Shown here: piece after piece, positions 1-64,000 of the stretch
Numbering within the stretch: the first letter of the stretch is position 1
Layout: each line of letters opens with the position of its first letter
Assembly: GCA_045539625.1 (NCBI GenBank)
Contig: JAZQFS010000064.1
Coordinates: forward strand, 4,891 to 68,890
Direction of reading: 5' to 3'
Length of the DNA stretch: 64,000 nucleotides
Source of the DNA: Eubacteriales bacterium
Lineage (GTDB): Bacteria > Bacillota > Clostridia > Oscillospirales > CAG-382
The notes under the pieces: generated by a model
Seen by the model: the letters and a program-made list of their open reading frames with translations, nothing else
What the model was told of the DNA's origin: nothing
Databases searched by the model: none
Made by a program: the position numbers and the translations under genes

Positions 1-1
1 A

Positions 2-1096
2 AATGACGAAAAGCTCCGTGAATACGGCAAATTTATATCAGATGCCTACAGCAAGCAAAAAGAGATAATCCTTGAGGCGACAAACGGCAAAGCACAGTAT
101 TTTACGTCAACTCTTTGGATGGAAGGCTCACTTCTTGCACAAAAGGATGCCGTACAGTTTCCCCAAAACGTAACGGTGATTTTTGCCGACAACGGACCAA
201 ATCAGATGTACGGTCCCGATTTTCACACAGTGCCCCGCAAGGACGGCACAACCTACGGAATATACTATCACGTGCAGTACTGGGATTACGGTCCTCATAT
301 GGCGCCTATGACAGGTATCGACAAGCTTCATTATAATCTGAAAAAAGCTTATGACAAGGGTGATAACACCTACTGTATTCTCAATTCCTCGTCCTTCCGT
401 GAGTTTACCTTTGAGCTGGGTGCATACGGCAGTATGATGTGGAATATGGAGGGCTTTGACAAGCAAGCTTATTATGAAGAATACGGCAAGGCTTTCGGTG
501 AGCATAAAGATGCGGTGACACAGGCTGTAAAAAAATATTTTGATAGCGTGGCTACGCTTCCCAACAAAAGTCTTACAAAGCATCACGGAAAATACTTCAA
601 TTACAATATTGACGAAATTGCCGACGGCGTGAAAAACTGTGTTATAAAGGATTGCTTTGCACTACGCCACGGAAATATGCTGGTGTCGGGTATAAATAAG
701 CCTCTCTGCGAAGAGGTGCATAACGAAATTTATGAGGCAATAAAGAAAGCCGTTCCAAAATATGAACAGCTCTTCTCGGAGCTTGACGGAATTGTAAAAA
801 AGCTGCCTGATGCACAAGCACTTCACGTAAAGACAAAATGGCAGAATTACTGCAGTATTATGCTTAATCTTTATAAGTGGTATACCTTTGTTTATGAGGC
901 AAAGAAATGCTATGACGAAAGGAATTTGACGGAATACGGGGACAAGGTAAAGCTTGCCGTACAAAGCCTTGAAGCTCTGTTGGATTTCAGAAAATGCGCC
1001 GAATACGGTGTGTTTGAAAACTGGTACAGGGGCGACGATAAGATGAATTTGATAACGGCTCTTGAAAAGACAAAAAAACTTGCACAAATACAGTGA
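2..1096 (+). CDS. GH115-like glycoside hydrolase (alpha-glucuronidase-like), 5'-truncated by window edge
   Basis: Frame open from base 2. Motifs VIFADNG and GIYYHVQYW resemble the GH115 DDN..G and G.YYH motifs. A hexuronate operon lies nearby. Confidence 0.55.
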   Translation, partial: NDEKLREYGKFISDAYSKQKEIILEATNGKAQYFTSTLWMEGSLLAQKDAVQFPQNVTVIFADNGPNQMYGPDFHTVPRKDGTTYGIYYHVQYWDYGPHMAPMTGIDKLHYNLKKAYDKGDNTYCILNSSSFREFTFELGAYGSMMWNMEGFDKQAYYEEYGKAFGEHKDAVTQAVKKYFDSVATLPNKSLTKHHGKYFNYNIDEIADGVKNCVIKDCFALRHGNMLVSGINKPLCEEVHNEIYEAIKKAVPKYEQLFSELDGIVKKLPDAQALHVKTKWQNYCSIMLNLYKWYTFVYEAKKCYDERNLTEYGDKVKLAVQSLEALLDFRKCAEYGVFENWYRGDDKMNLITALEKTKKLAQIQ

Positions 1097-1104
1097 ATAT
1101 TTCC

Positions 1105-1137
1105 AAACCGCTTCATTATGAGGCGGTTGTTTTTTTG
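1105..1137 (+). terminator. Intrinsic terminator
   Basis: AACCGCTTC-ATTAT-GAGGCGGTT hairpin followed by a T tract. Confidence 0.75.
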
Positions 1138-1239
1138 AAAAATGATACTAAAGTTTAAGTTTGCTTGCGGTTGCGAGAAATAAAACAACCATCAGTTGAT
1201 TTAGCGTAAAAATTGTCGCGTTTTGTAACTGAAAAGGAG

Positions 1240-1268
1240 TTGACAATGTTGGTAAATTGTGCTATAAA
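1240..1268 (+). promoter_or_regulatory. Sigma-A promoter for the 1330 gene
   Basis: TTGACA-17 bp-TATAAA with extended TGn. Confidence 0.7.
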
Positions 1269-1329
1269 TACAATTGTAGTATGAATAAAATTAATTAATT
1301 TGTACAAAAAAACAAAGGAGAAATCTATC

Positions 1330-4300
1330 ATGAAACAGTTTTTAAGTGTTTTATTGGCAATTGCAACTGTTCTTTCCACGGTGAGCTTTGCTGCTCCCAT
1401 GATGGTGGGGACTGTTGACAGTGCGGCAGAGGTTGTCCTGACAGAAAATCAGTTATCTGCCGAGAAGGAGGAAAAAGCAACTGTTGCTGCTGAAGACCTT
1501 GGCGAAGAGGTTATTCTTAAGGAATTTACCTTTGATACCGACGCCGAAGGCTGGTATGTTGAGGATGTGGGTAAAGGTTACAGCGGCGGTATTGACGGAA
1601 ACGGTCTGTTTACCATAACAAGTGATGCAGACTGCAGAGACCCAAGAATAACAAACAAGAGTCTTTCCTTGAAAACACAGTATGTTACAAAGATTGAAGT
1701 TAAGGTAAAGAAGTCCTGTGCCGAAGGTCAGAACTTCCAGATTTTCTATATGTGTAACGGCGGAGGTGCCAATGCGGCAAACATGGTTCAGAAGGCTTAC
1801 TCCACTACAAATGAGTGGAACGTTCTGACATTTGAAACCTCAACCTTTACAGGTACCTGGGAAGGCAGATTCACAGGTATGCGCCTTGATGCAGGTAATA
1901 TTGCAGAGGCTGTGTATTCTCTTGACTATATAAGAATTTACGGCTATGTTGCACCTGTCAACTTTAAGCCCGGCTATAATATGCTTACAGGTACAGAAGA
2001 TGCAATGGATTTTGATGACCTTACAAACACAACAGCAAGCGACGGAAGCCTTGAAGACTCAGAGGGCAAAGTGCTCTTTACTTATAACACGGCACAGACA
2101 TCTACTCTCAGTGTTGTAGATTCTCCCGTTGCCGGCGAAACAGGCAAGTCCCTTATGTTCAGCGGATATCTTTATGAAAAAGCACAGGCTAAGACAAGCT
2201 ACGAGCTTTATCCTCAGCTTTATACAAAAGACGTAGTAAGATATGAAGCACCTGAAGACGGAAGACCTGTTCTTATCAAGTACGACATTTTCTCTCAGAA
2301 GCAGTTTGATGAATCTACCACAGCTTATACAACCGGTGCAACCTCATCATATCCTTTGTTCAGAGACAAGCTTAACGGCAAGGGTAACGGTGCATACAGT
2401 TATAGCTGCTATGCTTATAATGAATCTCCTGCATGGACTCACGCTCACGTGCTTGATGAAAACAGCGGCACTGCGGGACTTGCAAACATTCAGCTTACGG
2501 CACACCTTAATGCTGATGGATATAACAAGGCTACAAATAAAACCGTAGGAGATACATCTGATGACGTAGATGTTGTACGTCATTATATGGATAACCTCGG
2601 CTTCTATCCTTACTATAAGGTAACTTACATGAACGGTGACAGCGTTGTTGATACAAAGTGGGTGCTTGCAGATGCAAACGGCAACCTTCTTAAAGTTTTC
2701 AACCCCGCAGCTCAGGGAGTTGCTCTTCCCGAAGGCAAGGTGGGTTGGTCGCTGACAAAAGACGGCATAGCTTCCAAGAATATTCCTCTTGAAAACAAGG
2801 ATATCGTTGTTTATGCCGTTGATGCTAATTTTAGACCCGGTATCAATATTCTTACAGGAACAGAAGAGCTTCAGGGCTTTGAAAATCTTGGCGAAATCAG
2901 CTATGATAAGAGCAAGTATATTCTGTATGCCGAAAACGGTATGTCCGTTGCAGCTGCAGGAGACAATAATATTAAGCTTACCGTAGATGCGTCCCCCGTT
3001 GGAAGCGGCAAGGCTCTTAAGCTTTACGATTATACGGGTGTTACCTCAAATCTGTCGTATACTGCAGTGCATTTTGAAACTGCAGGCTTCGAAAAGCCTT
3101 CCGATTCAAGACCTGTATTTATAACCTTTGACACACTGCTTGCAAATGCAGATAATACGGGTGCAGGATGCGGAACCTTCTGGGTACTCAAGGGTAATGC
3201 ATCAACACTTCATTCCCTCAAAATTTCGAATATGCCTGTATATAATAAGGGTGCAGAAAACATGGCTTGGGGACACTATTTTGCAAAAGACAGTGTAACA
3301 GGCGGTACTGATTTGTCCTATATTCAGTTCCAGTACAGAGCTAAAACAGACGATGGCTTCGGCGAAAACGAGCCCAATCACTATTTTGATAACATGGGTT
3401 ACTATCCTTACTATAAGGTAACCTATATGAACGGCGACAGCGTTGTTGATACAAAGTGGATTCTTGATGACGGCAACGGCAATATTCTTGACAGCTTCGA
3501 TCCTGCAAATCAGGGCGTTGAGTATCCCGAAGGAAAGAACGGCTGGGCTCTTACCGATGGCGGAGAAAAGGCAAGCTTGGTGGCTTTGGAAAATGAAGAC
3601 ATTGTTCTTTATGCAGTTGCAGGTACACCTGACAGCAATGATGAATTGCTTTATGCGTATGAGTTTAATGATGAAAGCAGTGTAGATTACGTTTATGCAA
3701 CTCGTTCCTCCACAGGTGTTACTTATAATGACGGTAATGCAGTTGTTATGAGTGATATAATGGCAACCGCCGGCAACTGGGATACTATTCTTTACTTCAG
3801 AGAGAATAGTGATGCAGCACGTCCTAAGATTAAAATAAAAGATATTAAGAGAATAGCGGTGAGAATCAGACCCACACAGCTTGATACCTACACAAAAGAA
3901 TCTGATAAAGCCGATGAAACAACAGGAGAAAAGCCTACATATACCCAGGATTGGTCGTCAACAAGCTTTGAAAGTTCTCTTGCAGCTTCTTCATGCCAGA
4001 TAATTATGAAGTCTGCATCAAGTGCTTGGCTTTATCCCGTAAGTAAGTATTACAGAGATGTACAGGCTGACGAAGACGGCTATTATATCTTCGACGTAAA
4101 TGTTACCGGTTCTGCATATAATTTTGATGAATATGTTACGGAGCTCAGACTTGACGGAACAAGTATTCTCAGTAAGTGGGAAGTTGACTATGTTCGTATA
4201 TACGGCAACAGAGGAGCGGAATTTACTCCCGTTGTCACAGCTCCTCAAAAGAGAGAAGGCTATTCACTGAGAGTTGACAATGCCGAAACTACAGGTGTAC

Positions 4301-4755
4301 GCTTTAAAGCGGCAATATCAGATGAAGCAAGAGAAAACAAGAATCTTACCGAATACGGCTGGATAGTTGCTCTTGCAGATACATTGGGCACAAGCGAGCT
4401 TACACATCAGTTCAAGTCAACAAACGGCAAGAAGTCTTATGTAACAGGAAAGTCATACGGAACGGTTGACGGAAACAAGATAGACAAGATTTACGAAACC
4501 GAAGAAGGTTATAAGATATTTACTGCAGTAATTACAGGTATTCCCGCAGATAAGGCAGATAAGTATCTTGTAGTACGTCCTTACAGCGTTGTAGGCGGTG
4601 CGTATGTATACGGTGAAAGCCGAATCACCAGCCCCAGAGAAGTAGGTCAGAAGATTTACGACAAGTGGGTAGAAGCAGGCGCCGATGAAAACGATACAAA
4701 CGACGACTACATCAAGTATAAGGATTATATTGACACTCTCGGTATTACAAAGTAA
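1330..4755 (+). CDS. Large secreted modular protein A (signal peptide, RLD-type domain, 2 cassette repeats, RLD-type domain, conserved C-terminal domain)
   Basis: GGAG RBS 9 nt before ATG 1330. Hydrophobic signal peptide. Internal PG.N.LTG...PYYKVTYMNG repeats. Paralogous to 12126..15866. Confidence 0.85.
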   Translation: MKQFLSVLLAIATVLSTVSFAAPMMVGTVDSAAEVVLTENQLSAEKEEKATVAAEDLGEEVILKEFTFDTDAEGWYVEDVGKGYSGGIDGNGLFTITSDADCRDPRITNKSLSLKTQYVTKIEVKVKKSCAEGQNFQIFYMCNGGGANAANMVQKAYSTTNEWNVLTFETSTFTGTWEGRFTGMRLDAGNIAEAVYSLDYIRIYGYVAPVNFKPGYNMLTGTEDAMDFDDLTNTTASDGSLEDSEGKVLFTYNTAQTSTLSVVDSPVAGETGKSLMFSGYLYEKAQAKTSYELYPQLYTKDVVRYEAPEDGRPVLIKYDIFSQKQFDESTTAYTTGATSSYPLFRDKLNGKGNGAYSYSCYAYNESPAWTHAHVLDENSGTAGLANIQLTAHLNADGYNKATNKTVGDTSDDVDVVRHYMDNLGFYPYYKVTYMNGDSVVDTKWVLADANGNLLKVFNPAAQGVALPEGKVGWSLTKDGIASKNIPLENKDIVVYAVDANFRPGINILTGTEELQGFENLGEISYDKSKYILYAENGMSVAAAGDNNIKLTVDASPVGSGKALKLYDYTGVTSNLSYTAVHFETAGFEKPSDSRPVFITFDTLLANADNTGAGCGTFWVLKGNASTLHSLKISNMPVYNKGAENMAWGHYFAKDSVTGGTDLSYIQFQYRAKTDDGFGENEPNHYFDNMGYYPYYKVTYMNGDSVVDTKWILDDGNGNILDSFDPANQGVEYPEGKNGWALTDGGEKASLVALENEDIVLYAVAGTPDSNDELLYAYEFNDESSVDYVYATRSSTGVTYNDGNAVVMSDIMATAGNWDTILYFRENSDAARPKIKIKDIKRIAVRIRPTQLDTYTKESDKADETTGEKPTYTQDWSSTSFESSLAASSCQIIMKSASSAWLYPVSKYYRDVQADEDGYYIFDVNVTGSAYNFDEYVTELRLDGTSILSKWEVDYVRIYGNRGAEFTPVVTAPQKREGYSLRVDNAETTGVRFKAAISDEARENKNLTEYGWIVALADTLGTSELTHQFKSTNGKKSYVTGKSYGTVDGNKIDKIYETEEGYKIFTAVITGIPADKADKYLVVRPYSVVGGAYVYGESRITSPREVGQKIYDKWVEAGADENDTNDDYIKYKDYIDTLGITK

Positions 4756-4784
4756 AAAACACACAGAAATGTGTTAATAATTGG

Positions 4785-4811
4785 AAAAAAGGCTCATATA
4801 GAGCCTTTTTT
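4785..4811. terminator. Bidirectional intrinsic terminator
   Basis: AAAAAAGGCTC-ATATA-GAGCCTTTTTT between convergent genes. Confidence 0.85.
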
Positions 4812-4867
4812 CTTTGCTATATAACAAAAAGAACTGCTTACCATAAAGCAGCTCTTTTGTTTTGGAT

Positions 4868-5269
4868 TCAGTTAGCACAGTCCTTGCACATACCGGTGTA
4901 AAAGATTTCCTTTGTCTGTGCCTCAAAGCCTTCGGGCAAACAGTCAACAGGTACATCAACATCAAAGTCAAAGACGTTTTTGCAGCCGTTGCAAAGAAAA
5001 TGTCCGTGGTGGTCGGTACAGGCATCAAAGCGAGCCTGCTGTTCCTCGATGGTAAGCATTTTTATAACGCCTTCCTGGCTTAACAGCTTTACTGTGTTGT
5101 ATACTGTGGTCTTGGAAAGTGTAGGTGCTTTGGGTGAAAGCTCCTTGTAAATCTCATCAACCGTTGGATGTGTCCTGTGACTTAGCAGATAATCATATAT
5201 CATTACTCGTGTCAGCGACGGACGAATTCCTTTTTCCATCAGTTTTTCTGCTGAGGTCATGCTTGTCAC
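4868..5269 (-). CDS. perR: Fur-family repressor, PerR-like
   Basis: HPT and SKTTVYNT (PerR-type), HHGH, CxxC...CxxC. Confidence 0.8.
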   Translation of the reverse strand: MTSMTSAEKLMEKGIRPSLTRVMIYDYLLSHRTHPTVDEIYKELSPKAPTLSKTTVYNTVKLLSQEGVIKMLTIEEQQARFDACTDHHGHFLCNGCKNVFDFDVDVPVDCLPEGFEAQTKEIFYTGMCKDCAN

Positions 5270-5284
5270 ACTCCTTTGTAATAA

Positions 5285-5332
5285 TTGTATTGATTACAAA
5301 GTTATTATAACAACAAATCGGAAGTTTGTCAA
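5285..5332 (-). promoter_or_regulatory. perR promoter with overlapping operator
   Basis: TTGACA (5332-5327)-17 bp-TATAAT (5309-5304), then TTGTAATCAATACAA. A 32-bp stretch is identical to the rbr promoter. Confidence 0.85.
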
Positions 5333-5360
5333 GGGTTTTTGCCAAACTTTATTAAATTTA

Positions 5361-6149
5361 TCAATAAGAGTTACGTCTGTAAGAGCCGGGAGTAAAGCCC
5401 GTATTTTTCTTGAAAAGGGAATGGAAGTGGGATTCTGAAGAAAAACCGCATTTTTTTGATACCTCGTCAAGAGGAATATCGGTGTTAATCAGATAATCCT
5501 TTGCGGCGTTAAGTCGAAGCTCGGTAAGGTATTGGTGGGGAGAAAAGCCCAGCTCCTGCTTAAAAAGACGAAGAACGTGCAGATGGGAGTAACCGCAAAG
5601 CCTTCCGAGGTCGCAAAGTGCAATGTTTTCGCTGTAATGTGACTGCATATAATCAAGGCAGATTTTGACACAGCTGCTGTATTTTTTACCTGAAACAACG
5701 TGGTCAAACAGCCTGCAGATAAGTGACAGCAGCATGGAATTGAGCATCACCGACGAGGTGAGCGAGGCGTTTCTGAACAAGGTCACCATCTGCTCAAAAT
5801 CCTCTTTAAAGGCATTGGAGGCGTGAAAAAACTTAGGAAGAGCACTCAGAATGGGATTTGTGTATACAGTGCCACTTTCGCCAAGGTCAAAGTAAATTGT
5901 ATAACACTTGTAGTGGTGAACACTGCAAAGCAAATCACCGGGACGTGAGAAACGAATGTCGCCGGGGTGAACTTTGTGAAGCACGCCGTCTATAATAACA
6001 CTGCCTTCACCTTCAAAATAAAAAGCAAGCTCATAGCAAAGAGCATAACGCTGCTTGCTTTTCCCCACGGGAGCAAATCTTGTATCGAAGTGGCGGCACA
6101 GTGATATTTTTGGCAGCATCTCTTCGGGAGCAAGATATATATCTGACAC
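5361..6149 (-). CDS. AraC-family regulator, divergent from uxaC
   Basis: N-terminal cupin and C-terminal double HTH (GFSSESHFHSLFKK). GTG start with GGAGG RBS. Confidence 0.9.
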   Translation of the reverse strand: MSDIYLAPEEMLPKISLCRHFDTRFAPVGKSKQRYALCYELAFYFEGEGSVIIDGVLHKVHPGDIRFSRPGDLLCSVHHYKCYTIYFDLGESGTVYTNPILSALPKFFHASNAFKEDFEQMVTLFRNASLTSSVMLNSMLLSLICRLFDHVVSGKKYSSCVKICLDYMQSHYSENIALCDLGRLCGYSHLHVLRLFKQELGFSPHQYLTELRLNAAKDYLINTDIPLDEVSKKCGFSSESHFHSLFKKNTGFTPGSYRRNSY

Positions 6150-6202
6150 AAAGCTTCACCTCCATATGTAAATAAATCGCAATTTTGTGTAAACTTGCGG
6201 CA

Positions 6203-6231
6203 TTGACACCTATCTAAACATAGCATATAAT
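6203..6231 (+). promoter_or_regulatory. Sigma-A promoter of the hexuronate operon
   Basis: Perfect TTGACA-17 bp-TATAAT. Confidence 0.8.
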
Positions 6232-6285
6232 TAGAATAAAGTCAATAGCATAAAATGTAAATTTACAGCTTTACGGAGGGCGAAC

Positions 6286-7638
6286 GTGAAAGAAAACTAT
6301 ATGCTTTGCGACGGTTTTGCACTGTCGCTGTATGAAAAGTATGCAAAAAATCTGCCTGTAATTGACTATCACAACCACCTTGATGTCAAGGGCATTTCGG
6401 ATAACGTAAAAATAGAAAATATAACAAAGCTGTGGATTTCCTCCGATCCCTATAAGCACAGAGCAATGAGAATTTTAGGTGTTGAGGAAAAGTATATCAC
6501 GGGAAATGCAGATGACGGACAGAAGTTTGAAAAGTGGTATGAAAGCCTGCCTCTTCTTGCAGGGAATGTGCTTTTTGACTGGTCGGTAATGGAGCTTGAC
6601 AAGGTCTTGGGTGTTGACCTGCTATATGAGCTTGAAAAGGAAACTCCTGCCGAAGAAATGTGGCAAAGACTTAACGAAAAGGTGACGTCACTTACACCAA
6701 AACAAATTCTTTCCGGCTTTGACATTGAGTACCTGTCGCCTTGCGCCGCTTTTTGCGATGACCTTTCGGTGTTTGACGGACTTTGCAATATCCACCCGTC
6801 CTTAAGAGGCGATGACGGAACAAATGTGAGCGTTAGTACGGTCAAAGATTTGTCTCGGATAACGGGAGTAAAGATAATAAGCCTTGACGGCTACATATCC
6901 GCACTTGAAAAGAGAACAGCGGTTTTTGTAAAATACGGCTGTAAATTCTCAGACCATGCCGTGGACGACGGTTTTATATATTTTGAAGATGACGGCAAAA
7001 ATGAGGAGCGCTTCACAAAGCTTTTGTCAGGCTCAGAGCTGACGGCTGATGAAAAGCAAAGGCTGTACTGCTACGTACTTGTAAAGCTGTGCGGCATATA
7101 CGAAAAGTACGGCATCACGGTACAGCTTCATATGGGTGCTCTTCGCAAGACAAGCACACGTCTGAGAAATGTGGCAGGTCCTGCAGGAGGGTATGCTGCA
7201 ATGGGAAGCTGTGTGAAGGCCGACAGCATAACACGTATGCTTGACGATATAGAAAAATCGGGCTCACTTCCCAAAATTCTGCTGTTTAATCTTAATCCTT
7301 CGGATAATGCACTTATGGACACGCTTTGCGGCTCTTACAGCCGTGACGGAGTGATGAGCGTTGTGTCGAGAGGTCCTGCCTGGTGGTGGTGCGACCACTT
7401 AAAGGGGATAAATGATATGCTTGACAGCTTTTGTGCCTACAGTGTACTGTCCACCTTTACGGGAATGACAACCGACTCAAGAAGCCTGCTTTCCATAGTG
7501 AGACACGACTATTTCAGGCGTGTTCTGTGCTCGTACATAAGCAAAAAAGTGAAAGATGGAGCACTTGCTGACAGCGAAAAAATACTCGGCAAAATTGTTG
7601 AGAAAATGTGCTATAAAAACGCAAAAGAGTTAATATAG
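6286..7638 (+). CDS. uxaC: Glucuronate isomerase
   Basis: IDYHNHL, DPYKHRAMR, GPAWWWCDH, GMTTDSRS, RHDYFRRVLC. Confidence 0.9.
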   Translation: MKENYMLCDGFALSLYEKYAKNLPVIDYHNHLDVKGISDNVKIENITKLWISSDPYKHRAMRILGVEEKYITGNADDGQKFEKWYESLPLLAGNVLFDWSVMELDKVLGVDLLYELEKETPAEEMWQRLNEKVTSLTPKQILSGFDIEYLSPCAAFCDDLSVFDGLCNIHPSLRGDDGTNVSVSTVKDLSRITGVKIISLDGYISALEKRTAVFVKYGCKFSDHAVDDGFIYFEDDGKNEERFTKLLSGSELTADEKQRLYCYVLVKLCGIYEKYGITVQLHMGALRKTSTRLRNVAGPAGGYAAMGSCVKADSITRMLDDIEKSGSLPKILLFNLNPSDNALMDTLCGSYSRDGVMSVVSRGPAWWWCDHLKGINDMLDSFCAYSVLSTFTGMTTDSRSLLSIVRHDYFRRVLCSYISKKVKDGALADSEKILGKIVEKMCYKNAKELI

Positions 7639-7650
7639 GAGGAGCAAATA

Positions 7651-8568
7651 ATGATTAAGTTCAATGACAGAGAAGAAATAATCCAGCTTACACCTCTCTG
7701 GAAGGGTGAGCGTTTTGACGACGGACGTCCCAAGGTTGCGGACAAGCATCTTGATGCACTTGAAAAGATGACTCTTGAAGAGGTTTGGAAGCCTATATAT
7801 GTTCTCGGATACGAAAATCAGTTTGTGGGCGGCGGCGAAAATCCCCTTCAGGTGCTCCACGATGACGGCAGAAAGCTTATCGGAAGAGCCGTAACATGTT
7901 CATTCTGTCCCACACGTCCCGACCTTCACGAAACCATGTTCGGCATCGGTGCAGATGAGGGCAGAAAGGGAAACTACAATCAATGGGTTATTGACAGCCT
8001 TGTTGAAAGAGACGTTGTTGTTGCCGATATGTACGATAAAATCTATAAGGGTACATTTCTCGGCGGTAACCTTACAACTGCAATAAAGACAAGAACAAAA
8101 AACGGCGGTGCAGTAATCTGGGGCGGTATTCGTGACGTGGAACAGATGAAAAAGGTGCCCGATGTTCAGGTTTACTACAGAGGCATAGATCCTACACCTA
8201 TACGTGAGTTTGTTATGAAGAGCTTCAATTCCGTTACAAACTTCGGAGGCGCTGTTTGTCTTCCCGGTGACGTTGTGTTCGGTGCAGGCGGAGGAGTTCT
8301 GTTTATTCCCAGCCACCTTGTTGCAGATGTTGTTGAAGGTGCGGCAAAGACTCACGTTAAGGACGATTTCGGCTTTGAGATGATTGGTCAGAATAAGTTC
8401 ACAACCGCTCAGATTGACAGAAACACCTGGACTGTTGAAATGCTTGATATGCTTCTTGAATGGATTAATACCGATCCAAGAGGCGAACAGTACCGTGACC
8501 TTGATTGGTCAAAGGAATACGACCTTGCCATTAACGGCGATCCCAACGACACACAGACGGCACTTTGA
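7651..8568 (+). CDS. RraA/HMG-aldolase family protein
   Basis: LIGRAVT, LGGNLTTA..GAVIWGGIRD and PGDVVFG..GVLFIP motifs. Confidence 0.8.
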   Translation: MIKFNDREEIIQLTPLWKGERFDDGRPKVADKHLDALEKMTLEEVWKPIYVLGYENQFVGGGENPLQVLHDDGRKLIGRAVTCSFCPTRPDLHETMFGIGADEGRKGNYNQWVIDSLVERDVVVADMYDKIYKGTFLGGNLTTAIKTRTKNGGAVIWGGIRDVEQMKKVPDVQVYYRGIDPTPIREFVMKSFNSVTNFGGAVCLPGDVVFGAGGGVLFIPSHLVADVVEGAAKTHVKDDFGFEMIGQNKFTTAQIDRNTWTVEMLDMLLEWINTDPRGEQYRDLDWSKEYDLAINGDPNDTQTAL

Positions 8569-8569
8569 A

Positions 8570-8625
8570 AATAATGAATAATGAACAATGAATAATGAAT
8601 AATGAATAATGAATAATGAATAATT
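8570..8625. repeat. Heptamer tandem repeat (AATAATG)x8
   Basis: Six perfect and two variant units in the intergenic gap. Confidence 0.95.
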
Positions 8626-8678
8626 GAGGTTAGAATTTTTGCTGAATTTATCATTAAATGAATTGGAGAATTATCAAG

Positions 8679-9527
8679 ATGAGTACATATTTTGAAGGAA
8701 AAGTTGCAGTTGTTACAGGTGCAGGCGGAACGATATGCTCTGAAATTGCAAGAGACCTCGCAGGACTGGGAATAAAGATTGTGCTTGTGGGAAGAACAGC
8801 TGAAAAGCTTGAAAAGGTTGAAAAGGAAATAAAAGAAAAGGGCGGCACCTGTATGTGTGTGTCATGTGATGTTACAGATGAAAAGGCGGTTGAAGCGCTT
8901 GCTGAAACTGTAGAAAAAGAATACGGCGGCTGCGATTTTCTTATAAACGGTGCGGGCGGAAACAATCCAAAAGCAATGCCGACGGTAACTGCCTTTGACG
9001 AAAGAGAGCTTCAGGAAGAAAGACCTGAGGATTTCAAAGGCTTTTACAATATTGATATGCAGGCTTTTGAATCGGTGCTGAAAATTAACACCATGGGTAC
9101 GGTTTATCCCATAAAAGCCTTTGCAAAGCAAATGATTAAAAAAGGAAGCGGCAGTATAATAAACTTTGCCAGCATGAACAGCTACTGTCCTTTAACCCGT
9201 TGCTTTGCATATGCTATGAGCAAGGCGGCGGTTGTAAATCTTACCCAGTCCTTTGCGGCATACTTCGCAAATACGGGAATCAGAATCAACGCCATTGCTC
9301 CCGGTTTTATTGTAAATGAAAGAAGCAAGGCGTACCTTGGTACCGTTGAGGACGGTCTTACAAAAAGAGGACAGCAGGTTATAGGTCATACACCTATGGG
9401 TAAATTCGGCAAAGCACAGGATATTACAGGCTGTGTCCGCTGGCTTATCGATGAAAACGCTTCCTCCTTTGTGACGGGCACAACAATTCCTGTTGACGGC
9501 GGATTTTTGACACTCAGCGGTGTGTAG
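8679..9527 (+). CDS. uxuB: SDR-family D-mannonate oxidoreductase (fructuronate reductase)
   Basis: TGAGGTIC, INGAGGN, YAMSK, NAIAPG motifs. Located between uxaC and uxuA. RBS favours ATG 8679. Confidence 0.75.
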   Translation: MSTYFEGKVAVVTGAGGTICSEIARDLAGLGIKIVLVGRTAEKLEKVEKEIKEKGGTCMCVSCDVTDEKAVEALAETVEKEYGGCDFLINGAGGNNPKAMPTVTAFDERELQEERPEDFKGFYNIDMQAFESVLKINTMGTVYPIKAFAKQMIKKGSGSIINFASMNSYCPLTRCFAYAMSKAAVVNLTQSFAAYFANTGIRINAIAPGFIVNERSKAYLGTVEDGLTKRGQQVIGHTPMGKFGKAQDITGCVRWLIDENASSFVTGTTIPVDGGFLTLSGV

Positions 9528-9708
9528 ATTGTTGATGCTTTACGGATATTACTTCTCTTAAAAAGTAATCAAAAGAATTTATATCGGCTCAACCGACGAA
9601 AATGCTTTAAACGGAGACAGCCAAAATAAAGTTCTTGCGGAACTTCTTTCAAGAAGTGACCGTACTCCTGTCAAAAATAAAGTAACTATTTAGAAAGAAA
9701 GTGAAAAA

Positions 9709-10656
9709 ATGCTTCTTACAGATTATTTCAGATACCCCAAGGACAACACATGGGATATAGCAAGGCTGTGCGGAGTTGAGCACGGTACAATCCGTCTTCC
9801 CGAGGACGGAAAATTTGACTATTGCGACATTTCACACTGGAAAAAGGTATACGATGACTTTTGCGACTTTGGCATAAAGCCCATCATTATAGAGCCTATG
9901 CCCAACGAGCTTCACGACCATATCAAGGCAGGGGACGAAAAGCGTGACGAGTGCATCGAAAAGGTAATAAAGATGCTGCCTGTTATGGACGAGCTTGATA
10001 TAAGAACAATCTGCTTTAACTGGATGGCTCACGTGGGCTGGTACAGGTCAAGCTCCACAATTCCCGAAAGGGGAGGAGCACTTGTAACGGGCTTTGATAT
10101 GTCGGAGTATGTACCGACAGAGCACGCAATAAGCGAAAACCGGCTTTGGGACAACTATGAGTATTTCATAAAGGCAGTGCTACCTACAGCGGAAAAATAC
10201 GGTATAAAGCTGGCACTTCACCCCGACGATCCGCCGAGAAATTTAGGCAATGTGTGCAGAATAATGACAAGCCTTGACAACATCAAAAAGGCTGTGTACG
10301 GCATTTGCCAAAGCGATGCTCTTGGCGTTACAATGTGTCAGGCAAATTTCCACATTATGGGCGAGGATTTGAACAAGGTTATCCCCCAGCTTGCCGAGAA
10401 AATTTTCTTTGTACATTTTCGCAACACAACGGGAAATATCGACAAATTCCGCGAAACCTTCCATGATAACGGCGATCTGCCCATGGCGCACCTTTTAAAG
10501 CTGTATGCCGACAACGGCGTTGATGTACCTGTGCGTGTTGACCACGTACCGACTATGCCTATGGAGCAAAGCGTAAATCAGGGCTATGATGCTCTGGGAA
10601 GATTTTTTGCAATAGGCTATCTAAAGGGGATAATTGAGGCTGTATGCGGTAAATAA
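9709..10656 (+). CDS. uxuA: Mannonate dehydratase
   Basis: ICFNWM, LALHPDDPP, VHFRN, FHDNGD, RVDHVP, GYLKG. Confidence 0.9.
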   Translation: MLLTDYFRYPKDNTWDIARLCGVEHGTIRLPEDGKFDYCDISHWKKVYDDFCDFGIKPIIIEPMPNELHDHIKAGDEKRDECIEKVIKMLPVMDELDIRTICFNWMAHVGWYRSSSTIPERGGALVTGFDMSEYVPTEHAISENRLWDNYEYFIKAVLPTAEKYGIKLALHPDDPPRNLGNVCRIMTSLDNIKKAVYGICQSDALGVTMCQANFHIMGEDLNKVIPQLAEKIFFVHFRNTTGNIDKFRETFHDNGDLPMAHLLKLYADNGVDVPVRVDHVPTMPMEQSVNQGYDALGRFFAIGYLKGIIEAVCGK

Positions 10657-10664
10657 CGATTTTT

Positions 10665-10697
10665 GCACGGACTGTTTTTTCGGTTCGTGCTTTTTTT
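10665..10697 (+). terminator. Intrinsic terminator
   Basis: GCACGGACT...GGTTCGTGC followed by T7. Confidence 0.7.
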
Positions 10698-10834
10698 GTG
10701 CCAATCTTGTGAAATACTGAGAACAATTTTTATATTTTTGTGTTAAAATTGGGCTTTTTTTGAAAAAAGGTATTGAAAGAGGTGAAAGAATTTGATATAA
10801 TTGTGTCAAATTTACACGGTAGAGGTGCAAAGCA

Positions 10835-11818
10835 ATGACAAAGGTTGAGCAGGATATCAAGGTTGTTACACGAAACCCCGATTCAGGGGTGTCGATCTGG
10901 GACGTTCAGGTGACGGAGGAAGAGCCGGGGACAAAAAACAATGTAGATCCCAAAATGGTGGAGCTGACAAAGCACCACAGAATGCATAATCACGTATTTA
11001 ATGAAATTGTGCTTGTTGTAAGAGGTGAAGCTAATATCGTATCCATGAATGACGGTATTTCAATCAAAGCGCCCTTTCTTGTTGTTTATCCCGCAGGCGT
11101 GCCTCACGTTCAGATTAACAGCTACGAGCACGGATATAAAAGATACCTTATCAACTGCTTTGACGAGTTTTTTGCAAGAAGCGGGCTTTCGGGCGAGGAA
11201 TACGATGCCATTGCCAACGAGCAGCAGGTTTACGCCATTCAGCTTGAAGAGTCGGAAAAGGAAATTCTTGAAGCCATCTGCAACCTTATAATGACCTTCG
11301 GTGAAGATGAGGTTGAAGCAAAGGAAGAAATGATTTCCATGTTCATACGCCGTGTGGCAAAGCTCAAGTGTAAGGAAAATCTCCTTCGTGAAAGCGATGT
11401 CACCAACTTCGGTAAACACTATTTCGGCTCGCTTTTAAAGTACATTGCCGATAACTGCGGCGAAAAGCTGTCACTGGGTGTGCTTGCTTCCACTTTCTAT
11501 GTCAGCCGTACAAAGCTTGCAACCGACTTTAACGAGGTTATGGGCATGAGTGTGGGTGAATACATATTAAAGGTAAGAATTGACAGGGCAAGAGTAAAGC
11601 TTGTTGACGGCAAGAGTATATCCGAGGTGGCATTTGGTTGCGGTTTTGCTTCCACAAGCTATTTTATACAAAGCTTCAAGAAAATTATGGACATTACCCC
11701 AAAACAGTTTATGGAGACTGTAAGGGCAAAAAAGGATTATGCCAACCTTACGTATCAGAAGACGGAGTTTGATGACTATGTAAGCTTTAATCCAAAAAAA
11801 TACAGAGAAAAGCTATAA
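10835..11818 (+). CDS. AraC-family regulator
   Basis: Cupin H.H motif and double HTH. Paralog of 16195..17142. Confidence 0.9.
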   Translation: MTKVEQDIKVVTRNPDSGVSIWDVQVTEEEPGTKNNVDPKMVELTKHHRMHNHVFNEIVLVVRGEANIVSMNDGISIKAPFLVVYPAGVPHVQINSYEHGYKRYLINCFDEFFARSGLSGEEYDAIANEQQVYAIQLEESEKEILEAICNLIMTFGEDEVEAKEEMISMFIRRVAKLKCKENLLRESDVTNFGKHYFGSLLKYIADNCGEKLSLGVLASTFYVSRTKLATDFNEVMGMSVGEYILKVRIDRARVKLVDGKSISEVAFGCGFASTSYFIQSFKKIMDITPKQFMETVRAKKDYANLTYQKTEFDDYVSFNPKKYREKL

Positions 11819-12125
11819 AATGTTAACATTATCCGCTGAAATGTACTTGAGTTGTTTTTTTGCGTTCATAAAACGGTCGATTTAGAGATTTTTTATCGGT
11901 TTTTGTACTCATTGCACAATGATAGGCACGTTTTCTTAGCATAAACGAACAAAAGAGCGAAAATTGTCCTTTTATACAGTCCTCTAATGTGGTACGATTG
12001 TTATATTTTTATCTCAATGTATTTACGCTTTTTTCTTGATATACACGGCGAATGCGTATATAATTAAAACGGATAGAGAGCTGAAACGGCCTCAATCAAA
12101 AACCGAAAAAAACGGAGGGTTATTT

Positions 12126-15100
12126 ATGAAACAATTATTTAAAATGTTAACCGCATTGACACTAAGCTTTATGCTTGTGTTCACATCTCTTGCGGCACCC
12201 CTTATGGTGGGTACTGTTGAGAGCGTGAGCGAAGAAGTTGGAGCTTTGGCAAACGACTCTGCCGATCTTGCGGCGGATGAAAGCAACTTGACACCCGGTT
12301 ACAATATTCTTACCGGTACAAAGGAAGCGCTTGACTTTGACGGCGCAAAATATGACGGTATTACATCAAGCGACGGAACTCTTAAAGATAAGAACGGAGC
12401 TACCGTTTTGACGTATAGTACAGGCTACTCAAAGACAGTATCGGTTGTTGCTTCGCCTGTTAGCGGTGAAACTGATAATAAAGCACTCAAAATCAGCGAC
12501 TACGGCAATTTCATTGGCGATACTTCTCCGCAAACAAGTTATCCTACTTTAATGTTCGGAAATTACGAACCTCCCGAAGACGGAAGACCGATATTTGTTG
12601 GTTTCAAATCGGTTGTTACAAATGCTGATTATCTTTACCGTAATTCTGCCGGTAAAATTGCCAGTAGTACGATTGGAGTAAGATTTAAACATAGCTCTGG
12701 CTATAGTTCAAAAGGCTATTGTGCGATGAATGCGTATAATGCATCTGAAACTCCTTCAGCATGGTCTTATATTTTCGATACAGATAACAGCGAGTCACGT
12801 ACAAGACTTACTGAATTGTATATGACAGCGAAAATTCCAAGTGATTTGTTAAATAATAAGGAACTTATAGACCAGAGCAAAGAACCCAATCATTATATTG
12901 ATGACATTGTAATGATACCTTACTACAAGGTAACCTATATGAACGGCGATACAGAGCTTGGCAGTGCATATGTTCTTGATGACGGTGCGGGCAACCTTCT
13001 CACAAGCTTTGACCCGTCAGACTACGACGGCGACGACATCACTTTCCCCGAAGGAACAAATGCGTGGTCTCTTGAAAAGGGCGGTAAGCCTACTCATAAC
13101 ATCACCCTTAACAACGAAGATATAGTTGTTTATGCGGTACATGAAAGAAACTTCACACCCGGCTATAACCTTCTTACAGGTACAAAGGATGCTTTGACAT
13201 TTGATGAAGCTCCTTTTACAGGAATGAATATAAGTGGTACTGATTTCATTGATGATGACGGGAATGTGTTAAATACCTCCCTTGGTTATGCTACCGAAAT
13301 GAGTGTTGAAGCTCCTGCTACTGACAGCAGCAACAAGGCGTTGAGAATAACAAATCTTACGGGCAGTTCATCTTATCCTTATTTGGTTTTCAACGACGTG
13401 AAAGTACCCGATGACGGCAGACCAATATTCACAAGTGCCAAGGGTATGGTTACTGATATTGATGAATGCAGTACTGCTTCGAATGCACACGGATTAAGAA
13501 TAAACCCTAACGGAAGTATTTCGGGAAGCGGTGCCATTGCCGGCGTTTTGGCAATGAACGCCTACAAGAGTGCAGAAACAACAAACAGACAATTTAAACA
13601 GCGTTGGGTAATGGATCAAACACAGGGACGCACAAAGGTCGGCGTATTTATGTTTACCGTTTCCAAGGGTACTACAAATATAGGTGACATCACAGGTATT
13701 AAGCCCAGTGTATGGCTTGATGACATACTGTATGTTCCTTACTACAAGGTAACCTATATGAACGGCGACCAGCAGATTGGTGAGCCTGTTTGGGTACTTG
13801 ATGACGGCAATGGTAACATTCTTGAAAGCTTTGACCCGTCAGACTACGACGGCGACGACATCACTTTCCCCGAAGGAACAAATGCATGGTCTCTCACTCC
13901 GGGCGGTAAGCCTACTCATAACATCACCCTTAACAACGAAGATATAGTTGTTTATGCGGTACATGAAAGCAACTTTACACCCGGCTACAATATTCTTACC
14001 GGTACAGAGGAAGCGCTTAACTTTAACTCTGTTGCGGCAGGTACTGAACTGACACAAGAGGGCAGTCAGTATTATCTTAAGGATGCATCGGGAAGCAAAG
14101 TAATGTCTGCAACGTACGCTTCTTCTATAGTTGCGTCTCCCGTTCCAACATCTGACGGAAATGTTCTTAAAATGACCGCGACGTGTAAAGCCGACGGAAA
14201 GCTTTATCCTCAATTGCGATTTAATTCACACGAGTCTCCTGATGATGTAAGACCTGTGTTTATAAGCTATGATATGATTATTCAGTCGGATAACTGGAGT
14301 GGAGACAAATCCAACTGGATAATGCATGAAGGAAATGTTAAAGCAGCTTCAAATCCTATAGACAAAGTTTACGGGACTTCAGAGACTCCTGCATGGCAAC
14401 ACACCGCATTTATGGATAAGGACGCAGGAACAAAGGGACTTGCATACCTTCAGACTGTAACAGCGGAAGGCACTGACAATGAGTGTTATTATTACTATGA
14501 TAACATTATGTATGTTCCTTACTACAAGGTAACCTATATGAACGGCACAACTGAGCTTGGCAGTGCTTATGTCCTTGATGACGGCAATGGCAACATTCTC
14601 AGTAGCTTTAATCCTGCAGATTACGATGAAGGTATCGTATTCCCCGTAGGCGTAAATTCGTGGTCTCTCACTCCGGGCGGTGAGGTTGTTACAGATATTC
14701 CTCTCCGGAACGAAGATATCGTTGTATACGGAACATTTGAAGTAAAGAATACTGACAAAACGGTTTATGCAATAGAATACGACGACAACTTTGATACAAC
14801 AGATACTGCGAGCTACTTGTATACAAGACTTGGCTACGACGCTGTAGTTGACGGCAAACTTGTTGCTGTAAGTAATTTAGTAGAGAGCAAAAACGACGGA
14901 ATTTTGCATTATAATCACCTTAATCTTCTTGCATCAGCAGTGCAGAAGATTGAAGTCAGGGCTAAGTTTACTGATGCCGGTGAAGTTCAGTATGAAGAAG
15001 ACGGAACTACTATAATCAAAGATGCAAGTTATGTTGGCACGACTCCCCTTACTGCTGATCAATTGAAGAGCGAATATGTTCAAATCTATTATAAGCTTGA

Positions 15101-15866
15101 TGATGAAGAATATGACAATTATCATGCGGATAGATGTATGACGATTAATTTCTTAGCTCTTGAAGCGGATGATGATGGATACTATACATTTGTGTTCGAT
15201 ACGGCTGCCCGTAGTGACTGGGCAGGTACTGTTGAAAAAATTCGTTTTGACCTTCCCGGCATACGTAATACGGCAACAATCGACTACATCAGATTCTACG
15301 GTTCGGAAGGCGATGATTTTGTTCCCACAGCGTCAGCTCCCGAAAAGAGAGAGGGCAACTCCATCAAGTTCGATGAAGAGCTTAACAAGACAGGTATCAG
15401 ATACAGAGCCGCTATGAATAACGATGTAAAGGCTAACACAAACCTTACACAGTACGGCTGGATTGTTGCACTTGCCGAAACGCTTGGCGGTAACGAGCTT
15501 ACCCATCAGTTCAAGCTTGCCGACGGTAAGACAGCATATGTTGAAGGTATAGCTTACGGCACGTTGTCAGACGGCACCAAGGTTAACCGTGTTTACGAAA
15601 TGGAAGAAGAGACACAACATACAATCTTTACGGCAGTTGTTGTAGGTATTCCTACAGACAAGGCTGGTATGGAGCTTGTTATTCGTCCTTATTCCATCAT
15701 TAACGGTGCATATGCCTACGGCAACAGCATAATCACAAGCCCCGCAGATGTTGCTGAAAAGCTTTATCAGAAGTGGCTGACTGAAAGCGGCGATGAGACG
15801 GATACTTCTTATGATTACGTTAACCACAAGGAATTTATCGACACACTTCGCGGTGCAAACGCATAA
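12126..15866 (+). CDS. Large secreted modular protein B (signal peptide, 3 cassette repeats, RLD-type domain, conserved C-terminal domain)
   Basis: GGAGG RBS before ATG 12126. Signal peptide ending AAPLMVGTV, as in protein A. Three PYYKVTYMNG repeats. Confidence 0.85.
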   Translation: MKQLFKMLTALTLSFMLVFTSLAAPLMVGTVESVSEEVGALANDSADLAADESNLTPGYNILTGTKEALDFDGAKYDGITSSDGTLKDKNGATVLTYSTGYSKTVSVVASPVSGETDNKALKISDYGNFIGDTSPQTSYPTLMFGNYEPPEDGRPIFVGFKSVVTNADYLYRNSAGKIASSTIGVRFKHSSGYSSKGYCAMNAYNASETPSAWSYIFDTDNSESRTRLTELYMTAKIPSDLLNNKELIDQSKEPNHYIDDIVMIPYYKVTYMNGDTELGSAYVLDDGAGNLLTSFDPSDYDGDDITFPEGTNAWSLEKGGKPTHNITLNNEDIVVYAVHERNFTPGYNLLTGTKDALTFDEAPFTGMNISGTDFIDDDGNVLNTSLGYATEMSVEAPATDSSNKALRITNLTGSSSYPYLVFNDVKVPDDGRPIFTSAKGMVTDIDECSTASNAHGLRINPNGSISGSGAIAGVLAMNAYKSAETTNRQFKQRWVMDQTQGRTKVGVFMFTVSKGTTNIGDITGIKPSVWLDDILYVPYYKVTYMNGDQQIGEPVWVLDDGNGNILESFDPSDYDGDDITFPEGTNAWSLTPGGKPTHNITLNNEDIVVYAVHESNFTPGYNILTGTEEALNFNSVAAGTELTQEGSQYYLKDASGSKVMSATYASSIVASPVPTSDGNVLKMTATCKADGKLYPQLRFNSHESPDDVRPVFISYDMIIQSDNWSGDKSNWIMHEGNVKAASNPIDKVYGTSETPAWQHTAFMDKDAGTKGLAYLQTVTAEGTDNECYYYYDNIMYVPYYKVTYMNGTTELGSAYVLDDGNGNILSSFNPADYDEGIVFPVGVNSWSLTPGGEVVTDIPLRNEDIVVYGTFEVKNTDKTVYAIEYDDNFDTTDTASYLYTRLGYDAVVDGKLVAVSNLVESKNDGILHYNHLNLLASAVQKIEVRAKFTDAGEVQYEEDGTTIIKDASYVGTTPLTADQLKSEYVQIYYKLDDEEYDNYHADRCMTINFLALEADDDGYYTFVFDTAARSDWAGTVEKIRFDLPGIRNTATIDYIRFYGSEGDDFVPTASAPEKREGNSIKFDEELNKTGIRYRAAMNNDVKANTNLTQYGWIVALAETLGGNELTHQFKLADGKTAYVEGIAYGTLSDGTKVNRVYEMEEETQHTIFTAVVVGIPTDKAGMELVIRPYSIINGAYAYGNSIITSPADVAEKLYQKWLTESGDETDTSYDYVNHKEFIDTLRGANA

Positions 15867-15884
15867 TATCGGGAGGAAATATAA

Positions 15885-16001
15885 ATGAAAAAGAAATATA
15901 CAGCTCCCGAAATCACAACAACGGCACTTACAAACGCTGACATTTTAAACGGAAGCGATGTGCTTATAGACGGTTCGTCACTTTTTGATGACGCACAGTA
16001 A
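15885..16001 (+). CDS. 38-aa small protein MKKKYTAPEITTTALTNADILNGSDVLIDGSSLFDDAQ
   Basis: GGGAGG RBS 8 nt before ATG, directly after protein B. Below the ORF-track cutoff. Confidence 0.7.
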   Translation: MKKKYTAPEITTTALTNADILNGSDVLIDGSSLFDDAQ

Positions 16002-16194
16002 CTAATACAGCTTTCTTTTCGCCGATTCTGTCTTATGTGACGGTTTACTCTCCTTTTATCCGCCAAGCTTTCGACAGCAGATTCGGCTTTAAAGAATACA
16101 GGGGGAGAAATACTGAAAAACGTACTTCTTCCCCAAACCTATAGTATGAAACATTTTTGGTTTTGCTTTTTTATGAAGGTGTGGGTGATGATGA

Positions 16195-17142
16195 ATGATT
16201 GCTCTTGACAGCAAGGGGGTAAGATACGCTTCTTTTCCTGATATTTCACTGTCATATTCTGATATGTCAAGAACAGCACCCAATATGGCACGTTCTTATG
16301 CCTTTGACCCAAGACTTCATTCCCACACATATGTTGAAGTGCTTGTTGTAGTAAAAGGAAAAAGCAAAATTGCGTCGGTTGCGCAAGGACTTACAGTGAA
16401 GGCACCTTATATCGTTGTTTATCCTGCAGGTGTTCCCCACATACAGATAAATCATATGGTAGAGGGCTATGAAAGATGCCTGCTTGCCTGCTACGGCGAT
16501 ATCCTTGAAAGAAACGGCTGCAGTCATTTGCTGGATAATACGGGAGTGTACGCTTTTGGCGTGGACGAACATTCGGCAAAGGTTTTTGTATCCCTTTTCC
16601 AGCTTATTCTTGCTATGGAAAACGAACATGGCAAAGATTTGGACTGTATGTTTGACAGAATGTTTGCTTTGCTCTCAAAAATGAGTACAAATGCGGTGCG
16701 TATTTATGAGAGCGGCGAGCCCATTTACGAAAAAGCCTATATGTCCTCATTGCTGTCGTACATTGTTGAGCATTATAATGAGAAGCTGTCGCTGACAAGC
16801 CTTGCCGAACAGTTTTATGTCAGCAGAACAAAGCTTGCACGAGACTTCCAGAAAATAATGAAAATGTCCGTTGGCGAGTACATTCTGGGTGTACGCATGA
16901 GAAAGGCTCAGGAAAAGCTGATAAAGGGAATGTCAATAGCGGATACGGCAAAGAAATGCGGATTTGTATCATCAAGCTACTTTGTAAAGATGTTCAAAAA
17001 ATACTATAACAAAACACCGCTTCATTTTGTAAAACAGGGTGTAAAAAATCTTCCCAACTTTACTTTTATGCTTAATGAGGCACTTTTGGATTCGGAATCA
17101 ATAAAACTCAGAAATGAAATAAATATGGAGGAAAACACATGA
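16195..17142 (+). CDS. AraC-family regulator
   Basis: Cupin and double HTH. Stop overlaps the start of the next gene (ATGA). Confidence 0.9.
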   Translation: MIALDSKGVRYASFPDISLSYSDMSRTAPNMARSYAFDPRLHSHTYVEVLVVVKGKSKIASVAQGLTVKAPYIVVYPAGVPHIQINHMVEGYERCLLACYGDILERNGCSHLLDNTGVYAFGVDEHSAKVFVSLFQLILAMENEHGKDLDCMFDRMFALLSKMSTNAVRIYESGEPIYEKAYMSSLLSYIVEHYNEKLSLTSLAEQFYVSRTKLARDFQKIMKMSVGEYILGVRMRKAQEKLIKGMSIADTAKKCGFVSSSYFVKMFKKYYNKTPLHFVKQGVKNLPNFTFMLNEALLDSESIKLRNEINMEENT

Positions 17143-20100
17143 AAAAATTCTTACTTGGCACTTTTGCTACCGCAACACTTGCATTGTCCTTGAATGTGGG
17201 TGCTTCTTCGGCATTTGCAAAAGTAAACAACTATGCCGATACCTCCTTTACAGACGTAAAGGAAACGGCTTGGTATGCATCTGAAATTCAGAGCGCATAT
17301 GAGCTTGGCTTTATGAACGGCACAAGCGATACACTTATGTCTCCCGACGGTACGGTAACCGTTGCGCAGGCTGTGACAATCGCTTCCCGTGCAAACGCTG
17401 TTTATAACGGCAGAAGCGGCGAGCTTGAAAAGACGACAGGCACAAAATGGTATGATGTTTATCTTGACTATGCAGAAAAGTACGGCATCATAGATAAGGC
17501 TGATTATAACAGCTTTGACAGAGCGGCAAGAAGATATGAGGTGGCTCTCATGTTTGCCAACGCTCTTCCCGAAAGCCACTATACGGCAAAGAATAACGTA
17601 ACAAGTATTCCCGACGTTTATCCCGAAGACGATTTTTACGATGAAATCCTTATGCTCTATAAGGCAGGCGTTGTAATGGGAAGCGACAATTACGGTACAT
17701 TCTTCCCCAACAATTCCATCAAGAGAAGTGAAATAGCTGCCATTATCAACAGAGCAGCCCTTCCCGAAGGAAGAAAGTCCGGTACTCTTAAGGAGTATAC
17801 CGCAGACAGAATGGATCAGGCTGTGCTTCTTATTGATGACCTTACCGCTATTACACACGGCCGTAAGGACGACCTGGGCGGAACTGACCTTAACCACGCA
17901 TGGAATGTTGATGACAGAGGAAATCCCACCCTCAATAAGAATGCAAACCAAACCGGATCTTTCTCCGATATGAAGGACGATGCACTTGTTGCAGTACGCC
18001 GCTATATTACACCTGTAACAGACCAGCACGTTGTTCTTGAAACAAGAATTTCCCTTTCTGACGCAGGCGATGGCTTTTCCGTTTACCTTTCAAGCCCCGA
18101 TAAAAAGCCTGTTGTAGGCTTTGTTTCCGAGAACGGCTACTGGGGTGTTCTGGGTAAGACAAACACAATGTCAAAGATAGCTTATGCAGACGGTATCAAT
18201 GACTTTAAGCTTGATATGGACCTTGCAGGAAAGTCGGCAACTCTCTTTGTTAACGGTGAGCTTGCCGCAACAGGCGAAATCGGCGACTTTGACTGCCTTA
18301 ACGAGATTAGCTTCTCAACAAGCGATGAAGGCAAGATGTCCTTCGGCTTTGTAACAACACGTCTTTATATGAACTATAATCTGTTTGACTCCTTCCGCTG
18401 GGAAGCATTTGAAAAAGCACCCTACGGCTATAAGACAGAGGGCAATGTTCTTGTAAAGACCAAGACAACAGGCGACTTTGACTCTCAGTCTGTTATGATG
18501 AACGGTGCTTCTTCTGCTTCCAAGAGCTTTGAAGCAATAAAGAACGGCTTTGTTGTTGAAGCCTATGTTCTTCCCGTAAGCGATACAAATAAGGCAAGCG
18601 TTGAGCTTAAGAATGGCACTGAAACCGTTGTTAAGATTGATATGGAAAACGGCGTATACTCCATCGGTGGCAAAAAGGTATGGCAGTACCACGGCGATAT
18701 CTGGCAGATTGTCAGGGTTGAAAAGAGCTCCGACGGCAAGACTGTTGTAAGGCTTTGCGGTAAGGACGTATACGAATTTGACTATAACGGCGCAGTAGAC
18801 AGCATCACAATCACAAACGAAGGCAAAGAGCTTTGGTTTGACGATGTAAAGGCATATAATACATACGACTTTGTTGACTATGTATCACAGCCTGTAGCCG
18901 TTAATGAAATGGACGACTACATCCTCACCATGAGCGTATGCTCACTGTGGCATGAGGGTACCCACTACGGCTGGGACTTTGTAGCTCCCTACGATGAGCT
19001 TATTCCCATAATGGGCTTCTATGATGAAGGTCTCGTAGAGACAGCCGACTGGGAAATCAAGTACATGGTTGAACACGGTATCGATGCATTCCAGCCTTGC
19101 TGGTACGCAGGTACAAGCTCCACCGATAACCCCATGAAGATTGCAAGAAATAATCAGTATGCTATCCATGACGGTTACTTCAATGCAAAGTATAAGGATA
19201 TGCTTGATATCTGTATCATGTGGGAAAACCAGGGCTTTACATCAGGTCTTACAAAGGAAAAGTTCCAAAAGCTTCTCTGGAACTACTGGGTAGACTACTA
19301 CTTTACAGATCCTAACTATCTGACAATTGATAACAAGGCGTTCCTTACCATTTACAGAATGGACGTGTTCCTCAGCTGCTTTACTTCCGGTGAAGAAGCA
19401 ATGGAAGTTCTCAACTTCATGAGAGAAGACATTAAGAACTACGGCTACGATGATATTATCATCACATTTAACTGCTACAGCGATAATGCTAACAAATATG
19501 ACACTACAGCAAAGAATGCAGGTCTTAAGTTTGACGGCTATGTTCCTTATCACTGGGGTATAAACGCTCACGATCCCGAATTTGTTAAGAATCAGCACAA
19601 CGTAGGCTATAAGGGCGAGGGCGATAACTTTATTGTTCCCTGTGCTTCCACAGGCAGAAACATCATCGGTTGGGAACAGACAAGAAGTCCCATCGCAACA
19701 CACGAACAGCACGTAGAAGTTCTTGAATTTATCAAGAATGACTACCTCAAGAGAGCAGAAGCAGACTTCGGTGCAGACTCATGGCAGTCAAAGCTTGTAT
19801 TCTTCGGTACATGGAACGAATACGCAGAAGGTCACTGGCTTGCACCCACAGGACGTAACGGCAACGGTCCTTATTTCGATTATTCTTCCGCTTGGGCAAA
19901 TGTATTTACAGGCGTAGATACTTCTGTTTATGACATTGAGCCTACAGCAGGTCAGAAAGCAAGAATTGCTTATATGTATCCCGCAGTTGACGTGCCGATA
20001 AGAGCATGGCTCTTAGAGAGCGACGGCGAGGAAGCTCCCACAGAGGAAGAAATCCCCACAACCGTTGTTGCAAAGGTTGACTTTACAAACGAAGAACATC

Positions 20101-22481
20101 AGAAGACCTTCAACTTCACAAGAACAGACTCTCACGCCTTTGCAGACGGCAAGGTTACTATTGTTGCAGAAAGTGAAACAACCAAGGGCGACAGTATCAT
20201 GAGAACGGATAAGTTCAAGGGTATTGATACAAGCAAGGTTGATGCACTTCATATCAGAATGAAGGCGACAGATGCTTCAAATATAATCATATATCCCACC
20301 TTTGACTATGATGCGGCTCACACCGCAGCAAAGAGCATGAAGGCTAAGTATACAACACCCGGCGAATGGCAGGATATTTACATTGACCTTCGTGAATCTC
20401 CCTTCTGGCAGGGTAAGCTCAGTAACCTGCGTCTTAACCTCTTTAACGGTGCTTACGGTACTTATGAGTGCGACACTATCGAGCTTATGACCTACGGCGA
20501 CAAGTCAAATGCGGAAACAGATGTATACGGCATTTTTGTTGACGGCGTAAAGCTTGACATCAGCAAGGGTTATATTAACGATGACGGCAGCGAAGTTTAC
20601 CTTGCGGCACTTCCCGTACAGGGCTTCTATGCTTGCACAAACATCTATCACGAGTGGTACCGCTTTGACGGCGAAGGTAAGCTTTACCTCAAGGCAGGCA
20701 ACGGTGCAAACGCTAAGGAAATAGTATTCACCGTCGGCTCAAAGACAGCGCTTGTTAACGGTACGGAAAAGACACTTGCAAAGGAATTCTATCTCTATGA
20801 TGCAATTCCCGTGCTTCCCTTAAAGTTTGTATATGACAATTTGGGTATCAAGTACACCTATGATGAAACAAACGGCATCAAGACCGATATCAGAGGCGTG
20901 GATTTCACGGCAATTATTGACAGCAGAAAGTCACATCAGTATGACTTTAATGTTGCAGGCGACCTTGAAGGCTGGTCCTTCGGTAAGGCAACAGGCTTTG
21001 TTCTTGACGGTGCGGCAGTGGTTGTTCCCCTTGAGCAGTCAGGCGGAAAGTTTGACTCCATTTTCAGCACAACAAAGCTAAGACCTGAGGTTCTTGTTGC
21101 AACAAACTGCGACACAATTACCGTAAGAATGAAGTTCGAGTTTGCCGAAGGCGAAGAGCCTGAAGCATGGAGACTTACACCTCAGCTGTTCTTCAATACA
21201 AGCAGCGACACATCTTTTGCAGCATCAAGACAGGTTAACGGTCAGAGATATTCAGAGGCTCCAATCGACGAAGAAGGCTGGGCAATCTTCACCTTTGATA
21301 TGACAACCAACGAAAACTGGAAGGGCTCTATCACAGAGTTGAGACTTGACCCCTCATCTTCAGGTGCAACAGCTATCATTGATTACATCAAGTGTAACCT
21401 TAAAGATACAGGTATTGACGAGGGTACAATCTACGAGGAACCCGAAGAAGTTGCTGTTAAAGAATACAACTTTGACGAAGAGGTTGACACAAAGATTATT
21501 TCCATGACAAGAGCAAACGCAGCCTATGAAAACGGTCACCTTGTTATGGAAGCCACACCAAAGGATAACGGCAAGTATGACCCCATCATCAATGTTAAGG
21601 AAGGCTTTGATGCTTCAACCATTGGTAAGGTTGTTGTAAGATTAAAGCTTGAGGGTATTTCAGGCAATGAAGGCATTCAGCTTTACTTTGCTACTCCCGA
21701 CGCAAATTACTCTGCTGACAGATGTCTTTCATTAAGCTATTCGAAGCTTAAGGCTGATTCAGAAGGTTATTACACGGTTACATTTGACACCTCCAAGCTT
21801 ACAGGCTGGAACGGTGCAATCAAGTCCGTTCGTATAGACCCCTATAACTGTGCAGGTAAGGCTTATGTTGACTATATTAAGCTTTATGCACCAAAGGGTG
21901 GTGTGGTTGCCCCTGTACCTTCTACACCTGCGACACCGTCTACACCTGCTCCTTCCACTCCCGCAGAGCCTCAGAAGCCTGCAGTAAGTGCCGATGGAAA
22001 ATTGGTGTTGATAAACGGTGATGCCGAGGATACCTCCAATGACACAGCCTTCTATTCAATGTACGGCAGCAACAAGGTAAGCATTGTTGAAGACCCCACC
22101 AATCCAAAGAACCACGTTTGGAGAATTGAGCCTACCAAGGAAGGCAAGATTTACACATCTCTGCTTCAGAAGGTAACACTTACTCCCGGAAAAACCTATC
22201 AGCTTGAGTTTGATATTTATGTTGTAAGCAATTTTAACGGTGAAGCAGTAGAAAAAGCGGGCTGCTTTGAAAATGTCATTTACAATGATGATAAGAAAAA
22301 TCATACGAAGTTCGCAGCAAGCATCAATTCAGGCGAATGGAAGCATTGTAAAGCAGAGGTTGCAGTTGATGCATCTTCTGCTGACAGAAGCGGCGATGTA
22401 ATCGGTATGTTTGTAAGTCCTCTGAATGATATTGGTTTAATATCTTTGGTTGACAATATGACAGTTACCGTTGTTGACTGA
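17139..22481 (+). CDS. SLH-anchored multidomain protein with GH99-like (WbsX-like) domain, copper-amine-oxidase-N-like domain, RLD-type domains and C-terminal CBM-like domain
   Basis: Signal peptide and 3 SLH repeats. MGFYDE..DWEIKYMVEHGID, WEN and WNEYAEGHW motifs. PST-rich linker. LINGDAED C-terminal domain. Confidence 0.75.
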   Translation: MKKFLLGTFATATLALSLNVGASSAFAKVNNYADTSFTDVKETAWYASEIQSAYELGFMNGTSDTLMSPDGTVTVAQAVTIASRANAVYNGRSGELEKTTGTKWYDVYLDYAEKYGIIDKADYNSFDRAARRYEVALMFANALPESHYTAKNNVTSIPDVYPEDDFYDEILMLYKAGVVMGSDNYGTFFPNNSIKRSEIAAIINRAALPEGRKSGTLKEYTADRMDQAVLLIDDLTAITHGRKDDLGGTDLNHAWNVDDRGNPTLNKNANQTGSFSDMKDDALVAVRRYITPVTDQHVVLETRISLSDAGDGFSVYLSSPDKKPVVGFVSENGYWGVLGKTNTMSKIAYADGINDFKLDMDLAGKSATLFVNGELAATGEIGDFDCLNEISFSTSDEGKMSFGFVTTRLYMNYNLFDSFRWEAFEKAPYGYKTEGNVLVKTKTTGDFDSQSVMMNGASSASKSFEAIKNGFVVEAYVLPVSDTNKASVELKNGTETVVKIDMENGVYSIGGKKVWQYHGDIWQIVRVEKSSDGKTVVRLCGKDVYEFDYNGAVDSITITNEGKELWFDDVKAYNTYDFVDYVSQPVAVNEMDDYILTMSVCSLWHEGTHYGWDFVAPYDELIPIMGFYDEGLVETADWEIKYMVEHGIDAFQPCWYAGTSSTDNPMKIARNNQYAIHDGYFNAKYKDMLDICIMWENQGFTSGLTKEKFQKLLWNYWVDYYFTDPNYLTIDNKAFLTIYRMDVFLSCFTSGEEAMEVLNFMREDIKNYGYDDIIITFNCYSDNANKYDTTAKNAGLKFDGYVPYHWGINAHDPEFVKNQHNVGYKGEGDNFIVPCASTGRNIIGWEQTRSPIATHEQHVEVLEFIKNDYLKRAEADFGADSWQSKLVFFGTWNEYAEGHWLAPTGRNGNGPYFDYSSAWANVFTGVDTSVYDIEPTAGQKARIAYMYPAVDVPIRAWLLESDGEEAPTEEEIPTTVVAKVDFTNEEHQKTFNFTRTDSHAFADGKVTIVAESETTKGDSIMRTDKFKGIDTSKVDALHIRMKATDASNIIIYPTFDYDAAHTAAKSMKAKYTTPGEWQDIYIDLRESPFWQGKLSNLRLNLFNGAYGTYECDTIELMTYGDKSNAETDVYGIFVDGVKLDISKGYINDDGSEVYLAALPVQGFYACTNIYHEWYRFDGEGKLYLKAGNGANAKEIVFTVGSKTALVNGTEKTLAKEFYLYDAIPVLPLKFVYDNLGIKYTYDETNGIKTDIRGVDFTAIIDSRKSHQYDFNVAGDLEGWSFGKATGFVLDGAAVVVPLEQSGGKFDSIFSTTKLRPEVLVATNCDTITVRMKFEFAEGEEPEAWRLTPQLFFNTSSDTSFAASRQVNGQRYSEAPIDEEGWAIFTFDMTTNENWKGSITELRLDPSSSGATAIIDYIKCNLKDTGIDEGTIYEEPEEVAVKEYNFDEEVDTKIISMTRANAAYENGHLVMEATPKDNGKYDPIINVKEGFDASTIGKVVVRLKLEGISGNEGIQLYFATPDANYSADRCLSLSYSKLKADSEGYYTVTFDTSKLTGWNGAIKSVRIDPYNCAGKAYVDYIKLYAPKGGVVAPVPSTPATPSTPAPSTPAEPQKPAVSADGKLVLINGDAEDTSNDTAFYSMYGSNKVSIVEDPTNPKNHVWRIEPTKEGKIYTSLLQKVTLTPGKTYQLEFDIYVVSNFNGEAVEKAGCFENVIYNDDKKNHTKFAASINSGEWKHCKAEVAVDASSADRSGDVIGMFVSPLNDIGLISLVDNMTVTVVD

Positions 22482-22497
22482 CAATAATTCCATATAT

Positions 22498-22527
22498 AAA
22501 GACGGCTCGAAAGAGTCGTCTTTTTTT
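22498..22527 (+). terminator. Intrinsic terminator
   Basis: AAAGACGGCTC-GAAA-GAGTCGTCTTT followed by a T tract. Confidence 0.85.
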
Positions 22528-22616
22528 GCTTATTCTATTGCATTTTGAAAAATGTAGTGTTATAATACAAGTGAATTGACAAATCAGTTCAAATTTCAGC
22601 TAAAAAGGTGATTATT

Positions 22617-23240
22617 ATGAAGAAAATACTTTTTCAGGGCGACTCCATAACAGACTGCGGAAGAAGCAGAGATAATGACGGCTATAAGGGACACGGCTAT
22701 CCCAATAAGGTTATGGGCGTGCTGGGTTATGACTTCCCCGGTGAATATGAATTTATCAACAGAGGCGTAGGCGGCGACAGAATTGTAAGCGTATACGCAA
22801 GAATAAAGTCTGATATCATCAACTTAAAGCCTGACTATATGAGCCTTCTTATCGGTGTAAACGACGTGTGGCACGAGGTTGGCTGGCAGAACGGCGTAGA
22901 TGCCGAAAAGTTTGAAAAGATTTATGATATGCTTCTTACTGAAATCAAGGAAGCACTTCCTAACATAAAGATTATGCTTTTGGGTGCTTATGTAACAAAG
23001 GGCAAGGCAACAGAGGGAGCATGGGACTACTTCTCGGAAGAAGTTGCAAAGAGAGCAGCTGTTGCCAAGAAGCTTGCCGAAAAGCACGGACTTGTGTATG
23101 TTCCTCTTCAGGAACGCTTTGACGAAGCTATTGCAAAGCAGCCTGAGCCCTACTGGACACAGGAAGGCGTTCATCCCACACCTATGGGACATGAGCTTAT
23201 TGCAAGAGAATGGTTAAAAGCATTTGAAACAATAAAGTAA
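22617..23240 (+). CDS. SGNH/GDSL hydrolase
   Basis: GDSIT, NRGVGG, GVND and EGVHP blocks. Confidence 0.9.
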   Translation: MKKILFQGDSITDCGRSRDNDGYKGHGYPNKVMGVLGYDFPGEYEFINRGVGGDRIVSVYARIKSDIINLKPDYMSLLIGVNDVWHEVGWQNGVDAEKFEKIYDMLLTEIKEALPNIKIMLLGAYVTKGKATEGAWDYFSEEVAKRAAVAKKLAEKHGLVYVPLQERFDEAIAKQPEPYWTQEGVHPTPMGHELIAREWLKAFETIK

Positions 23241-23255
23241 TTACCGTAAAACAAT

Positions 23256-23292
23256 AAGAGAGTCGAAGCAAAATGCCTCGGCTCTCTTTTTT
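23256..23292. terminator. Bidirectional terminator
   Basis: AAGAGAGTCGA...TCGGCTCTCTT between convergent genes. Confidence 0.75.
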
Positions 23293-23304
23293 GTTATATG
23301 CTTT

Positions 23305-23958
23305 TTAAAATTGGTCAAGCTCTTCTTTAAGTGCTTCTCTGAAGTAATCAGCAAAAATATCGTAGCCTTCTTTGTTGAAATGAACACCGTCCTGTACAAA
23401 AATGTCAGGATTTTCAAAAGGCTTGTAGTTATGCAAATCAAGGAAGAAACAGTTGGGCGTGTTTTCAGCAAGTTCTTTTAAAAGGCTGTCATATTCACGC
23501 TTTTTTGCAAGGTTTTCGGGTGTTTCCTCTTTTCTGCGGCAGGATGAGCATAAGTAAATGCGTGTGTCGGGAAAATCAGCTCTTGTATACGCAACCACTC
23601 TTTGTGCAAGTTCAAAACATTCCTCTGTGGAATATCCGAAGCAGCCGCCGTTGCCCGAAGGCTTGTAAACAAGCACCTTTGGTGCTAAAGGCAGTACCAT
23701 TCTGTGATAATAGTATACGTGATGCTCCTCACCGCTTGAACCAAAGCCGCGGTTTATACAGCATTTTGCACCGCTTTTGCCTTTTAACGCTTCTTCAAGT
23801 GGAGTCATGCCCCAGCTTTCTTTCCATCTTGTAAAGTTGGACGGACCGTAAAATACGATTTTTCCTTTTTCTATCGGCTCTTTTTCGTACTCCTGTACAA
23901 CATTTTCCATTGAGCTGATCCAAAGCTCAATAACCTTTAATCCTACTCTTACCGGCAT
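23305..23958 (-). CDS. SGNH/GDSL-like esterase
   Basis: FYGPSNF, NRGFGSS, GN and DGVH blocks. Confidence 0.75.
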   Translation of the reverse strand: MPVRVGLKVIELWISSMENVVQEYEKEPIEKGKIVFYGPSNFTRWKESWGMTPLEEALKGKSGAKCCINRGFGSSGEEHHVYYYHRMVLPLAPKVLVYKPSGNGGCFGYSTEECFELAQRVVAYTRADFPDTRIYLCSSCRRKEETPENLAKKREYDSLLKELAENTPNCFFLDLHNYKPFENPDIFVQDGVHFNKEGYDIFADYFREALKEELDQF

Positions 23959-23977
23959 AATATTTACCTCCTATTAT

Positions 23978-24895
23978 TTACGCACCGTATCTTGTATCAA
24001 GAAAATGGCGCATTACTTTTACTGCAAATTCTGCTGTCTGCTTTTCAAAGTCTTTGCCGAAATGACCGAGACTCAGCTCCATATTGTAAACACCCTTGTA
24101 GCCGATTTCATCAAGTGCATCAAATACATCGTTCCAGTCAATACATCCTGTAAGAGGAATCTTGTGCTGGTCGGTTAAGGTGTCGTTGTCGTTAAGGTGC
24201 AGAACTTCAATTTTGCTTCCCAACATTCTGATAACATCGGCAGGGGAAGGGTTATTGTTAAAACGTAAAGCCTTGTTGGAGTGACCTGTATCGGCACACA
24301 TTACAAAGTAGTCTGCATTGTCGCCGTAAGCGGCAATACGGTTGTAGCTCTTTAAAAACTCATCTGCATTGCCGAAAAAGTCGCAGCACTTTTTGCTGGG
24401 AGCATCGCCGAAGGTTTCGGTAGCAATCTTGATGCCGTACTGCTTTGCAAAGTCAAGGTACTTGCAGAACATTTCAAAGTTTAAGTCACGCATAAGCTTG
24501 GGATCGCAATCGGGACCCATTCTGCAGGTGGTGACGGAGTGCATAACACAAACGGGTGCACCAAGAGTCTTTGCAACAAGACAGTCAAGTCTTGCGTTTT
24601 TTACCATTGCATCGTTCCATTCGGGGTCGTCCGTGAAGCCTTCAATTCTGCCGTGAGTCTGGCTTATTTCAAGACCGATGCTGTCGGCAATGTTCTTTAT
24701 TCCTGTGAAATATGAGATTATTTCATCATCGCTCTTGTGAAAAATGCTGTCTTCCTTGCAGTAGTCATAGTGAGGGTGGCAGGTGTCAAAGTCAACAGCA
24801 TCCGCACCTATGCTTTTTGCAAATCTTATCGCTTCCTCGTCGCCGTACTTTCTCTGAAGACCGCCGATGGAAAAGCCTACCTTTTTGTGTGCCAT
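23978..24895 (-). CDS. Sugar phosphate isomerase/epimerase (TIM barrel)
   Basis: IATET, DTGH, LHLNDN...DQH and NMEL metal-binding motifs. Confidence 0.85.
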   Translation of the reverse strand: MAHKKVGFSIGGLQRKYGDEEAIRFAKSIGADAVDFDTCHPHYDYCKEDSIFHKSDDEIISYFTGIKNIADSIGLEISQTHGRIEGFTDDPEWNDAMVKNARLDCLVAKTLGAPVCVMHSVTTCRMGPDCDPKLMRDLNFEMFCKYLDFAKQYGIKIATETFGDAPSKKCCDFFGNADEFLKSYNRIAAYGDNADYFVMCADTGHSNKALRFNNNPSPADVIRMLGSKIEVLHLNDNDTLTDQHKIPLTGCIDWNDVFDALDEIGYKGVYNMELSLGHFGKDFEKQTAEFAVKVMRHFLDTRYGA

Positions 24896-24908
24896 AACAA
24901 AACTCCCT

Positions 24909-26312
24909 TTATTCTATAGTAACATTGGTAACTCTTTCGCCTGTGTCAATACGAAGTTCATCGAGGCTTTCCATCTTTTTGCCGTTGATAACAATGTTTT
25001 CAAAGTGAACGCCGTCAATGTGAGTATCAGGGGCATTTGCCTTTATGTATGAAGCGGGTGTACGTCCTGCTTCGTCTGTAACATAAATATCCTTGAAGTA
25101 TACGTTCTTGATGTTGCCTGTCCTGTCGTCCTTTGAGTACATTGTTCTCTGGGTTGCAACAACGCAAAGATAAGGCATAAAGTTTTCGTTGGGGTTTACA
25201 TAAACCTGACCAACCTCCTGCTGCATAACAGAGGCGTACCACTTTGCTGTGTACTCACATCGGATATCTTCAAAATAGATGTTGGAAAACTCAGCTCTGT
25301 CGCCGTGCTGAACGTCCATCATAACAGACATTCCGTGGATTATGTCAATGTTTTTAAACTTGATTCCCGAGAAGGAAGGTGCACAGGTTTCTGCACCAAG
25401 CTCAATTGCTCTGCCCCAGTCACACCACAGCACGCAGTTTTCTGCATAGATGTTCTGTACGGGCATGGTGGTGTTTCCGCAAAGTCCCTTTACAACGATG
25501 CAGTCATCGTAGTTACGCAGATAGCTGTTTCTGAGAATACAGTTTGTTGCGTTTGTGAAGTCAACACCGTCGGAATTGTATCTCCACATGCCACAAAGCT
25601 TGATGTTGTCAACAACAACATTCTTGCAGCCCTCATAGTGCATACTCCATGCACTTGCATCAACACAGACAATACCTTCAACGTGTACGTTTTCGCATTT
25701 TCTGAAGTTTACAATTGAACCCTGACCACGCTCAAGCAGACTGTTGTCAACAATTCCGTAGCCCATTATTGTGACGTTCTTTTTTTCAGTTGCGCCGAAG
25801 CCGCCGTAAACAACGGCATCCTTGTCAACGTAAACGGTCTGATTGTCTTCAAGTATAAGCTGTTTTTCAAGATAATGAACACCCGGACCGAAGTAGATTA
25901 CGTTGTCATCATTTTCCGAAACGGAAAATTCCTTTTCAGGATCGATGAATACCGTAACAACATTGTGTGTGTCGTCAAATTCAACGGAATACTGACCGAC
26001 ACCGGGGAAGGTTATGCTTGCTGTGTTGCCGTCCACTTTTGCTGCAACATTCTTTGAAAGAGGGCGGACTGTTACCTTGGAAAATGCCTTTTCGGGGGTG
26101 ATTTCAAGAGTGACTTCTCCGCTTGCTCCAAGAGAAACAAAGCTTGTAGGCTCGGTCTGCTCAATAGGTCTTTGATAGCCCGGCCATACCTGATTTATGG
26201 GATATGCGGAGACAGGAGTGGTTATGGATTTCAATTCCTTGCCTTCGCAGGTGATTCTAAGATTTTCGGAAATTTTGTTATACTTTTCGGGGTAATTATA
26301 TAAAACAGACAT
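24909..26312 (-). CDS. Right-handed beta-helix glycosidase, GH28-like
   Basis: YFGPGVH, NSDGVD and DDCIVVK. Start chosen from the RBS and the promoter at 26344-26372. Confidence 0.65.
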   Translation of the reverse strand: MSVLYNYPEKYNKISENLRITCEGKELKSITTPVSAYPINQVWPGYQRPIEQTEPTSFVSLGASGEVTLEITPEKAFSKVTVRPLSKNVAAKVDGNTASITFPGVGQYSVEFDDTHNVVTVFIDPEKEFSVSENDDNVIYFGPGVHYLEKQLILEDNQTVYVDKDAVVYGGFGATEKKNVTIMGYGIVDNSLLERGQGSIVNFRKCENVHVEGIVCVDASAWSMHYEGCKNVVVDNIKLCGMWRYNSDGVDFTNATNCILRNSYLRNYDDCIVVKGLCGNTTMPVQNIYAENCVLWCDWGRAIELGAETCAPSFSGIKFKNIDIIHGMSVMMDVQHGDRAEFSNIYFEDIRCEYTAKWYASVMQQEVGQVYVNPNENFMPYLCVVATQRTMYSKDDRTGNIKNVYFKDIYVTDEAGRTPASYIKANAPDTHIDGVHFENIVINGKKMESLDELRIDTGERVTNVTIE

Positions 26313-26343
26313 AATGATACCGCCTTTCCTTGTTGATAAGTTG

Positions 26344-26372
26344 ATTATAATACAAATAATGGGTTTTGTCAA
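26344..26372 (-). promoter_or_regulatory. Sigma-A promoter
   Basis: Perfect TTGACA-17 bp-TATAAT on the minus strand. Confidence 0.8.
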
Positions 26373-26386
26373 TCAGAAAAGAGCAG

Positions 26387-27115
26387 TCATCTGAGTGTTT
26401 TTTTCAGCGCATGGCTAAGAGATGAGGCGTATTTGAACCCCGTCATATCTGCTGCAGCCTGAAGTGATGAGCCTGCTGAAACTAACTCCTTTGCAATGCT
26501 TAACCTGAGTCTTGATAAATAAACGTGAGGTGTTATGCCGAAAGCCTTCTTGAATTTTCGGATAAAATAGTCCTCATTGAGAAATAAGTGTTGTGCTATT
26601 TCTCTCACGGTTATATCGTTCATATAATTTTTTTCTATGTACCGTATACTGTCGGTAATGTCGGTGCTTTGCACCTGAGAAACGGGATGCAGCGATAAAA
26701 ACAAAGTCAAAAAAGCCTCTAACGCTTTTGCGGCGATATCTTTGTTTTGCTGAATGGGTGATGCCTTGAAATTTGCTGCTGTGCTTTCCATTATATGAAG
26801 AAAAACGGGGAAAAGAGGGTGTTCATCAATTGATGCACAGATAAAGGATGCAGATACTGCTGACGGAGTCATTATAAAGTTGTAAAAAAGATGGTCAAGC
26901 CTGTCATTTGGATCCTGTCTGATTATAAAAGGAAGTGTGGAGGGGAAAAGGTAGAAATGATTGTGCTTTAACAAGACTTCCTCGGTGCCTGTGCGGAAAT
27001 AGGCAGAACCGCCTGTTACATAATAGAGTCTGTAGGGTGTAGGTATATCCTGAGTAAGCCAGTTTACAGGTGCTTTACACTTGCCGCAGGCAAGTAAGTT
27101 TACATTTACTTTGAT
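26387..27115 (-). CDS. AraC-family regulator; probable start at ATC 27115, longer than the ORF-track call
   Basis: Frame open to 27127 and encodes cupin-like RLYYVTGGSAYF. GAGGA RBS lies 9 nt before ATC. C-terminal HTH present. Confidence 0.7.
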   Translation of the reverse strand: MKVNVNLLACGKCKAPVNWLTQDIPTPYRLYYVTGGSAYFRTGTEEVLLKHNHFYLFPSTLPFIIRQDPNDRLDHLFYNFIMTPSAVSASFICASIDEHPLFPVFLHIMESTAANFKASPIQQNKDIAAKALEAFLTLFLSLHPVSQVQSTDITDSIRYIEKNYMNDITVREIAQHLFLNEDYFIRKFKKAFGITPHVYLSRLRLSIAKELVSAGSSLQAAADMTGFKYASSLSHALKKTLR

Positions 27116-27257
27116 AAGAACACTTCCTCAAAGTCGATTTTGAACAATGGTATTTACAATTGCAGTTATTTACAAGTGTCATTGTTTGTTTTACACTTAA
27201 TTATAACACAGGCAAATGATGTGTACAAGATTTTTCACAAAAAAGGAGCAAATAAAA

Positions 27258-28214
27258 ATGACAAACAAGGAATGGTTTAAAAAAGCGGGCTTCGGAATGA
27301 TGCTTCACTGGGGGCTGTATTCTCTTCTCGGCGGTGAGTGGAAGGGACAGAGAATGGATTATATCGGAGAATGGGTAATGTCAAAATACCGTATTCCAAA
27401 TAAGGAATACGAAAAGCTTGCGGGTATATTCAATCCTATATATTTTGATGCCGAGGAATGGGTAAAAAGTGCAAAAAATGCAGGTATGGAATATATGGTT
27501 TTTACGTCCAAGCACCACGAAGGCTTTGCTATGTTTCACTCGAAGGTTGACAAGTATAATGTGGTAGATGCAACGCCCTTTAAGAGGGATGTTGTGTATG
27601 AGCTTGCCAATGCCTGTGCTCGTCACAATATGAAGTTTGGACTGTATTATTCACAGATACTTGACTGGCATGAGCAAAACGGCGGAGGCTACGAATCCCG
27701 TAAAGCCAATTTTGGTATGAGCTGGGATAACGACTGGGACTTTCCCGAAAAAAGCAAAAAGGATTATTTGCAGTGCTATGAGAAGAAAATAAAGCCTCAG
27801 GTTAAGGAAATTCTGACACAGTACGGCGACCTTTGTCTTATATGGTTCGACAACGGCTCGGTGGGGATCCCCGCACAGTGCTCAAAGGAGCTGCTGGATA
27901 TGGTTAAGCATTATCAGCCCGACTGTCTTGTAAATTCCAGAATAGGTAACGGAATGGGCGACTACCGTTCCTGCGGTGACAATGAGCTGCCCGATGCAAG
28001 TATGACAGATGAGCTTATTGAATCCCCCATCACCCTTAATAAAACCTGGGGATACAAGTCATTTGACAATGAATGGAAAAGTGCCGATAAAGTCAAAGAA
28101 ATTCTTGATAAATGCAAGTCTCACGGTGCAAATTTATTGCTTAACATAGGTCCTGACGGACTTGGACGGTTGCCTGCACCTGCAATTGATATTCTTAATT
28201 CGGTAAGACAGTAA
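27258..28214 (+). CDS. Alpha-L-fucosidase, GH29
   Basis: FGMMLHWGLYS, TSKHHEGF, IWFD, LLLNIGP. Confidence 0.9.
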   Translation: MTNKEWFKKAGFGMMLHWGLYSLLGGEWKGQRMDYIGEWVMSKYRIPNKEYEKLAGIFNPIYFDAEEWVKSAKNAGMEYMVFTSKHHEGFAMFHSKVDKYNVVDATPFKRDVVYELANACARHNMKFGLYYSQILDWHEQNGGGYESRKANFGMSWDNDWDFPEKSKKDYLQCYEKKIKPQVKEILTQYGDLCLIWFDNGSVGIPAQCSKELLDMVKHYQPDCLVNSRIGNGMGDYRSCGDNELPDASMTDELIESPITLNKTWGYKSFDNEWKSADKVKEILDKCKSHGANLLLNIGPDGLGRLPAPAIDILNSVRQ

Positions 28215-28438
28215 AAAAATGACCACTGACGGGTTTGTCAGTGGTCTGAAGGAGCATTCAAGTGCTCCTTTTTTTAGTCAAATATATCTTCTTTTTCTTT
28301 GTCAAAGGACAGAATACTTCCGTCCTCGGCAGATACTTCAATGTCGTACTCATAGCTGCCTGCTTTAAATTCGATGTCGTAGTAAAGTACTCCGTCATCT
28401 CTGTCAAGCTCGACTTTTACAAATTTTGCATCCTTTGC
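28189..28438. repeat. 250-bp inverted repeat, copy A
   Basis: Reverse complement of 35724..35973 with 4 mismatches by manual alignment. Confidence 0.95.
28274..28438 (-). pseudogene. 3' fragment of the PepSY gene
   Basis: Encodes AKDAKFVKVELDRDDG...KEDIFD*, matching the C-terminus of 35280..35888. No signal peptide or good RBS. Confidence 0.85.
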
Positions 28439-28564
28439 ATATCGGATAAAGTATCCTTTGTAAAAAGCAAACACTTTCTACGGACAAGCTTTGCCATCTC
28501 CCTTTCGGCTGCCACACTCTTTTGGGTTTACCGAATAATTATATGACGTTTTTTGTGATACATA

Positions 28565-28593
28565 TTGACATAGTGTGACATATTATGTATAAT
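28565..28593 (+). promoter_or_regulatory. Sigma-A promoter
   Basis: Perfect TTGACA-17 bp-TATAAT. Confidence 0.8.
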
Positions 28594-28625
28594 TTAGTCA
28601 GTAAATATATTGGAGGTATTTTATT

Positions 28626-29045
28626 ATGGCTTTTTGTACCAACTGCGGCACACAGGTTGCCGATGATGCAGTTTTTTGCAGCAATTGCGGCGCTTCTTTA
28701 AAAGCAGAGTCTCAGGCTCCCGAAAACAGCGTACCCGTGGCAGCTCCCACTGTTGCACCTCAGGTAAATCCTGCTCCTGCATATACTATGCCATCGGCGG
28801 AAGCACCTGCAGACGAGCCTGCCAAAGGCTTTGCCATTGCTTCAATGGTTTGCGGTATCGTTGCATTTTTCTGCTTCGGTATTATCTTGGGCGTATTGGC
28901 TATTGTATTCGGATACATCGCAAAGAACAAGGGCAACAACGGAAGTATGGCAAAGGCAGGCTTTATCCTCGGCATTATTGCAACGGCACTGTCCTTAGTT
29001 TCACTTGTGGTTTGCACACCGATCTTCTGCGCTGCAGGATTATAA
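28626..29045 (+). CDS. Zinc-ribbon plus DUF4190-like membrane protein
   Basis: FCTNCG...FCSNCG, Pro/Ala linker, two TM helices (AIASMVCGI...LAIVFG). Confidence 0.8.
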
Positions 29046-29162
29046 ATCATTTTCGTCAACAAAATCGAGAAGCTTCATTTTGAGGCTTCTTTTTTTGCAT
29101 CAAAAAACTGCCTTTACCTTGTTACGAGTAAAGACAGTCTTTTTGTTTTTGCGAAAATTCAG

Positions 29163-31958
29163 TTATCTTTTATAGGAAAGCTCCTCGGTAGCCTGAATAA
29201 CCTCTTCAAGCATTTCGGCAGCTCTGCCAATGTTGTCGATATAATTCTGATAAATCCATCTCCAGTGGTCGCTTGTCTGAGCTGCCTGCAGCTCTGCCGC
29301 ACGCTGCTTCTTTGCTTCAAGCTCGGTGTAGCCCTGACTTGTTACGGTTCTTTCAACCATCAACATCATCTGATAGTTGTATCCGAGGGTGTGACGGGCT
29401 GCATTGTCCTCGTCAAACTTTGTCATGGCAACATCTGTTTCCATCTCGTCAATGTAGCCTAACGAATACATAAATGACTGCGCCATAAGATGGTGTCCCA
29501 AGGTATTGGGGTGAACAAAGTCATTGCTTATATATTTCTGAGAACAGATGGGATACATATTTCCAAAGTGGTCAACAACCTTAAGGTCATTTTCCTTTGC
29601 AATTTCCTTAATTATTTCGGCACACTTTGCAAGTCCCACGCTTCTTTCGTATACGGTGTCTGTCACATCGTCATAAGGAGTGGGTGTACAAAGTATAACC
29701 TCAACGCCGTAGCCGAGAAGCTTGTCAACAATAGCTCTCATATTTGCTTCATATTGGTCAAGCTGAGCCTGTCTTCTTGCTTCTATTTCCTCGCTGTACT
29801 CGCCCTTCTTATAGTTACCGCCCGAAATATCATTCATACCGAACATAATGGCAACGATATCGGGGTTGTAGCCCATAAGCTCAGAATCGATTCTGTTAAG
29901 ACCGCCTGCCGCAGTATCTCCGGGAATACCTACGTTATACATTTCAATTCTTCCCATTTCCTTGTCGCTGTCAAGGTAAACCTGGAAAAGCTCCTTGATG
30001 TAGGTGCCGTTCTGGGTAATACTGTCACCGAAGAAGCATACCGTCTTATTGGGAAGATTTTTTGTCTTGTTAAGAATATTCATTACATATTCCTCTCTGT
30101 TACCGTCATCGTATGCGTTCTGTGCAATATCACGGATACTTCTTACGATTTCATCTCCGTAGGAGTAGTTTTCCCCTACCTTTGCATACGCTCTTACAAC
30201 AAGCTTATTCTGATATGCAGGCTCGCCGATTTCGGTAAGCACCCCTGTAAAGAATATGCCTTCAACGTCCTTCCAGTAAGCACTGCCGAACACCGAGCCG
30301 TCTGTTGCATACACTTCATCAATACCCTTTTCCTTATTGTAAGCCGCACCGTAAACATACTTTACTCCGTCAGGACTTGTGCCCGAAGTGTCACTTGTGT
30401 TTGTGCCAAATACAAGCTGATTGTCGCCAAGGAGAGATTTTCTTGTTACGATAAAGCCGTACTCGTCTGCATCAGCCTTATTTTCGTTTGTAATATAGCC
30501 TGCAAATCTCATACCCTGCTTGCCTTGTGTACGGATACTGTTCTTTCTGATTGTTACGGGACGGAACTTGCTCCAGACTGCGGTAATTGTAAGAGAATCG
30601 GCGTCGCCTGTGCTTAACTTTTCGCCTGCCTTGTAAATTTTGGTATCAATGCTGTTCTTCCAGCCGTCAAAGGTATGGCCTTCCTTTGTAAGGGTACATT
30701 CGGGCAAGGTCAAAACCGAGTTTTTAACAAAACAGATTTCGGGAACCGTACCCTCGGCACCGCCTGCATTTACCGTTGCATAAATATATGGCTTGAAGTA
30801 AGCACGGATATTATCAAGGTAAATCTTTTCATCTTCAAGAAGATTTGAGCCGCCGAATCTGAAATAATTTACGGACACAAGATTTGGCTTTTCATTTGTT
30901 CCGTGAACCGCCATGGGCGTCTGCCATCTCTTTGCTGTTATGATGTTGGTTTCGTCACGGTAGCGGTTGTCGCCGGATGCTGCAGGATTGCAGGTAAAGC
31001 CGTTATGGAAAGCCCATTTCTGTGCAGTTTCCACTTCGGTATACGCATCCATAAGCATTGTGAATTCGCCCGGTTCCTCAAGCTTATAGCCAACACTGAT
31101 AAAGGGATACTTGTATGAGCCCTTACTTATAAGCTCAACAACCTTTGTTGTGTTAGTGCCTGTTCCGTTTACAACCTTATAGGACTTACACTGGTCAGCA
31201 GGTGCCATACCTGTTGAGCCTGCCTTGCAGTAGTAAACGGTTGAAGGAACGGAGTCGATTTCATAGCTTTCAAAATCGTCAAACAAAAGACATTCGCCGT
31301 AAAGCTTTTCTTCTTCAAGCACCCACTGAGGTTTAACGGGAACGGCAGGAGTTTCGGGCTCGGGAGTCGGTGCAGGCTCGGGCTCAGGCTCTTCACCGGG
31401 GAATTTTACATAGTCAAGAGCAAACTTTTTTCCCGTGCCGTTTTCGGGGTCAATTCTTAAAGATGTAACAATACCCTTCCAGTAAGGAACATCATCTCTG
31501 TCAATTGTCAGTGTTACAAAATCATCAAGACTGCCGCTTGACTGGAATTTGAATCTTCTTGAGTTTGCAACGTAGCTCTGCTCGCCGGTGTCTCCCTTTT
31601 CCCAAGGCTTACAGAACCAGCTTCCGTCCTCGGGATTCTTGGAAGTAAAGAATATTTCAAGAGTTCCGCTTGTGATCTCGGTTGCAAATCGTATTTCAAT
31701 CTGCTTGCACTTATCTGCATTTACAACGCCGTAAGGTGATTTTACGGGATCATACGGTCTGCTGATATAAATCTGAGGATCGGCGTCTGTCATATCAAAG
31801 GTCAGAACACCGTTTTCAACCTTGCCGTTGGCTGTGTGTCCGCCGATAGAGGCATATCCCATTGCGCCGTCGTCGAAATCCACGGTAATTGCACAGGCAC
31901 ATACCGCAAGCACAGCACACATAACAAGTGCAACTGTCATACCAAATAATCTTTTCAT
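29163..31958 (-). CDS. Secreted modular SGNH hydrolase (RLD-type domain, CBM-like domain, B-repeat-like unit, shared SIR..G.RF domain, SGNH)
   Basis: AGGAG RBS and signal peptide. PEP linker. FFGDSIT, NVGIPG, GMND and DFVHP blocks. Confidence 0.8.
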   Translation of the reverse strand: MKRLFGMTVALVMCAVLAVCACAITVDFDDGAMGYASIGGHTANGKVENGVLTFDMTDADPQIYISRPYDPVKSPYGVVNADKCKQIEIRFATEITSGTLEIFFTSKNPEDGSWFCKPWEKGDTGEQSYVANSRRFKFQSSGSLDDFVTLTIDRDDVPYWKGIVTSLRIDPENGTGKKFALDYVKFPGEEPEPEPAPTPEPETPAVPVKPQWVLEEEKLYGECLLFDDFESYEIDSVPSTVYYCKAGSTGMAPADQCKSYKVVNGTGTNTTKVVELISKGSYKYPFISVGYKLEEPGEFTMLMDAYTEVETAQKWAFHNGFTCNPAASGDNRYRDETNIITAKRWQTPMAVHGTNEKPNLVSVNYFRFGGSNLLEDEKIYLDNIRAYFKPYIYATVNAGGAEGTVPEICFVKNSVLTLPECTLTKEGHTFDGWKNSIDTKIYKAGEKLSTGDADSLTITAVWSKFRPVTIRKNSIRTQGKQGMRFAGYITNENKADADEYGFIVTRKSLLGDNQLVFGTNTSDTSGTSPDGVKYVYGAAYNKEKGIDEVYATDGSVFGSAYWKDVEGIFFTGVLTEIGEPAYQNKLVVRAYAKVGENYSYGDEIVRSIRDIAQNAYDDGNREEYVMNILNKTKNLPNKTVCFFGDSITQNGTYIKELFQVYLDSDKEMGRIEMYNVGIPGDTAAGGLNRIDSELMGYNPDIVAIMFGMNDISGGNYKKGEYSEEIEARRQAQLDQYEANMRAIVDKLLGYGVEVILCTPTPYDDVTDTVYERSVGLAKCAEIIKEIAKENDLKVVDHFGNMYPICSQKYISNDFVHPNTLGHHLMAQSFMYSLGYIDEMETDVAMTKFDEDNAARHTLGYNYQMMLMVERTVTSQGYTELEAKKQRAAELQAAQTSDHWRWIYQNYIDNIGRAAEMLEEVIQATEELSYKR

Positions 31959-32103
31959 TTGTTTTCTCCTTTTCAACAAATATATGTATACTGAAACACA
32001 AATATATATTAACACACTACAAAAAAATGTCAATTACAAGATATTAATATCGTTCTGCATTTCAGCTCAGGCTGCCCTCAAATTTATTAAAAACATTCAA
32101 ATT

Positions 32104-32802
32104 TTACTTGCCGCCACTTTGTCTTTTTTCCATTTTCATCCAGCAGTAAAAGCCGTACAGGTCATTTGCAAGAAATGCCGCAAAGCAGATAACAACCGAA
32201 ACGTAGGATATATCGTAAAAGGATGCCATTATCCACAAAACAATAAGAACAATGTCATTAAGTGCATAAACAAGAGCATAGTAAGGGCTTCTTCTGAAGG
32301 TAAGATAAGCGGCACAAAAGCTTGTTGTTACCGAAACGGTGCTGGGGGCAAGATTACTTGTACCAAGCTCTTTAAGAATAAAGTAAAATATCACCGTCAT
32401 GGCAAGGGTGAGAAAAGAAAGGAATATCCATTCTTTCTTTGATATCCTGTTAACCCTGACAACAGACCTGTTGCCGTTGTACGGATTTTTCAGCCACGAC
32501 ACAAGCGAAAACACCGCCATAGGCACTGTCATACCGATATATGTTATCATTTCTCCGTAATATGAAAATGAATAAGATATAACCCCATACAAAGAACCGA
32601 AGACTATCATCAGCACCTGTCCGAAGGGATTGCCCTTGGCACAGAATATAAGGCTCGTAACTCCTACAAGGGAGGCTATAAGCGTAAGTGTGCTTCCTCT
32701 GTCAAAAATAAGATAGGACAAGGTTATCAGAAGCACCGACACCGTCCACAGAATTTTCTCCGTTTTTGTAAAACTGCCGTATATCTTTTTTACCGTATTC
32801 AT
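32104..32802 (-). CDS. pnuC: PnuC-family transporter
   Basis: About 7 TM helices; SLIFCAKGNP.GQ, YYGEMITY and YALNDIVLIVLW. Confidence 0.8.
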   Translation of the reverse strand: MNTVKKIYGSFTKTEKILWTVSVLLITLSYLIFDRGSTLTLIASLVGVTSLIFCAKGNPFGQVLMIVFGSLYGVISYSFSYYGEMITYIGMTVPMAVFSLVSWLKNPYNGNRSVVRVNRISKKEWIFLSFLTLAMTVIFYFILKELGTSNLAPSTVSVTTSFCAAYLTFRRSPYYALVYALNDIVLIVLWIMASFYDISYVSVVICFAAFLANDLYGFYCWMKMEKRQSGGK

Positions 32803-32814
32803 AAAATCCTCCGT

Positions 32815-32905
32815 AAAAAAAAGCATCCGTCCTTCACATCTTCTAAGACCTAACGATGTGAAAACGAATGCCTGACTGCATTTTTCTACCCGGTGGCAGA
32901 TTCAA
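32815..32905 (-). ncRNA. Guanidine-IV riboswitch
   Basis: P1 UCUGC-CACCGG-GUAGA, then a long terminator hairpin with an AGGUCUUAGAAG loop region and U8. Lies between a promoter and pnuC, a known gene partner of this class. Confidence 0.8.
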
Positions 32906-32922
32906 TATTTATTTCCTTGCGT

Positions 32923-32951
32923 ATTATAGCACGTATTTTTGCAAAAATCAA
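32923..32951 (-). promoter_or_regulatory. Promoter of riboswitch-pnuC
   Basis: TTGATT-17 bp-TATAAT. Confidence 0.75.
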
Positions 32952-33000
32952 GGGCTTTTATAATAAAGTTAATCATATTCATAATTGCATCAATTCATTT

Positions 33001-33015
33001 TTGTAATCGTTACAA
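33001..33015. promoter_or_regulatory. PerR/Fur-like box TTGTAATCGTTACAA
   Basis: Palindromic. Identical to 35209..35223. Confidence 0.7.
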
Positions 33016-33030
33016 TTTACAATTTGTACA

Positions 33031-33059
33031 TTGATTTTTGCAAAAAGACATAGTATAAT
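33031..33059 (+). promoter_or_regulatory. Ferritin promoter
   Basis: TTGATT-17 bp-TATAAT. Confidence 0.75.
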
Positions 33060-33134
33060 AGTACCGTAAAGAGAAAACAACCTCTCTTGACACCGCAGAC
33101 AATTAATATTAATCAATATAATGAGGTGACAGAA

Positions 33135-33647
33135 ATGTTGGACGCAAAGGTTTCACAGTTAATCAACGAGCAGATAGCAAAGGAGCTTTACTCAGCTTAT
33201 CTCTATCTTGACTTTTCAGTATTCTATGAAAGAGAAGGTCTTGACGGCTTTGCTAACTGGTATATGGTTCAGGCACAGGAGGAAAGAGACCATGCGATGC
33301 TTATGTTAAAGTATCTTCAGCTTAACGGCGAAAAGGTAACTCTTCTCCCCATCGACAAACCCGACAAGGAGCTTAAGGCTCTTATGGATCCCTTAAAGGC
33401 AGGTCTTGAGCACGAGCAGTACGTAACAAGTCTTATACATACAATTTACGATGCTGCATATACTGCAAAAGACTTCAGAACAATGCAATTCCTTGACTGG
33501 TTTGTAAAGGAACAGCTTGAAGAAGAAAAGAACGCCGACGATATGATTAAGAAAATGGAGCTTTTCGGCACAGATTCCAAAGGTCTTTACAGCCTTGACA
33601 GCGAATATGCTGCAAGAATCTACACTGCTCCCTCGCTTGTACTTTAA
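33135..33647 (+). CDS. ftnA: Non-heme ferritin
   Basis: ELYSAYLY, QAQEERDHA, EHEQYV, FLDWFVKEQLEEE. GAGGTG RBS before ATG 33135. Confidence 0.9.
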   Translation: MLDAKVSQLINEQIAKELYSAYLYLDFSVFYEREGLDGFANWYMVQAQEERDHAMLMLKYLQLNGEKVTLLPIDKPDKELKALMDPLKAGLEHEQYVTSLIHTIYDAAYTAKDFRTMQFLDWFVKEQLEEEKNADDMIKKMELFGTDSKGLYSLDSEYAARIYTAPSLVL

Positions 33648-33678
33648 TTAAAATTATAATTTTTGGAGGTATTTAATT

Positions 33679-33834
33679 ATGAAAAAGTATATTTGCCCTT
33701 GCGGATACGAGTATGATCCCGAAGTAGGAGATCCCGAAAACGGCATTGCTGCAGGTACTGCATTTGAAGATCTTCCCGAAGACTGGGTATGCCCCGTTTG
33801 CGGACTTGACAAGGACGCTTTTGAGGAAGAATAA
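33679..33834 (+). CDS. rub: Rubredoxin (51 aa), missed by the ORF track
   Basis: [51 protein letters not shown]; GGAGG RBS. Confidence 0.9.
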
Positions 33835-33883
33835 TAACACACAATAACAATGTTCGGGCAGCTTGTGAATTATCGCAGGCTGC

Positions 33884-33912
33884 TTGACTTTTATCCCGGA
33901 TAATGGTATAAT
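33884..33912 (+). promoter_or_regulatory. fprA promoter
   Basis: TTGACT-17 bp-TATAAT with extended TG, directly after a hairpin at about 33857-33885. Confidence 0.7.
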
Positions 33913-33950
33913 TATCGGGACAAGCCAAAAAGCTCAAGGAGTGAAAGAAC

Positions 33951-35108
33951 ATGGAAATTTCAAGCACCGTAAAATACATAGGCATCAATGACAGAATAAT
34001 TGATTTATTTGAAGGACAGTATCCCGTACCACAGGGTATTTCCTACAATTCCTACATAATACTTGACGAAAAAATCGCAGTAATGGATACCATCGATGTA
34101 AAGTTTACGTCGGTCTGGCTTGACAACATCAAAGCTGTTCTCGGCGATAAAAAGCCCCACTACCTTGTTGTTCACCATATGGAGCCTGACCACTCGGCAA
34201 GCATTATGGACTTTGTGAAAGAGTATCCCGATGCTAAAATCGTTGCCTCCGCAAAGGCTTTCGGTATGATGAAACAGTTCTTTGACTATGATTTTTCCGA
34301 AAAGCAGATAACCGTAGGCGACGGAAGCACTCTTGAGCTTGGAAGCCGCACTCTCACCTTCTTTACCGCACCTATGGTACATTGGCCTGAGGTTATTGTT
34401 TCATACGACAGCCTTGAAAATATTCTGTTCTCGGCAGATGCTTTCGGCAAGTTCGGCGACCTTGATGCACAAGACAACTGGGACGATGAAGCAAGACGAT
34501 ACTACATCGGCATTGTAGGCAAGTACGGTTCTCAGGTGCAGGCACTTTTAAAGAAGGCTTTGGCTCTTGACGTTAAGATGATCTGCCCCCTTCATGGGCC
34601 CGTTCTCAAAGAAAACCTTGATCATTACATAGGTCTTTACAACACCTGGTCAAGCTACACTCCCGAGGAGGACGGCGTCGTTATTGCCTATACCTCCGTT
34701 TACGGCAACACCAAAAAGGCGGTTATGCTGTTAAAGGAAAAGCTGGAAGAAAAGGGCTGCAAAAATGTTGCCGTTTATGACCTTGCAAGATGCGACAAGT
34801 TCCTTGCAATCAGCGAAGCTTTCAGATACAGCAAGCTTGTTCTTGCAACCACCACCTACAACAGTGCAATATTCCCCTTTATGCAGACCTTTATAAACGG
34901 CCTTACCGAAAGAGGCTTCAAAAACAGAAAGGTTGCTCTTATCGAAAACGGCTCATGGGCACCTGTTGCCGCAAAGCTTATGCGTGATGCGCTTGAAGGC
35001 TGCAAGGATATAACATATTGCGAAAACAGCGTAAAAATTCTCTCGGCTCTTAACGGAGAAAGTCTTGACTGCCTCGAAGCACTCGCCAAGGAGCTTTCCG
35101 CCGAATAA
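33951..35108 (+). CDS. fprA: Flavodiiron protein (A-type flavoprotein)
   Basis: SYNSY, HHMEPDH, MVHWPE, FSADAFG, PLHGP and flavodoxin YTSVYGNT. Confidence 0.9.
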   Translation: MEISSTVKYIGINDRIIDLFEGQYPVPQGISYNSYIILDEKIAVMDTIDVKFTSVWLDNIKAVLGDKKPHYLVVHHMEPDHSASIMDFVKEYPDAKIVASAKAFGMMKQFFDYDFSEKQITVGDGSTLELGSRTLTFFTAPMVHWPEVIVSYDSLENILFSADAFGKFGDLDAQDNWDDEARRYYIGIVGKYGSQVQALLKKALALDVKMICPLHGPVLKENLDHYIGLYNTWSSYTPEEDGVVIAYTSVYGNTKKAVMLLKEKLEEKGCKNVAVYDLARCDKFLAISEAFRYSKLVLATTTYNSAIFPFMQTFINGLTERGFKNRKVALIENGSWAPVAAKLMRDALEGCKDITYCENSVKILSALNGESLDCLEALAKELSAE

Positions 35109-35175
35109 CATAATACTTTTGTCATATACTAAAGTCATGGATTTTTTCTATGGCTTTATTTTTTTCAAAAAACTA

Positions 35176-35241
35176 TTGACAAATAAAAAAATGTGTGATA
35201 TATTTTAATTGTAATCGTTACAATGTTATATCGATTACAAA
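35176..35241 (+). promoter_or_regulatory. Promoter plus PerR/Fur-like boxes
   Basis: TTGACA-17 bp-TATATT, then TTGTAATCGTTACAA (35209-35223) and a second half-match ending GATTACAA. Confidence 0.75.
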
Positions 35242-35279
35242 CGATGGTGAGTAAAAAACTGTAAAGGAGATGATTACAC

Positions 35280-35888
35280 TTGAAAAGACGTTTTATCGCA
35301 TTGGCTGCAGGGCTGACAACTGTGTTCGGAATTACCGCAGGCGTCATTGCCGCAGACAAGATAAAAGAAGTTTCGGCGCAGATAAGGCAAGACTTCACCG
35401 TAAAAATTGACGGCGAAGAAAAAGTTTTTAAAAATGCAAGCGGTGAGGTTGTATATCCTCTTCTTCACGACGGCACCACCTATCTTCCCGTCCGTGCAAT
35501 CGGAGAGATTATGGGCAAAAAGGTATACTGGTATGAAGATGACAAGAGAATTGAATTAAAGGACGAAAAATCCACCGTCACCGATGCCGACGTTATTGTT
35601 ACAGGCGAAAGCGGCAGCTCAGATCAAAAAAACGTGGTGCAAAAGCCCGTATCGGCAGAGCAGACGCAAAGCATCACCAAGGACAAGGCAAAGGAGCTTG
35701 CTCTTAAAAAAGCAGGCGTTGCCGCAAAGGATGCAAAATTTGTAAAAGTCGAGCTTGACAGAGATGACGGAGTACTTTACTACGACATCGAGTTTGAAGC
35801 AGGCAGCTATGAGTACGACATTGAAGTATCTGCCGATGACGGAAGTATTCTGTCCTTTGACAAAGAAAAAGAAGATATATTTGACTAA
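35280..35888 (+). CDS. Secreted protein with copper-amine-oxidase-N-like (stalk) domain and C-terminal PepSY domain
   Basis: Signal peptide; GTTYLPVRAIGE; ITKDKAKELAL...YYDIEF..YEYDIEVSADDGSIL. Confidence 0.8.
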   Translation: MKRRFIALAAGLTTVFGITAGVIAADKIKEVSAQIRQDFTVKIDGEEKVFKNASGEVVYPLLHDGTTYLPVRAIGEIMGKKVYWYEDDKRIELKDEKSTVTDADVIVTGESGSSDQKNVVQKPVSAEQTQSITKDKAKELALKKAGVAAKDAKFVKVELDRDDGVLYYDIEFEAGSYEYDIEVSADDGSILSFDKEKEDIFD

Positions 35889-35973
35889 AAAAAGGAGCAC
35901 TTGAATGCTCCTTCAGACCACTGACAAGCCCGTCAGTGGTCATTTTTTTACTGTCTTACCGAATTAAGAATAT
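35724..35973. repeat. 250-bp inverted repeat, copy B
   Basis: Contains the PepSY 3' end, two hairpins and the reverse complement of the last 26 nt of the fucosidase gene. Confidence 0.95.
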
Positions 35974-36210
35974 TTCGCCATGCTTCTACAGAAGTAATTT
36001 CCCAAGGGTACTGTGGAAATATTTATATATAAATTCCAAATTCAATAATACTTATCTGTACTTAAAATTGCGTAACAGCTTTATCAAGGCGAGCCTTATT
36101 TCAATTTTTAGTCAAAATTTGAAATGAGAACACAAAATTTTAGCTGTTATTTTCATTTAATCGCTTAAGTGATGATAAGTACACGAAACATTCTCATCAT
36201 AAAAACGCAT

Positions 36211-36242
36211 AAAAACGGAGGTTGAGCAACCTCAACCTCCGT
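36211..36242 (-). terminator. Intrinsic terminator downstream of the orphan rbr 3' end
   Basis: ACGGAGGTTGAG-GTTG-CTCAACCTCCGT followed by TTTT on the minus strand. Confidence 0.75.
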
Positions 36243-36270
36243 ATCAAATCGTATCTATTTGTATCTAATC

Positions 36271-36324
36271 TTACTTAAAATAGCGGTTTAAGAGTCCTTC
36301 AAACGCTTTGCCGTGGCGAGCTTC
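36271..36324 (-). pseudogene. Orphan recoded copy of the rubrerythrin 3' end (att-like)
   Basis: Encodes EARHGKAFEGLLNRYFK* versus [17 protein letters not shown] at 37118..37171. Confidence 0.85.
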
Positions 36325-37117
36325 ACAATGGGACTTGTTTACAGAACCCTTGATTTTACTGGGTTCCTGTAATTTTTTCTCATTTTGCCCACCAACTGCC
36401 CACCATTTTGTTTAGCCCACCATTTTGAAAAATAATCACAAAATATGTTAATGTTTTGTCTTCTAATTACTATGGGAATTATCAATCTTTTTTGTTGAAA
36501 TAAAACTTAATTTGTGACTTGTTGCCTATGGTCATTTTTTCATATGTAATTTTAATATCATTTCCTTCCCATTCAATATGAGTTAATGGGTATTTCCCTA
36601 TTGTTTTGTTTTCATTGGTAGTTTGTTTATAATTATCATCAAAATACTCAACCATTTCATCTATATTTTCGGTAGAGCAAGTCGATACATCATAAATAAC
36701 TCTTGAAAGAGAATCATCATCAAAATAGAACACAGAAATAACATCTTCATTTTCAAAGAATTCAACATTTTGTCTTTTATATCCTACCATATTGTTATCT
36801 TTATCTTCTCCAAAAAACTCATCATTATAACATAACTTTTCAATATCTTCGTATGACATATCAAATTTGAAATCAAGTACATTATTATCACTACCACAAG
36901 ATGACATCATAAAAATAGATAATACAACACATAGCAAACATAATATTTTTTTCATAATACAATTAACTCCTAACATTAATTTTAATATACTGTTTCATAA
37001 ATTATACTACATATTTGTCAAAAAATCAATGGTTTAACAAAAATACACATAAAAGAAACAAAAGAAATAAAAAACCCACCAACCTAAAATGATTGGTGGT
37101 TGGTGGGTTGGGTTATC
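36325..37117. mobile_element. Putative integrase-less islet inserted at the rbr 3' end
   Basis: Bounded by the two rbr 3' ends. AT-rich. CCCACCA repeats at both ends. One cargo gene. Confidence 0.6.
36482..36955 (-). CDS. Hypothetical lipoprotein, AT-rich
   Basis: MKKILCLLCVVLSIFMMSSC lipobox. A sampled 60-nt line has 28% GC. Confidence 0.75.
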   Translation of the reverse strand: MKKILCLLCVVLSIFMMSSCGSDNNVLDFKFDMSYEDIEKLCYNDEFFGEDKDNNMVGYKRQNVEFFENEDVISVFYFDDDSLSRVIYDVSTCSTENIDEMVEYFDDNYKQTTNENKTIGKYPLTHIEWEGNDIKITYEKMTIGNKSQIKFYFNKKD

Positions 37118-37660
37118 TTATTTAAAATATCTTTTAAGCAGACCTTCAAAGCCTTTGCCATGTCTTGCTTCGTCTCTTGCCATTTCATGAACTGTATCAT
37201 GAATAGCATCAAGACCAAGTTCCTTAGCACGCTTAGCAAGGTCGAACTTGCCTGCAGTTGCACCGTTTTCAGCGTCAACTCTCATTTCAAGATTCTTCTT
37301 TGTGGAATCAGTTACAACTTCGCCGAGAAGCTCTGCAAACTTAGCTGCGTGTTCTGCTTCTTCGTAAGCTGCCTTTTCCCAGTAAAGTCCGATTTCGGGA
37401 TAGCCTTCTCTGTGAGCAACTCTTGCCATTGCAAGGTACATACCAACTTCTGTACATTCGCCTTCAAAATTAGCTCTCAGATCCATGAGAATGTCTTCTC
37501 TAACGCCCTGAGCTACGCCTACAACGTGCTCTGCTGCCCATGTCTTTTCGCCTGCCTGCTCGTTAAACTTGCTTGCAGGAACTCCGCACTGAGGGCACTT
37601 TTCGGGTGCTGCATCGCCTTCGTGAACATAACCGCATACTGAACATACAAACTTTTTCAT
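37118..37660 (-). CDS. rbr: Reverse rubrerythrin (N-terminal rubredoxin domain)
   Basis: CSVC...CPQC, then a diiron four-helix domain (EEAEH, DEARH). Confidence 0.9.
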
Positions 37661-37735
37661 AATCCATAACTCCTTTGATTATATAATTTATTTTTTGGTA
37701 GTTTATGTAATCCAAAAGTGATGTGCAATTCACTT

Positions 37736-37783
37736 TTGTATTGATTACAAAGTTATTATAACAACAACTTTCGATTTTGTCAA
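37736..37783 (-). promoter_or_regulatory. rbr promoter with operator
   Basis: TTGACA-17 bp-TATAAT. 37736..37767 is identical to 5285..5316. Confidence 0.85.
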
Positions 37784-37841
37784 TAGGTTTTTGAAAAAAA
37801 GTTTATTTTTTTTGAAAAAAGTTTTTTGCCCGGCCTTTTTG

Positions 37842-38471
37842 CTAATCTGCCGGGGCAAAGGTTGTGCCTGTGAGAACGGGGGAACGCTTGCCGCCTGTCA
37901 GGTCAGCGGCATAGGCAAGAAACTTTTGATAATTTGCCTCAACGCAGGATAGGTGGAACATTACGTTTTCGCCGAAATCCGTGCCCGAACAGAGAACGGA
38001 GTTTTTGTCAAGGTCACGTAATACTTTTTCGTAGTCGCTGTAGGAAACCTCAAAGTCAAAGGTGACGTGCTGACAGAAAGCGGATATTCCTGCCTTATCA
38101 ATGCCGATTTTTGCACCCTTGGCATAGGCTCTCACAAGACCTCCTGCGCCTAACAGTATTCCGCCGAAGTAACGTGTGACAACAACGCATACACCCACAA
38201 GACCTTCACGCTTGATAACATCAAGTATGGGCATACCTGCCGTACCCTGCGGCTCTCCGTCATCGGAAAAACGGGCTATTTCCGTATCTTTGAGAATGTA
38301 AGCATAGCAGTTGTGGGTAGCATCTGCGTGCTTTTTCTTTATGGAAGCGATAAACTCCTTTGCCTCGTCTTCGTTTTCAACACGGGCAACGTAGGATATA
38401 AACTCGCTCTTTTTTTCAACAAATGAGTCCTCGGCGTATTTTTCCCGCACTGTTTTGTAGGTCTGTGCCAT
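37842..38471 (-). CDS. yigZ: YigZ/IMPACT-family protein
   Basis: EKKSEFI, ATHNCYAY, SDDGEPQGTAG, VTRYFGGILLGAGGL. Confidence 0.9.
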   Translation of the reverse strand: MAQTYKTVREKYAEDSFVEKKSEFISYVARVENEDEAKEFIASIKKKHADATHNCYAYILKDTEIARFSDDGEPQGTAGMPILDVIKREGLVGVCVVVTRYFGGILLGAGGLVRAYAKGAKIGIDKAGISAFCQHVTFDFEVSYSDYEKVLRDLDKNSVLCSGTDFGENVMFHLSCVEANYQKFLAYAADLTGGKRSPVLTGTTFAPAD

Positions 38472-38515
38472 TATTTACCTCGTTGATTGTATAGTATTGT
38501 GACCGAGTGCAAAAA

Positions 38516-39331
38516 TTATAAGCTGCACAGATGGTCAACTGCTTTGTAAGTAAGATTTATGTAATCGCAAATCATATGCTCGGGGATACTGCCGTGGGCA
38601 TACTCAATGCTCATAACATTGTTGTAGCCTGTCTCCTTGAATGCGCCCATAGTTTGCTTCCAATCTATGTCGCCTGTCAGGGGCATCTGGTGGGAGTCGT
38701 TTCCTGCATTGTCGTGAACGTGGGTACACTCAATAAGAGAGCCGAATTTTACAATCCACTGGTGTGCCGTTTTGCGGAATGATACGTTGGCGTGACCGAA
38801 ATCCCAGCAGCAAACGGCGCTTTTACTGTTATAGGAATTTATCAAATCAAGCAGCTCTTCGGGCTTTGAAGTAAATCTGGTTTTAACGGGGTGGTCGTTG
38901 AATACCGTTTCAAATGCAAGTTTAAAGCCTGACTTTTCTGCAAAAGTTACATCGTTCAGAAAATAGTTGTGATTATATTCAAGTGCCGCTTCGGGGGAGT
39001 ACTGCATATTGTCAAAATCAAACTCGTCGCCGTGAACGACAGCGTGCTCTGCACCCATAAAAGCGGTAGCCTCAAGTACTCTGTCAACATATAGCCTGTG
39101 GTTTTCTCCGCAGCTTCCGTAACGGTTGAAGGGGATGTGAGTCTGATTAACCTTTAATCCGTGTTCGGATAAGATTTTGCAGGAGTTTTTCATAATATCT
39201 TGCCAATCGTCCTTTGCAACGGGCGGTGTGTAGTCAACGCAGGTAAAGCCTGCTTTTGATATAAGCTCTGCCGCCTTTGAAAACTCTGTGTTTCTGAAAT
39301 AGTTGATGTTTATGCCGTATTCCATATACAT
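38516..39331 (-). CDS. Sugar phosphate isomerase/epimerase (TIM barrel)
   Basis: LAFET, WDFGH, THVHDN...DSH, MSIE. Confidence 0.85.
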   Translation of the reverse strand: MYMEYGININYFRNTEFSKAAELISKAGFTCVDYTPPVAKDDWQDIMKNSCKILSEHGLKVNQTHIPFNRYGSCGENHRLYVDRVLEATAFMGAEHAVVHGDEFDFDNMQYSPEAALEYNHNYFLNDVTFAEKSGFKLAFETVFNDHPVKTRFTSKPEELLDLINSYNSKSAVCCWDFGHANVSFRKTAHQWIVKFGSLIECTHVHDNAGNDSHQMPLTGDIDWKQTMGAFKETGYNNVMSIEYAHGSIPEHMICDYINLTYKAVDHLCSL

Positions 39332-39399
39332 AACCTCTTCTCGCCGTGAATTTATTTTATTATAGAATTAGTGAACATTTTAGACGCCAAGCAATTTTT

Positions 39400-39575
39400 G
39401 TCGATATGCAAACTAAAGTTTGCTCGATATTTTTACTTCGTAAAATCGATATGTTTTCCCTTCTGTCAAACTCGATATGATATAAATCTCGTTGAGTCAG
39501 CAACATATCGAGCCACGAGGTATATCGAGTGCAACAGCACATATCAAAAATCTCGCAAGAGATTTATATCGCTGA
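39400..39575. repeat. Palindromic CGATAT/ATATCG array with interspersed hairpins
   Basis: CGATAT at 39402, 39425, 39447, 39473; ATATCG at 39505, 39522, 39566. Confidence 0.75.
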
Positions 39576-39628
39576 TTTCAAGCTTTGCTTAAAATCATTA
39601 TATCATAATGATAAATAAAAATCAACAT

Positions 39629-39660
39629 AAAAAAACCGTCCACGGTTAAGTGAACGGTTG
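39629..39660 (-). terminator. rplA terminator
   Basis: AACCGTTCAC-TTAACC-GTGGACGGTT followed by a T tract. Confidence 0.75.
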
Positions 39661-39678
39661 ATGAATCTAAAATATCAA

Positions 39679-40371
39679 TTAAAGATACTTAGCTGCGTTA
39701 ACCTTAACGCCGGGGCCCATAGTGGAAGCCACTGCACAGGACTTGATGTACTGACCCTTAGCTGCAGCGGGCTTAGCCTTTACAACTGCTGCCATGAGAG
39801 TGTCAAGGTTTTCTGTGAGCTTCTGCGCACCGAAGGAAGCCTTACCAACGGGGCAGTGGATGATGTTCTGCTTGTCAAGACGGTATTCAATCTTACCTGC
39901 CTTAGCATCTTCAACAGCCTTAGCTACGTCCATTGTTACAGTACCTGCCTTGGGGTTAGGCATAAGTCCCTTAGGACCGAGAACCTTACCGAGACGGCCG
40001 ATAACGCCCATCATATCGGGAGTTGCGATTACAACGTCGAATTCAAACCAGTTTTCGCCTGTAATCTTAGCAACCATATCTTCAGCACCTACATAATCTG
40101 CACCTGCTGCTTCTGCGTCCTTAGCCTTGTCGCCCTTAGCGAATACAAGTGTACGAACTGTCTTACCTGTACCGTGGGGGAGAACAACAGCGCCTCTAAC
40201 CTGCTGGTCAGCGTGACGGCTGTCAACACCGAGCTTGATGTGAACTTCTACAGTTTCATCGAACTTAGCCTTAGAAGTCTTGCAAACCATGTCAAGAGCT
40301 TCTACTGTTTCGTAAAGCTTTGTCTTATCGATAAGCTTTGCACTTTCCTGATACTTCTTACCCTTATTCAT
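39679..40371 (-). CDS. rplA: 50S ribosomal protein L1
   Basis: Canonical L1 sequence ([18 protein letters not shown]). Confidence 0.98.
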
Positions 40372-40385
40372 GTTTCTTACCTCCC

Positions 40386-40811
40386 TTAGTCAGCAACAAC
40401 AACGCCCATGCTGCGTGCAGTACCTGCAATCATGCTCATTGCTGCTTCGAGGGAAGCTGCGTTGAGGTCGGGCATCTTCTGTTCTGCGATTTTCTGAACC
40501 TGTTCCTTGGTGATTGTAGCAACCTTGTTCTTGTTGGGCTCACCTGAAGCAGTTTCGATTCCGCAAGCCTTCTTGATAAGAACTGTTGCGGGGGGAGTCT
40601 TTGTGATAAATGAGTATGAACGGTCTGCGTATACTGTAATTACAACGGGGATAATGAGACCCATATCCTGCTTTGTTCTTTCGTTGAATTCCTTACAGAA
40701 GCCGGCGATGTTAACACCGTGCTGACCGAGTGCGGGACCTACAGGAGGAGCGGGAAGAGCCTTTCCTGCGGGGATCTGAAGCTTAATGTAACCTGTTATT
40801 TTCTTTGCCAT
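40386..40811 (-). CDS. rplK: 50S ribosomal protein L11
   Basis: [17 protein letters not shown]. Confidence 0.98.
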
Positions 40812-40830
40812 TTTGTTTACACCTCCAAAT

Positions 40831-40864
40831 GTGGTAAATGATTCGGGTTTTGTTACCCTCCCAC
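40831..40864 (-). promoter_or_regulatory. L1-binding autoregulatory leader
   Basis: GUGGGAGGG...CCC...ACCAC just upstream of the rplK RBS, resembling L1 r-leaders. Confidence 0.6.
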
Positions 40865-40966
40865 AGACAAGAACAAGTCTTGTCCCTCACAGCCTTTACA
40901 ATTTGCATTCAGCAGGCAAAAAGCCGAAAGCATAACTGCGAGTGTAAATATTATTTTTTGAAGAAC

Positions 40967-41569
40967 TTAGTCCTTCAGAGGTTCAACCTCATTTGCGTTC
41001 ATTTCAACGTTTGTTTCTCTACCGTTGATTAATGCCGCAACCTTGATTCTGCCTGTAGCGGAATCAATTTCCTTGACTGTGGCAATAGAGCCTGCAAGGA
41101 AGCCTGCAACGACGATAACGCTGTCGCCTACATTGTAAGCCGCTTCGCGTACACGTACGTCAACACCAAGTGCTGCCACCTCGTCCTCCGTAAGGGGAAC
41201 AGGACGGCTTCCGGGACCTACAAAGCCCGTAACGCCTCTGATGTTTCTGATAACGTGCCAGCTTTCATCGTTCATAACCATTTTAACGAGTACATAGCTC
41301 GGGAACATCTTGTGTTCCGTAGGTTTCTTTTCCTTGGGAGCCTTCTTGATTTCGTTTCCGTCATCATCGTATTCGGGCTCTGAGGAATAGAGATAATCGT
41401 CTGCCTCTTCCTGTGAGTCAACAACTATTTCGGTGGGGATTCTTGTCTCGAAAATGAGATTTTCAAGTCCTCTGTACTCTACAAGACGCTCAATGTTCTC
41501 GGCAACCTTGTTTTCGTAGCCCGAATATGTGTGAACCACATACCAGAGTGCCTGTGCTTCGTTAGACAT
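40967..41569 (-). CDS. nusG: Transcription factor NusG with acidic insertion
   Basis: WYVVHTYSGYENKV, FPSYVLV, GVTGFVG and KOW domain. Confidence 0.95.
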   Translation of the reverse strand: MSNEAQALWYVVHTYSGYENKVAENIERLVEYRGLENLIFETRIPTEIVVDSQEEADDYLYSSEPEYDDDGNEIKKAPKEKKPTEHKMFPSYVLVKMVMNDESWHVIRNIRGVTGFVGPGSRPVPLTEDEVAALGVDVRVREAAYNVGDSVIVVAGFLAGSIATVKEIDSATGRIKVAALINGRETNVEMNANEVEPLKD

Positions 41570-41593
41570 CTGAATTCTCCTTTACGGGTTAAA

Positions 41594-41809
41594 TCAGACA
41601 AGAGCCGCAATGGTCTGCAAAAGCTTTGTGAAGCCTGTGTCGAGCAGGAACACAACTAATGCAACTACTGCGATAGTAGCGGCAACAACACCGCTCTGAC
41701 GAAGGGTATCCTTTTTGTCAGGCCAAACGATTTTCTTGAACTCACTCTTGTAGTCCTTGAAAAACTTCTTAACCTTGGACTCCTTCTTTACCTTTACTTC
41801 ATCTGCCAT
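41594..41809 (-). CDS. secE: Preprotein translocase SecE
   Basis: EFKKIVWP plus one TM helix; conserved synteny. Confidence 0.9.
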   Translation of the reverse strand: MADEVKVKKESKVKKFFKDYKSEFKKIVWPDKKDTLRQSGVVAATIAVVALVVFLLDTGFTKLLQTIAALV

Positions 41810-41838
41810 CGTTTTTTCCTCCTTTCAATTACGAATCC

Positions 41839-41988
41839 TTACTTGGATTCCTTGTGAAGGGTGTGTTTACGGCAGAAACGGCAATACTTGTTGAACTCAA
41901 GACGATCGGGATCGTTCTTCTTGTTCTTGGTAGTGTCGTAATTTCTTTGTTTGCATTCGCTGCAAACGAGTGTGATTTTCACTCTCAT
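41839..41988 (-). CDS. rpmG: 50S ribosomal protein L33 (Zn-binding form), missed by the ORF track
   Basis: [49 protein letters not shown]. Confidence 0.95.
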
Positions 41989-42272
41989 TTCTACACCTCC
42001 CGGTAAATATAAATGTTTTTACCTCCCTCGACATGGAGTTTTCGCCTGCCCATTTTTGGGCATAACAAAAAAACTCTCCAACAGAGGTGCAACTATTTTA
42101 TCACAAAACTTTTTGATTGTCAATAGTTTTTTTCAAAAAAACACATTAAATTAAATAAAATCGAAAAGTACAATTTTTCGGTTGATTTTGCACTTGACAG
42201 CCGTGCACTTTTATGTTATGTTTGTGTTAAGCAAATCAGCTTATATAAAATTGTGAAGAGGTGTGAAGATAA

Positions 42273-43217
42273 ATGAAAAATAAAATGTGGGTATATTTTA
42301 TGCAGCTTGGCGACGGTATGTGGAGAGATTACGAGCCCGGCGACGGCGGAAGATGTATTGACAACAATCCGTTAAGACTTAACAATGGCTCATGGAACAA
42401 AATCGTTGACAGACTTGTTGAAACAAATGCTGCAAACACTCTTGTTATTGACATCGGCGACGGTATTCAGTATGAGTCACACCCTGAAATCGTAAGAAAC
42501 GGTGCTTGGTCAAAGCAAAAGCTTGCAGATGAAATTGCAAGACTCCGCTCTCTTGGATTCAAGGTTTATCCCAAGCTCAACTTCTCAGCAGGTCATGATA
42601 AGTGGATGGGAATTTATTCAAGAATGTTATCTACTCCTCAGTACTATGCCTTCTGTAAGGACGTTATAGACGAGGTAAGCGAGCTTTTCTCAAATCCCGA
42701 GCTTTTCCATCTGGGTATGGACGAGGAATGCCTGTCAATTCAGCAAAAGCTTCCTATTTGTATTATAAGACACGGCGAGCTTTTCTGGCATGATGTAAAT
42801 TATCTGTTCAAGCTTGTGCAGGACAGAGGAGCAAGACCTTGGGTTTGGGCGGATTACGTATGGCATACCAAGGAAAAAGAAAAAGATTTTCTCGAGCATA
42901 TGTCACACGAAGCACTTCTCAGCAATTGGTATTATCAGAGATTCAACGATCCCGAAAATGACTGGCACTATCCTGCGTATAAGGCATACGAGCTTCTTGA
43001 CAAGCACGGCTATGATCAGGTGCCCACAGGCAGTAACTATGTTCACCGTGATAACTTTGAGCTTACCGTTGACCATTGCTTAAAGCATATTTCCGATGAT
43101 AAGCTTCTTGGCTTCTTTATGGCTCCGTGGAAGCTTACAATGCCTGAATTTGAAGAACATCATCTTGAAGGCGTTGATGCAATGGCGGAAACAAGAGCAA
43201 AATTCGGCGGAATGTAA
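42273..43217 (+). CDS. Putative TIM-barrel glycosidase, GH20-like
   Basis: YESHPEI, KLNFSAGHD and FHLGMDEE; no signal peptide. Confidence 0.5.
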   Translation: MKNKMWVYFMQLGDGMWRDYEPGDGGRCIDNNPLRLNNGSWNKIVDRLVETNAANTLVIDIGDGIQYESHPEIVRNGAWSKQKLADEIARLRSLGFKVYPKLNFSAGHDKWMGIYSRMLSTPQYYAFCKDVIDEVSELFSNPELFHLGMDEECLSIQQKLPICIIRHGELFWHDVNYLFKLVQDRGARPWVWADYVWHTKEKEKDFLEHMSHEALLSNWYYQRFNDPENDWHYPAYKAYELLDKHGYDQVPTGSNYVHRDNFELTVDHCLKHISDDKLLGFFMAPWKLTMPEFEEHHLEGVDAMAETRAKFGGM

Positions 43218-43251
43218 TTACATATTTTTATATAAAAAAACAAGGCTTATC

Positions 43252-43464
43252 TCAATTACCGGGATAAGCCTTTTTAACGTCTGTAAGTCCTAATATATAA
43301 TCTGTAGAAACACGGTAGAATCTTGCAAGGGCAATCAGCAGCTCTATGGGAATCTGACGCCTTCCGCTTTCGTATTGACAGTAGGTGTTTTGCTTGATGT
43401 GAAGATATTCGGCAATTTGCTTTTGGGTAAGGTCGCTGTCCTCTCTTAGATCCCTTATTCTCAT
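43252..43464 (-). CDS. XRE-family HTH regulator
   Basis: RIRDLRED.DLTQKQIA...YCQYESG.RQIP; GGGAGG RBS before ATG 43464. Confidence 0.85.
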   Translation of the reverse strand: MRIRDLREDSDLTQKQIAEYLHIKQNTYCQYESGRRQIPIELLIALARFYRVSTDYILGLTDVKKAYPGN

Positions 43465-43496
43465 TGGAAGCCTCCCGCTTTTTTTCTTCATTATAA

Positions 43497-43544
43497 AATA
43501 TCTCAATATGAGATATTGACAAATGTGTCATTTTGTGATATTAT
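43497..43544 (+). promoter_or_regulatory. Palindromic operator overlapping a promoter
   Basis: AATATCTCA-ATA-TGAGATATT overlaps the TTGACA of TTGACA-17 bp-TATTAT. Confidence 0.6.
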
Positions 43545-43581
43545 TCACTAAAACAGGTATGATTATGAATGGAGTACTAAA

Positions 43582-43731
43582 ATGAAAAGCTGTTGGAATT
43601 GCGAATGTAAGATACAGATAAATGCCAAGGTTTGCAAATTCTGCGGAAGTGTTCAGATGTGTGCTCCAAAAGAAGAGGTAAAGCCCAAAAATGCGGATAA
43701 TAACGCAGACAAGAATGAAAAAAAGTGCTGA
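43582..43731 (+). CDS. 49-aa zinc-ribbon protein, missed by the ORF track
   Basis: MKSCWNCECKIQINAKVCKFCGSVQ...; GGAG RBS. Confidence 0.65.
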   Translation: MKSCWNCECKIQINAKVCKFCGSVQMCAPKEEVKPKNADNNADKNEKKC

Positions 43732-43860
43732 AGTGTTAAAATCGGATAAACTTTTTGTTTTTTTGGAAAAATCGTTGCATAAAAATCTTTAGTGTGGTAA
43801 AATGACCTTGAAATAAGGCTTTTTGCCGCTTTTTTATTTTACAAAAAAGGAGTATCTGCG

Positions 43861-45333
43861 ATGTTTAAAACCTGTTCACCCGAAAGTGCGGGCATACCCT
43901 CAAAAAAAGTTCTCAGATTTATCAAGGCTCTTGAAGAAAAGGGCTTTGCTGTGCATAATATTCTCCTTTCAAGAGGGGATAAGCTTTTCTGTGAATGTTA
44001 TTATGCACCTTTTCATAAGGATTATCTGCACAGAATGTATTCGGTGACAAAGAGCTTTGTGTCACTTGCAATAGGATTTCTTGAAGAAGAAGGCAAGCTC
44101 AGCCTTGACGATAAGCTGGTTGATTATTTTCCTGAGTATGAATACGATAAGCAAAGCCGCCTGGGTGAGCTGACACTTCGTGATATGCTTAAAATGAGCA
44201 CCTCAAGAAAAGCGGGGCTCAACTGGTTTGGAGAAGTTCGCAAAATGGAAAAGCCCGACAGAACGGCAATTTATTTTATGATGGGACACCACAGAATCCC
44301 CGGCACCTTCTATGAATATGACTCCGACGGCTCATATATGCTGGGAGTAGTTGCGGAAAAGCTGTGCGGAAAGCCCTTTATGGAATACTTGAAGGACAAG
44401 TTTATGAGAAAAATCGGCTGCAGTGAGCAAGCTTATTGCCTGAAAGCTCCCGGCGGATACTCGTGGGGTGACTCGGCACTTATGTGTAAGCCGATTGACC
44501 TTATGAAAACCGTCCGTTTTGTTGCAAACAAGGGCGTGTGGAACGGCGAGCGTCTGATGAATGAAAAGTACCTTACCGACGCAACCTCCGTACAGTCAAC
44601 ACAGAACACCTACGGATTTAAGAATTATAACACCTACGGCTACGGCTATCAGATATGGAAGACAAAGAATGACGGCTTCTTCTTCAACGGTATGGGCGGT
44701 CAGTATTGCGTATATGATCCTGTCACCGATATAATTTTTGAAATAAACGAGGATACACAGGGCAACGATATGGCACTCAACCTTGTTTTCAGTGATTTTT
44801 ACAACATCATCGTTGACAACGCCGGCGAGCCTATGGAAGAAAATCCCGAAGATTACAAAGAGCTTTGCGACTATGTTGCTTGCCGTGAGCTTTTCAGTAT
44901 GACAGGACCGTGTGACAGTGTGACACGTGAAAAGATAAACGGTGTAACTTATGCAAGCGACAACGACCTTATGAAAAGCTTCCGCTTTGATTTTGAAGGC
45001 GACAAGGGTACTCTTACATATGTCAATGACAGAGGCGAAATGAAAATTGATTTCGGTTTCGGTCACAATGAATTCGGACTTTTCCCCGAGGAAGGCTATT
45101 CCGATGAGGTGGGAGCACTTGAATGTGGCGGCAACAGGTATAAATGTGCCGCAAGTGCCGAGTGGTGCGAGGAGCACAAGCTTAAAATCAGGGTACAGAT
45201 TATAGACAAGTACTTTGCCAACTTGGGTATGATTTTTGCTTTCAAGGGTGATGAGGCGTTTGTGATTTGCGAAAAGAGAGCCGAGGATTTTCTCAATCAG
45301 TACGGGACAAGCTTTATCGCAAAGAAAATATGA
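43861..45333 (+). CDS. Serine hydrolase, beta-lactamase class C-like fold
   Basis: SVTK (SxxK), YEYDS, YGYGYQIW, NGMGGQY. Confidence 0.85.
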   Translation: MFKTCSPESAGIPSKKVLRFIKALEEKGFAVHNILLSRGDKLFCECYYAPFHKDYLHRMYSVTKSFVSLAIGFLEEEGKLSLDDKLVDYFPEYEYDKQSRLGELTLRDMLKMSTSRKAGLNWFGEVRKMEKPDRTAIYFMMGHHRIPGTFYEYDSDGSYMLGVVAEKLCGKPFMEYLKDKFMRKIGCSEQAYCLKAPGGYSWGDSALMCKPIDLMKTVRFVANKGVWNGERLMNEKYLTDATSVQSTQNTYGFKNYNTYGYGYQIWKTKNDGFFFNGMGGQYCVYDPVTDIIFEINEDTQGNDMALNLVFSDFYNIIVDNAGEPMEENPEDYKELCDYVACRELFSMTGPCDSVTREKINGVTYASDNDLMKSFRFDFEGDKGTLTYVNDRGEMKIDFGFGHNEFGLFPEEGYSDEVGALECGGNRYKCAASAEWCEEHKLKIRVQIIDKYFANLGMIFAFKGDEAFVICEKRAEDFLNQYGTSFIAKKI

Positions 45334-45338
45334 TTTTT

Positions 45339-45370
45339 TCTGCTTCACTTTTTGGTGAGGCAGATTTTTT
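45339..45370 (+). terminator. Intrinsic terminator
   Basis: TCTGCTTCAC...GTGAGGCAGA followed by a T tract. Confidence 0.75.
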
Positions 45371-45532
45371 CTTTTTTAGCTGTTCGCCTCCGCAAAGACA
45401 AAATCTCCCTGCCTGACATTAAAGTATCTTTAAAATAAATAATAAAGAATTTACATTATTTGCTTTAAAACTGTTGTAAATGGCAAAAAAATATGTTATA
45501 ATAAACCGATATTAACGTGGGGGAGTGGTACT

Positions 45533-46825
45533 GTGCGAAAAGAAGTAAGACCCGAAATGAATAAAAAATATAATACAATAGCCTTGTATACGCTGTGCGT
45601 GGCATTGATTATTGTGTGTTTTATTCTTGCAACAGTGTACAGTACACCCATAGGAAACTTCCTTGCAAAGGTGACGTCAATTCTCTCACCTGTGCTGTAC
45701 GGTATAGTTTTTGCGTATATTCTTTGCCCTGCGTGTAACTTTTTTGACAGATTGCTGGATAAACTTAAGGGAGATAAAAAAATCCATAAATATCTGCTGA
45801 ATCCAATAGCAAAGCGCGGCGGTATAGTAATTACCTACATTCTGTTTGTGGCGGCGCTGGTTGGACTGTTCTATATAGTTATCCCCCAGATTTCCGACAG
45901 CTTCAACAGCTTTTACGACAACTACAAAATATATATCAAAAGAGCAGATGCCTTTCTTCGTGACCTTGGCGATATGTTCGGCTTTATTCCTGCCGATGTG
46001 ATTAAAAACGTGGAGCAGGGACTTGTTTCAATGCTGGAACGCTTTGTTGAACGCTCGCTGCAGCTTGTGACGGAGTACAGCCCTGTGCTTATCAACAAGG
46101 TTTCGGGCTTTGCAATGGGCGTGTGGAATATAGTTCTCGGTATTATCATTTCAATATACGTTCTTGCCGAAAGAAAGAATTTTATGAGAGCAGGCAAAAA
46201 GCTTGTTTACTCCTGCTTTTCCGTAAACAGAGCACACAGCATCTGCCGTGCCGTTGAAAAAACACATCAGGTTTTCGGCGGCTTTGTAAACGGCAAGCTC
46301 CTTGATTCCTTGATTATCGGTATTCTGTGCTTTGCGGGAACGTCGATTTTGCAGATTCCCTATGCACCTCTTATCAGCCTTATTGTGGGTATTACAAACG
46401 TAATTCCTTATTTCGGACCGTTTATGGGTGCAATTCCTTCATTTATAATTGTCTTCCTCAATGAGCCTGTAAAGGCGTTGTGGTTTGCAATATTTGTGCT
46501 TGTGCTTCAGCAGCTTGACGGTAACTTCATAGGTCCCAAGATTTTAGGTCAAACCATCGGCGTGTCGTCCTTCTGGATTATTACAAGTCTTCTTGTAATG
46601 GGCGGACTTTACGGTGTTGTGGGAATGATACTTGCCGTTCCTCTCTTTGCACTTGTACAGATGCTGCTCACCAAAATTTGTAACAGCGTGCTGATGGCTA
46701 AGGGTATTACCGTGACAGACGAAAAGGTTACGGTGATGGAATATAAAGATCCCCTTGATTTTGATGATGACGACGATGATTACGATGATGAATACGAGGT
46801 AGTAAATACCGTAGAAAAAGAATAA
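45533..46825 (+). CDS. AI-2E family transporter
   Basis: NVIPYFGPFMG, QQLDGNFIGPKILG, GMILAVP. Confidence 0.9.
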   Translation: MRKEVRPEMNKKYNTIALYTLCVALIIVCFILATVYSTPIGNFLAKVTSILSPVLYGIVFAYILCPACNFFDRLLDKLKGDKKIHKYLLNPIAKRGGIVITYILFVAALVGLFYIVIPQISDSFNSFYDNYKIYIKRADAFLRDLGDMFGFIPADVIKNVEQGLVSMLERFVERSLQLVTEYSPVLINKVSGFAMGVWNIVLGIIISIYVLAERKNFMRAGKKLVYSCFSVNRAHSICRAVEKTHQVFGGFVNGKLLDSLIIGILCFAGTSILQIPYAPLISLIVGITNVIPYFGPFMGAIPSFIIVFLNEPVKALWFAIFVLVLQQLDGNFIGPKILGQTIGVSSFWIITSLLVMGGLYGVVGMILAVPLFALVQMLLTKICNSVLMAKGITVTDEKVTVMEYKDPLDFDDDDDDYDDEYEVVNTVEKE

Positions 46826-46868
46826 CATTGGATTAAGGAGGAGGCACAGCGATTGTGCCGAATAAGCT

Positions 46869-47681
46869 ATGTTTGAAAAAATCGGTGATATTTACGTAAA
46901 CGGACTTTTCCCCGACATTGCGGCAAAAAGTACAATAGGAACACCCTTTTTGTGTGCGGGAATTGTGCTGACGGCACTTATAGCATATATTCTCGGTTCA
47001 TTTAACTTTGCACTTATCCTGTCAAAGAAAATGTACGGCGAGGACATTCGAGACCACGGCAGTAAAAATGCAGGTACTACCAATATGATGCGTACCTACG
47101 GCAAGAAGGCGGCACTGTTTACCATTCTTGGAGATATAGGCAAAGGTCTGCTTTCGGTAATTGCGGGAAGCTTTCTTTTGGGAGCTGCCTTCGGCGGCGG
47201 ATACTTTGCAGGACTCTGCTGTGTAATCGGACACGTGTTTCCGCTGTTTTACGGCTTTAAGGGAGGAAAAGGTGTTGCAACGGCAGCGGCGGTAATTCTT
47301 ATGGTTGATCCGCTTGTGTGCCTTGTGGTGCTGGGAATATTTATACTGACGGTTGTTCTCACAAGATACGTATCTCTCGGCTCATGTCTCGGTGCGGCTC
47401 TTTTCCCGTTTCTCACCTTCTACCACGTTGTGGGAAATCCTGCTTTTCCGGGCGGAGGAATAGCTTTTGTGTGTGCTTTGATTATGGCAATGATTGTTAT
47501 ATGTAAGCATCATACAAACTTAAGACGTCTTGCAAACGGAACAGAATCAAAGTTCAGCTTCAAAAAGAGCAAGCCTACAGGCGAAAAAGCGGAAAACAAG
47601 GACGTGGAAGCTGAGGATTCTCACACATATACGGCAAAGAAGAAAAAGAAAAAACGAAAATTTACGGCTAAAAAGAAATAA
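46869..47681 (+). CDS. plsY: Glycerol-3-phosphate acyltransferase PlsY
   Basis: GSKNAGTTN, DIGKG, GHVFP..GFKGGKGVAT, HHTNLRRL. Confidence 0.92.
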   Translation: MFEKIGDIYVNGLFPDIAAKSTIGTPFLCAGIVLTALIAYILGSFNFALILSKKMYGEDIRDHGSKNAGTTNMMRTYGKKAALFTILGDIGKGLLSVIAGSFLLGAAFGGGYFAGLCCVIGHVFPLFYGFKGGKGVATAAAVILMVDPLVCLVVLGIFILTVVLTRYVSLGSCLGAALFPFLTFYHVVGNPAFPGGGIAFVCALIMAMIVICKHHTNLRRLANGTESKFSFKKSKPTGEKAENKDVEAEDSHTYTAKKKKKKRKFTAKKK

Positions 47682-47700
47682 TTATACGGAGGATAAAACA

Positions 47701-48981
47701 ATGAGCCACATTAACACAAAATGTATTCAGTCGGGCTATACACCCAAAAACGGAGAGCCCAGAATTCTGCCTATTGTGCAGAGCACAACATATAAGTATG
47801 AGTCTGCCGACCAGATGGGAAGACTTTTCGACCTTGAAGAAAGCGGATACTTCTATACCCGTCTTGCAAACCCCACAAACGATGCGGTTGCGGCAAAAAT
47901 CTGCGATATGGAGGGCGGCGTAGGCGCAATGCTTACCTCTTCAGGTCAGGCGGCAAACTTCTATGCCATTTTCAACATCTGTAACGCAGGTGACCACGTT
48001 GTTTGCTCCAGTGCAATTTACGGCGGTACTTTCAATCTTTTCAACGTAACCATGAGAAAAATGGGTATTGACTTTACATTCGTAACACCCGATGTTTCCG
48101 ACGAAGAGCTTGAAGCGGCATTCAAGCCCAACACCAAGGCTGTGTTTGCAGAGAGTATTTCAAACCCTTCACTTTGCATCATTGACTTTGAACAGTTTGC
48201 ATCTGCCGCACACAGACACGGCGTACCCTTTATTGTTGACAATACCTTCCCCACACCCATCAACTGCCGTCCCATCGAATACGGCGTTGACATTGTAACA
48301 CACTCCACTACCAAGTATATGGACGGTCATGCCACAAGTGTTGGCGGCTGTATTGTAGACAGCGGTAACTTTGACTGGAGCAAGTACCCCGAAAAGTTCT
48401 CCTGCCTTACAACTCCCGACGATTCCTACCACGGCATTGTTTATACCGAAAAATTCGGCAAGAGCGCATACATCACAAAGGCACTTTCACAGGTTATGAG
48501 AGACCTTGGCTCAATCCAGTCGCCCCAGAATGCCTTCCTTCTCAACCTCGGTCTTGAAACACTTGCTCTCAGAATGGAAAGACATTGCTCCAATGCTCTT
48601 GAGGTTGCAAAGTTCCTTGAAAGCGACGAAAGAATTGCATGGGTAGAATATCCCGGCCTTGAGTCAAGCAAGTACCATGACAGAGCCGTAAAGTATATGC
48701 CTGACGGCACCTGCGGTGTTATTTCCTTCGGTGTAAAGGGCGACAGAGAAACAGCGACAAAGTTTATGGACGCATTGAAGCTTGCAGCTATCGTAACACA
48801 CGTTGCCGATGCAAGAACCTGTATTCTCCACCCTGCAAGCACAACACACCGCCAGCTTACCGACGAGCAGCTTCGTGACTGCGGAACAAGCCCCGATCTT
48901 CTCAGACTTTCCGTGGGTATTGAGTATGCAGGAGATATTATTGACGACATTAAGCAGGCTCTTGACTCAATTTTTGCGTAA
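47701..48981 (+). CDS. metY: O-acetylhomoserine aminocarboxypropyltransferase
   Basis: YTRLANPT, SSGQAA, VDNTFPT, HSTTKYMDGH (PLP Lys), LRLSVGIE. Confidence 0.85.
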   Translation: MSHINTKCIQSGYTPKNGEPRILPIVQSTTYKYESADQMGRLFDLEESGYFYTRLANPTNDAVAAKICDMEGGVGAMLTSSGQAANFYAIFNICNAGDHVVCSSAIYGGTFNLFNVTMRKMGIDFTFVTPDVSDEELEAAFKPNTKAVFAESISNPSLCIIDFEQFASAAHRHGVPFIVDNTFPTPINCRPIEYGVDIVTHSTTKYMDGHATSVGGCIVDSGNFDWSKYPEKFSCLTTPDDSYHGIVYTEKFGKSAYITKALSQVMRDLGSIQSPQNAFLLNLGLETLALRMERHCSNALEVAKFLESDERIAWVEYPGLESSKYHDRAVKYMPDGTCGVISFGVKGDRETATKFMDALKLAAIVTHVADARTCILHPASTTHRQLTDEQLRDCGTSPDLLRLSVGIEYAGDIIDDIKQALDSIFA

Positions 48982-49118
48982 TAAAAAGAAAAGCCGATTG
49001 ACTTGTTTTAAATTTAAACTGAAAGATGACCGCCGATGTACGGCGGTCATCTGAGCTTGTCTTGATATAAAAAAACCGTCCATTACGAAAGCAAAGGACG
49101 GAATTTTTTTTATTATTG

Positions 49119-50048
49119 TTATTTCTTTTTGTCCTCAAGACCTGCGAAGAAGTATTCGGGCTTTTTATCGGTGGTGTAGAACAAGTCAAAATTTGACAGC
49201 ACCTTTCGCACCGTACTGAAGGTTTTTCCCGAACCGTGTGATTTTTTGAACTGCGACGGCGTAACACCGTGAGTTTTCATAAATGCTCTGTTGAAGGAAC
49301 GCACAGTGCCGTAACCGCAATGATAGGCTATGTCAAGTATGTTCATATCGGTATCGGTTAGATAGGAGTCGGCTTTGCTCATTCTCAGTAAGGTGATATA
49401 TTCCTTTACGGCAAGATTTATATTTTTGGAGAACAATTGCTGAAGTCTTGCGGGAGTTGCTCCCAGAGCACGTGACAGCACCGTTACGTTAAAGCTTTCC
49501 TCGGTGTATTTTTCACAGCATATTCTTACGGCACGTATAAACAGACTTGTGTCGGTTTTGTCGGATTTTTCAAGGGGCGTCACATTGAGAATGTCGCTGA
49601 CAAAAGAAACAAGCTCCGAAAAATACCTCATATACTTTGCAGGGGCCTGATTGTTTTCAAAGCCCTTGCAAAGCCCCGACAGCTTTTCCGAAAGGTTTGG
49701 AAAGAGACTGTTCATTGTCTCGTTTTTTATGATGGGAGATTTCGGAACATATTCAAGCAGAAGCGTTCCCATTGCTCCCAGACTTTCAGGCTCGAAAAGT
49801 GCTTTGAATAAAAATGGCTTGTGTCCGTCCTCAACGCTGTAGCCGTGAAGAACGTAAGGAACGAAGAATGCCGCATCGCCTTCATTTAAGGTGGTTGTTC
49901 TGCCGTTGATGTTGACACCTATGCTTCCGCTGGTTACGCATATCAGCTCAATGTGCCTGTGCTGATGAAGAGGAAAATCACGCTCGTGAGCAACGGTTAT
50001 CTGCGGATTGAGATAAAGCTCGTTTTCGTATTTTGCAGGCTGTGTCAC
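49119..50048 (-). CDS. AraC-family regulator
   Basis: FPLHQHRHIE cupin; CGYGTVRSFNRAF HTH. Confidence 0.9.
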   Translation of the reverse strand: MTQPAKYENELYLNPQITVAHERDFPLHQHRHIELICVTSGSIGVNINGRTTTLNEGDAAFFVPYVLHGYSVEDGHKPFLFKALFEPESLGAMGTLLLEYVPKSPIIKNETMNSLFPNLSEKLSGLCKGFENNQAPAKYMRYFSELVSFVSDILNVTPLEKSDKTDTSLFIRAVRICCEKYTEESFNVTVLSRALGATPARLQQLFSKNINLAVKEYITLLRMSKADSYLTDTDMNILDIAYHCGYGTVRSFNRAFMKTHGVTPSQFKKSHGSGKTFSTVRKVLSNFDLFYTTDKKPEYFFAGLEDKKK

Positions 50049-50128
50049 ATTTTTTCCTCCTCTCAGTGTTCTGATTTTATTTTACACGATTTTCTTCAAA
50101 AATCAACACGTAAGACAAAAGATTATAT

Positions 50129-50172
50129 AAAACGTCTATAGTTAATTGCCAAAACGTCTATAATTAATTGAC
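50129..50172. repeat. 22-bp tandem direct repeat, possible AraC site
   Basis: AAAACGTCTATAGTTAATTGCC / AAAACGTCTATAATTAATTGAC. Confidence 0.7.
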
Positions 50173-50287
50173 AAAGCAAACCTGCAACATTGCTTTGAAG
50201 ATGTGTAAAGTGTCAAATAATCGGTTGCGGTAAAGTTAAAACAGCCGAAAATGTGTAAAAATGTAATCTTTTACGTTGTTATGGATA

Positions 50288-50316
50288 TTGACTTTTTGCC
50301 GATAAAGCTGTATATT
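50288..50316 (+). promoter_or_regulatory. Promoter of the nhaC-like gene
   Basis: TTGACT-17 bp-TATATT. Confidence 0.65.
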
Positions 50317-50345
50317 ATAGGCATACGGAAAAGGAGGTACGGACA

Positions 50346-51647
50346 ATGGAGCTTTGTGTTATTATATTGTTTTGTCTGTCGCTTGTAATATGCATACTTT
50401 CGGACTCTTCAATACTTATCGCCCTTGCTTTCGGTCTTTGCCTTTTCTGGCTGTACGGATTAAAAAAAGGCTTTACGCCGCTGAACCTTCTCAAAATGAC
50501 CTTCACGGGAATTAATACCGTTAAAAACATACTTATAACCTTTGTGCTTATCGGAATTATGACGGCTCTCTGGCGTGAAGCAGGCACAATTGCCGTTATT
50601 GTCAGTACCGCATCAAAGCTTATAAGCCCGCCTGTGTTTTTGCTTGCCGCATTTTTACTGTGCTGCTTTGTGTCCTTCCTTACGGGAACAGCCTTCGGTA
50701 CGGCGGCGACAATGGGAGTTATCTGCTCTACCATGGCGGTGTCTCTCGGTATTTCGCCCTTGTTTACGGGTGGAGCAATACTTGCAGGCAGCTATTTCGG
50801 TGACAGGTGCTCACCCATATCCACAAGTGCCATTCTTGTCAGCACGCTTACGAAATCTGACTTGTTTTGCAATCTTAAAAATATGGCAAGGTCGGCAGTT
50901 GTACCTTTTTTGCTTTCATGTGTGCTGTACGGCTTTCTGGGAAAGACTTTTTCGGCAAAGGGCAGCATACCCGATCTTACGGGCATATTTTCACGGGACT
51001 TTGAAATGGAGCTTGTGTGTGTATTGCCTGCCTTGCTTATACTTGTGCTGTCGCTGTTGAAGGTCAATGTAAAAATCGCAATGGGGGCAAGTATACTGTG
51101 TGCCGTGCCCATTTGTATTTTGCTTCAGGGAAGCGATGCTGTGTCCTTGCCGCACCTTGCCGTTTTCGGCTATACGTCTCAGGATACACAAATTGCATCA
51201 ATGATGAACGGCGGAGGCATTGTGTCAATGTTAAAGCCTATGTGCATTGTTTGTCTGTCTTCGTCCTATTCGGATATTTTCAGGAAAACGGGACTTCTCA
51301 ACGGAGCAAAAAGTGCCGTAAATGCAGTTTCGGAAAAAACGAATTCCTATATTGCCGCATTGCTCACATCTGCTGTAACGGGTATGATTGCCTGCAACCA
51401 GACTTTGTCAATTATGCTTACCCATCAGCTTTGCAGTGACACCGAAAAGGATAACAGCCGTCTTGCACTGAACATTGAAGACAGCGCCGTTGTTACTGCA
51501 AGCCTTGTGCCGTGGTCAATAGCATCGTCTGTTGCGCTTTCTGCAGTGTCATGTCCGCAGACGTCAATAGCCTTTGGCTTTTTCCTGTATCTTCTGCCGC
51601 TGTGGAGGGTTGTACAAAGCCTGATTTTCAGAAGGAAACATTCATAA
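50346..51647 (+). CDS. nhaC: Na+/H+ antiporter NhaC-family transporter
   Basis: GTAFGTAATMG, GSYFGDRCSPIS, LVPWS; multiple TM helices. Confidence 0.8.
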   Translation: MELCVIILFCLSLVICILSDSSILIALAFGLCLFWLYGLKKGFTPLNLLKMTFTGINTVKNILITFVLIGIMTALWREAGTIAVIVSTASKLISPPVFLLAAFLLCCFVSFLTGTAFGTAATMGVICSTMAVSLGISPLFTGGAILAGSYFGDRCSPISTSAILVSTLTKSDLFCNLKNMARSAVVPFLLSCVLYGFLGKTFSAKGSIPDLTGIFSRDFEMELVCVLPALLILVLSLLKVNVKIAMGASILCAVPICILLQGSDAVSLPHLAVFGYTSQDTQIASMMNGGGIVSMLKPMCIVCLSSSYSDIFRKTGLLNGAKSAVNAVSEKTNSYIAALLTSAVTGMIACNQTLSIMLTHQLCSDTEKDNSRLALNIEDSAVVTASLVPWSIASSVALSAVSCPQTSIAFGFFLYLLPLWRVVQSLIFRRKHS

Positions 51648-51719
51648 ATATTGGAAAAACACAGCGAACAATTAATAAAAATGCTCCTCAATGAGCTTAA
51701 TAACAGATTTTGCCGCAAG

Positions 51720-51748
51720 AAAAGCCGCCTCGTTATGAGACGGCTTTT
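51720..51748. terminator. Bidirectional terminator
   Basis: AAAAGCCGCCTC-GTTAT-GAGACGGCTTTT. Confidence 0.8.
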
Positions 51749-51763
51749 GTACTGTAAACTATT

Positions 51764-52702
51764 TCAGTTACACTCTGCGTTAAGAGGACCTGCAAGCTCT
51801 TTAAGATAGAAGAGACGTCCGGGGAGTGTGGGAATAAAGGTCGATGTGATGTTCTTGTCGGGACCGTAATGGAGAGTTGTAAGAAAACTCATACCCTGCC
51901 ACTGCATTCCTCTGCCCAAAGCTCCGTCTGCACCGCCGATGATGTAGTCAGCCTGAAGGAAGAGACCGGGTCCTATTGTGTTGGCACGGCAGGGAACAAG
52001 AGTTGTACGGCTCTTGAAGCTTGTTATGGCATTCTGCTCAATTGTAAGGGGGTGAAGCTTTGCACCTATTCTGTAGCACTGCTTCTTCCATTCTTCAACC
52101 GTCGGGAATTCTTCGCCGAAGTGAGGCTCCCAGAAAGCAATGTGGCACATTCTGCCTATACCGAATACAAGCACAAGCTTTGCACCCTCTGCCTTGAGAG
52201 AAGCAATCTTTTCGGGATATGTGGGAAGATTGTCCTTTGTTGCAAAGTTTCTCTGAGATGCAGGAACGGTGTTGTCGCCAAGCTTGTTGAAGAAGGCTTC
52301 CTTCATGCTGTACTCAAAGGATGCAGGGTTGTCGGAAGGAAGAGTGTTTCCTTCGCCGTCAGACCACTCATCCATATTAAATGTGTAAACGTGGTCGCAC
52401 TTTACGTCCCATTCCTTAAGAAAGTATACTGCCCACTTGTACATTCCCATAGGTCCTACGGGAAGAATAAGGGCAATTTTTGTGCCGTTGTCCTTAGCTT
52501 TTTTTATCTGAAGAGCAATTTCATGTCCCATAAGGGTGTCAAATTCGCCTAAGGTTTCACATTCTATGGGGTTGAAATCCTTGTGCCAGAAGTCTTCACG
52601 CTTAACGCCCATATCACAGCATCTGTCGATTTTTTCCATATCCCAGCCTTTTGGATAAAAGCCTTCCAGAAGACTGCCTTTTACTGTACTGTTAAAATCC
52701 AT
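51764..52702 (-). CDS. NagB/glucosamine-6-phosphate isomerase-like protein
   Basis: [30 protein letters not shown]. Confidence 0.75.
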
Positions 52703-52726
52703 TTTTCATTCTCCTTGTGTAATGTA

Positions 52727-53581
52727 TTAAAAATCAAACCATTCTTTTTTCAGCTCGTCCGTAAGAGGCTCGCCGTATTCGCACACTTCAAAAGCTTCTG
52801 CAAAATGGATTTTTCTGCCTCTTTCCTCACCGTATCTTTGGATAAGCTCACGTCTGAAGCGTGAAGCCGTCTTTGCAAACTTAAGGGCATGACCTCTGCC
52901 ATTTGTGGTGAGGATTTCTTCATCGGTGGAGTTTTCGTTTATTTCATTGCCGATAAGCCACTTGTAACGCTCTTCCTTGTCTGATGGCACTTCGTCCAGT
53001 GTGCCGTAGGTGTAAGGAAGCCATTCATAAACCTGACTGTCGTTAAGGTCGGCAATTCTGTACTTTGTTTCAACCTCATCGTCAATGTCAATAACAATGT
53101 CGCCGCAGAAAGGCGGATACTTGAAGCTGTCTTCATTGTACATGATAACGGGCATAAACCTCATTGCAGGCACGTCGGGACACTCGTGAGGAACGGTGAG
53201 AAGGTAGGAAGCGTCCTGAACAAGCTGACCTGCCGCTCTGTGGTCGGCGTGGTAATCGTTGGGACGGTGTGTTATAATGAGGTCGGGACAGTACTCTCGA
53301 ATATATCGGATAAGACGTTTTCTTGTTGCAAGGTCGGCAACGATGTTGCAGTCATCAATATCCCATACATCGTAGGTTATGCCAAGAAGCTTTGCTACGT
53401 TTGCAGATTCCGTGGCACGCTTTGCCGTTGTTTGCTCGGGTGTCATTACGTGATGTCCGCCGCAGCCGTTGCAAAGACTTAAGAAGCGTACATCATAGCC
53501 CTTTTTTACAAATTTGCTTGCGAGAGCGCCGCATCTGAATTCGTTGTCGTCCTGATGAGCGCCTATCATAAGAACTTTCAT
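52727..53581 (-). CDS. PIG-L family deacetylase
   Basis: IGAHQDDNE, R..E and DYHADH motifs. Confidence 0.85.
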   Translation of the reverse strand: MKVLMIGAHQDDNEFRCGALASKFVKKGYDVRFLSLCNGCGGHHVMTPEQTTAKRATESANVAKLLGITYDVWDIDDCNIVADLATRKRLIRYIREYCPDLIITHRPNDYHADHRAAGQLVQDASYLLTVPHECPDVPAMRFMPVIMYNEDSFKYPPFCGDIVIDIDDEVETKYRIADLNDSQVYEWLPYTYGTLDEVPSDKEERYKWLIGNEINENSTDEEILTTNGRGHALKFAKTASRFRRELIQRYGEERGRKIHFAEAFEVCEYGEPLTDELKKEWFDF

Positions 53582-53733
53582 TTAAATCATCCTTTCAGAT
53601 TTATGATACGAATTTAACATTTTTTCCGCCAATTGATTATTGACATCTACTTATATATATTATAAAATATTGTTATACAAATGTCTTTAGCAAAATTTTG
53701 CGAATATTTATCATTTTTTCCACGAGGTGAAAT

Positions 53734-54636
53734 ATGTTTCCTCTTACCGCCGTAAATAAAACCATAGAGCTTGACGGTTTTCATAACGTATATTATTTTG
53801 AATTTGGCAAATACCATCATCACGCCCCCGAAAAGCACTCATACTGGGAGATGGTTTATGTTGACAAGGGCAGAGTTCTTGCAAATACAGGCGGAAACAT
53901 CTGCACGCTTGAAGAAGGTCAGGCGATTTTCCACGGTCCGGGAGAGCTTCACGCCCACGTATCAAACAAAGAGGTTGCCAACAATATGCTGGTGGTGTCA
54001 TTTTCCTGCAAAAGCAAAAACGCACAGTTTTTTTCAGGAAAGGTTTTTACACTTGACAAAACCGAAAAAATGCTGCTTTCTCTGTTTATCGATGAGGCAA
54101 AGAATGCACTGGGACACATAACGGGAGATTTTTACGATAAGAGGAGCCTTGATTTTTCCGAGGAAGAGTTTGGTGCAAGTCAATTAATGAAGTTTCATTT
54201 CACCGAGCTTCTCATTAAGCTGTACAGAAGAAGTACCCCCGAAAAGCAGAAGGACAGACAGACGGCGTATAAGCTTCACGGCACCGACGAAACACTTGAT
54301 GCTGTAATAGAATATCTAAAAGAGCATATTTATACCGATATAACTCTTGCCGATATATGCAACACCTTTTATGTGCGTAAATCAAGACTCAGCGTTATTT
54401 TCAAGGAATATACGGGCAAAAGTCCCATAAGCTATTTCAAATGGCTTAAGATAGAACAGGCAAAAAAGCTGCTTCGTGAGGAAAACCTGTCTGTCAGCCA
54501 GATAACCGATATGCTTGGCTATTCGGGAATACATAATTTTACCCGTTCCTTTAAAAGCTGTACGGGATTTTCTCCCACAGGCTATAAAAAAAGCGTTATG
54601 CTGCTTCAGAATTCCGACGGAAACAAGCAGAAGTGA
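53734..54636 (+). CDS. AraC-family regulator
   Basis: EKHSYWEMVYVDKG cupin; LGYSGIHNFTRSFK HTH. Confidence 0.9.
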   Translation: MFPLTAVNKTIELDGFHNVYYFEFGKYHHHAPEKHSYWEMVYVDKGRVLANTGGNICTLEEGQAIFHGPGELHAHVSNKEVANNMLVVSFSCKSKNAQFFSGKVFTLDKTEKMLLSLFIDEAKNALGHITGDFYDKRSLDFSEEEFGASQLMKFHFTELLIKLYRRSTPEKQKDRQTAYKLHGTDETLDAVIEYLKEHIYTDITLADICNTFYVRKSRLSVIFKEYTGKSPISYFKWLKIEQAKKLLREENLSVSQITDMLGYSGIHNFTRSFKSCTGFSPTGYKKSVMLLQNSDGNKQK

Positions 54637-54664
54637 GGATTGTGACAAAAGTGGTTGTAAAGTA

Positions 54665-54693
54665 TTGACTTTTGCACAGTAAAGTGATAAAAT
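54665..54693 (+). promoter_or_regulatory. Sigma-A promoter
   Basis: TTGACT-17 bp-TAAAAT with extended TG. Confidence 0.65.
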
Positions 54694-54750
54694 GTAGTCA
54701 GTGAAATTTGTCATAAATCTGTTGAAGTTTGTAAATAATCGGAGGTTGTT

Positions 54751-56283
54751 ATGAAAAAGACATTTTTTAAGCATGTATTTTTGCTTACAGTCGTCATACT
54801 GTGCTGTTTGCTTACGGCGGCAGCATCGGCAAGAGAACTTGTATTAACCGAAATTACCGAAATAACACTTGAAGAAACACCCAAAGCACAGCAAGGTGCA
54901 CTTATGGGCGAGCCTGAAAACCGCTTCGGAAGACAAAGCCTTGCCAAGGTGGAAAATGCCGGGGCTATGCTTTATGCATACGATAAGCTGGTTGACGGCT
55001 TTGAAAATATGGAAAGCCAAATATGGCTGTCAGACGGACGTAATTACTTTATTTCCAAGGAAGAATTTAATCTCGTGCTTGAGGTTTATCTTTCTGACTA
55101 TCCCGAAAACTTCTGGTTTGACGGCACATGCGATTATACTCCCTATTCAAGCAACGGCGCAGTAGCGGTGATATATCCCGAGCTTGGTCTTTACGGTGAG
55201 GTTCTTACAAAAGAGCAGATACAAGCGTTACGGGAAAAGTTTGACCGTCAAACCGACAAAATCATTGCACGTATGAATAGAGAGGTAAAGGAAGAAGCGT
55301 CGCTGTACGAAACCCAGTACAACAAGGCTCTTTGGCTTCACGATACCGTTGCCAAAACCGTAAAATACGAAGAGGGACCAAACCATCAGACAGCATACGG
55401 TGCGCTTATAGACAGACGTGCCGTCTGTGCAGGCTACTGCGAATTGTATCAGGTACTGCTGAGAAAAGCGGGAATAGAATCGTGGGCTGTGAAGGGCATG
55501 GGAAAAAATTCCATGAACGGTACTGCCGAGCCTCACGAGTGGACACTTATGTGGCTTGACGGCAACTGCGTTTATACCGACGTTACCTGGGACGACCAGG
55601 GCTCTGACGTGTACCATTTGTATTTTGCAAGAGACCTTGCCACAATTAAAGAGGACCACGTTCCAAAGGAAGGTTTTTATGCCGACAGCCTTCCTAAGAC
55701 ACCCTGCGACAAGTGCGGCACAAGCGGATATTTTGACCACGTTTTCGGCGACCACAAGCTGACAGAGGATAAGTTTACAGGTGAAATTGTCAGCAGTCTG
55801 CTGGAAGAAGCGGTGGACGGCAGAGTATGGAAGGCGACACTTTTTGAGGATTATGCCACAACACTTTTGAGCTGGCTTCAAGGCAATCTCGGTGATGTAA
55901 TACAAGCAGGGTACAACGCAGGAATTATCGACTACTGCAAAGGCTTCAGTGCTTCTATGGGTTATGAAGGCTCATCGGGTGCAGGCAGAGAGATTCATCT
56001 TACCATCATCAACGCAGAGGACACCTTTGTGGGTGCAAATCAGAAATATGACGGCACCTGCGACGTAAGTGTCTTCAGAGATGAGGAAGACTCAGGCAAG
56101 CAGGTATCCCTTATGATTACCTACTATGACGAGGACGGCAAGACCGTGGGCGTTTCAATAAAGAATGTAACAAGCAGCTATACTGAGTTCAGCGAGGATA
56201 TGCCCGAGGGTGCGGTAAGCTTTAAGACTATGGTACTTGACGGTGCAAAGCTTTCGCCGCTGTGTGATTTTTCGCAGGGATAA
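54751..56283 (+). CDS. Secreted transglutaminase-like protein
   Basis: Signal peptide; AVCAGY (Cys), HEW (His), DVTWDD (Asp). Confidence 0.8.
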   Translation: MKKTFFKHVFLLTVVILCCLLTAAASARELVLTEITEITLEETPKAQQGALMGEPENRFGRQSLAKVENAGAMLYAYDKLVDGFENMESQIWLSDGRNYFISKEEFNLVLEVYLSDYPENFWFDGTCDYTPYSSNGAVAVIYPELGLYGEVLTKEQIQALREKFDRQTDKIIARMNREVKEEASLYETQYNKALWLHDTVAKTVKYEEGPNHQTAYGALIDRRAVCAGYCELYQVLLRKAGIESWAVKGMGKNSMNGTAEPHEWTLMWLDGNCVYTDVTWDDQGSDVYHLYFARDLATIKEDHVPKEGFYADSLPKTPCDKCGTSGYFDHVFGDHKLTEDKFTGEIVSSLLEEAVDGRVWKATLFEDYATTLLSWLQGNLGDVIQAGYNAGIIDYCKGFSASMGYEGSSGAGREIHLTIINAEDTFVGANQKYDGTCDVSVFRDEEDSGKQVSLMITYYDEDGKTVGVSIKNVTSSYTEFSEDMPEGAVSFKTMVLDGAKLSPLCDFSQG

Positions 56284-56303
56284 TTAACAGAATAATGCAA
56301 GAC

Positions 56304-56332
56304 GGAGGTTGAGATAATCAGCCTCCTTTTTT
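56304..56332 (+). terminator. Intrinsic terminator
   Basis: GGAGGTTGA-GATAA-TCAGCCTCC followed by T6. Confidence 0.8.
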
Positions 56333-56379
56333 ATTGTTATAATCAGACAATTCACGGCATAAACTGTAAAAACGGAGGT

Positions 56380-57084
56380 GTGCCTGTGCAAGCTTTTAAA
56401 ATAAGCGAAAAAAGGATTGATATAAAAACTCTCGTAGGTACAAAAACGGGAATAATACAAAGCATTAAGTACCCTTTTTTTGAAAGCCGTGAGCAAGATA
56501 TGGAAAAGCTGGCTGACAAAATGAACGGATTTTACGAAAAAACAGCAAGAAAATACAGCTCTTACGGCGAAAAAATCCTTTCAAAAAAGGTGGGACGTAT
56601 GGCGAAAAAATGCCGTTTGCCGTTGTGTATGGGTATGAAATATACCGCTGTGGAAAACGACGGGGGAATAATAAGCGTGGTGCTTGACCTTAGCTGCTCG
56701 GAGGGGAAAAACATACGTATGCGGCGGTTTACACAGATGTGGAGCAAGGAAAAAGCAAAGCTTATGACAACGGGAGAGCTGCTTGATTTGTCGGCAAAAA
56801 ACAAAAAGTATATTTTTGACCTTGTGACAGAGCAGGCGAAAAATATGAGCACAAAGGCAAACAAGGAGTTTTATCCCGATGTGGAAAAGCGCGTAAAGTA
56901 TCATTTTTGCTTCAATAACTGCTTTGCTTCGCCGTCGGGAGTGGTGTTCTTTTTCGATGCGGGAACTTTGAGGCAGACAAAATACGGTGCTTGCTGTTTT
57001 GTTGTACCGTATAAAAAGCTTGACGGTATTGTAAGAATCGGAGGGCTGTGGAAAAAAGAAAAGACTGAAAATGAAAATTTGTAA
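56380..57084 (+). CDS. DUF3298/RsiV-like protein
   Basis: KYPFF, IISVVL, F.....GVVFFF..G.L......F.VPY pattern; GTG start with GGAGG RBS. Confidence 0.55.
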   Translation: MPVQAFKISEKRIDIKTLVGTKTGIIQSIKYPFFESREQDMEKLADKMNGFYEKTARKYSSYGEKILSKKVGRMAKKCRLPLCMGMKYTAVENDGGIISVVLDLSCSEGKNIRMRRFTQMWSKEKAKLMTTGELLDLSAKNKKYIFDLVTEQAKNMSTKANKEFYPDVEKRVKYHFCFNNCFASPSGVVFFFDAGTLRQTKYGACCFVVPYKKLDGIVRIGGLWKKEKTENENL

Positions 57085-57202
57085 ATAATATATAAACATT
57101 GTCACGTTTTTTGTTGACAGTGTACAATTTGTGATATAATGTAACGGAATATCGTATTATAAGGTAAAATGGTATAATTATTTGAAAAAAGCGGAGAGAA
57201 AA

Positions 57203-59608
57203 ATGTCAAGATACATAGAAAAAGTAGAAAATATGACACTTCCTGCCATTCCCATGCGGGGACTTGTCATTTTCCCCGGAGTGCCGACGAGCTTTGAAAT
57301 AAACAGTAAGCGGTCTGTTGCTGCCATGAAGGCGGCGGCAATGTACGGCGGGAGCGTATTTCTTTCTTGTGTAAAGAATATGGATAAGCCCAACGAAAAG
57401 CCTGAGATGTACTCTATGGGTGTTGTTGCAAGAGTTAAGCAGTCGTTAAAGCTTCCCGACGGCAATTACAGGCTTCTTGTCGAAGGAATCACAAGAGCAG
57501 AAATAGCAGAAATTGTCCGTGACGAAGAATATATTACTGTAAATCTTCTTACAAAAAGCATATTCCTTCCCGATAACGGCGGAATAAAGGCTCAGGCACT
57601 TGTGGCGGAAGCCCTTGCTGCTTTTCAGGAATATATAAAGCTTATACCCAAAATTTCCAACGAGATAGTTGTAAGCATACAGGCAATAACCGATCCGGGA
57701 CTTCTTGCCGACTTTATTGCGGCAAACGTGCTGTTCAGATACGAAGACAAGCAGGCAGTTCTTGAGGAATGCGATCCCTTCAAGCGACTTGAAAGACTTG
57801 TTGTCATTCTTGAAAAGGAAAGGGAAGTGCTGTCTCTCAAAAACGATTTGCACGAAAAGGTAAGGGAACGTCTGGGCGACAACCAGAGAGAGTATTTCCT
57901 CAAGGAACAGCTCAAGCTTATTCACGATGAGCTTGGTATGGCGGGCGATCCCGATGAGGACGGCTACCATGAAAGAATTGCAAAGTCGGCGTTTGACGAT
58001 GAAGTAAAGGCAAGGCTCACAAAGGAAGCAAACAAGCTTTCAAAAATGGCTTTCGGCTCGTCTGAAAGCAGTGTTATAAGAAATTTCCTTGACACAATTT
58101 TAGAGCTTCCCACAGGGGTTTACACCAAGGATATCTTCAGCGTTGAAAAGGCACGTAAGGTGCTTGACGAAGACCACAACGGTATGGAAAAGGTTAAGGA
58201 AAGAATCCTTGAATATGTTGCGGTAAAGCAGTTAAGTCCTTCTCTTAAGGGACAGGTAATATGTCTTGTAGGACCTCCCGGTGTAGGTAAAAGCTCAATA
58301 GCTTCAAGCATTGCAAGGGCGATGGGAAGAAACTTTGTGCGTATTTCCCTTGGCGGTGTAAGAGATGAGGCTGATATAAGAGGTCACAGAAAAACCTATA
58401 TCGGTGCAATGCCGGGACGAATCGCCGAGGCTATGACAAGAGCAAAGAGTATGAATCCGGTAGTGCTGCTTGACGAAATTGACAAGCTGTCAAGAGATGC
58501 CCACGGCGATCCTGCTTCGGCACTTCTTGAAGCACTTGATTCCGAGCAGAACAAATCCTTCCGTGACCATTTTCTTGAAATACCCCTTGATATTTCGGAG
58601 TGTATCTTTATTGCAACGGCAAACAACGCCGAAACCATTCCCGATGCACTGTATGACAGAATGGAGGTTATCAACCTTCCGTCCTACACAAGAAATGAAA
58701 AGGCGGCAATTTTCAAGGATCATCTGCTTCCAAAGCAGCTTAAGCGTCACGGTCTTACAAAGAGAAATTTAAAACTGTCGGACGATGCGGTGTTTGAGCT
58801 TATCGACGGATACACAAAGGAAGCGGGAGTCAGAAATCTTGAAAGAGAAGCGGCGTCCCTTATAAGAAAAATTGCAATGAAGATTGCCGAGGGCGAAAAG
58901 AAGAGCTTTTCACTTAAGGCTAAGGATATAAGCACAATTATGGGTGCAAGAAAGAGCAAGCCCGATCCCATGCTTTCGGAAAACACGGTAGGTGTGGTAA
59001 ACGGTCTTGCCTGGACAAGTCTCGGCGGAGAAATGCTTCAGGTTGAGGTTGTTTCAATGCAGGGAACGGGAAAATTTGTGCTTACGGGAAAATTAGGCGA
59101 TGTTATGAAGGAGTCGGCACAGGCGGCTGAAAGCTACATAAGAAAGCACGCCTTTGAGCTTGGTATAAAGAATCCCGAATTTTATAAGGATACCGACATT
59201 CACATTCACGTCCCCGAGGGAGCTGTGCCCAAGGACGGACCAAGTGCGGGCGTTACCATGGTAAGTGCCATAGTTTCCGAGCTTTCCGGACGTAAGGCAA
59301 GATGTGATGTTGCAATGACAGGCGAGGTTACCCTTACGGGACGAGTGCTTCCCATAGGCGGACTTCGTGAAAAGACTATGGCGGCATACAAAAACGGTAT
59401 GAAGGTTGCAGTTATACCCTATGACAACATAAGCGACCTTGAAGAGTGCGACAAAACGGTGAAGGATGCAATTACCTTTGTTCCCGTAAAGCACGTAAGC
59501 GAGGTGCTGGAGGTTGTGCTTGAAGATGCGGCAGGAGAAGTGACGTCGGAAGAAAGCTTTGTTGTTCCCGCCGACAGTGTGACACAGGCAGTCCGTGCAC
59601 AAATATAA
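57203..59608 (+). CDS. lon: ATP-dependent Lon protease
   Basis: GPPGVGKS, LLDEIDK, PKDGPSAG, PIGGLREK. Confidence 0.97.
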   Translation: MSRYIEKVENMTLPAIPMRGLVIFPGVPTSFEINSKRSVAAMKAAAMYGGSVFLSCVKNMDKPNEKPEMYSMGVVARVKQSLKLPDGNYRLLVEGITRAEIAEIVRDEEYITVNLLTKSIFLPDNGGIKAQALVAEALAAFQEYIKLIPKISNEIVVSIQAITDPGLLADFIAANVLFRYEDKQAVLEECDPFKRLERLVVILEKEREVLSLKNDLHEKVRERLGDNQREYFLKEQLKLIHDELGMAGDPDEDGYHERIAKSAFDDEVKARLTKEANKLSKMAFGSSESSVIRNFLDTILELPTGVYTKDIFSVEKARKVLDEDHNGMEKVKERILEYVAVKQLSPSLKGQVICLVGPPGVGKSSIASSIARAMGRNFVRISLGGVRDEADIRGHRKTYIGAMPGRIAEAMTRAKSMNPVVLLDEIDKLSRDAHGDPASALLEALDSEQNKSFRDHFLEIPLDISECIFIATANNAETIPDALYDRMEVINLPSYTRNEKAAIFKDHLLPKQLKRHGLTKRNLKLSDDAVFELIDGYTKEAGVRNLEREAASLIRKIAMKIAEGEKKSFSLKAKDISTIMGARKSKPDPMLSENTVGVVNGLAWTSLGGEMLQVEVVSMQGTGKFVLTGKLGDVMKESAQAAESYIRKHAFELGIKNPEFYKDTDIHIHVPEGAVPKDGPSAGVTMVSAIVSELSGRKARCDVAMTGEVTLTGRVLPIGGLREKTMAAYKNGMKVAVIPYDNISDLEECDKTVKDAITFVPVKHVSEVLEVVLEDAAGEVTSEESFVVPADSVTQAVRAQI

Positions 59609-59624
59609 ATAAAGGACGGATAAA

Positions 59625-60272
59625 ATGAATTTAAACAACGCAAACTTAATACTTACGGCAGGTCTTCCAAGCCAGCTTCCCGGAATTATGCGTGATGAAA
59701 TTCCTCAGGTTGCCATGTGCGGACGAAGCAACGTAGGTAAAAGCTCACTTATAAATAAGCTGCTTAACCGAAAGAAGCTTGCACGTGTCAGTGCAGAGCC
59801 CGGAAAAACCGTGACCGTCAACTGCTATGACGTTGACTCATCACTGTATCTTGTTGACCTTCCCGGCTACGGTTACGCAAAGCGTTCCTTCTCGGAAAGA
59901 GAAAAGTGGAAAAAGCTTATTGACAGATATTTTGAAACACCCGGTCAGCGGCTTTATCTTCAGCTTGTTGACTTAAAGGTAGGACTTACCAAGGACGACG
60001 AGGCGATGGTAAGCTTTCTTACCTCGATGGATTTGCCCTTTGCGGTGGTATGTACAAAGGCTGATAAGCTCAATAAAACAAACAAGCTTAAAAACCTTGA
60101 AAGCATAAGAAAACATCCTCTTATTCCCGAAGATGCCGAGGTTATTGCATTTTCCTCGCAGACAGGAGAGGGAGCAGAGGAAGTTTGGAAGATTATCAAT
60201 GAATTTTGCGATTTTGTCGGCGGTAAAGAGATTTTGTCGGAGGAAGACAAAACACAAAACGCCGAGCAATAA
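59625..60272 (+). CDS. engB: Ribosome biogenesis GTPase EngB/YsxC
   Basis: GRSNVGKSS, DLPGYG, TKAD. Confidence 0.95.
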   Translation: MNLNNANLILTAGLPSQLPGIMRDEIPQVAMCGRSNVGKSSLINKLLNRKKLARVSAEPGKTVTVNCYDVDSSLYLVDLPGYGYAKRSFSEREKWKKLIDRYFETPGQRLYLQLVDLKVGLTKDDEAMVSFLTSMDLPFAVVCTKADKLNKTNKLKNLESIRKHPLIPEDAEVIAFSSQTGEGAEEVWKIINEFCDFVGGKEILSEEDKTQNAEQ

Positions 60273-60288
60273 AAAAGGACTAAGAAAA

Positions 60289-61593
60289 GTGAACACGATT
60301 TTATTACACGACAACTATTCCGTAAATGAAAAAGGACACTTTACGGTTTGCGGACACGATACCGTTTCTCTTGCGGAAAAGTTCGGCACGCCCTTGTATG
60401 TTATAGACCAAGACAAGGTAAGAGAAATGTGCAGAACATACAGAAAGGCGGCATCGGATAATTTTGAGGATTTTGACATTCTCTATGCAAGCAAGGCACT
60501 TTCCTTTAAGGGAATGTACAAAATTGCGGCAGAAGAAGGAATGTGCGTCGATGCTGTTTCAACAGGTGAGATTTACACGGCAATAAGCGCAGGCTTCCCC
60601 AAAGAAAAAATATATTTTCACGGCAACAACAAGATGAAAGAAGATATTGAATTTGCCGTTGAAAACGGAATCGGCTGCTTTGTCGCAGACAACTGCGAGG
60701 AGCTTGATTTTATCAATGACGCAGCAGACAAGAACGGCGTTGTTCAAAAGGTGCTTCTCAGAATCACCCCCGGCATTGACCCTCATACCCATGCAAAAAT
60801 TGCAACGGGAAATGTTGACTCAAAGTTTGGCGAGGCAATAGAGACGGGACAGGCTATGGATTTTGTAAAGCATGCACTGTCAAAGCAAAACTTAGAGCTT
60901 CTCGGTATACACTGCCATGTAGGCTCACAGAGCTTTGATCCTCAGCCTTTCATCGATGCCTGTGAGATTATGGCGAAATTTGCAAAAGCCATAAAGGACG
61001 AAACAGGCTATGAAATAAAGGTACTCGACCTTGGAGGCGGCTTTGGAGTAAGGTATCTTCCCGAACAGGAAAACCTTGACATTGCGTGGATGATTTCCGA
61101 AATTGCAAAAACCGTCAAGAAAACCGTGGCAGAAAACGGTCTTTCAATGCCAAAGATTATGTTTGAGCCGGGACGCAGTCTTGTTGCAGCATCGGGCGTT
61201 ACACTTTACAGTGTGGGACACGTAAAGGAAATCAAGGGATATAAAAACTACATTCCCGTAAACGGCGGTATGACGGACAATCCGAGATATGCTCTTTATG
61301 AAGCTCCCTACTACTGTCTTATAGCAAACAAGGCAAATGAAAAGATGGATTATCACGCAGACGTTGTAGGCTCCTGCTGTGAAAGCGGAGATATAATACA
61401 GCCGGATGTGGATATCCAAAAGCCGATTTACGGCGATATTCTTGCTGTTTGTGTAACGGGTGCATACAACTACAGTATGTCGTCAAATTACAACAGATTT
61501 TTAAAGCCTGCTCTTGTGCTTGTTTCAAAAGACAAGGCGGAAATCGGGGTAAAAAGAGAAACTCTGCGGGATATTGTAAGAAACGATATATAA
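60289..61593 (+). CDS. lysA: Diaminopimelate decarboxylase
   Basis: YASKA, SKFG, HCHVGSQ, DLGGG, EPGRS, CESGD, GAY; GTG start after an AAGGA RBS. Confidence 0.93.
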
Positions 61594-61633
61594 GAAAATA
61601 AAAAAATTATCATATAAAAAGGAAGTAAAGACA

Positions 61634-63034
61634 ATGTTAAAGAACACAGAAAAGTCAATGGACAAAATTGTAGCCTTCTGTAAAAACAGAGGTTACGTAT
61701 TCGCAGGCAGTGAAATTTACGGAGGTCTTGCAAACACATGGGACTACGGTCCTCTCGGCGTTGAGCTCAAGAACAACGTAAAGAAGGCATGGTGGAGAAA
61801 GTTCGTTCAGGAAAACCCCTACAATGTAGGTCTTGATGCGGCTATTCTCATGAATCCCCAGACTTGGGTGGCATCAGGTCACCTCGGCGGATTTTCCGAT
61901 CCTCTCATGGACTGCCGTGAGTGTCACGAAAGATTCAGAGCTGACAAGATTATCGAAGACTGGTGTGCAGAAACAGGCTTTGAGCTTGGCACAAGTGCAG
62001 ACGCAATGAGTCAGGAAGAAATGAAGGCGTTCATCGATGAACACAACATTCCCTGTCCTTCCTGCGGCAAGCACAACTTCACCGATATCCGTCAGTTCAA
62101 CCTTATGTTCAAGACATTCCAGGGTGTAACCGAGGACGCAAAGAACACCGTATACCTCAGACCTGAAACAGCTCAGGGTATTTTCGTAAACTTTGCAAAC
62201 GTACAGAGAACAACAAGAAGAAAAGTTCCCTTTGGTATTGCACAGATAGGCAAGTCCTTCAGAAACGAAATCACTCCCGGTAACTTTATTTTCCGTGTAC
62301 GTGAATTTGAACAGATGGAGCTTGAATTCTTCTGTAAGCCCGACACCGACCTTGAATGGTTTGACTACTGGAGAAGCTACTGCAAGGAATGGCTCCTCAG
62401 CCTCGGTATGAAGGAAGAAAACCTCAGACTCCGTGACCACGATCCCGAAGAGCTTTCCTTCTATTCAAAGGCAACAACAGACTTTGAATTCCTCTTCCCC
62501 TTCGGATGGGGCGAGCTGTGGGGTATTGCCGACAGAACAAACTATGACCTTACCCAGCACATTAACACTTCAAACAAGGACCTTTCTTACTTCGATCCCG
62601 AAACCAACGAAAGATACATTCCTTATGTTGTTGAGCCTTCTCTCGGTGTTGAAAGATGCTTCCTCAGCTTCCTTTGCGATGCTTATGACGAAGAAGAGCT
62701 TGAAGGCGGAGATGTAAGAACAGTTCTCAGACTTCATCCTGCACTTGCACCCTTCAAGGCTGCAGTTCTTCCTCTTTCCAAGAAGCTTTCCGATAAGGCA
62801 ACAGAGCTTTACCACGACCTTCAGAAGAGCTTTATGGTTGATTATGACGAAGCAGGCTCTATCGGTAAGAGATACAGAAGAGAAGACGAAATCGGTACTC
62901 CCTTCTGCATTACCGTTGACTTTGATACAGAAACAGACGGCTGCGTAACCATCAGAGAAAGAGACTCCATGACTCAGGAAAGAATTAAGCTTGAAGATGT
63001 AAAGGCTTATATTGAATCAAAGCTTGACTTTTAA
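61634..63034 (+). CDS. glyQS: Glycine-tRNA ligase, dimeric type
   Basis: [31 protein letters not shown]. Confidence 0.96.
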
Positions 63035-63050
63035 TTAAAATATATTCAGC

Positions 63051-63076
63051 GGGTCGATGTGGGCATCGACCCCTAC
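63051..63076 (-). repeat. GTAG-type REP palindrome
   Basis: GTAG-GGGTCGATG-CCCA-CATCGACCC on the minus strand. Confidence 0.7.
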
Positions 63077-63111
63077 TATTTTGTAGAAATCATGTTTGTT
63101 AAGAGGTAAAT

Positions 63112-63552
63112 ATGATAAATTTCAGAGCAATTGAACAGAAAGATAAAGAATTGTTTTTTGAGCTGTCCGAGGAGTTTTACAATTCTCCCGCAGTTCTTGC
63201 ACCGATAAATCCCGAATTTCACACAAATGCTTTTAATGAGCTTATGAGAAGCCGTGACTATCTTGAATGTTACATCATCGAGTATGACGGCGAAACCGCA
63301 GGCTTCGGTCTTCTCAACATCTGCTACTGCCATGAGGCAGGCGGTAAAATGGTGTGGTTTGAGGAGTTGTATATCCGTGAACAATTCCGCAGCCACGGAA
63401 TAGGCAGAAAGTTCTTTGCCTTTGTCGAGCAAAATCACCCTGCAATGCGCTATCGCCTTGAGGTGGAAAAGGAAAATGAGAGGGCGGTTAAGCTGTACAA
63501 AAGTCTGGGATATGATTTTCTTGAATATGACCAGATGATTCGTGATATGTAA
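63112..63552 (+). CDS. GNAT acetyltransferase
   Basis: ELYIREQFRSHGIG, NERAVKLYKSLGY. Confidence 0.9.
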   Translation: MINFRAIEQKDKELFFELSEEFYNSPAVLAPINPEFHTNAFNELMRSRDYLECYIIEYDGETAGFGLLNICYCHEAGGKMVWFEELYIREQFRSHGIGRKFFAFVEQNHPAMRYRLEVEKENERAVKLYKSLGYDFLEYDQMIRDM

Positions 63553-63565
63553 AGGAGAATAGCTT

Positions 63566-64000
63566 ATGCAACAGGATAAAAATTACGACGAAAACTTTAC
63601 CCGTCATGAAACTATGTCCGACGATAAGACGGATTGGTATGAGGTTACAAAAAAGGAATTTGATTTGTACGGTTTGGTGAAGGAGGAAAGTGACTTTTTT
63701 TCAAGACGTATGCCTGATGATGTGGCGAAAGATGTAAATGGCGGAGTCAGAACCATGTGCAGATACGGTGCAGGCGCAAGACTTTTGTTTTCCACAGATT
63801 CTTCCTTTGTGTCGCTAAGGGTTGAATATGGACCCGGTATGCTTCCTACTGTTTGTAACCATATTGTGGTTTACGGCTTTGATTTGTATAAATCCGACGA
63901 AAAAGGGGAGGAAACCTTTGTTGCGGCATACCGTCCTCCGGCAGATTTCAACAAGGAAAACTGCGACTATACCGCACAGACAAGAAACAACGGTGTTTTG
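63566..64000 (+). CDS. GxDLY-domain SGNH esterase, N-terminal part (runs off the window)
   Basis: AAGGAG RBS; RRMP..VA..VN and GARLLFSTDS...GFDLY. Confidence 0.7.
   Translation, partial: MQQDKNYDENFTRHETMSDDKTDWYEVTKKEFDLYGLVKEESDFFSRRMPDDVAKDVNGGVRTMCRYGAGARLLFSTDSSFVSLRVEYGPGMLPTVCNHIVVYGFDLYKSDEKGEETFVAAYRPPADFNKENCDYTAQTRNNGVL

Follow-up and report, generated by a model that had tools for sequence, protein, structure and literature searches.

An operon for hexuronate catabolism in the 97%-complete genome of a rumen-type, anaerobic gut Clostridia bacterium contains a gene of the RraA family, raising the question of which reaction, if any, its product contributes to the pathway. The four genes lie on the forward strand at positions 6286–10656 of the window, a 64,000-nt stretch of contig C64, in the order uxaC′–rraA-like–SDR′–uxuA′; open reading frames and family matches agree exactly with the order (uxaC–RraA–uxuB–uxuA) and coordinates given in the preliminary description. 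uxaC′ (6286–7638) encodes a divergent 450-aa uronate isomerase paralogue (PF02614, E 9e-118, 394 bits), which has the HxH motif in the form DYHNH and scores under the NCBIfam equivalog cut-off (340 vs 387 bits). After 12 nt it is followed by the rraA-like gene (7651–8568), which has an AGGAGG ribosome-binding site and encodes the 305-aa protein P0001 (PF03737, 50.1 bits vs a cut-off of 24.5). The spacer downstream of this gene carries 7.9 copies of an AATAATG tandem repeat (8570–8624; Tandem Repeats Finder score, 103). SDR′ (8658–9527) encodes a paralogue of the SDR-type D-mannonate/fructuronate oxidoreductases (NF006132, 327 bits vs a cut-off of 281); judging from a GGAG located 10 nt upstream, its true start is likely the ATG at 8679. 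The last gene, uxuA′ (9709–10656), encodes a short, 315-aa paralogue of the mannonate dehydratase family (PF03786, 204 bits) that falls under the NF003027 cut-off (171 vs 191 bits). The four genes form a single operon, with a σ70-type promoter (TTGACA-17-TATAAT, 12/12 consensus positions) at 6203–6231 on the forward strand and an intrinsic terminator (a 10-bp stem with 6 GC pairs, then a T-run) at 10665–10690 on the same strand. Our scan of that strand found no comparable long-stem terminator-like site between the operon genes, the sole such site inside the operon being a weak 5-bp stem at 6958–6972, within uxaC′. An identical uxaC′–rraA junction is present in a congeneric genome (RraA, 98% identity; UxaC′, 75% identity), indicating that this arrangement is not a chance juxtaposition.

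The operon encodes homologues of the first three enzymes of the Ashwell isomerase pathway (UxaC–UxuB–UxuA–KdgK–KdgA), as shown by the PF02614, NF006132 and PF03786 matches, but it differs from that pathway in having no kinase or Eda, in containing an extra RraA-fold gene and in having two genes under NCBIfam cut-offs. The lack of kdgK and kdgA from the window had led to the proposal that the RraA-family protein cleaves 2-keto-3-deoxy-gluconate (KDG) without prior phosphorylation. No match to PfkB (PF00294) or Eda (PF01081) was found on contig C64, so that the lack itself is real, but it is limited to the window: KdgK is encoded on contig C42 and Eda on C54. A complete canonical UxaC (C75), SDR-type UxuB (C28) and UxuA (C55) are encoded outside the window as well, and the argument from absence therefore fails. 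The operon copies are divergent paralogues of this canonical set, with 30% identity for UxaC′, 41% for SDR′ and 30% for UxuA′; the C28 and C55 copies score 429 bits on NF006132 and 486 bits, respectively. The presence of two uronate isomerases in a single genome has a precedent in Bh0493 of B. halodurans. Furthermore, when 151 genomes of the family were searched, Eda was retained in 30 of the 31 RraA-positive relatives, indicating that the RraA-like protein does not replace Eda genome-wide and that the pathway can be completed without RraA-dependent cleavage.

The current annotation of P0001 is only ‘RraA family protein’. It is a member of a long (about 300 aa) RraA subfamily: the PF03737 match spans only residues 66–216, and conserved sequence extends beyond it by about 65 aa on the N-terminal side and about 85 aa on the C-terminal side. 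The AlphaFold2 model (pLDDT 92) has the RraA fold, with TM-scores of 0.72–0.89 when normalised to the target. Foldseek matched the model with a probability of 1.00 to 3K4I, 5IR2, 5X15, 3NOJ and 2C5Q, the best structural matches being long RraA-like proteins and the HMG/CHA aldolase 3NOJ. The latter (LigK/ProA/GalC of Pseudomonas putida F1; Foldseek E 1.4e-13) is a class II pyruvate aldolase acting on 4-hydroxy-2-keto acids and has the same αββα RraA fold. The GG.RD motif noted earlier reads GGIRD in P0001 (residues 158–162, nt 8122–8136), and its R161-D162 pair, conserved in 90% or more of a set of 30 diverse members of the family, aligns with R123-D124 of 3NOJ (VRD), where R123 is essential and D124 is a metal ligand (PMC5065237). 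The catalytic arginine and the metal-binding aspartate are thus common to both proteins. By contrast, overall identity is only about 16%, Asp102 of the HMG/CHA aldolase corresponds to a glycine in the clade of P0001, the long extensions are a feature of P0001, and the genomic setting is sugar-acid rather than aromatic catabolism. For the second acidic metal ligand, Glu199 in 3NOJ, no equivalent was identified: the residues at +2 and +3 from D162 vary within the family, and the profile alignment to 3NOJ ends before Glu199. D207 and D238, both conserved, are no more than candidates for this ligand. Assignment to the LigK/PcmE HMG/CHA aldolase equivalogs was rejected on scores of 38.3 vs 304.5 bits (TIGR02798) and 32.3 vs 179 bits (NF006731).

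The closest solved relative of P0001 is RraAS2 of Streptomyces coelicolor (5X15), with about 22% identity, a family-profile E of 1.4e-32 over the core and the C-terminal helical extension, and target-normalised TM-scores of 0.86–0.89. RraAS2 is described as an RNase ES inhibitor in the title of the PDB entry, whereas the P0001 gene is located in a catabolic operon of a genome in which, at 97% completeness, no RNase E/G (PF10150) was matched. We rejected a role as an RraA-type RNase E regulator given this lack of a target, the difference in length (305 aa vs about 160 aa) and the secretion of homologues.

The phyletic survey covered the 151 genomes, comprising 31 RraA-positive genomes (30 full-length copies) and 120 RraA-negative ones. 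All 30 genomes with a full-length RraA-like protein also carry an enolase-superfamily (MR/MLE) dehydratase and/or the short UxuA′, while neither dehydratase was found in any of the 120 RraA-negative genomes. The MR/MLE dehydratase occurs in 28 genomes and UxuA′ orthologues in 15, every one of them RraA-positive. The only RraA-positive genomes without the MR/MLE enzyme are two in which RraA lies within the uxuA′ operon (G000 and G108) and one (G099) in which just a fragment of the rraA-like gene was found. The match persists within six genera in which only some genomes have the rraA-like gene. In these related genomes the RraA-like protein is strictly coupled to particular sugar-acid dehydratases, and it therefore probably processes, and most likely cleaves, their keto-deoxy sugar acid product. 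Whatever reaction it catalyses, its strict association with two dehydratases unrelated to each other points to a widespread step of sugar-acid catabolism. This association also makes a function not specific to sugar-acid metabolism very improbable, be it that of a general oxaloacetate decarboxylase or α-keto-acid enzyme or that of a protein regulator of the RraA type, even though oxaloacetate decarboxylase activity is common in RraA-like proteins (PMC5065237), the rraA-like gene directly follows an aminotransferase gene in two genomes of one genus (L018 and L034), and RraAS2 provides a precedent for regulation. Co-transcription within the operon also speaks against both roles, and a regulator would face both the missing RNase E/G gene and the fact that RNases are out of reach of the periplasmic homologues described below.

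Among gene neighbourhoods in clostridial relatives, the order MR/MLE dehydratase–RraA–lactonase–SDR–GH10-like was found in 13 of 20 loci, and the others included RraA–lactonase–SDR–UxuA′–GH38 and UxuA′–SDR–RraA. No kinase or any other aldolase is present within the RraA clusters of these 20 loci. Two congeners (G033 and G076) carry the same RraA orthologue (90% identity) in a dehydratase cluster, which argues for a substrate common to the uxuA′ operon and to that context. Because these associations are with enzymes producing 2-keto-3-deoxy sugar acids, activity towards KDG is the simplest interpretation, and we propose, with a probability of roughly 45%, that the RraA-like protein is a putative metal-dependent aldolase cleaving KDG-type products; it is from comparative and structural data that we infer the substrate and the aldol cleavage. 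The operon would then constitute a self-contained second hexuronate route, supplied by the nearby cytoplasmic GH115. Released (4-O-methyl)glucuronate would be isomerised by UxaC′, the keto-uronate would be reduced by SDR′ to a mannonate-type aldonate, and UxuA′ would eliminate the C3 substituent to yield KDG. The long RraA-like protein would bind the α-keto-acid end via a divalent metal held by D162, with R161 steadying the pyruvate enolate, and split KDG into pyruvate and D-glyceraldehyde. This class II, non-phosphorylative step would run parallel to the separate KdgK/Eda route. Of the original proposal of non-phosphorylative cleavage, then, what holds is the co-transcription of the RraA-like gene with the hexuronate genes and its coupling to enzymes making keto-deoxy acids; the presence of KdgK and Eda counts against it.

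Known non-phosphorylative sugar-acid routes end in a class II aldolase, such as the L-KDR aldolase LRA4/YfaU (HpcH/HpaI), or, in Sulfolobus, in a class I KDG aldolase. According to established pathway knowledge, their logic (sugar dehydrogenase, lactonase, dehydratase and cleavage of a 2-keto-3-deoxy acid) is that of the relatives' clusters, but the cleaving enzyme proposed here has an unrelated fold and the hosts are anaerobic gut Clostridia. If the RraA-like protein is an aldolase, it would add a third type of KDG-cleaving enzyme, unrelated to the other two, and anaerobic gut Clostridia would run non-phosphorylative sugar-acid routes alongside the classical one.

The same SDR–lactonase–dehydratase–RraA clusters suit equally well a Weimberg-like or oxidative-uronate scheme, in which the RraA-like protein would act like FlDet or KdaD, as a C4-dehydratase on 2-keto-3-deoxy sugar acids. 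Such an enzyme would take a proton from C3 of the keto acid bound to the metal, with loss of the C4 substituent as water or possibly methanol, giving an unsaturated or diketo acid instead of pyruvate. FlDet of Flavobacterium sp. UMI-01, a 237-aa RraA-like protein activated by divalent metals, converts 2-keto-3-deoxy-hexarate to α-ketoglutarate semialdehyde by dehydration and decarboxylation (PMC8563752). It was the only characterised RraA-family enzyme acting on a keto-deoxy sugar acid that we found in the literature, and its activity is that of a dehydratase/decarboxylase rather than an aldolase. By published identities, the closest characterised relative of FlDet is RraAS2 (26%, PMC8563752), also the closest solved relative of our family. 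Several arginines conserved in the family (R21, R26, R79 and R89) could bind a second anionic group. However, FlDet accepts only the dicarboxylate KDGR and refuses KDG, KDPG and DEHU (PMC8563752), no semialdehyde dehydrogenase recurs among the 20 loci, and there is no known pathway for a dehydrated KDG product, so that we consider a C4-dehydratase unlikely.

Homologues from Bacteroidota, with 35–50% identity to the RraA-like protein, carry a Sec signal peptide and are encoded between Tat-signal UxuA or MR/MLE dehydratases and an SBF-type transporter. The pairing with dehydratases thus holds for both the cytoplasmic Clostridia and the periplasmic Bacteroidota versions. KdgK and Eda share the cluster with the RraA homologue in 2 of 15 Bacteroidota loci (L041 and L045); at other loci of this phylum it is accompanied by a lactonase, a Tat-signal RidA and a SelA-like PLP enzyme, representing another means of producing a keto-deoxy acid. 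The context with transporter, KdgK and Eda is better matched by an enzyme acting upstream of KDG uptake and phosphorylation than by a KDG-destroying one. The RraA-like protein might therefore be an accessory enzyme that readies the dehydratase product for transport and KdgK/Eda, for example by enol–keto tautomerisation, ring opening or anomerisation, C4 epimerisation or processing of a 4-substituted derivative, rather than the end of a pathway. Retention of Eda in RraA-positive genomes is in line with such a role, as is the catalysis of pyruvate enolisation by RraA-fold aldolases (PMC5065237). So is sequence conservation, which is very high over different contexts: between the same genome pairs the RraA-like protein shows 83–84% identity vs 46–71% for its operon partners, an unusual pattern for a peripheral sugar-specific aldolase. 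Nevertheless, no RraA-fold enzyme is known to have an activity of this kind, RraA-negative genomes run the canonical UxuA route without the RraA-like protein, and the clostridial clusters have neither kinase nor aldolase beside the dehydratase/RraA pair. We regard an accessory function as rather doubtful and retain KDG cleavage as our working model.

The GH115 α-glucuronidase gene, whose 3′ part occupies positions 2–1096 of the forward strand (PF15979), favours (4-O-methyl)glucuronate as the substrate of the operon. The full ORF (C64:4016–5986) begins 874 nt upstream of the window and encodes 656 aa (N-terminus MIKLFDKSY...); no signal peptide was detected on the full-length protein. A uxaC′/SDR′/uxuA′ module lies close to a cytoplasmic GH115 in three genera, with GH115 directly adjoining UxaC′ in two genomes (G055 and G048), making it a concrete candidate for the metabolism of xylan-derived 4-O-methylglucuronate. 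UxaC′ and SDR′ would give 3-O-methyl-D-mannonate from this sugar acid. Since C4 of glucuronate becomes C3 of mannonate, the methoxy group is precisely what the dehydratase step would eliminate, and UxuA′ would thus expel methanol in place of water and yield KDG. By this carbon numbering the RraA-like protein is not needed for methyl removal; the earlier suggestion that it handles the 4-O-methyl derivative may still hold. Alternatively, the RraA-fold enzyme might act on a substituted keto-deoxy acid by metal-assisted elimination, which would be a new activity of the fold, common to a periplasmic sugar-acid pathway of Bacteroidota. We found no published route for 4-O-methylglucuronate in the literature searched. 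That this operon supplies the missing route in bacteria for the GH115-released 4-O-methyl-D-glucuronate, in either of these two ways, is a rather improbable idea.

Genes for AraC-family regulators are located on both sides of the operon. One (5361–6149, reverse strand; PF12833 and PF00165) is divergent from it, and the other (10835–11818, forward strand; PF12833) has its own promoter, a promoter-like site being present at 10773–10801. The RraA clusters of relatives are likewise bordered by AraC genes.

The preliminary description had placed four co-directional open reading frames at positions 6286-10656 of the window, and we recovered them at precisely those coordinates. They encode, in order, UxaC' (a 450-aa uronate isomerase homologue; PF02614, E = 9e-118), the RraA-like protein P0001 (305 aa, 7651-8568, + strand; PF03737, 50 bits, cut-off 24.5, with the match spanning residues 66-216 only), SDR' (D-mannonate oxidoreductase subfamily of SDR; NF006132, 327 bits against 281) and UxuA' (mannonate dehydratase family, short at 315 aa; PF03786, 204 bits), where primes mark the window's divergent paralogues. 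Upstream, at 6203-6231, there is a perfect TTGACA-17-TATAAT promoter, and a strong terminator follows at 10665-10690. Scanning the + strand revealed no comparable terminator-like site between the four genes, the sole match inside them falling in uxaC' (6958-6972) and amounting to a weak stem of 5 bp. Considering also that the rraA-like gene starts only 12 nt after uxaC' and is preceded by an AGGAGG site, the four genes constitute one operon. It is flanked by AraC genes, one divergent upstream and a second downstream. The spacer between the rraA-like stop and the SDR' start is occupied by a perfect-period tandem repeat, (AATAATG) x 7.9, at 8570-8624, which could influence how the genes after it are coupled or expressed, or could itself vary through slippage. 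The listed SDR' start, ATG 8658, has no ribosome-binding site; the in-frame ATG at 8679, which has GGAG 10 nt before it and agrees with the NCBIfam alignment start, is the likelier one.

As previously described, kdgK and kdgA are missing from the window, and no Eda-family or PfkB-family gene occurs anywhere on its contig. The view of the operon as a hexuronate route lacking these two steps did not hold, however, because the 97%-complete genome encodes both on other contigs: the KDG (2-keto-3-deoxy-gluconate) kinase KdgK on C42 (592 bits to the kinase part of NF041633) and the KDPG aldolase Eda on C54 (NF004325, 274 bits against a cut-off of 241). Canonical UxaC (C75; 627 bits to Pfam, where the window copy reaches 394), SDR-type UxuB (C28; 429 bits) and UxuA (C55; 486 bits) are encoded elsewhere as well, and the genome also has DgoK/DgoA and a galactonate dehydratase paired with an Eda-like gene. 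Since UxaC', SDR' and UxuA' share no more than 30%, 41% and 30% identity with the respective canonical proteins, and UxaC' and UxuA' do not reach the NCBIfam cut-offs, the window operon is a second, divergent paralogous set rather than the hexuronate operon minus its last two genes. The main Eda (L001:1486-2448; G000:C54:36694-37656) has 320 residues, of which about 110 lie beyond the KDPG-aldolase domain and match no Pfam family; Eda open frames of 320-345 aa recur across genomes of the family.

The strongest result is the coupling of the long RraA-like gene to dehydratases. Among 151 genomes of the taxonomic family, the gene is present in 31, which belong to 8 of 15 genera. A 457-aa dehydratase of the MR/MLE (enolase) superfamily occurs in 28 genomes and the short UxuA' in 15, all of them RraA-positive (28/28 and 15/15), and neither was found in any of the 120 RraA-negative genomes. 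Conversely, each of the 30 genomes whose RraA-like gene is full-length carries one or both dehydratases; the 31st carrier, G099 (69% complete), has a gene fragment only, and neither dehydratase was seen there. The coupling persists within six genera polymorphic for the RraA-like gene and when the genes lie on separate contigs; because the 151 genomes are related, we attach no formal probability to it. Unlike UxuA', canonical UxaC and UxuA are present in many RraA-negative genomes.

In 13 of 20 loci analyzed, an AraC gene is followed by MR/MLE dehydratase, RraA, lactonase (MBL-fold or beta-propeller), SDR and one to four cytoplasmic GH10-like genes. One locus reads RraA-lactonase-SDR-UxuA'-GH38 and another UxuA'-SDR-RraA; in two, RraA follows an aminotransferase, and in three it stands alone or near canonical uxaC. 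The aminotransferase setting might suit a general keto-acid enzyme or a regulator, a reading that the coupling to dehydratases makes very improbable. The two aminotransferase loci (L018:6814-8910 and L034:2915-5051) come from two genomes of one genus, whose RraA-like proteins, 83-84% identical, are encoded directly after a class I/II aminotransferase; no sugar-acid cluster surrounds the gene, and the MR/MLE dehydratase lies elsewhere in the genome. The window protein is 90% identical to the copies in the MR/MLE clusters of congeners G033 and G076, so the same enzyme serves both the MR/MLE and the uxuA' contexts. This points to the same or a closely similar substrate in both settings, presumably a dehydratase-made 2-keto-3-deoxy acid. 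The product acid of a UxuA homologue is KDG; the MR/MLE dehydratase scores below every NCBIfam cut-off, and the PDB entries that match it best are without an assigned function.

P0001 has thousands of homologues. Its nearest 120 clusters are 84-93% identical and, where named at all, are called only 'RraA family protein', as are the ESM Atlas clusters. The wider family comprised 112 representatives at E<1e-30 in a 50%-clustered library; in full-length members (300-330 aa), an N-terminal extension (TP.W.GER..DGRP.V) and a helical C-terminal one are both conserved. The AlphaFold2 model is a confident RraA fold (pLDDT 92), best matched by PSPTO_3204, 5IR2, RraAS2 (PDB 5X15), HMG/CHA aldolase (PDB 3NOJ) and YER010Cp. 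The closest solved relative is RraAS2 of S. coelicolor (family profile E 1.4e-32, C-terminal extension included). The GG.RD motif claimed for the protein is GGIRD, at residues 158-162, and in a profile alignment R161-D162 correspond to R123-D124 of HMG/CHA aldolase, in which R123 stabilises the pyruvate enolate and D124 and E199 bind the metal (PMC5065237). By contrast, Gly takes the place of that enzyme's Asp102 in the long RraA clade, where we could not assign a second metal ligand. The protein is not a LigK equivalog (38 bits against a cut-off of 304.5), and a role as RNase E regulator was discarded because no RNase E/G gene was found in the 97%-complete genome. Apparent fusions among the library representatives were mostly truncated-domain chimeras (GH2, SDR, helicase or hydrogenase pieces). 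Only P0180 (532 aa, metagenomic) has the look of a real two-domain product: a complete DUF1080 (3-keto-disaccharide hydrolase) domain forms its N-terminal part, and the long RraA-like domain follows. In P0219, the region linked to the RraA-like domain gave a weak and partial match of the glucuronoyl-esterase (CE15-like) kind, and most of the remaining fusions look like assembly chimeras.

P0001 is probably a keto-acid enzyme of the RraA fold with a new role in metabolism, and any reaction given for it is a proposal only. The reading we favour, at a probability of roughly 45%, is a metal-dependent class II aldolase that would cleave KDG-type products to pyruvate and an aldehyde, in which case the operon and the relatives' clusters would be complete non-phosphorylative routes. 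The retention of Eda in 30 of the 31 RraA-positive genomes complicates this reading and rules out that RraA replaces KdgK and Eda genome-wide. An alternative is a C4 elimination like that of FlDet, an RraA-like dehydratase/decarboxylase for which, according to its authors, the nearest characterised relative is RraAS2; FlDet is specific for keto-deoxy-hexarate and inactive on KDG (PMC8563752), and we consider such an elimination distinctly unlikely. FlDet was the only characterised RraA-family enzyme acting on a keto-deoxy sugar acid that we found in the literature. A published haloarchaeal mannan cluster lists an RraA gene beside ManD. None of the literature searched assigns a function to the long RraA subfamily or reports its pairing with dehydratases; new here are the paralogous second set alongside a full canonical pathway, the exceptionless phyletic coupling of full-length copies to two dehydratases, the link of the module to GH115, and a periplasmic clade in which KdgK and Eda can share the cluster.

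This clade consists of Bacteroidota relatives (Sediminicola, Leeuwenhoekiella, Daejeonella, Chitinophagaceae), 35-50% identical, which carry Sec signal peptides. Encoded next to them are dehydratases of the UxuA or MR/MLE type that bear twin-arginine signals, along with PQQ or cytochrome-c dehydrogenases, a DUF4440 lipoprotein and an SBF-type transporter. In Daejeonella and Chitinophagaceae loci, the neighbours are instead a lactonase, a RidA with a Tat signal and a SelA-like PLP enzyme. In 2 of 15 Bacteroidota loci, KdgK and Eda follow within the cluster, and one of the two additionally contains uxaC and uxuB. Keto-deoxy sugar acids are still what every one of these contexts points to; some of them fit an enzyme acting before uptake and phosphorylation better than one cleaving KDG. 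The RraA-like protein could accordingly be an accessory step feeding KdgK and Eda; we regard this as unlikely, if somewhat less so than the elimination, and continue to prefer the aldolase. In three loci from Bacteroidota and other metagenomic sources (L036:6801-11478, L039:6918-13733 and L043:6588-15714), UxuA-family and enolase-superfamily 'dehydratases', a xylose-isomerase-like TIM-barrel protein and a DUF362 protein, all with twin-arginine signals, adjoin a predicted secreted RraA-like protein and PQQ dehydrogenases, an arrangement resembling an entire sugar-acid pathway located in the periplasm. In Leeuwenhoekiella, three UxuA-like copies and two RraA-like ones follow one another directly.

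The GH115 gene ending at window 1096 encodes a 656-aa protein without signal peptide, so oligosaccharides bearing uronic acids are presumably imported and then trimmed in the cytoplasm. Checking the co-occurrence proposed earlier, we found GH115 in 5 of the 151 genomes, every one RraA-positive; it directly adjoins UxaC' in G055 and G048 and lies 5 kb away in the source genome, where GH67 was not found. By carbon numbering, C4 of glucuronate would become C3 of mannonate, whose oxygen UxuA eliminates. With 4-O-methylglucuronate, the methyl-bearing oxygen would then be the leaving group, and a specialised UxuA' could release methanol and give KDG directly, making the divergent module beside GH115 a candidate for a methanol-releasing route. 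Such a step would not require the RraA-like protein. RraA as a necessary demethylating step was rejected on this numbering, and because RraA is also found in GH38 and GH10-like contexts. Only the source genome and congener G108 have the rraA-like gene between uxaC' and SDR'; the uxaC'-SDR'-uxuA' module occurs without it in G065, G023 and G010, and in partial versions in G055 and G100, with the rraA-like gene located elsewhere in each genome. Just upstream of the signal-less GH115 gene, outside the window, a divergent gene (G000:C64:1508-3796; L063) encodes a 762-aa cytoplasmic protein with an N-terminus that is GH95-like by eye only, which points to a set of intracellular enzymes that debranches oligosaccharides after import. 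In the relative G038, UxaC' (G038:C20:3150-3809; L065:3153-3785) is short and has in-frame stops (one TGA, one TAA), and the adjoining SDR' and UxuA' look intact; this module is probably decaying.

Follow-up and report, generated by a model that had tools for sequence, protein, structure and literature searches.

A duplicated convergent gene junction at the ends of an inverted 7.3-kb block in a gut Clostridia-type bacterium

Two inverted copies of a fucosidase/PepSY junction

The window, the whole 64,000-nt stretch of DNA that was analysed, carries an intact fucosidase gene, a 7285-nt block of unique sequence and the remnant of a rubrerythrin gene, with the same 250 nt present in opposite orientations at the two ends of the block. 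The host is an uncultured ruminant-gut bacterium. From left to right, the locus comprises the following features.

27216..28214, plus strand: intact GH29 alpha-L-fucosidase (Pfam PF01120, E 2.8e-72), in the left flank and not inverted
28189..28438: arm A, comprising the final 26 nt of the fucosidase gene, the two terminator hairpins and 165 nt from the PepSY 3′ end
28221..28246, minus strand: hairpin 1, a 10-bp stem and then a minus-strand T-run; the PepSY terminator in the ancestral junction
28248..28271, plus strand: hairpin 2, a 10-bp stem and then a plus-strand T-run; the fucosidase terminator
28274-28438, minus strand: PepSY 3′ pseudogene fragment, AKDAKFVKVELDRDDGVLYYDIEFKAGSYEYDIEVSAEDGSILSFDKEKEDIFD and then a stop, with no signal peptide
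28439..35723: inverted unique block, 7285 nt, defined by tblastn synteny against G001:C227 and G013:C98, and also L033
28565..28593, plus strand: sigma-70 promoter, 12/12 match (TTGACA-17-TATAAT), before the zinc-ribbon gene and just inside junction J1
28626..29045, plus strand: zinc-ribbon/DUF4190 membrane protein, species-specific
29163..32033, minus strand: secreted SGNH/GDSL hydrolase, 956 aa
32104..32826, minus strand: PnuC-type nicotinamide riboside/NMN transporter
33087..33647, plus strand: ferritin
33679..33834, plus strand: rubredoxin, 51 aa (Pfam PF00301 on the L027 orthologue)
33951..35108, plus strand: FprA-like flavodiiron protein (ODP metallo-beta-lactamase fold and flavodoxin)
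35280..35888, plus strand: intact secreted PepSY protein, 202 aa (Cu_amine_oxidN1 and PepSY domains)
35724..35973: arm B, made up of the final 165 nt of the intact PepSY gene, both hairpins (at 35891-35914 and 35916-35941) and the orphan tail of a fucosidase gene
35948-35973, minus strand: the orphan 26-nt fucosidase tail in arm B
35974..36271: AT-rich spacer on the right side of arm B; this DNA originally lay downstream of rubrerythrin, and it flanks the distal breakpoint
36272..36325, minus strand: orphan rubrerythrin 3′ end, EARHGKAFEGLLNRYFK and then a stop, which marks the original rubrerythrin terminus

A repeat search and a MAFFT alignment confirm the 250-nt inverted repeat with four mismatches described in the initial annotation, and its account of the arm contents, down to the intact PepSY end in arm B, is likewise correct. 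The arms (28189-28438 and 35724-35973) are 98% complementary and spaced 7285 nt apart, with mismatches at arm-A positions 28234, 28325, 28366 and 28370. Similarity is lost abruptly at each end of either arm, and the arms abut the block exactly (28438/28439 and 35723/35724). In the coding part, three nucleotide differences between A and B result in two amino-acid changes. A search of the 2.72-Mb assembly recovers exactly two copies (E 6e-128 and 1.5e-122), as does a BLAST of the genome against itself, excluding a chance origin. The hairpins were also considered as a dispersed REP-like element, a reading rejected on their count of two copies in the genome and no more.

The two terminators are crossed, such that each transcript meets the hairpin of the opposite gene before its own, and because of this crossing both hairpins lie inside the copied stretch; the two-hairpin stretch has z = -6. 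The fragment in arm A retains the last 54/55 codons of PepSY without a credible start, the sole in-frame start upstream being a GTG without a ribosome-binding site. At the other end of the arm, the complete fucosidase gene is read from 27216, and its homologues begin at the position equal to 27258 (318 aa). Copy B does end at AT-rich DNA, as first noted, with a GC fraction of 0.29 at 36000-36999. Its outer border, junction J2 (35973/35974), has the 4 nt ATAT in common with the other distal flank (28439-28442). Farther right, the DNA that follows the orphan rubrerythrin 3′ end varies by strain: L039 and a contig from run X4 leave the window sequence at 36321-36324.

Junctions and gene order in other strains and relatives

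The source genome is a metagenome-style assembly of 134 contigs, several of which terminate in ~141-nt repeats, and many contigs of other assemblies break within the arm. These features would suit an artefact or chimera in which the assembler made the second copy, or the orientation, out of a mixture of strains. Two sets of observations make this extremely improbable. First, both junctions recur in independent assemblies that used different assemblers and came from strains 2-7% divergent. Other metagenome samples supply five contigs, from strains ~93-98% identical, that each contain a whole arm with both of its borders, all in the orientation of the window. Arm A is spanned by L027 (a 20.9-kb megahit contig, 95.7% identical over 18.6 kb), by L031 (98.3% identical) and by a 687-nt Logan contig from run X4 that covers 27942-28628. 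Arm B is spanned by L039, which reads from intact PepSY through the arm into the AT-rich DNA up to 36324, and by a 395-nt contig from run X10. Second, k=31 graphs built from other samples show both junctions again: four flanks meet a core of doubled depth. In the graph of run X1, a 234-nt repeat core at depth 11.6 (about double) is joined to four distinct flanks, the outer ones at depths 6.2 and 4.7 and the inner ones at 9.4 and 7.9, and the flank contigs end exactly k-1 = 30 nt inside the arm. The duplication is present in several strains of the species, and the earlier concern over an assembly echo or strain chimera is settled in favour of a real repeat.

The homologous contigs were reached through the 90% cluster of the fucosidase, near-identical PepSY proteins and the zinc-ribbon protein of L027. 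Exact-sequence look-ups gave no record for four proteins of the window (PepSY, zinc-ribbon, rubrerythrin and a 164-aa lipoprotein-like protein), and patterns of the arm with its borders had no matches among JGI metagenome contigs and GTDB representative genomes.

Relatives carry the locus in an undisturbed order, fucosidase → ← PepSY ← FprA ← rubredoxin ← ferritin, PnuC → SGNH → ← rubrerythrin. The carriers are two congeners and two more lineages known solely from metagenome contigs. By tblastn synteny, G001:C227 reads AraC, fucosidase (+), PepSY (−), FprA (−), ferritin (−), PnuC (+) and SGNH (+), and sets the orientation of the block relative to the left flank. G013:C98 reads from PepSY (−) to SGNH (+) and rubrerythrin (−) and then into the genes of the window's right flank at 96-98% amino-acid identity, and so anchors the block to the right flank. 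In both, the block runs opposite to that of the window, and L033 agrees with them. A single convergent fucosidase/PepSY junction is found in G001, L033 and L037/L038, with a full PepSY gene in L033 and L037/L038. Given these relatives, the block at 28439-35723 has been inverted in the window species, and the arms are the duplicated old convergent junction with its two crossed terminators. The synteny comparison supports the initial proposal that one ancestral fucosidase/PepSY junction was duplicated as the block inverted. The ancestral distal junction is retained in no relative found, and the zinc-ribbon gene is missing from all congeners searched (13/13).

In L037/L038, a fucosidase protein 99% identical to that of the window is followed by a full PepSY gene. 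We considered these contigs as a flipped-back form of the window strain and rejected the idea: their PepSY is a different allele, with ~75% nucleotide identity from the stop codon on, and their flanks are mosaic. They represent a non-inverted lineage.

Exchange between the arms and orientation of the block

Sequence variants are common to the A and B arms across strains. At 28303/28324, four A arms (L027, L031, L028 and L032) and one B arm (L039) share an A/T haplotype, and both arms of L027 have T at 28324. In L040 and L041 it is the B arm that has the window's arm-A haplotype (T..T at 28366/28370), matching it with 0 mismatches over 202 nt, and the C..C of the window's arm B is found on A arms of other strains. 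Together, these shared variants indicate that the arms undergo RecA-type exchange (gene conversion), and in principle they uphold the earlier idea that the two copies recombine. RecA is encoded in the genome, and RecA-dependent gene conversion, mostly without crossover, would hold the arms near-identical.

The initial annotation went further, suggesting that the block could flip with both genes staying intact. On this idea, the 250-bp arms would be an active RecA substrate and the 7.3-kb block would switch often enough for both isomers to coexist in natural populations, which might alter expression of the ferritin-rubredoxin-FprA-PepSY oxidative-stress genes through their replication or transcription context. 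For it speak the presence of RecA, the movement of variants between arms and the unbroken arm-to-arm identity (a 90-nt stretch in the window, 234 nt in other strains). In L040 and L041, the arm-A haplotype of the window lies beside an intact PepSY gene, on contigs that stop 48 nt short of the outer border. Against it, all five independent arm-spanning contigs, drawn from at least four studies or sample sets, have the window orientation. The diagnostic joints of a flipped block, that is, fucosidase-arm-intact PepSY (window allele) or AT-rich DNA-arm-zinc-ribbon flank, appear in 0 of 9 zinc-ribbon contigs and 0 of 12 Logan runs. Further, inversion shifts no promoter relative to any gene, either state encodes near-identical proteins with near-identical gene ends and terminators, and no invertase lies nearby. 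The count of 0 flipped forms against five arm-spanning contigs and the window comes from a small sample of assembled contigs (including Logan k=31 contigs), in which a minority flipped form would be invisible and assemblers may misassign variants within the repeat. On balance, a live flip-flop is improbable, and the claim of an actively flippable block is not supported.

Concerning machinery, no transposase or invertase had been noticed near the block. This holds for serine and tyrosine recombinases, for which PF00239 and PF00589 have no match on the 80.9-kb contig C64. The arms consist of two gene ends and their terminators, with no site-specific recombinase on the contig to account for them, and the arrangement probably has no switching function. 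We read it as a lineage-fixed inversion scar, a real but ordinary rearrangement of a type already described, and probably not a working switch.

Origin and relation to known inversions

A duplication-associated inversion of the 7.3-kb block, with the 250-bp junction copied at one breakpoint, is the best explanation of these observations, and we give it a probability of roughly 0.8. The event would have started from the order fucosidase → [two crossed terminators] ← PepSY ← FprA ← rubredoxin ← ferritin, PnuC → SGNH hydrolase → (← zinc-ribbon gene, perhaps already in place), spacer, ← rubrerythrin. Breakpoint 1 would straddle the tight convergent fucosidase/PepSY junction, with breakpoint 2 in the spacer that follows the rubrerythrin gene. 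Rejoining of the block in reverse orientation would then leave the 250 bp between two offset cut or switch points at breakpoint 1 inverted at both ends of the block. With a copy at either end, both genes are complete and each has both terminators; the leftovers are a 165-nt PepSY stub beside fucosidase and, beside PepSY, a 26-nt piece of fucosidase.

An alternative order of events has two steps: the 250-bp inverted copy of the junction is first placed by the region downstream of rubrerythrin, for example through the movement of small islets whose target is the 3′ end of rubrerythrin, and homologous recombination later inverts the block. Its end product is indistinguishable from that of the one-step inversion, and the right-hand flank has been shown to be a hot spot, with the orphan rubrerythrin 3′ end at 36272-36325 and strain-variable cargo after 36324. 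However, this route requires an unexplained short inverted transposition of non-mobile DNA that begins in one gene and finishes in another, the end of arm B lies ~300 nt away from the orphan rubrerythrin stop and not at the islet border, and no strain was found in which the copy is present and the block un-inverted. We regard it as unlikely.

Returning to the one-step inversion, the 'staggered break' chemistry first suggested is not demonstrated: its classical version needs end joining, and Ku is absent from the genome. Because of this absence, we prefer a replicative template-switch origin to staggered breaks followed by end joining. Replication would first jump, at the end of the 250-bp segment, onto the opposite strand of the distal site and would then switch back at the 4-nt ATAT microhomology; this inferred origin draws on the missing Ku and on microhomology at one joint, with none at the other. 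Remodelling of a tandem inversion duplication, reportedly a model from the Roth laboratory, was also considered as the origin. It needs two extra deletions and is kept as a variant of template switching.

Inverted duplications of ancestrally unique sequence, median 321 bp, occur at inversion ends in the Drosophila melanogaster group, where one breakpoint alone was duplicated in 12/18 such inversions (Ranz et al. 2007, PMC1885836). The one-sided 250-bp duplication of the window fits these staggered-break inversions. Unlike that eukaryotic model, which finishes by non-homologous end joining (PMC1885836), the genome here lacks Ku, so the joining chemistry was probably different (template switching or microhomology-mediated joining). 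In bacteria, the class of duplication-associated inversion termed DDAI was described in Helicobacter pylori (Furuta et al. 2011 PNAS 108:1501) and has been invoked also for Thermus tengchongensis (PMC8963470). As secondary descriptions present DDAI, a unique breakpoint segment recurs inverted at the far end of the inverted block, partial gene copies remain as stubs and the new homology supports further homologous recombination. The same is seen here: the block is inverted relative to outgroups, the duplicated stretch is single, contiguous and non-repetitive in relatives, and its copies are inverted at the block ends. Set against those descriptions, what was copied here is the junction of two convergent gene ends together with its two crossed terminators, which entails no functional gain or loss, the host is a Ku-less gut Clostridia-type bacterium, and arm exchange is seen across wild strains.

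The locus shares with invertons, shufflons and Hin/Gin/Cin systems a DNA block between inverted repeats. Unlike these site-specific elements, it has no adjacent invertase, its arms are made of gene ends and span 250 bp, against 10-40 bp for recombinase sites, no promoter-gene link or coding end is changed or swapped, and a single orientation is seen. As in inversions between pre-existing repeats (IS elements, rRNA operons and prophages), the arms, once formed, served as a substrate, here for gene conversion. Unlike those repeats, they belong to no repeat family, being single-copy in the old-order lineages and two-copy here alone. The locus fits the DDAI pattern and reveals no new system and, in all probability, no switch.

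Its importance is modest, as a well-documented duplication-associated inversion from the wild, in a Ku-less gut anaerobe, with both breakpoints confirmed in several strains and arms in concerted evolution. An inversion through a tight convergent gene pair can spare both genes; neither was harmed here because the junction and both terminators were copied. A bolder reading, on which the arms are still a live substrate, the block toggles at low frequency without an invertase and the whole began as a two-switch replication error at the crossed convergent terminators, strikes us as a long shot. If true, bacteria without end joining would have a general fragile site for duplication-associated inversions wherever two convergent genes end close together. 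For annotators, the locus holds a practical warning: gene callers have annotated the arm-A stub in other assemblies as a 66-aa ORF (28274-28474) with a weak PepSY match, and this 'PepSY' ORF is a stub and not a gene.

Anatomy of the inverted repeat and its independent support

A repeat search of the window returned a single long inverted pair, 28189-28438 (arm A) and 35724-35973 (arm B), 250 nt in length, 98% complementary and 7285 nt apart. Pairwise alignment places four mismatches between the arms, at arm-A positions 28234, 28325, 28366 and 28370, and similarity collapses beyond either arm end, confirming the inverted duplication reported in the initial annotation. Genome search and genome self-BLAST found exactly two arm copies in the whole source assembly (134 contigs, 2.72 Mb, 97%-complete; the window spans 4891-68890 of the 80.9-kb contig C64). 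ORF, Pfam and hairpin analysis likewise confirmed the contents claimed for arm A (fucosidase end, two hairpins, PepSY 3′ fragment) and their counterpart in arm B.

Features of the arms and their surroundings (strand where assigned)
27216-28214: GH29 fucosidase ORF (Pfam E 2.8e-72), its end reaching 26 nt into arm A
28221-28246: hairpin 1, minus-strand terminator
28248-28271: hairpin 2, plus-strand terminator
28274-28438, minus: PepSY gene remnant, the last 165 nt, without a credible start
33679-33834: rubredoxin gene, inside the block
35280-35888: intact gene for a 202-aa Cu_amine_oxidN1 + PepSY protein, its end inside arm B
35974-36271: AT-rich spacer right of arm B
36272-36325: orphan rubrerythrin 3′ end, EARHGKAFEGLLNRYFK*

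Arm B runs from the end of the intact PepSY gene through the hairpins to 26 nt of fucosidase tail; the arms are composed of gene ends, with no mobile element. The stretch containing both hairpins folds at −33 kcal/mol (z = −6), and the strands of the two terminators show them to be crossed, so that each convergent transcript passes the other gene's hairpin before its own. No dispersed copies of the hairpins were found in the genome, and they are not a dispersed repeat. Gene prediction in other assemblies lists the PepSY stub (28274-28474, minus) as a 66-aa gene that begins with GTG and lacks a ribosome-binding site; this ORF is a remnant, not to be counted as a PepSY protein.

The possibility that one arm is an assembly echo or a strain chimera was checked in other strains. 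The genome originates from ruminant-gut metagenomes, and no public sequencing run held more than 60% of sampled words, so all runs found represent other strains. In the k=31 graph of run X1, a 234-nt repeat core contig at depth 11.6 joins two distinct outer flanks (fucosidase side 6.2x, AT-rich side 4.7x) and two distinct inner flanks (zinc-ribbon side 9.4x, intact-PepSY side 7.9x), and the flank contigs end exactly 30 nt (k−1) into the arm; this graph matches the expectation for a true two-copy repeat. Five independent contigs, from other metagenome assemblies (L-numbers) or runs (X-numbers), cover a whole arm plus both borders.

Contigs spanning an arm
Arm A: L027, 20.9-kb megahit contig, 95.7% identical to window 17215-35836
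Arm A: L031, 98.3% identical
Arm A: 687-nt contig of run X4, covering 27942-28628
Arm B: L039, intact PepSY, arm and AT-rich DNA to 36324, 96.4% identical
Arm B: 395-nt contig of run X10, AT-rich flank, arm and intact PepSY

All five have the window's orientation, and many further contigs break off inside the arm, as expected of repeats. Together with the two-copy X1 graph, the spanning contigs rule out an assembly artefact.

Inversion relative to the ancestral gene order

To compare gene order, two congeners were searched by tblastn with the proteins encoded in the window. One (contig G001:C227) has the order AraC(−), fucosidase(+), PepSY(−), FprA(−), ferritin(−), PnuC(+), SGNH hydrolase(+); the other (G013:C98) has PepSY(−), FprA(−), ferritin(−), PnuC(+), SGNH(+), followed by rubrerythrin(−) and then by genes of the window's right flank (96–98% amino acid identity). 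Relative to the left flank in the former and to the right flank in the latter, the block is oriented opposite to the window, and contig L033 retains the same ancestral order, with fucosidase converging on PepSY, FprA and rubredoxin. In this species, therefore, the block 28439-35723 is inverted; it contains a zinc-ribbon/DUF4190 gene, genes for SGNH hydrolase, PnuC, ferritin, rubredoxin and FprA, and three quarters of PepSY from its 5′ end. The arms are the old convergent fucosidase/PepSY junction, now at both block ends, and synteny with these relatives supports the earlier proposal that this junction was duplicated with the inversion.

Contigs L037 and L038 carry fucosidase convergent with a full 204-aa PepSY. 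They were considered as a flip-back and rejected: because their PepSY allele differs (~75% nt identity from the stop codon on) and their background is mosaic, they represent a non-inverted lineage.

On the distal side, arm B does border AT-rich, rubrerythrin-associated DNA, as first noted, and this spacer ends at the orphan rubrerythrin 3′ end, where strains diverge: L039 and a contig of run X4 part from the window at 36321-36324, with other DNA beyond. The spacer is thus the DNA that originally lay downstream of rubrerythrin, which puts the distal break ~300 nt from the first rubrerythrin stop. The zinc-ribbon gene, immediately inside the other junction, has a perfect sigma-70 promoter by sequence match; no homologue was found in 13 congeners, and no relative therefore shows the ancestral distal joint.

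The rubrerythrin 3′ site resembles a hot spot at which strains carry different inserts. The orphan end is 79% nt identical to the real rubrerythrin 3′ end (37118-37175), and 3′ of it (within 36272-37117) is a 0.8-kb AT-rich insert whose 164-aa lipoprotein-like ORF (36482-36976) has no Pfam match. The cargo there in L039 (1244-4427) is a 316-aa ORF and an AraC regulator, both absent from this genome.

Arm exchange and the proposed origin of the scar

The initial annotation proposed that recombination between the arms could flip the block with both genes intact. Exchange between the arms is supported by an alignment of all available arms. An A/T haplotype at 28303/28324 occurs on A arms (L027, L031, L028, L032) and on one B arm (L039), and L027 has T at 28324 on both arms. 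At 28366/28370, the window's T..T haplotype of arm A recurs in L040 and L041 on arm B (202 nt without a mismatch), and its arm-B C..C recurs on the A arms of the other strains; in runs X1–X3 the arms are identical over 234 nt, with a sole difference at offset 235 (28423/35739). Variants therefore group by strain rather than position, indicating concerted evolution through homologous exchange; assemblers may misplace variants within repeats, but the k=31 graphs nevertheless agree.

Flipping found no such support: across 12 Logan runs, 9 contigs with the zinc-ribbon gene and every fucosidase contig, neither fucosidase–arm–intact PepSY (this allele) nor AT-rich flank–arm–zinc-ribbon flank occurs. 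Two amino acid differences within the final 55 codons separate the arms, and a flip would, as predicted from the sequence, alter no gene product and shift no promoter relative to its gene. Judged from assembled contigs and graphs, we conclude that the scar is fixed and that conversion between the arms proceeds mostly without crossover; a flipped form may persist as a rare minority.

The absence of a nearby invertase also held, with no serine or tyrosine recombinase found on the 80.9-kb contig. Because RecA is present and Ku was not found in the genome (the same search of control B. subtilis gives a match), we favour, as an inference, an error of replication in which the template was switched twice. 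The growing strand would copy to 28438, cross at the distal site to the opposite strand, copy the block backwards and on through the 250 bp, and then return to the spacer at 35974. A 4-nt ATAT microhomology at the second joint (35970-35973 versus 28439-28442) is weak evidence for template switching; the first joint has none. Given the crossed terminators, both genes terminate properly only if the event copies both hairpins, which may explain the survival of this product.

The block and arms fit duplication-associated inversion (DDAI; Furuta et al. 2011) in Helicobacter pylori as secondary descriptions give it. Staggered-break inversions in Drosophila have a median duplication of 321 bp, often at only one breakpoint (PMC1885836), a pattern that the one-sided 250-bp duplication here matches. 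The locus is a clean, well-supported new example of an inversion kind already named in the literature, neither a new mechanism nor a switch; distinctive here are the duplicated pair of crossed terminators, inter-arm exchange across wild strains and a Ku-less host.

Variation at the locus and other features of the genome

The fucosidase gene with hairpin 1 (27216-28249) is 96–100% identical across lineages whose neighbouring DNA is only 75–80% identical (comparison including L034, L035, L036, L037 and runs X6, X8, X12; L035 has 80% overall identity, and L037 is a mosaic). At least five downstream contexts start at or just after the hairpins; X6 and X12, for example, diverge at 28249. These comparisons suggest that the gene was recently exchanged between lineages and that breakpoints fell repeatedly in the terminator region. 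One congener lineage has a short PepSY gene of 121–123 aa beside fucosidase (G001:C227, 5956-6318; L033, 10994-11359), with a signal peptide and PepSY domain, no copper-amine-oxidase-N-like domain and no adjacent hairpin 1 (22-nt gap).

Related ~30-nt boxes (TATTATAGCACGTATTTTTGCAAAAATCAA and variants) occur both upstream of ferritin and close to rubrerythrin (32922-33060, 37001-37035), and the upstream regions of PepSY and rubrerythrin share a 65-nt similarity (35159-35223 / 37736-37800); these are probably a shared operator of a peroxide/iron regulon including the PepSY protein.

Elsewhere in the assembly, contigs C117, C72 and C94 (4.5–5.1 kb) have 115–141-nt exact direct overlaps between their own ends, a pattern typical of small circular plasmids or phages that have been binned with the genome. 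Further inverted pairs (C5:6884-7092 / 15269-15477; C16:27090-27303 / 28825-29037; contig ends of C13, C25, C47 and C92) are 130–210 nt long and 95–99% identical, with both members on one contig at a spacing of 1.5–30 kb; several lie at contig ends. They could be a dispersed intergenic repeat or more inversion scars.

Follow-up and report, generated by a model that had tools for sequence, protein, structure and literature searches.

A probable miniature integrase-less integrative cassette at the 3' end of a rubrerythrin gene in a Eubacteriales genome

In the stretch of 64,000 nt analysed here from a Eubacteriales genome (the window), a rubrerythrin gene, rbr, is followed on the same strand by a second, orphan copy of its own last 54 nt, and the two copies enclose an islet at 36325-37117. 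We consider it very probable that this islet is a miniature integrative cassette devoid of an integrase, comparable to a CIME, and that it belongs to a group of tyrosine-integrase elements that insert at the 3' end of rbr. An initial annotation, made from the window's letters, had proposed rbr as the attB of a non-autonomous element, and the integrase-bearing elements that we observed at the rbr 3' end in other genomes support this proposal.

The features of the locus are collected in Table 1. In a profile search, the rbr product gave NCBIfam matches to rubrerythrin and rubredoxin-like families below cutoff, and its homolog on metagenome contig L105 is annotated with the Pfam domains RUBY_RBDX and Rubrerythrin. 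The genome (134 contigs, 2.72 Mb, 97% complete) has 43.0% GC against 27.4% over the 793 bp of the islet, which agrees with the AT-rich segment and single lipoprotein gene reported by the initial annotation. The positions and similarity that it had given for the orphan and for the matching end of rbr were borne out as well: the two copies are alike at 40 of 54 nucleotides and 15 of 17 amino acids, and eight of the 10 codons that differ do so synonymously (the other two give G to A and K to N). As it had also noted, the orphan has no start codon and a terminator lies behind it; the frame stays open for 29 codons upstream with no listed start, and the terminator has a 12-bp stem. For the duplicate, described there as "recoded", "of different origin" is the better term, since each copy resembles the genuine rbr end of another lineage.

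Table 1. Features of the rbr locus, with positions counted from the first letter of the window.
Feature	Positions	Strand	Remarks
rbr, 180-aa reverse-type rubrerythrin, target gene	37118-37660	-	ORF; N-terminal rubredoxin-like CxxC...CxxC
attL-side copy: last 17 codons and stop of working rbr	37118-37171	-	foreign to the lineage by 54-nt bin identity
Left (rbr-proximal) end of islet	37066-37117	-	begins after TAAGAT; terminator hairpin CCACCAATCATTTTAGGTTGGTGG and T-run
Promoter-like TTGATT-17-TATAAT ahead of cargo gene	37001-37029	-	10/12 consensus match only
Cargo ORF, probable secreted lipoprotein, 157 aa	36482-36955	-	signal peptide, Cys20
Right end of islet, integrase-proximal "P arm"	36325-36432	-	three GGTGGGC repeats, hairpin 36342-36369, CAAGTCCCATTGT touching the orphan
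Orphan rbr 3' end, attR-side copy	36271-36324	-	translates as EARHGKAFEGLLNRYFK followed by a stop
Older 3' UTR: three 10-bp repeats, then terminator 36215-36242	36176-36270	-	module found behind intact rbr in G006

The short repeats at the two ends of the islet were also re-examined. The triple GCCCACCA (GCCCACC on the plus strand and GGTGGGC on the minus strand) is present as described at 36387, 36398 and 36415, spanning 36387-36422. Five of the ten matches to CCCACCA in the 64-kb window fall within 36388-37107. Those that had been noticed on both strands at 37075-37107 do exist, but they are primarily the two arms of the hairpin at 37076-37099, which a terminator scan identified as the present terminator of rbr. 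No Rfam family reached its gathering score within 35800-37800. The neighborhood carries other rearrangements: an inverted duplication of about 250 bp (28189-28438 and 35724-35973, 98% identical) brackets a block of ferritin, rubredoxin, FprA and PepSY genes, and because this block has the opposite orientation relative to rbr in the congeneric genome G013, it has been inverted right beside the rbr insertion site. A gene for a 271-aa sugar-phosphate isomerase/epimerase-like protein (38516-39331), situated between a yigZ-like gene and rplA, is missing from that place in G013.

To trace where the two 3' ends come from, we compared rbr with its orthologs in 54-nt bins. Against G013 and G001, nine bins of the gene body are 83-98% identical and the last drops to 70-72%, and this last bin is exactly the stretch that is duplicated. 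The end of the working gene thus looks foreign to the lineage, as would be expected if an element had supplied it. The first 32 nt of the orphan match the G013 rbr end at 29 positions, and its last 22 nt, together with the three 10-bp repeats and the terminator, are 91% identical to the sequence behind the intact rbr of G006 (G006:C4:243-392 against 36176-36325 in the window), where this sequence forms the authentic end of a 200-aa rbr. The boundary at 36176/7 was seen again in metagenome contigs. Other pairs show a similar discordance: L105 and G006 are 80-87% identical over the rbr body and 94% in the last bin, and for G006 and G005 the corresponding values are 76-94% and 61%. Judged from these bins, rbr 3' ends evolve independently of the gene bodies, and the end of the gene is evidently reshuffled at this site. 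The window genome contains no further reverse-type rubrerythrin that might have donated the orphan (its remaining rubrerythrins are at most 30% identical), and with a single such gene plus the orphan, a chance origin of the orphan is excluded.

The gene as a whole also varies within the genus. Beside the yigZ-like gene, rbr is of a short, 180-aa type in G000, G013 and G001 and of a long, 194-aa type in G005; the long-type rbr of G006 lies elsewhere, next to an Rrf2 regulator, and its ORF measures 200 aa from an upstream TTG, or 195 aa from the MKKY start. In some lineages, another rbr seems to have taken the place of the entire gene.

The initial annotation had suggested searching other genomes for second in-frame rbr ends and adjacent tyrosine integrases, and integrase-bearing elements were found at the rbr 3' end in L040, L047, G001, L111-L119 and L136-L139. 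Among 80 rbr loci of other species, six (L032, L040, L047, L054, L071 and L076) have a second rbr end downstream on the same strand, and two further loci, L024 and L091, have genuine tandem full-length paralogs. A tyrosine recombinase of 405-424 aa with Phage_integrase and Phage_int_SAM_3 domains is encoded next to the orphan, at a distance of about 100-160 nt, in both L040 (7.2 kb) and L047 (9.5 kb). L032 retains only an N-terminal fragment of the integrase, and both it and L037 are among the loci with truncated integrases or lost ends. Within the genus of the window, G001 carries a resolvase and the C-terminus of an integrase downstream of rbr, up to the end of the contig. Using the L047 integrase as the query, we obtained nine matches in eight of 401 genomes of the order; in eight of the nine, the integrase 5' end was no more than about 300 nt from an orphan rbr end, and one locus had three orphans in tandem.

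The simplest complete arrangement is that of L117, a minimal element of about 2.1 kb that reads rbr, left arm, integrase, right arm, orphan. Both of its arms contain GTGGGA repeats, with five more in the arm away from the integrase-proximal one. All four homologs of this integrase recovered from metagenome assemblies showed the same arrangement, two of them (L136 and L138) with a Mob_Pre relaxase gene. Overall, an integrase stands beside the orphan, 130-300 nt away, in 14 of the 16 loci with a readable flank, a count that takes in L040, L047 and L037 (the far end of L037 is lost). The integrases associated with rbr form at least three lineages that are mutually 35-38% identical and score under every curated Xer and integron-integrase threshold. 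Full-size relatives of the islet have 2-10 kb between rbr and the orphan, with the integrase gene adjoining the latter, and carry cargo that in some cases includes resolvase, primase-like or Mob_Pre relaxase genes. Because they also come with a terminator and a replacement for the rbr 3' end, rbr remains intact. The placement of the orphan beside an integrase in 14 of 16 loci indicates that a sizeable group of integrative elements, some of them mobilizable, attaches at the rbr 3' end. Two or three orphan ends in tandem, about 220 nt apart and each with a terminator, occur in L040 (17751-18026) and L112 (237-721); these are empty "scars" of earlier insertions.

These loci bear on a simpler explanation of the orphan, namely that it is the leftover of a mostly deleted tandem rbr paralog, with unrelated AT-rich DNA inserted between. 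Full-length tandem copies do exist (L024 and L091), and the orphan with its UTR matches the long-type G006 end at 91%. However, the truncation point is not arbitrary: in more than 20 independent loci the boundary falls near D/EARHG, directly against the conserved end of a mobile arm, and in 14 of 16 evaluable loci an integrase is adjacent. Moreover, the foreign part is the last 54 nt of the working rbr itself, and the cargo varies from locus to locus with the arm constant. We therefore rejected a paralog remnant, which we regard as extremely improbable. The initial annotation had named two findings that would speak against its proposal, such a remnant, or a lack of variable cargo between the copies together with a lack of any integrase-bearing element at rbr. 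Neither held: the cargo differs among relatives, and integrase-bearing elements occupy the rbr 3' end.

The part of the islet that is most conserved is its right end, of about 110 nt, which comprises two to three GGTGGGC repeats, a hairpin (CAGAACCC, a 12-nt loop, GGGTTCTG), the CAAGTCCCATTGT segment, and then the GAAGC of the orphan; the junction itself reads CCCATTGT directly followed by GAAGC. A class-wide search with this right end detected it in six further Clostridia families at 76-91% identity. Islets of 650-950 nt, flanked by rbr and an orphan, end with it in L140, L143 and L146, and each of the sister islets has different cargo (membrane proteins or small lipoproteins, and in one case a rubredoxin). 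Cassettes that have the exact right end had no integrase gene within 1.5 kb. The same end aligns with the integrase-proximal arm of L117, L136, L138 and L139, in which GGTGGGnAG....GTGGG is found at an equal distance. The identical placement in seven families, together with the alignment to the arms of integrase-bearing elements, supports reading the GGTGGGC repeats as putative arm-type integrase sites and strengthens the arm-type interpretation given in the initial annotation. Exact-pattern scans of JGI metagenome contigs for the right arm returned no match, and a DNA search with it in the 401 genomes of the order returned chance-level matches only.

Several peculiarities of the right arm were recorded along the way. 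The 12-nt loop of the hairpin at 36342-36369 occurs in either orientation among otherwise near-identical copies, one orientation being that of the window and L142-L145 and the other that of L105 islets A and B (see below), L140 and L147. In L142 (G676:C100, about 1490-1640), an rpe-like ORF (ribulose-phosphate epimerase) takes the place of the orphan, and the right arm is fused to its body at GTGAGGCAAGTGATGG; this sequence is similar to the beginning of the rbr site, and the fusion is possibly a secondary-site insertion. L147 (G738:C7, about 68233-68338) has a second copy of the right arm 6 kb from its rbr array and in the opposite orientation, followed by a degenerate orphan, EACHGKELAGLFKRFIK and a stop, and the cargo of this second copy is homologous to that of the rbr cassette in the same genome.

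Close relatives of the lipoprotein were confined to a handful of metagenome contigs, some of which carry the islet itself. L105, L106 and L107 share a 752-nt block that is 98.5% identical to the window islet, and L110 provides a third context with a 718-nt block at 98.6%. The host gene in L105/L106/L107 is a different rbr, of the long type (194 aa) and beside a Fur gene, and outside the islet the L105 contig is unrelated to the window genome. L105 is a tandem array in the order rbr, islet A (the copy of the window islet), orphan, islet B (with a 219-aa ORF), orphan; the sequence common to islets A and B is limited to the last ~95 nt. The block common to the copies of islet A extends from TATTTTAAATAAGAT, in the region of the stop codon, to GAAGC, with which the orphan begins. 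Three metagenome runs contained a relative whose flanks are about 97-98% identical; its depth was 6-8 on both flanks and 0 over 36328-37032, which suggests that strains without the islet exist, though the contigs fall short of the junction, and absence from contigs is weak evidence. Neither an excision product nor an empty site was observed for the organism of the window.

Near-identical islets in unrelated genomes indicate a propagating unit and not a local relic, and this weighs on the idea that a full-size element decayed in place and left the islet behind as a single, dead deletion product. Such remnants are found: G005, of the same genus, shows the pattern independently, with rbr and its own terminator, then AT-rich DNA in which another small lipoprotein gene runs on the opposite strand, and an orphan with a terminator, and this is a decayed remnant that lacks the arm repeats; the truncated integrases or lost ends of L032 and L037 and the lack of a helper integrase in the window genome would also fit. 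In contrast, copies of the integrase-less unit with 98.5% identity lie in two further contexts that are unrelated, and in a tandem array, and six other families have sister cassettes (650-950 nt) that share its right end. We judge a dead remnant to be quite unlikely. Instead, on the evidence of the 98.5% copies in unrelated genomes, the tandem arrays and the sister cassettes that have the same right end and other cargo, integrase-less cassettes appear to propagate as a family.

Under the cassette model that we favor, the islet would have retained two element ends and one cargo gene, the left end with its terminator and the right end, of about 110 nt, with GGTGGGC arm-type repeats. The islet would have entered through site-specific recombination near codon E164 of rbr, replacing the last 54 nt of the gene and displacing the earlier end, which would now be the orphan with its old UTR and terminator. 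An integrase of the rbr group was not found in the window genome (the best match is 27% identical), so the cassette would be incapable of moving by itself there and would be stranded until a helper arrives. The integrase would come from an incoming integrase-bearing element, acting in trans or in cis, and may be of the L117 type to judge from the similarity of the arms. In 164 genomes of the window family, a search for L117-type integrases returned only G157, at 39%, and this match is an L047-type integrase locus already among those from the search of the order.

The position of the crossover presents a paradox. With a conservative recombinase that has one crossover point, the element would be expected to keep either its left or its right 54-mer when it moves. 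Instead, the 54-mer before the left end differs among all three copies of islet A, and so does the one after the right end; the differences are mostly synonymous, and each 54-mer is like the genuine rbr end of another lineage. A single fixed crossover at the start, the middle or the end of the 54-nt copy is in each case contradicted by at least one of the three copies, and because both flanking 54-mers differ, a simple fixed-core integrase model is contradicted. One of three options is required: two crossover positions, a cassette that is the passenger of helpers with differently cutting integrases (for which the three integrase lineages, only 35-38% identical, would provide), or an additional homologous exchange between arrays.

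In an alternative reading, homologous recombination or gene conversion would spread the cassette without any integrase, with rbr and the orphan or right end as homology arms and the cargo swapped between the arrays of different strains. The failure of any single crossover to suit all three copies would fit this reading, as would the independent shuffling of rbr 3' ends relative to the bodies; the 98.5% block stops within the right arm of the window, at about 36378, and an arm of ~110 nt that is common to different cassettes could support recombination. Set against this, the left boundary, TATTTTAAATAAGAT directly followed by AACCC, is alike to within a few bases in the window, L105 and L110, contexts that have only 15 nt in common there. 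The rbr bodies, at 76-87% identity, are too diverged for efficient RecA exchange, and the identity never reaches into rbr; in addition, a dedicated group of integrases exists at exactly this site. We therefore think it unlikely that homologous exchange explains the spread, and retain the integrative cassette as the preferred reading.

A broader possibility, which we put forward tentatively, is that rbr in gut Clostridia anchors an integron-like platform. Single-gene cassettes with a site of ~110 nt, drawn from a pool of small lipoproteins, membrane proteins and a rubredoxin, might be captured, stacked and exchanged by trans-acting lambda-type integrases encoded on separate mobilizable elements. 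Either edge of the 54-nt copy would be usable, with the rbr 3' end continually reshuffled as a result.

The cargo of the window islet gives few hints of function. The 157-aa protein had no match in Pfam, PHROG or NCBIfam, and its family is small (11 representative clusters). Although its AF2 model has a pLDDT of 89.5, a fold search of the PDB gave nothing significant (TM at most 0.36; DcrB, PsbP and Eag-like folds at E ~0.01). The cargo family also travels in an unrelated element: in L108 (7236-9393), a homolog of 67% identity is flanked on one side by a large serine recombinase and on the other by a truncated Mn-catalase gene, of which the C-terminal 121 aa alone are present. This serine-recombinase element, unrelated to those at rbr, appears to split another oxidative-stress gene.

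Taken together, these loci mark the rbr 3' end as a hot spot for integration in Clostridia of the gut and rumen, where at least three integrase lineages use it. The signature ...RHG..(F/L)EGLL.RYF, with a stop behind it and in frame downstream of rbr, flags mobile DNA in fragmentary metagenome-assembled genomes. The separate history of the last 54 nt, which is thereby explained, matters for rbr phylogeny and for recombination scans. Very small units lacking an integrase can spread between families and would be a vehicle for small envelope proteins, and the crossover paradox poses a concrete question about how cassettes are exchanged. A literature search for rubrerythrin as an integration target, in combination with integrase, attB or tyrosine recombinase, found no paper naming it as such.

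Among known systems, the closest are the CIMEs, integrase-less decay derivatives of ICEs and IMEs that keep attL and attR, for example at the fda 3' end in Streptococcus thermophilus (PMC5704250); integrative elements of this kind enter the 3' end of a gene with a substitute end, and their accretion at one site leads to tandem structures (PMC5704250). Like a CIME, the window islet is bounded by attL- and attR-type copies, 54 nt each, of the 3' end of a protein-coding gene, has no genes for integration or transfer (its only ORF of at least 60 aa is the lipoprotein gene), and has a right arm that aligns with the arms of integrase-bearing elements (L117, L136, L138 and L139). The rbr cassettes are also found in tandem arrays with other elements of that site, and the target is kept intact by the substitute end. 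They differ from CIMEs in their target, in their size of 0.65-0.95 kb with one or two genes, in forming a family that combines one conserved ~110-nt end with exchangeable cargo and spans at least seven families of Clostridia, and in being 98.5% identical in unrelated genomes. The islet differs from an IME in having no tyrosine integrase of its own, which its relatives have beside the att site, and no relaxase or oriT; Mob_Pre is found in the full-size elements L136 and L138.

Two further systems share the restriction to one gene. The dusA-specific integrases are a gene-specific integrase family (PMC4482086). In both cases a single protein-coding gene is the dedicated target of tyrosine integrases, and its interrupted end is restored by the islands; however, dusA elements enter the 5' end and rbr elements the 3' end, and the integrases at rbr belong to at least three lineages of 35-38% identity. 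The ssrA islands of Dehalococcoides are stacked at one gene end, and 16 of 31 have an integration module (PMC3146451). Stacking at a conserved gene end, with many units lacking an integrase, is common to ssrA and rbr, and the cargo and integration modules at ssrA have discordant histories, but the ssrA target is a tmRNA gene with islands of ~12 kb, whereas the rbr target is a protein gene with minimal single-gene cassettes.

Finally, the resemblance to integrons is one of outline: single-gene units that end in a conserved site, arrays at a fixed site and an integrase encoded elsewhere. Membership among integron cassettes was rejected, as three rbr-site integrases score 21-30 bits against TIGR02249, far under its cutoff of 265. 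Compared with attC, the right end does have a hairpin with an 8-bp stem (36342-36369), while the site overall consists of arm-type direct repeats and a copy of the target end; unlike integron cassettes, the rbr cassettes carry their own promoter-like and terminator sequences. The mechanism class at rbr is already established, and what appears to be previously undescribed is an element group that inserts specifically in the last 54 bases of rbr in gut Clostridia.
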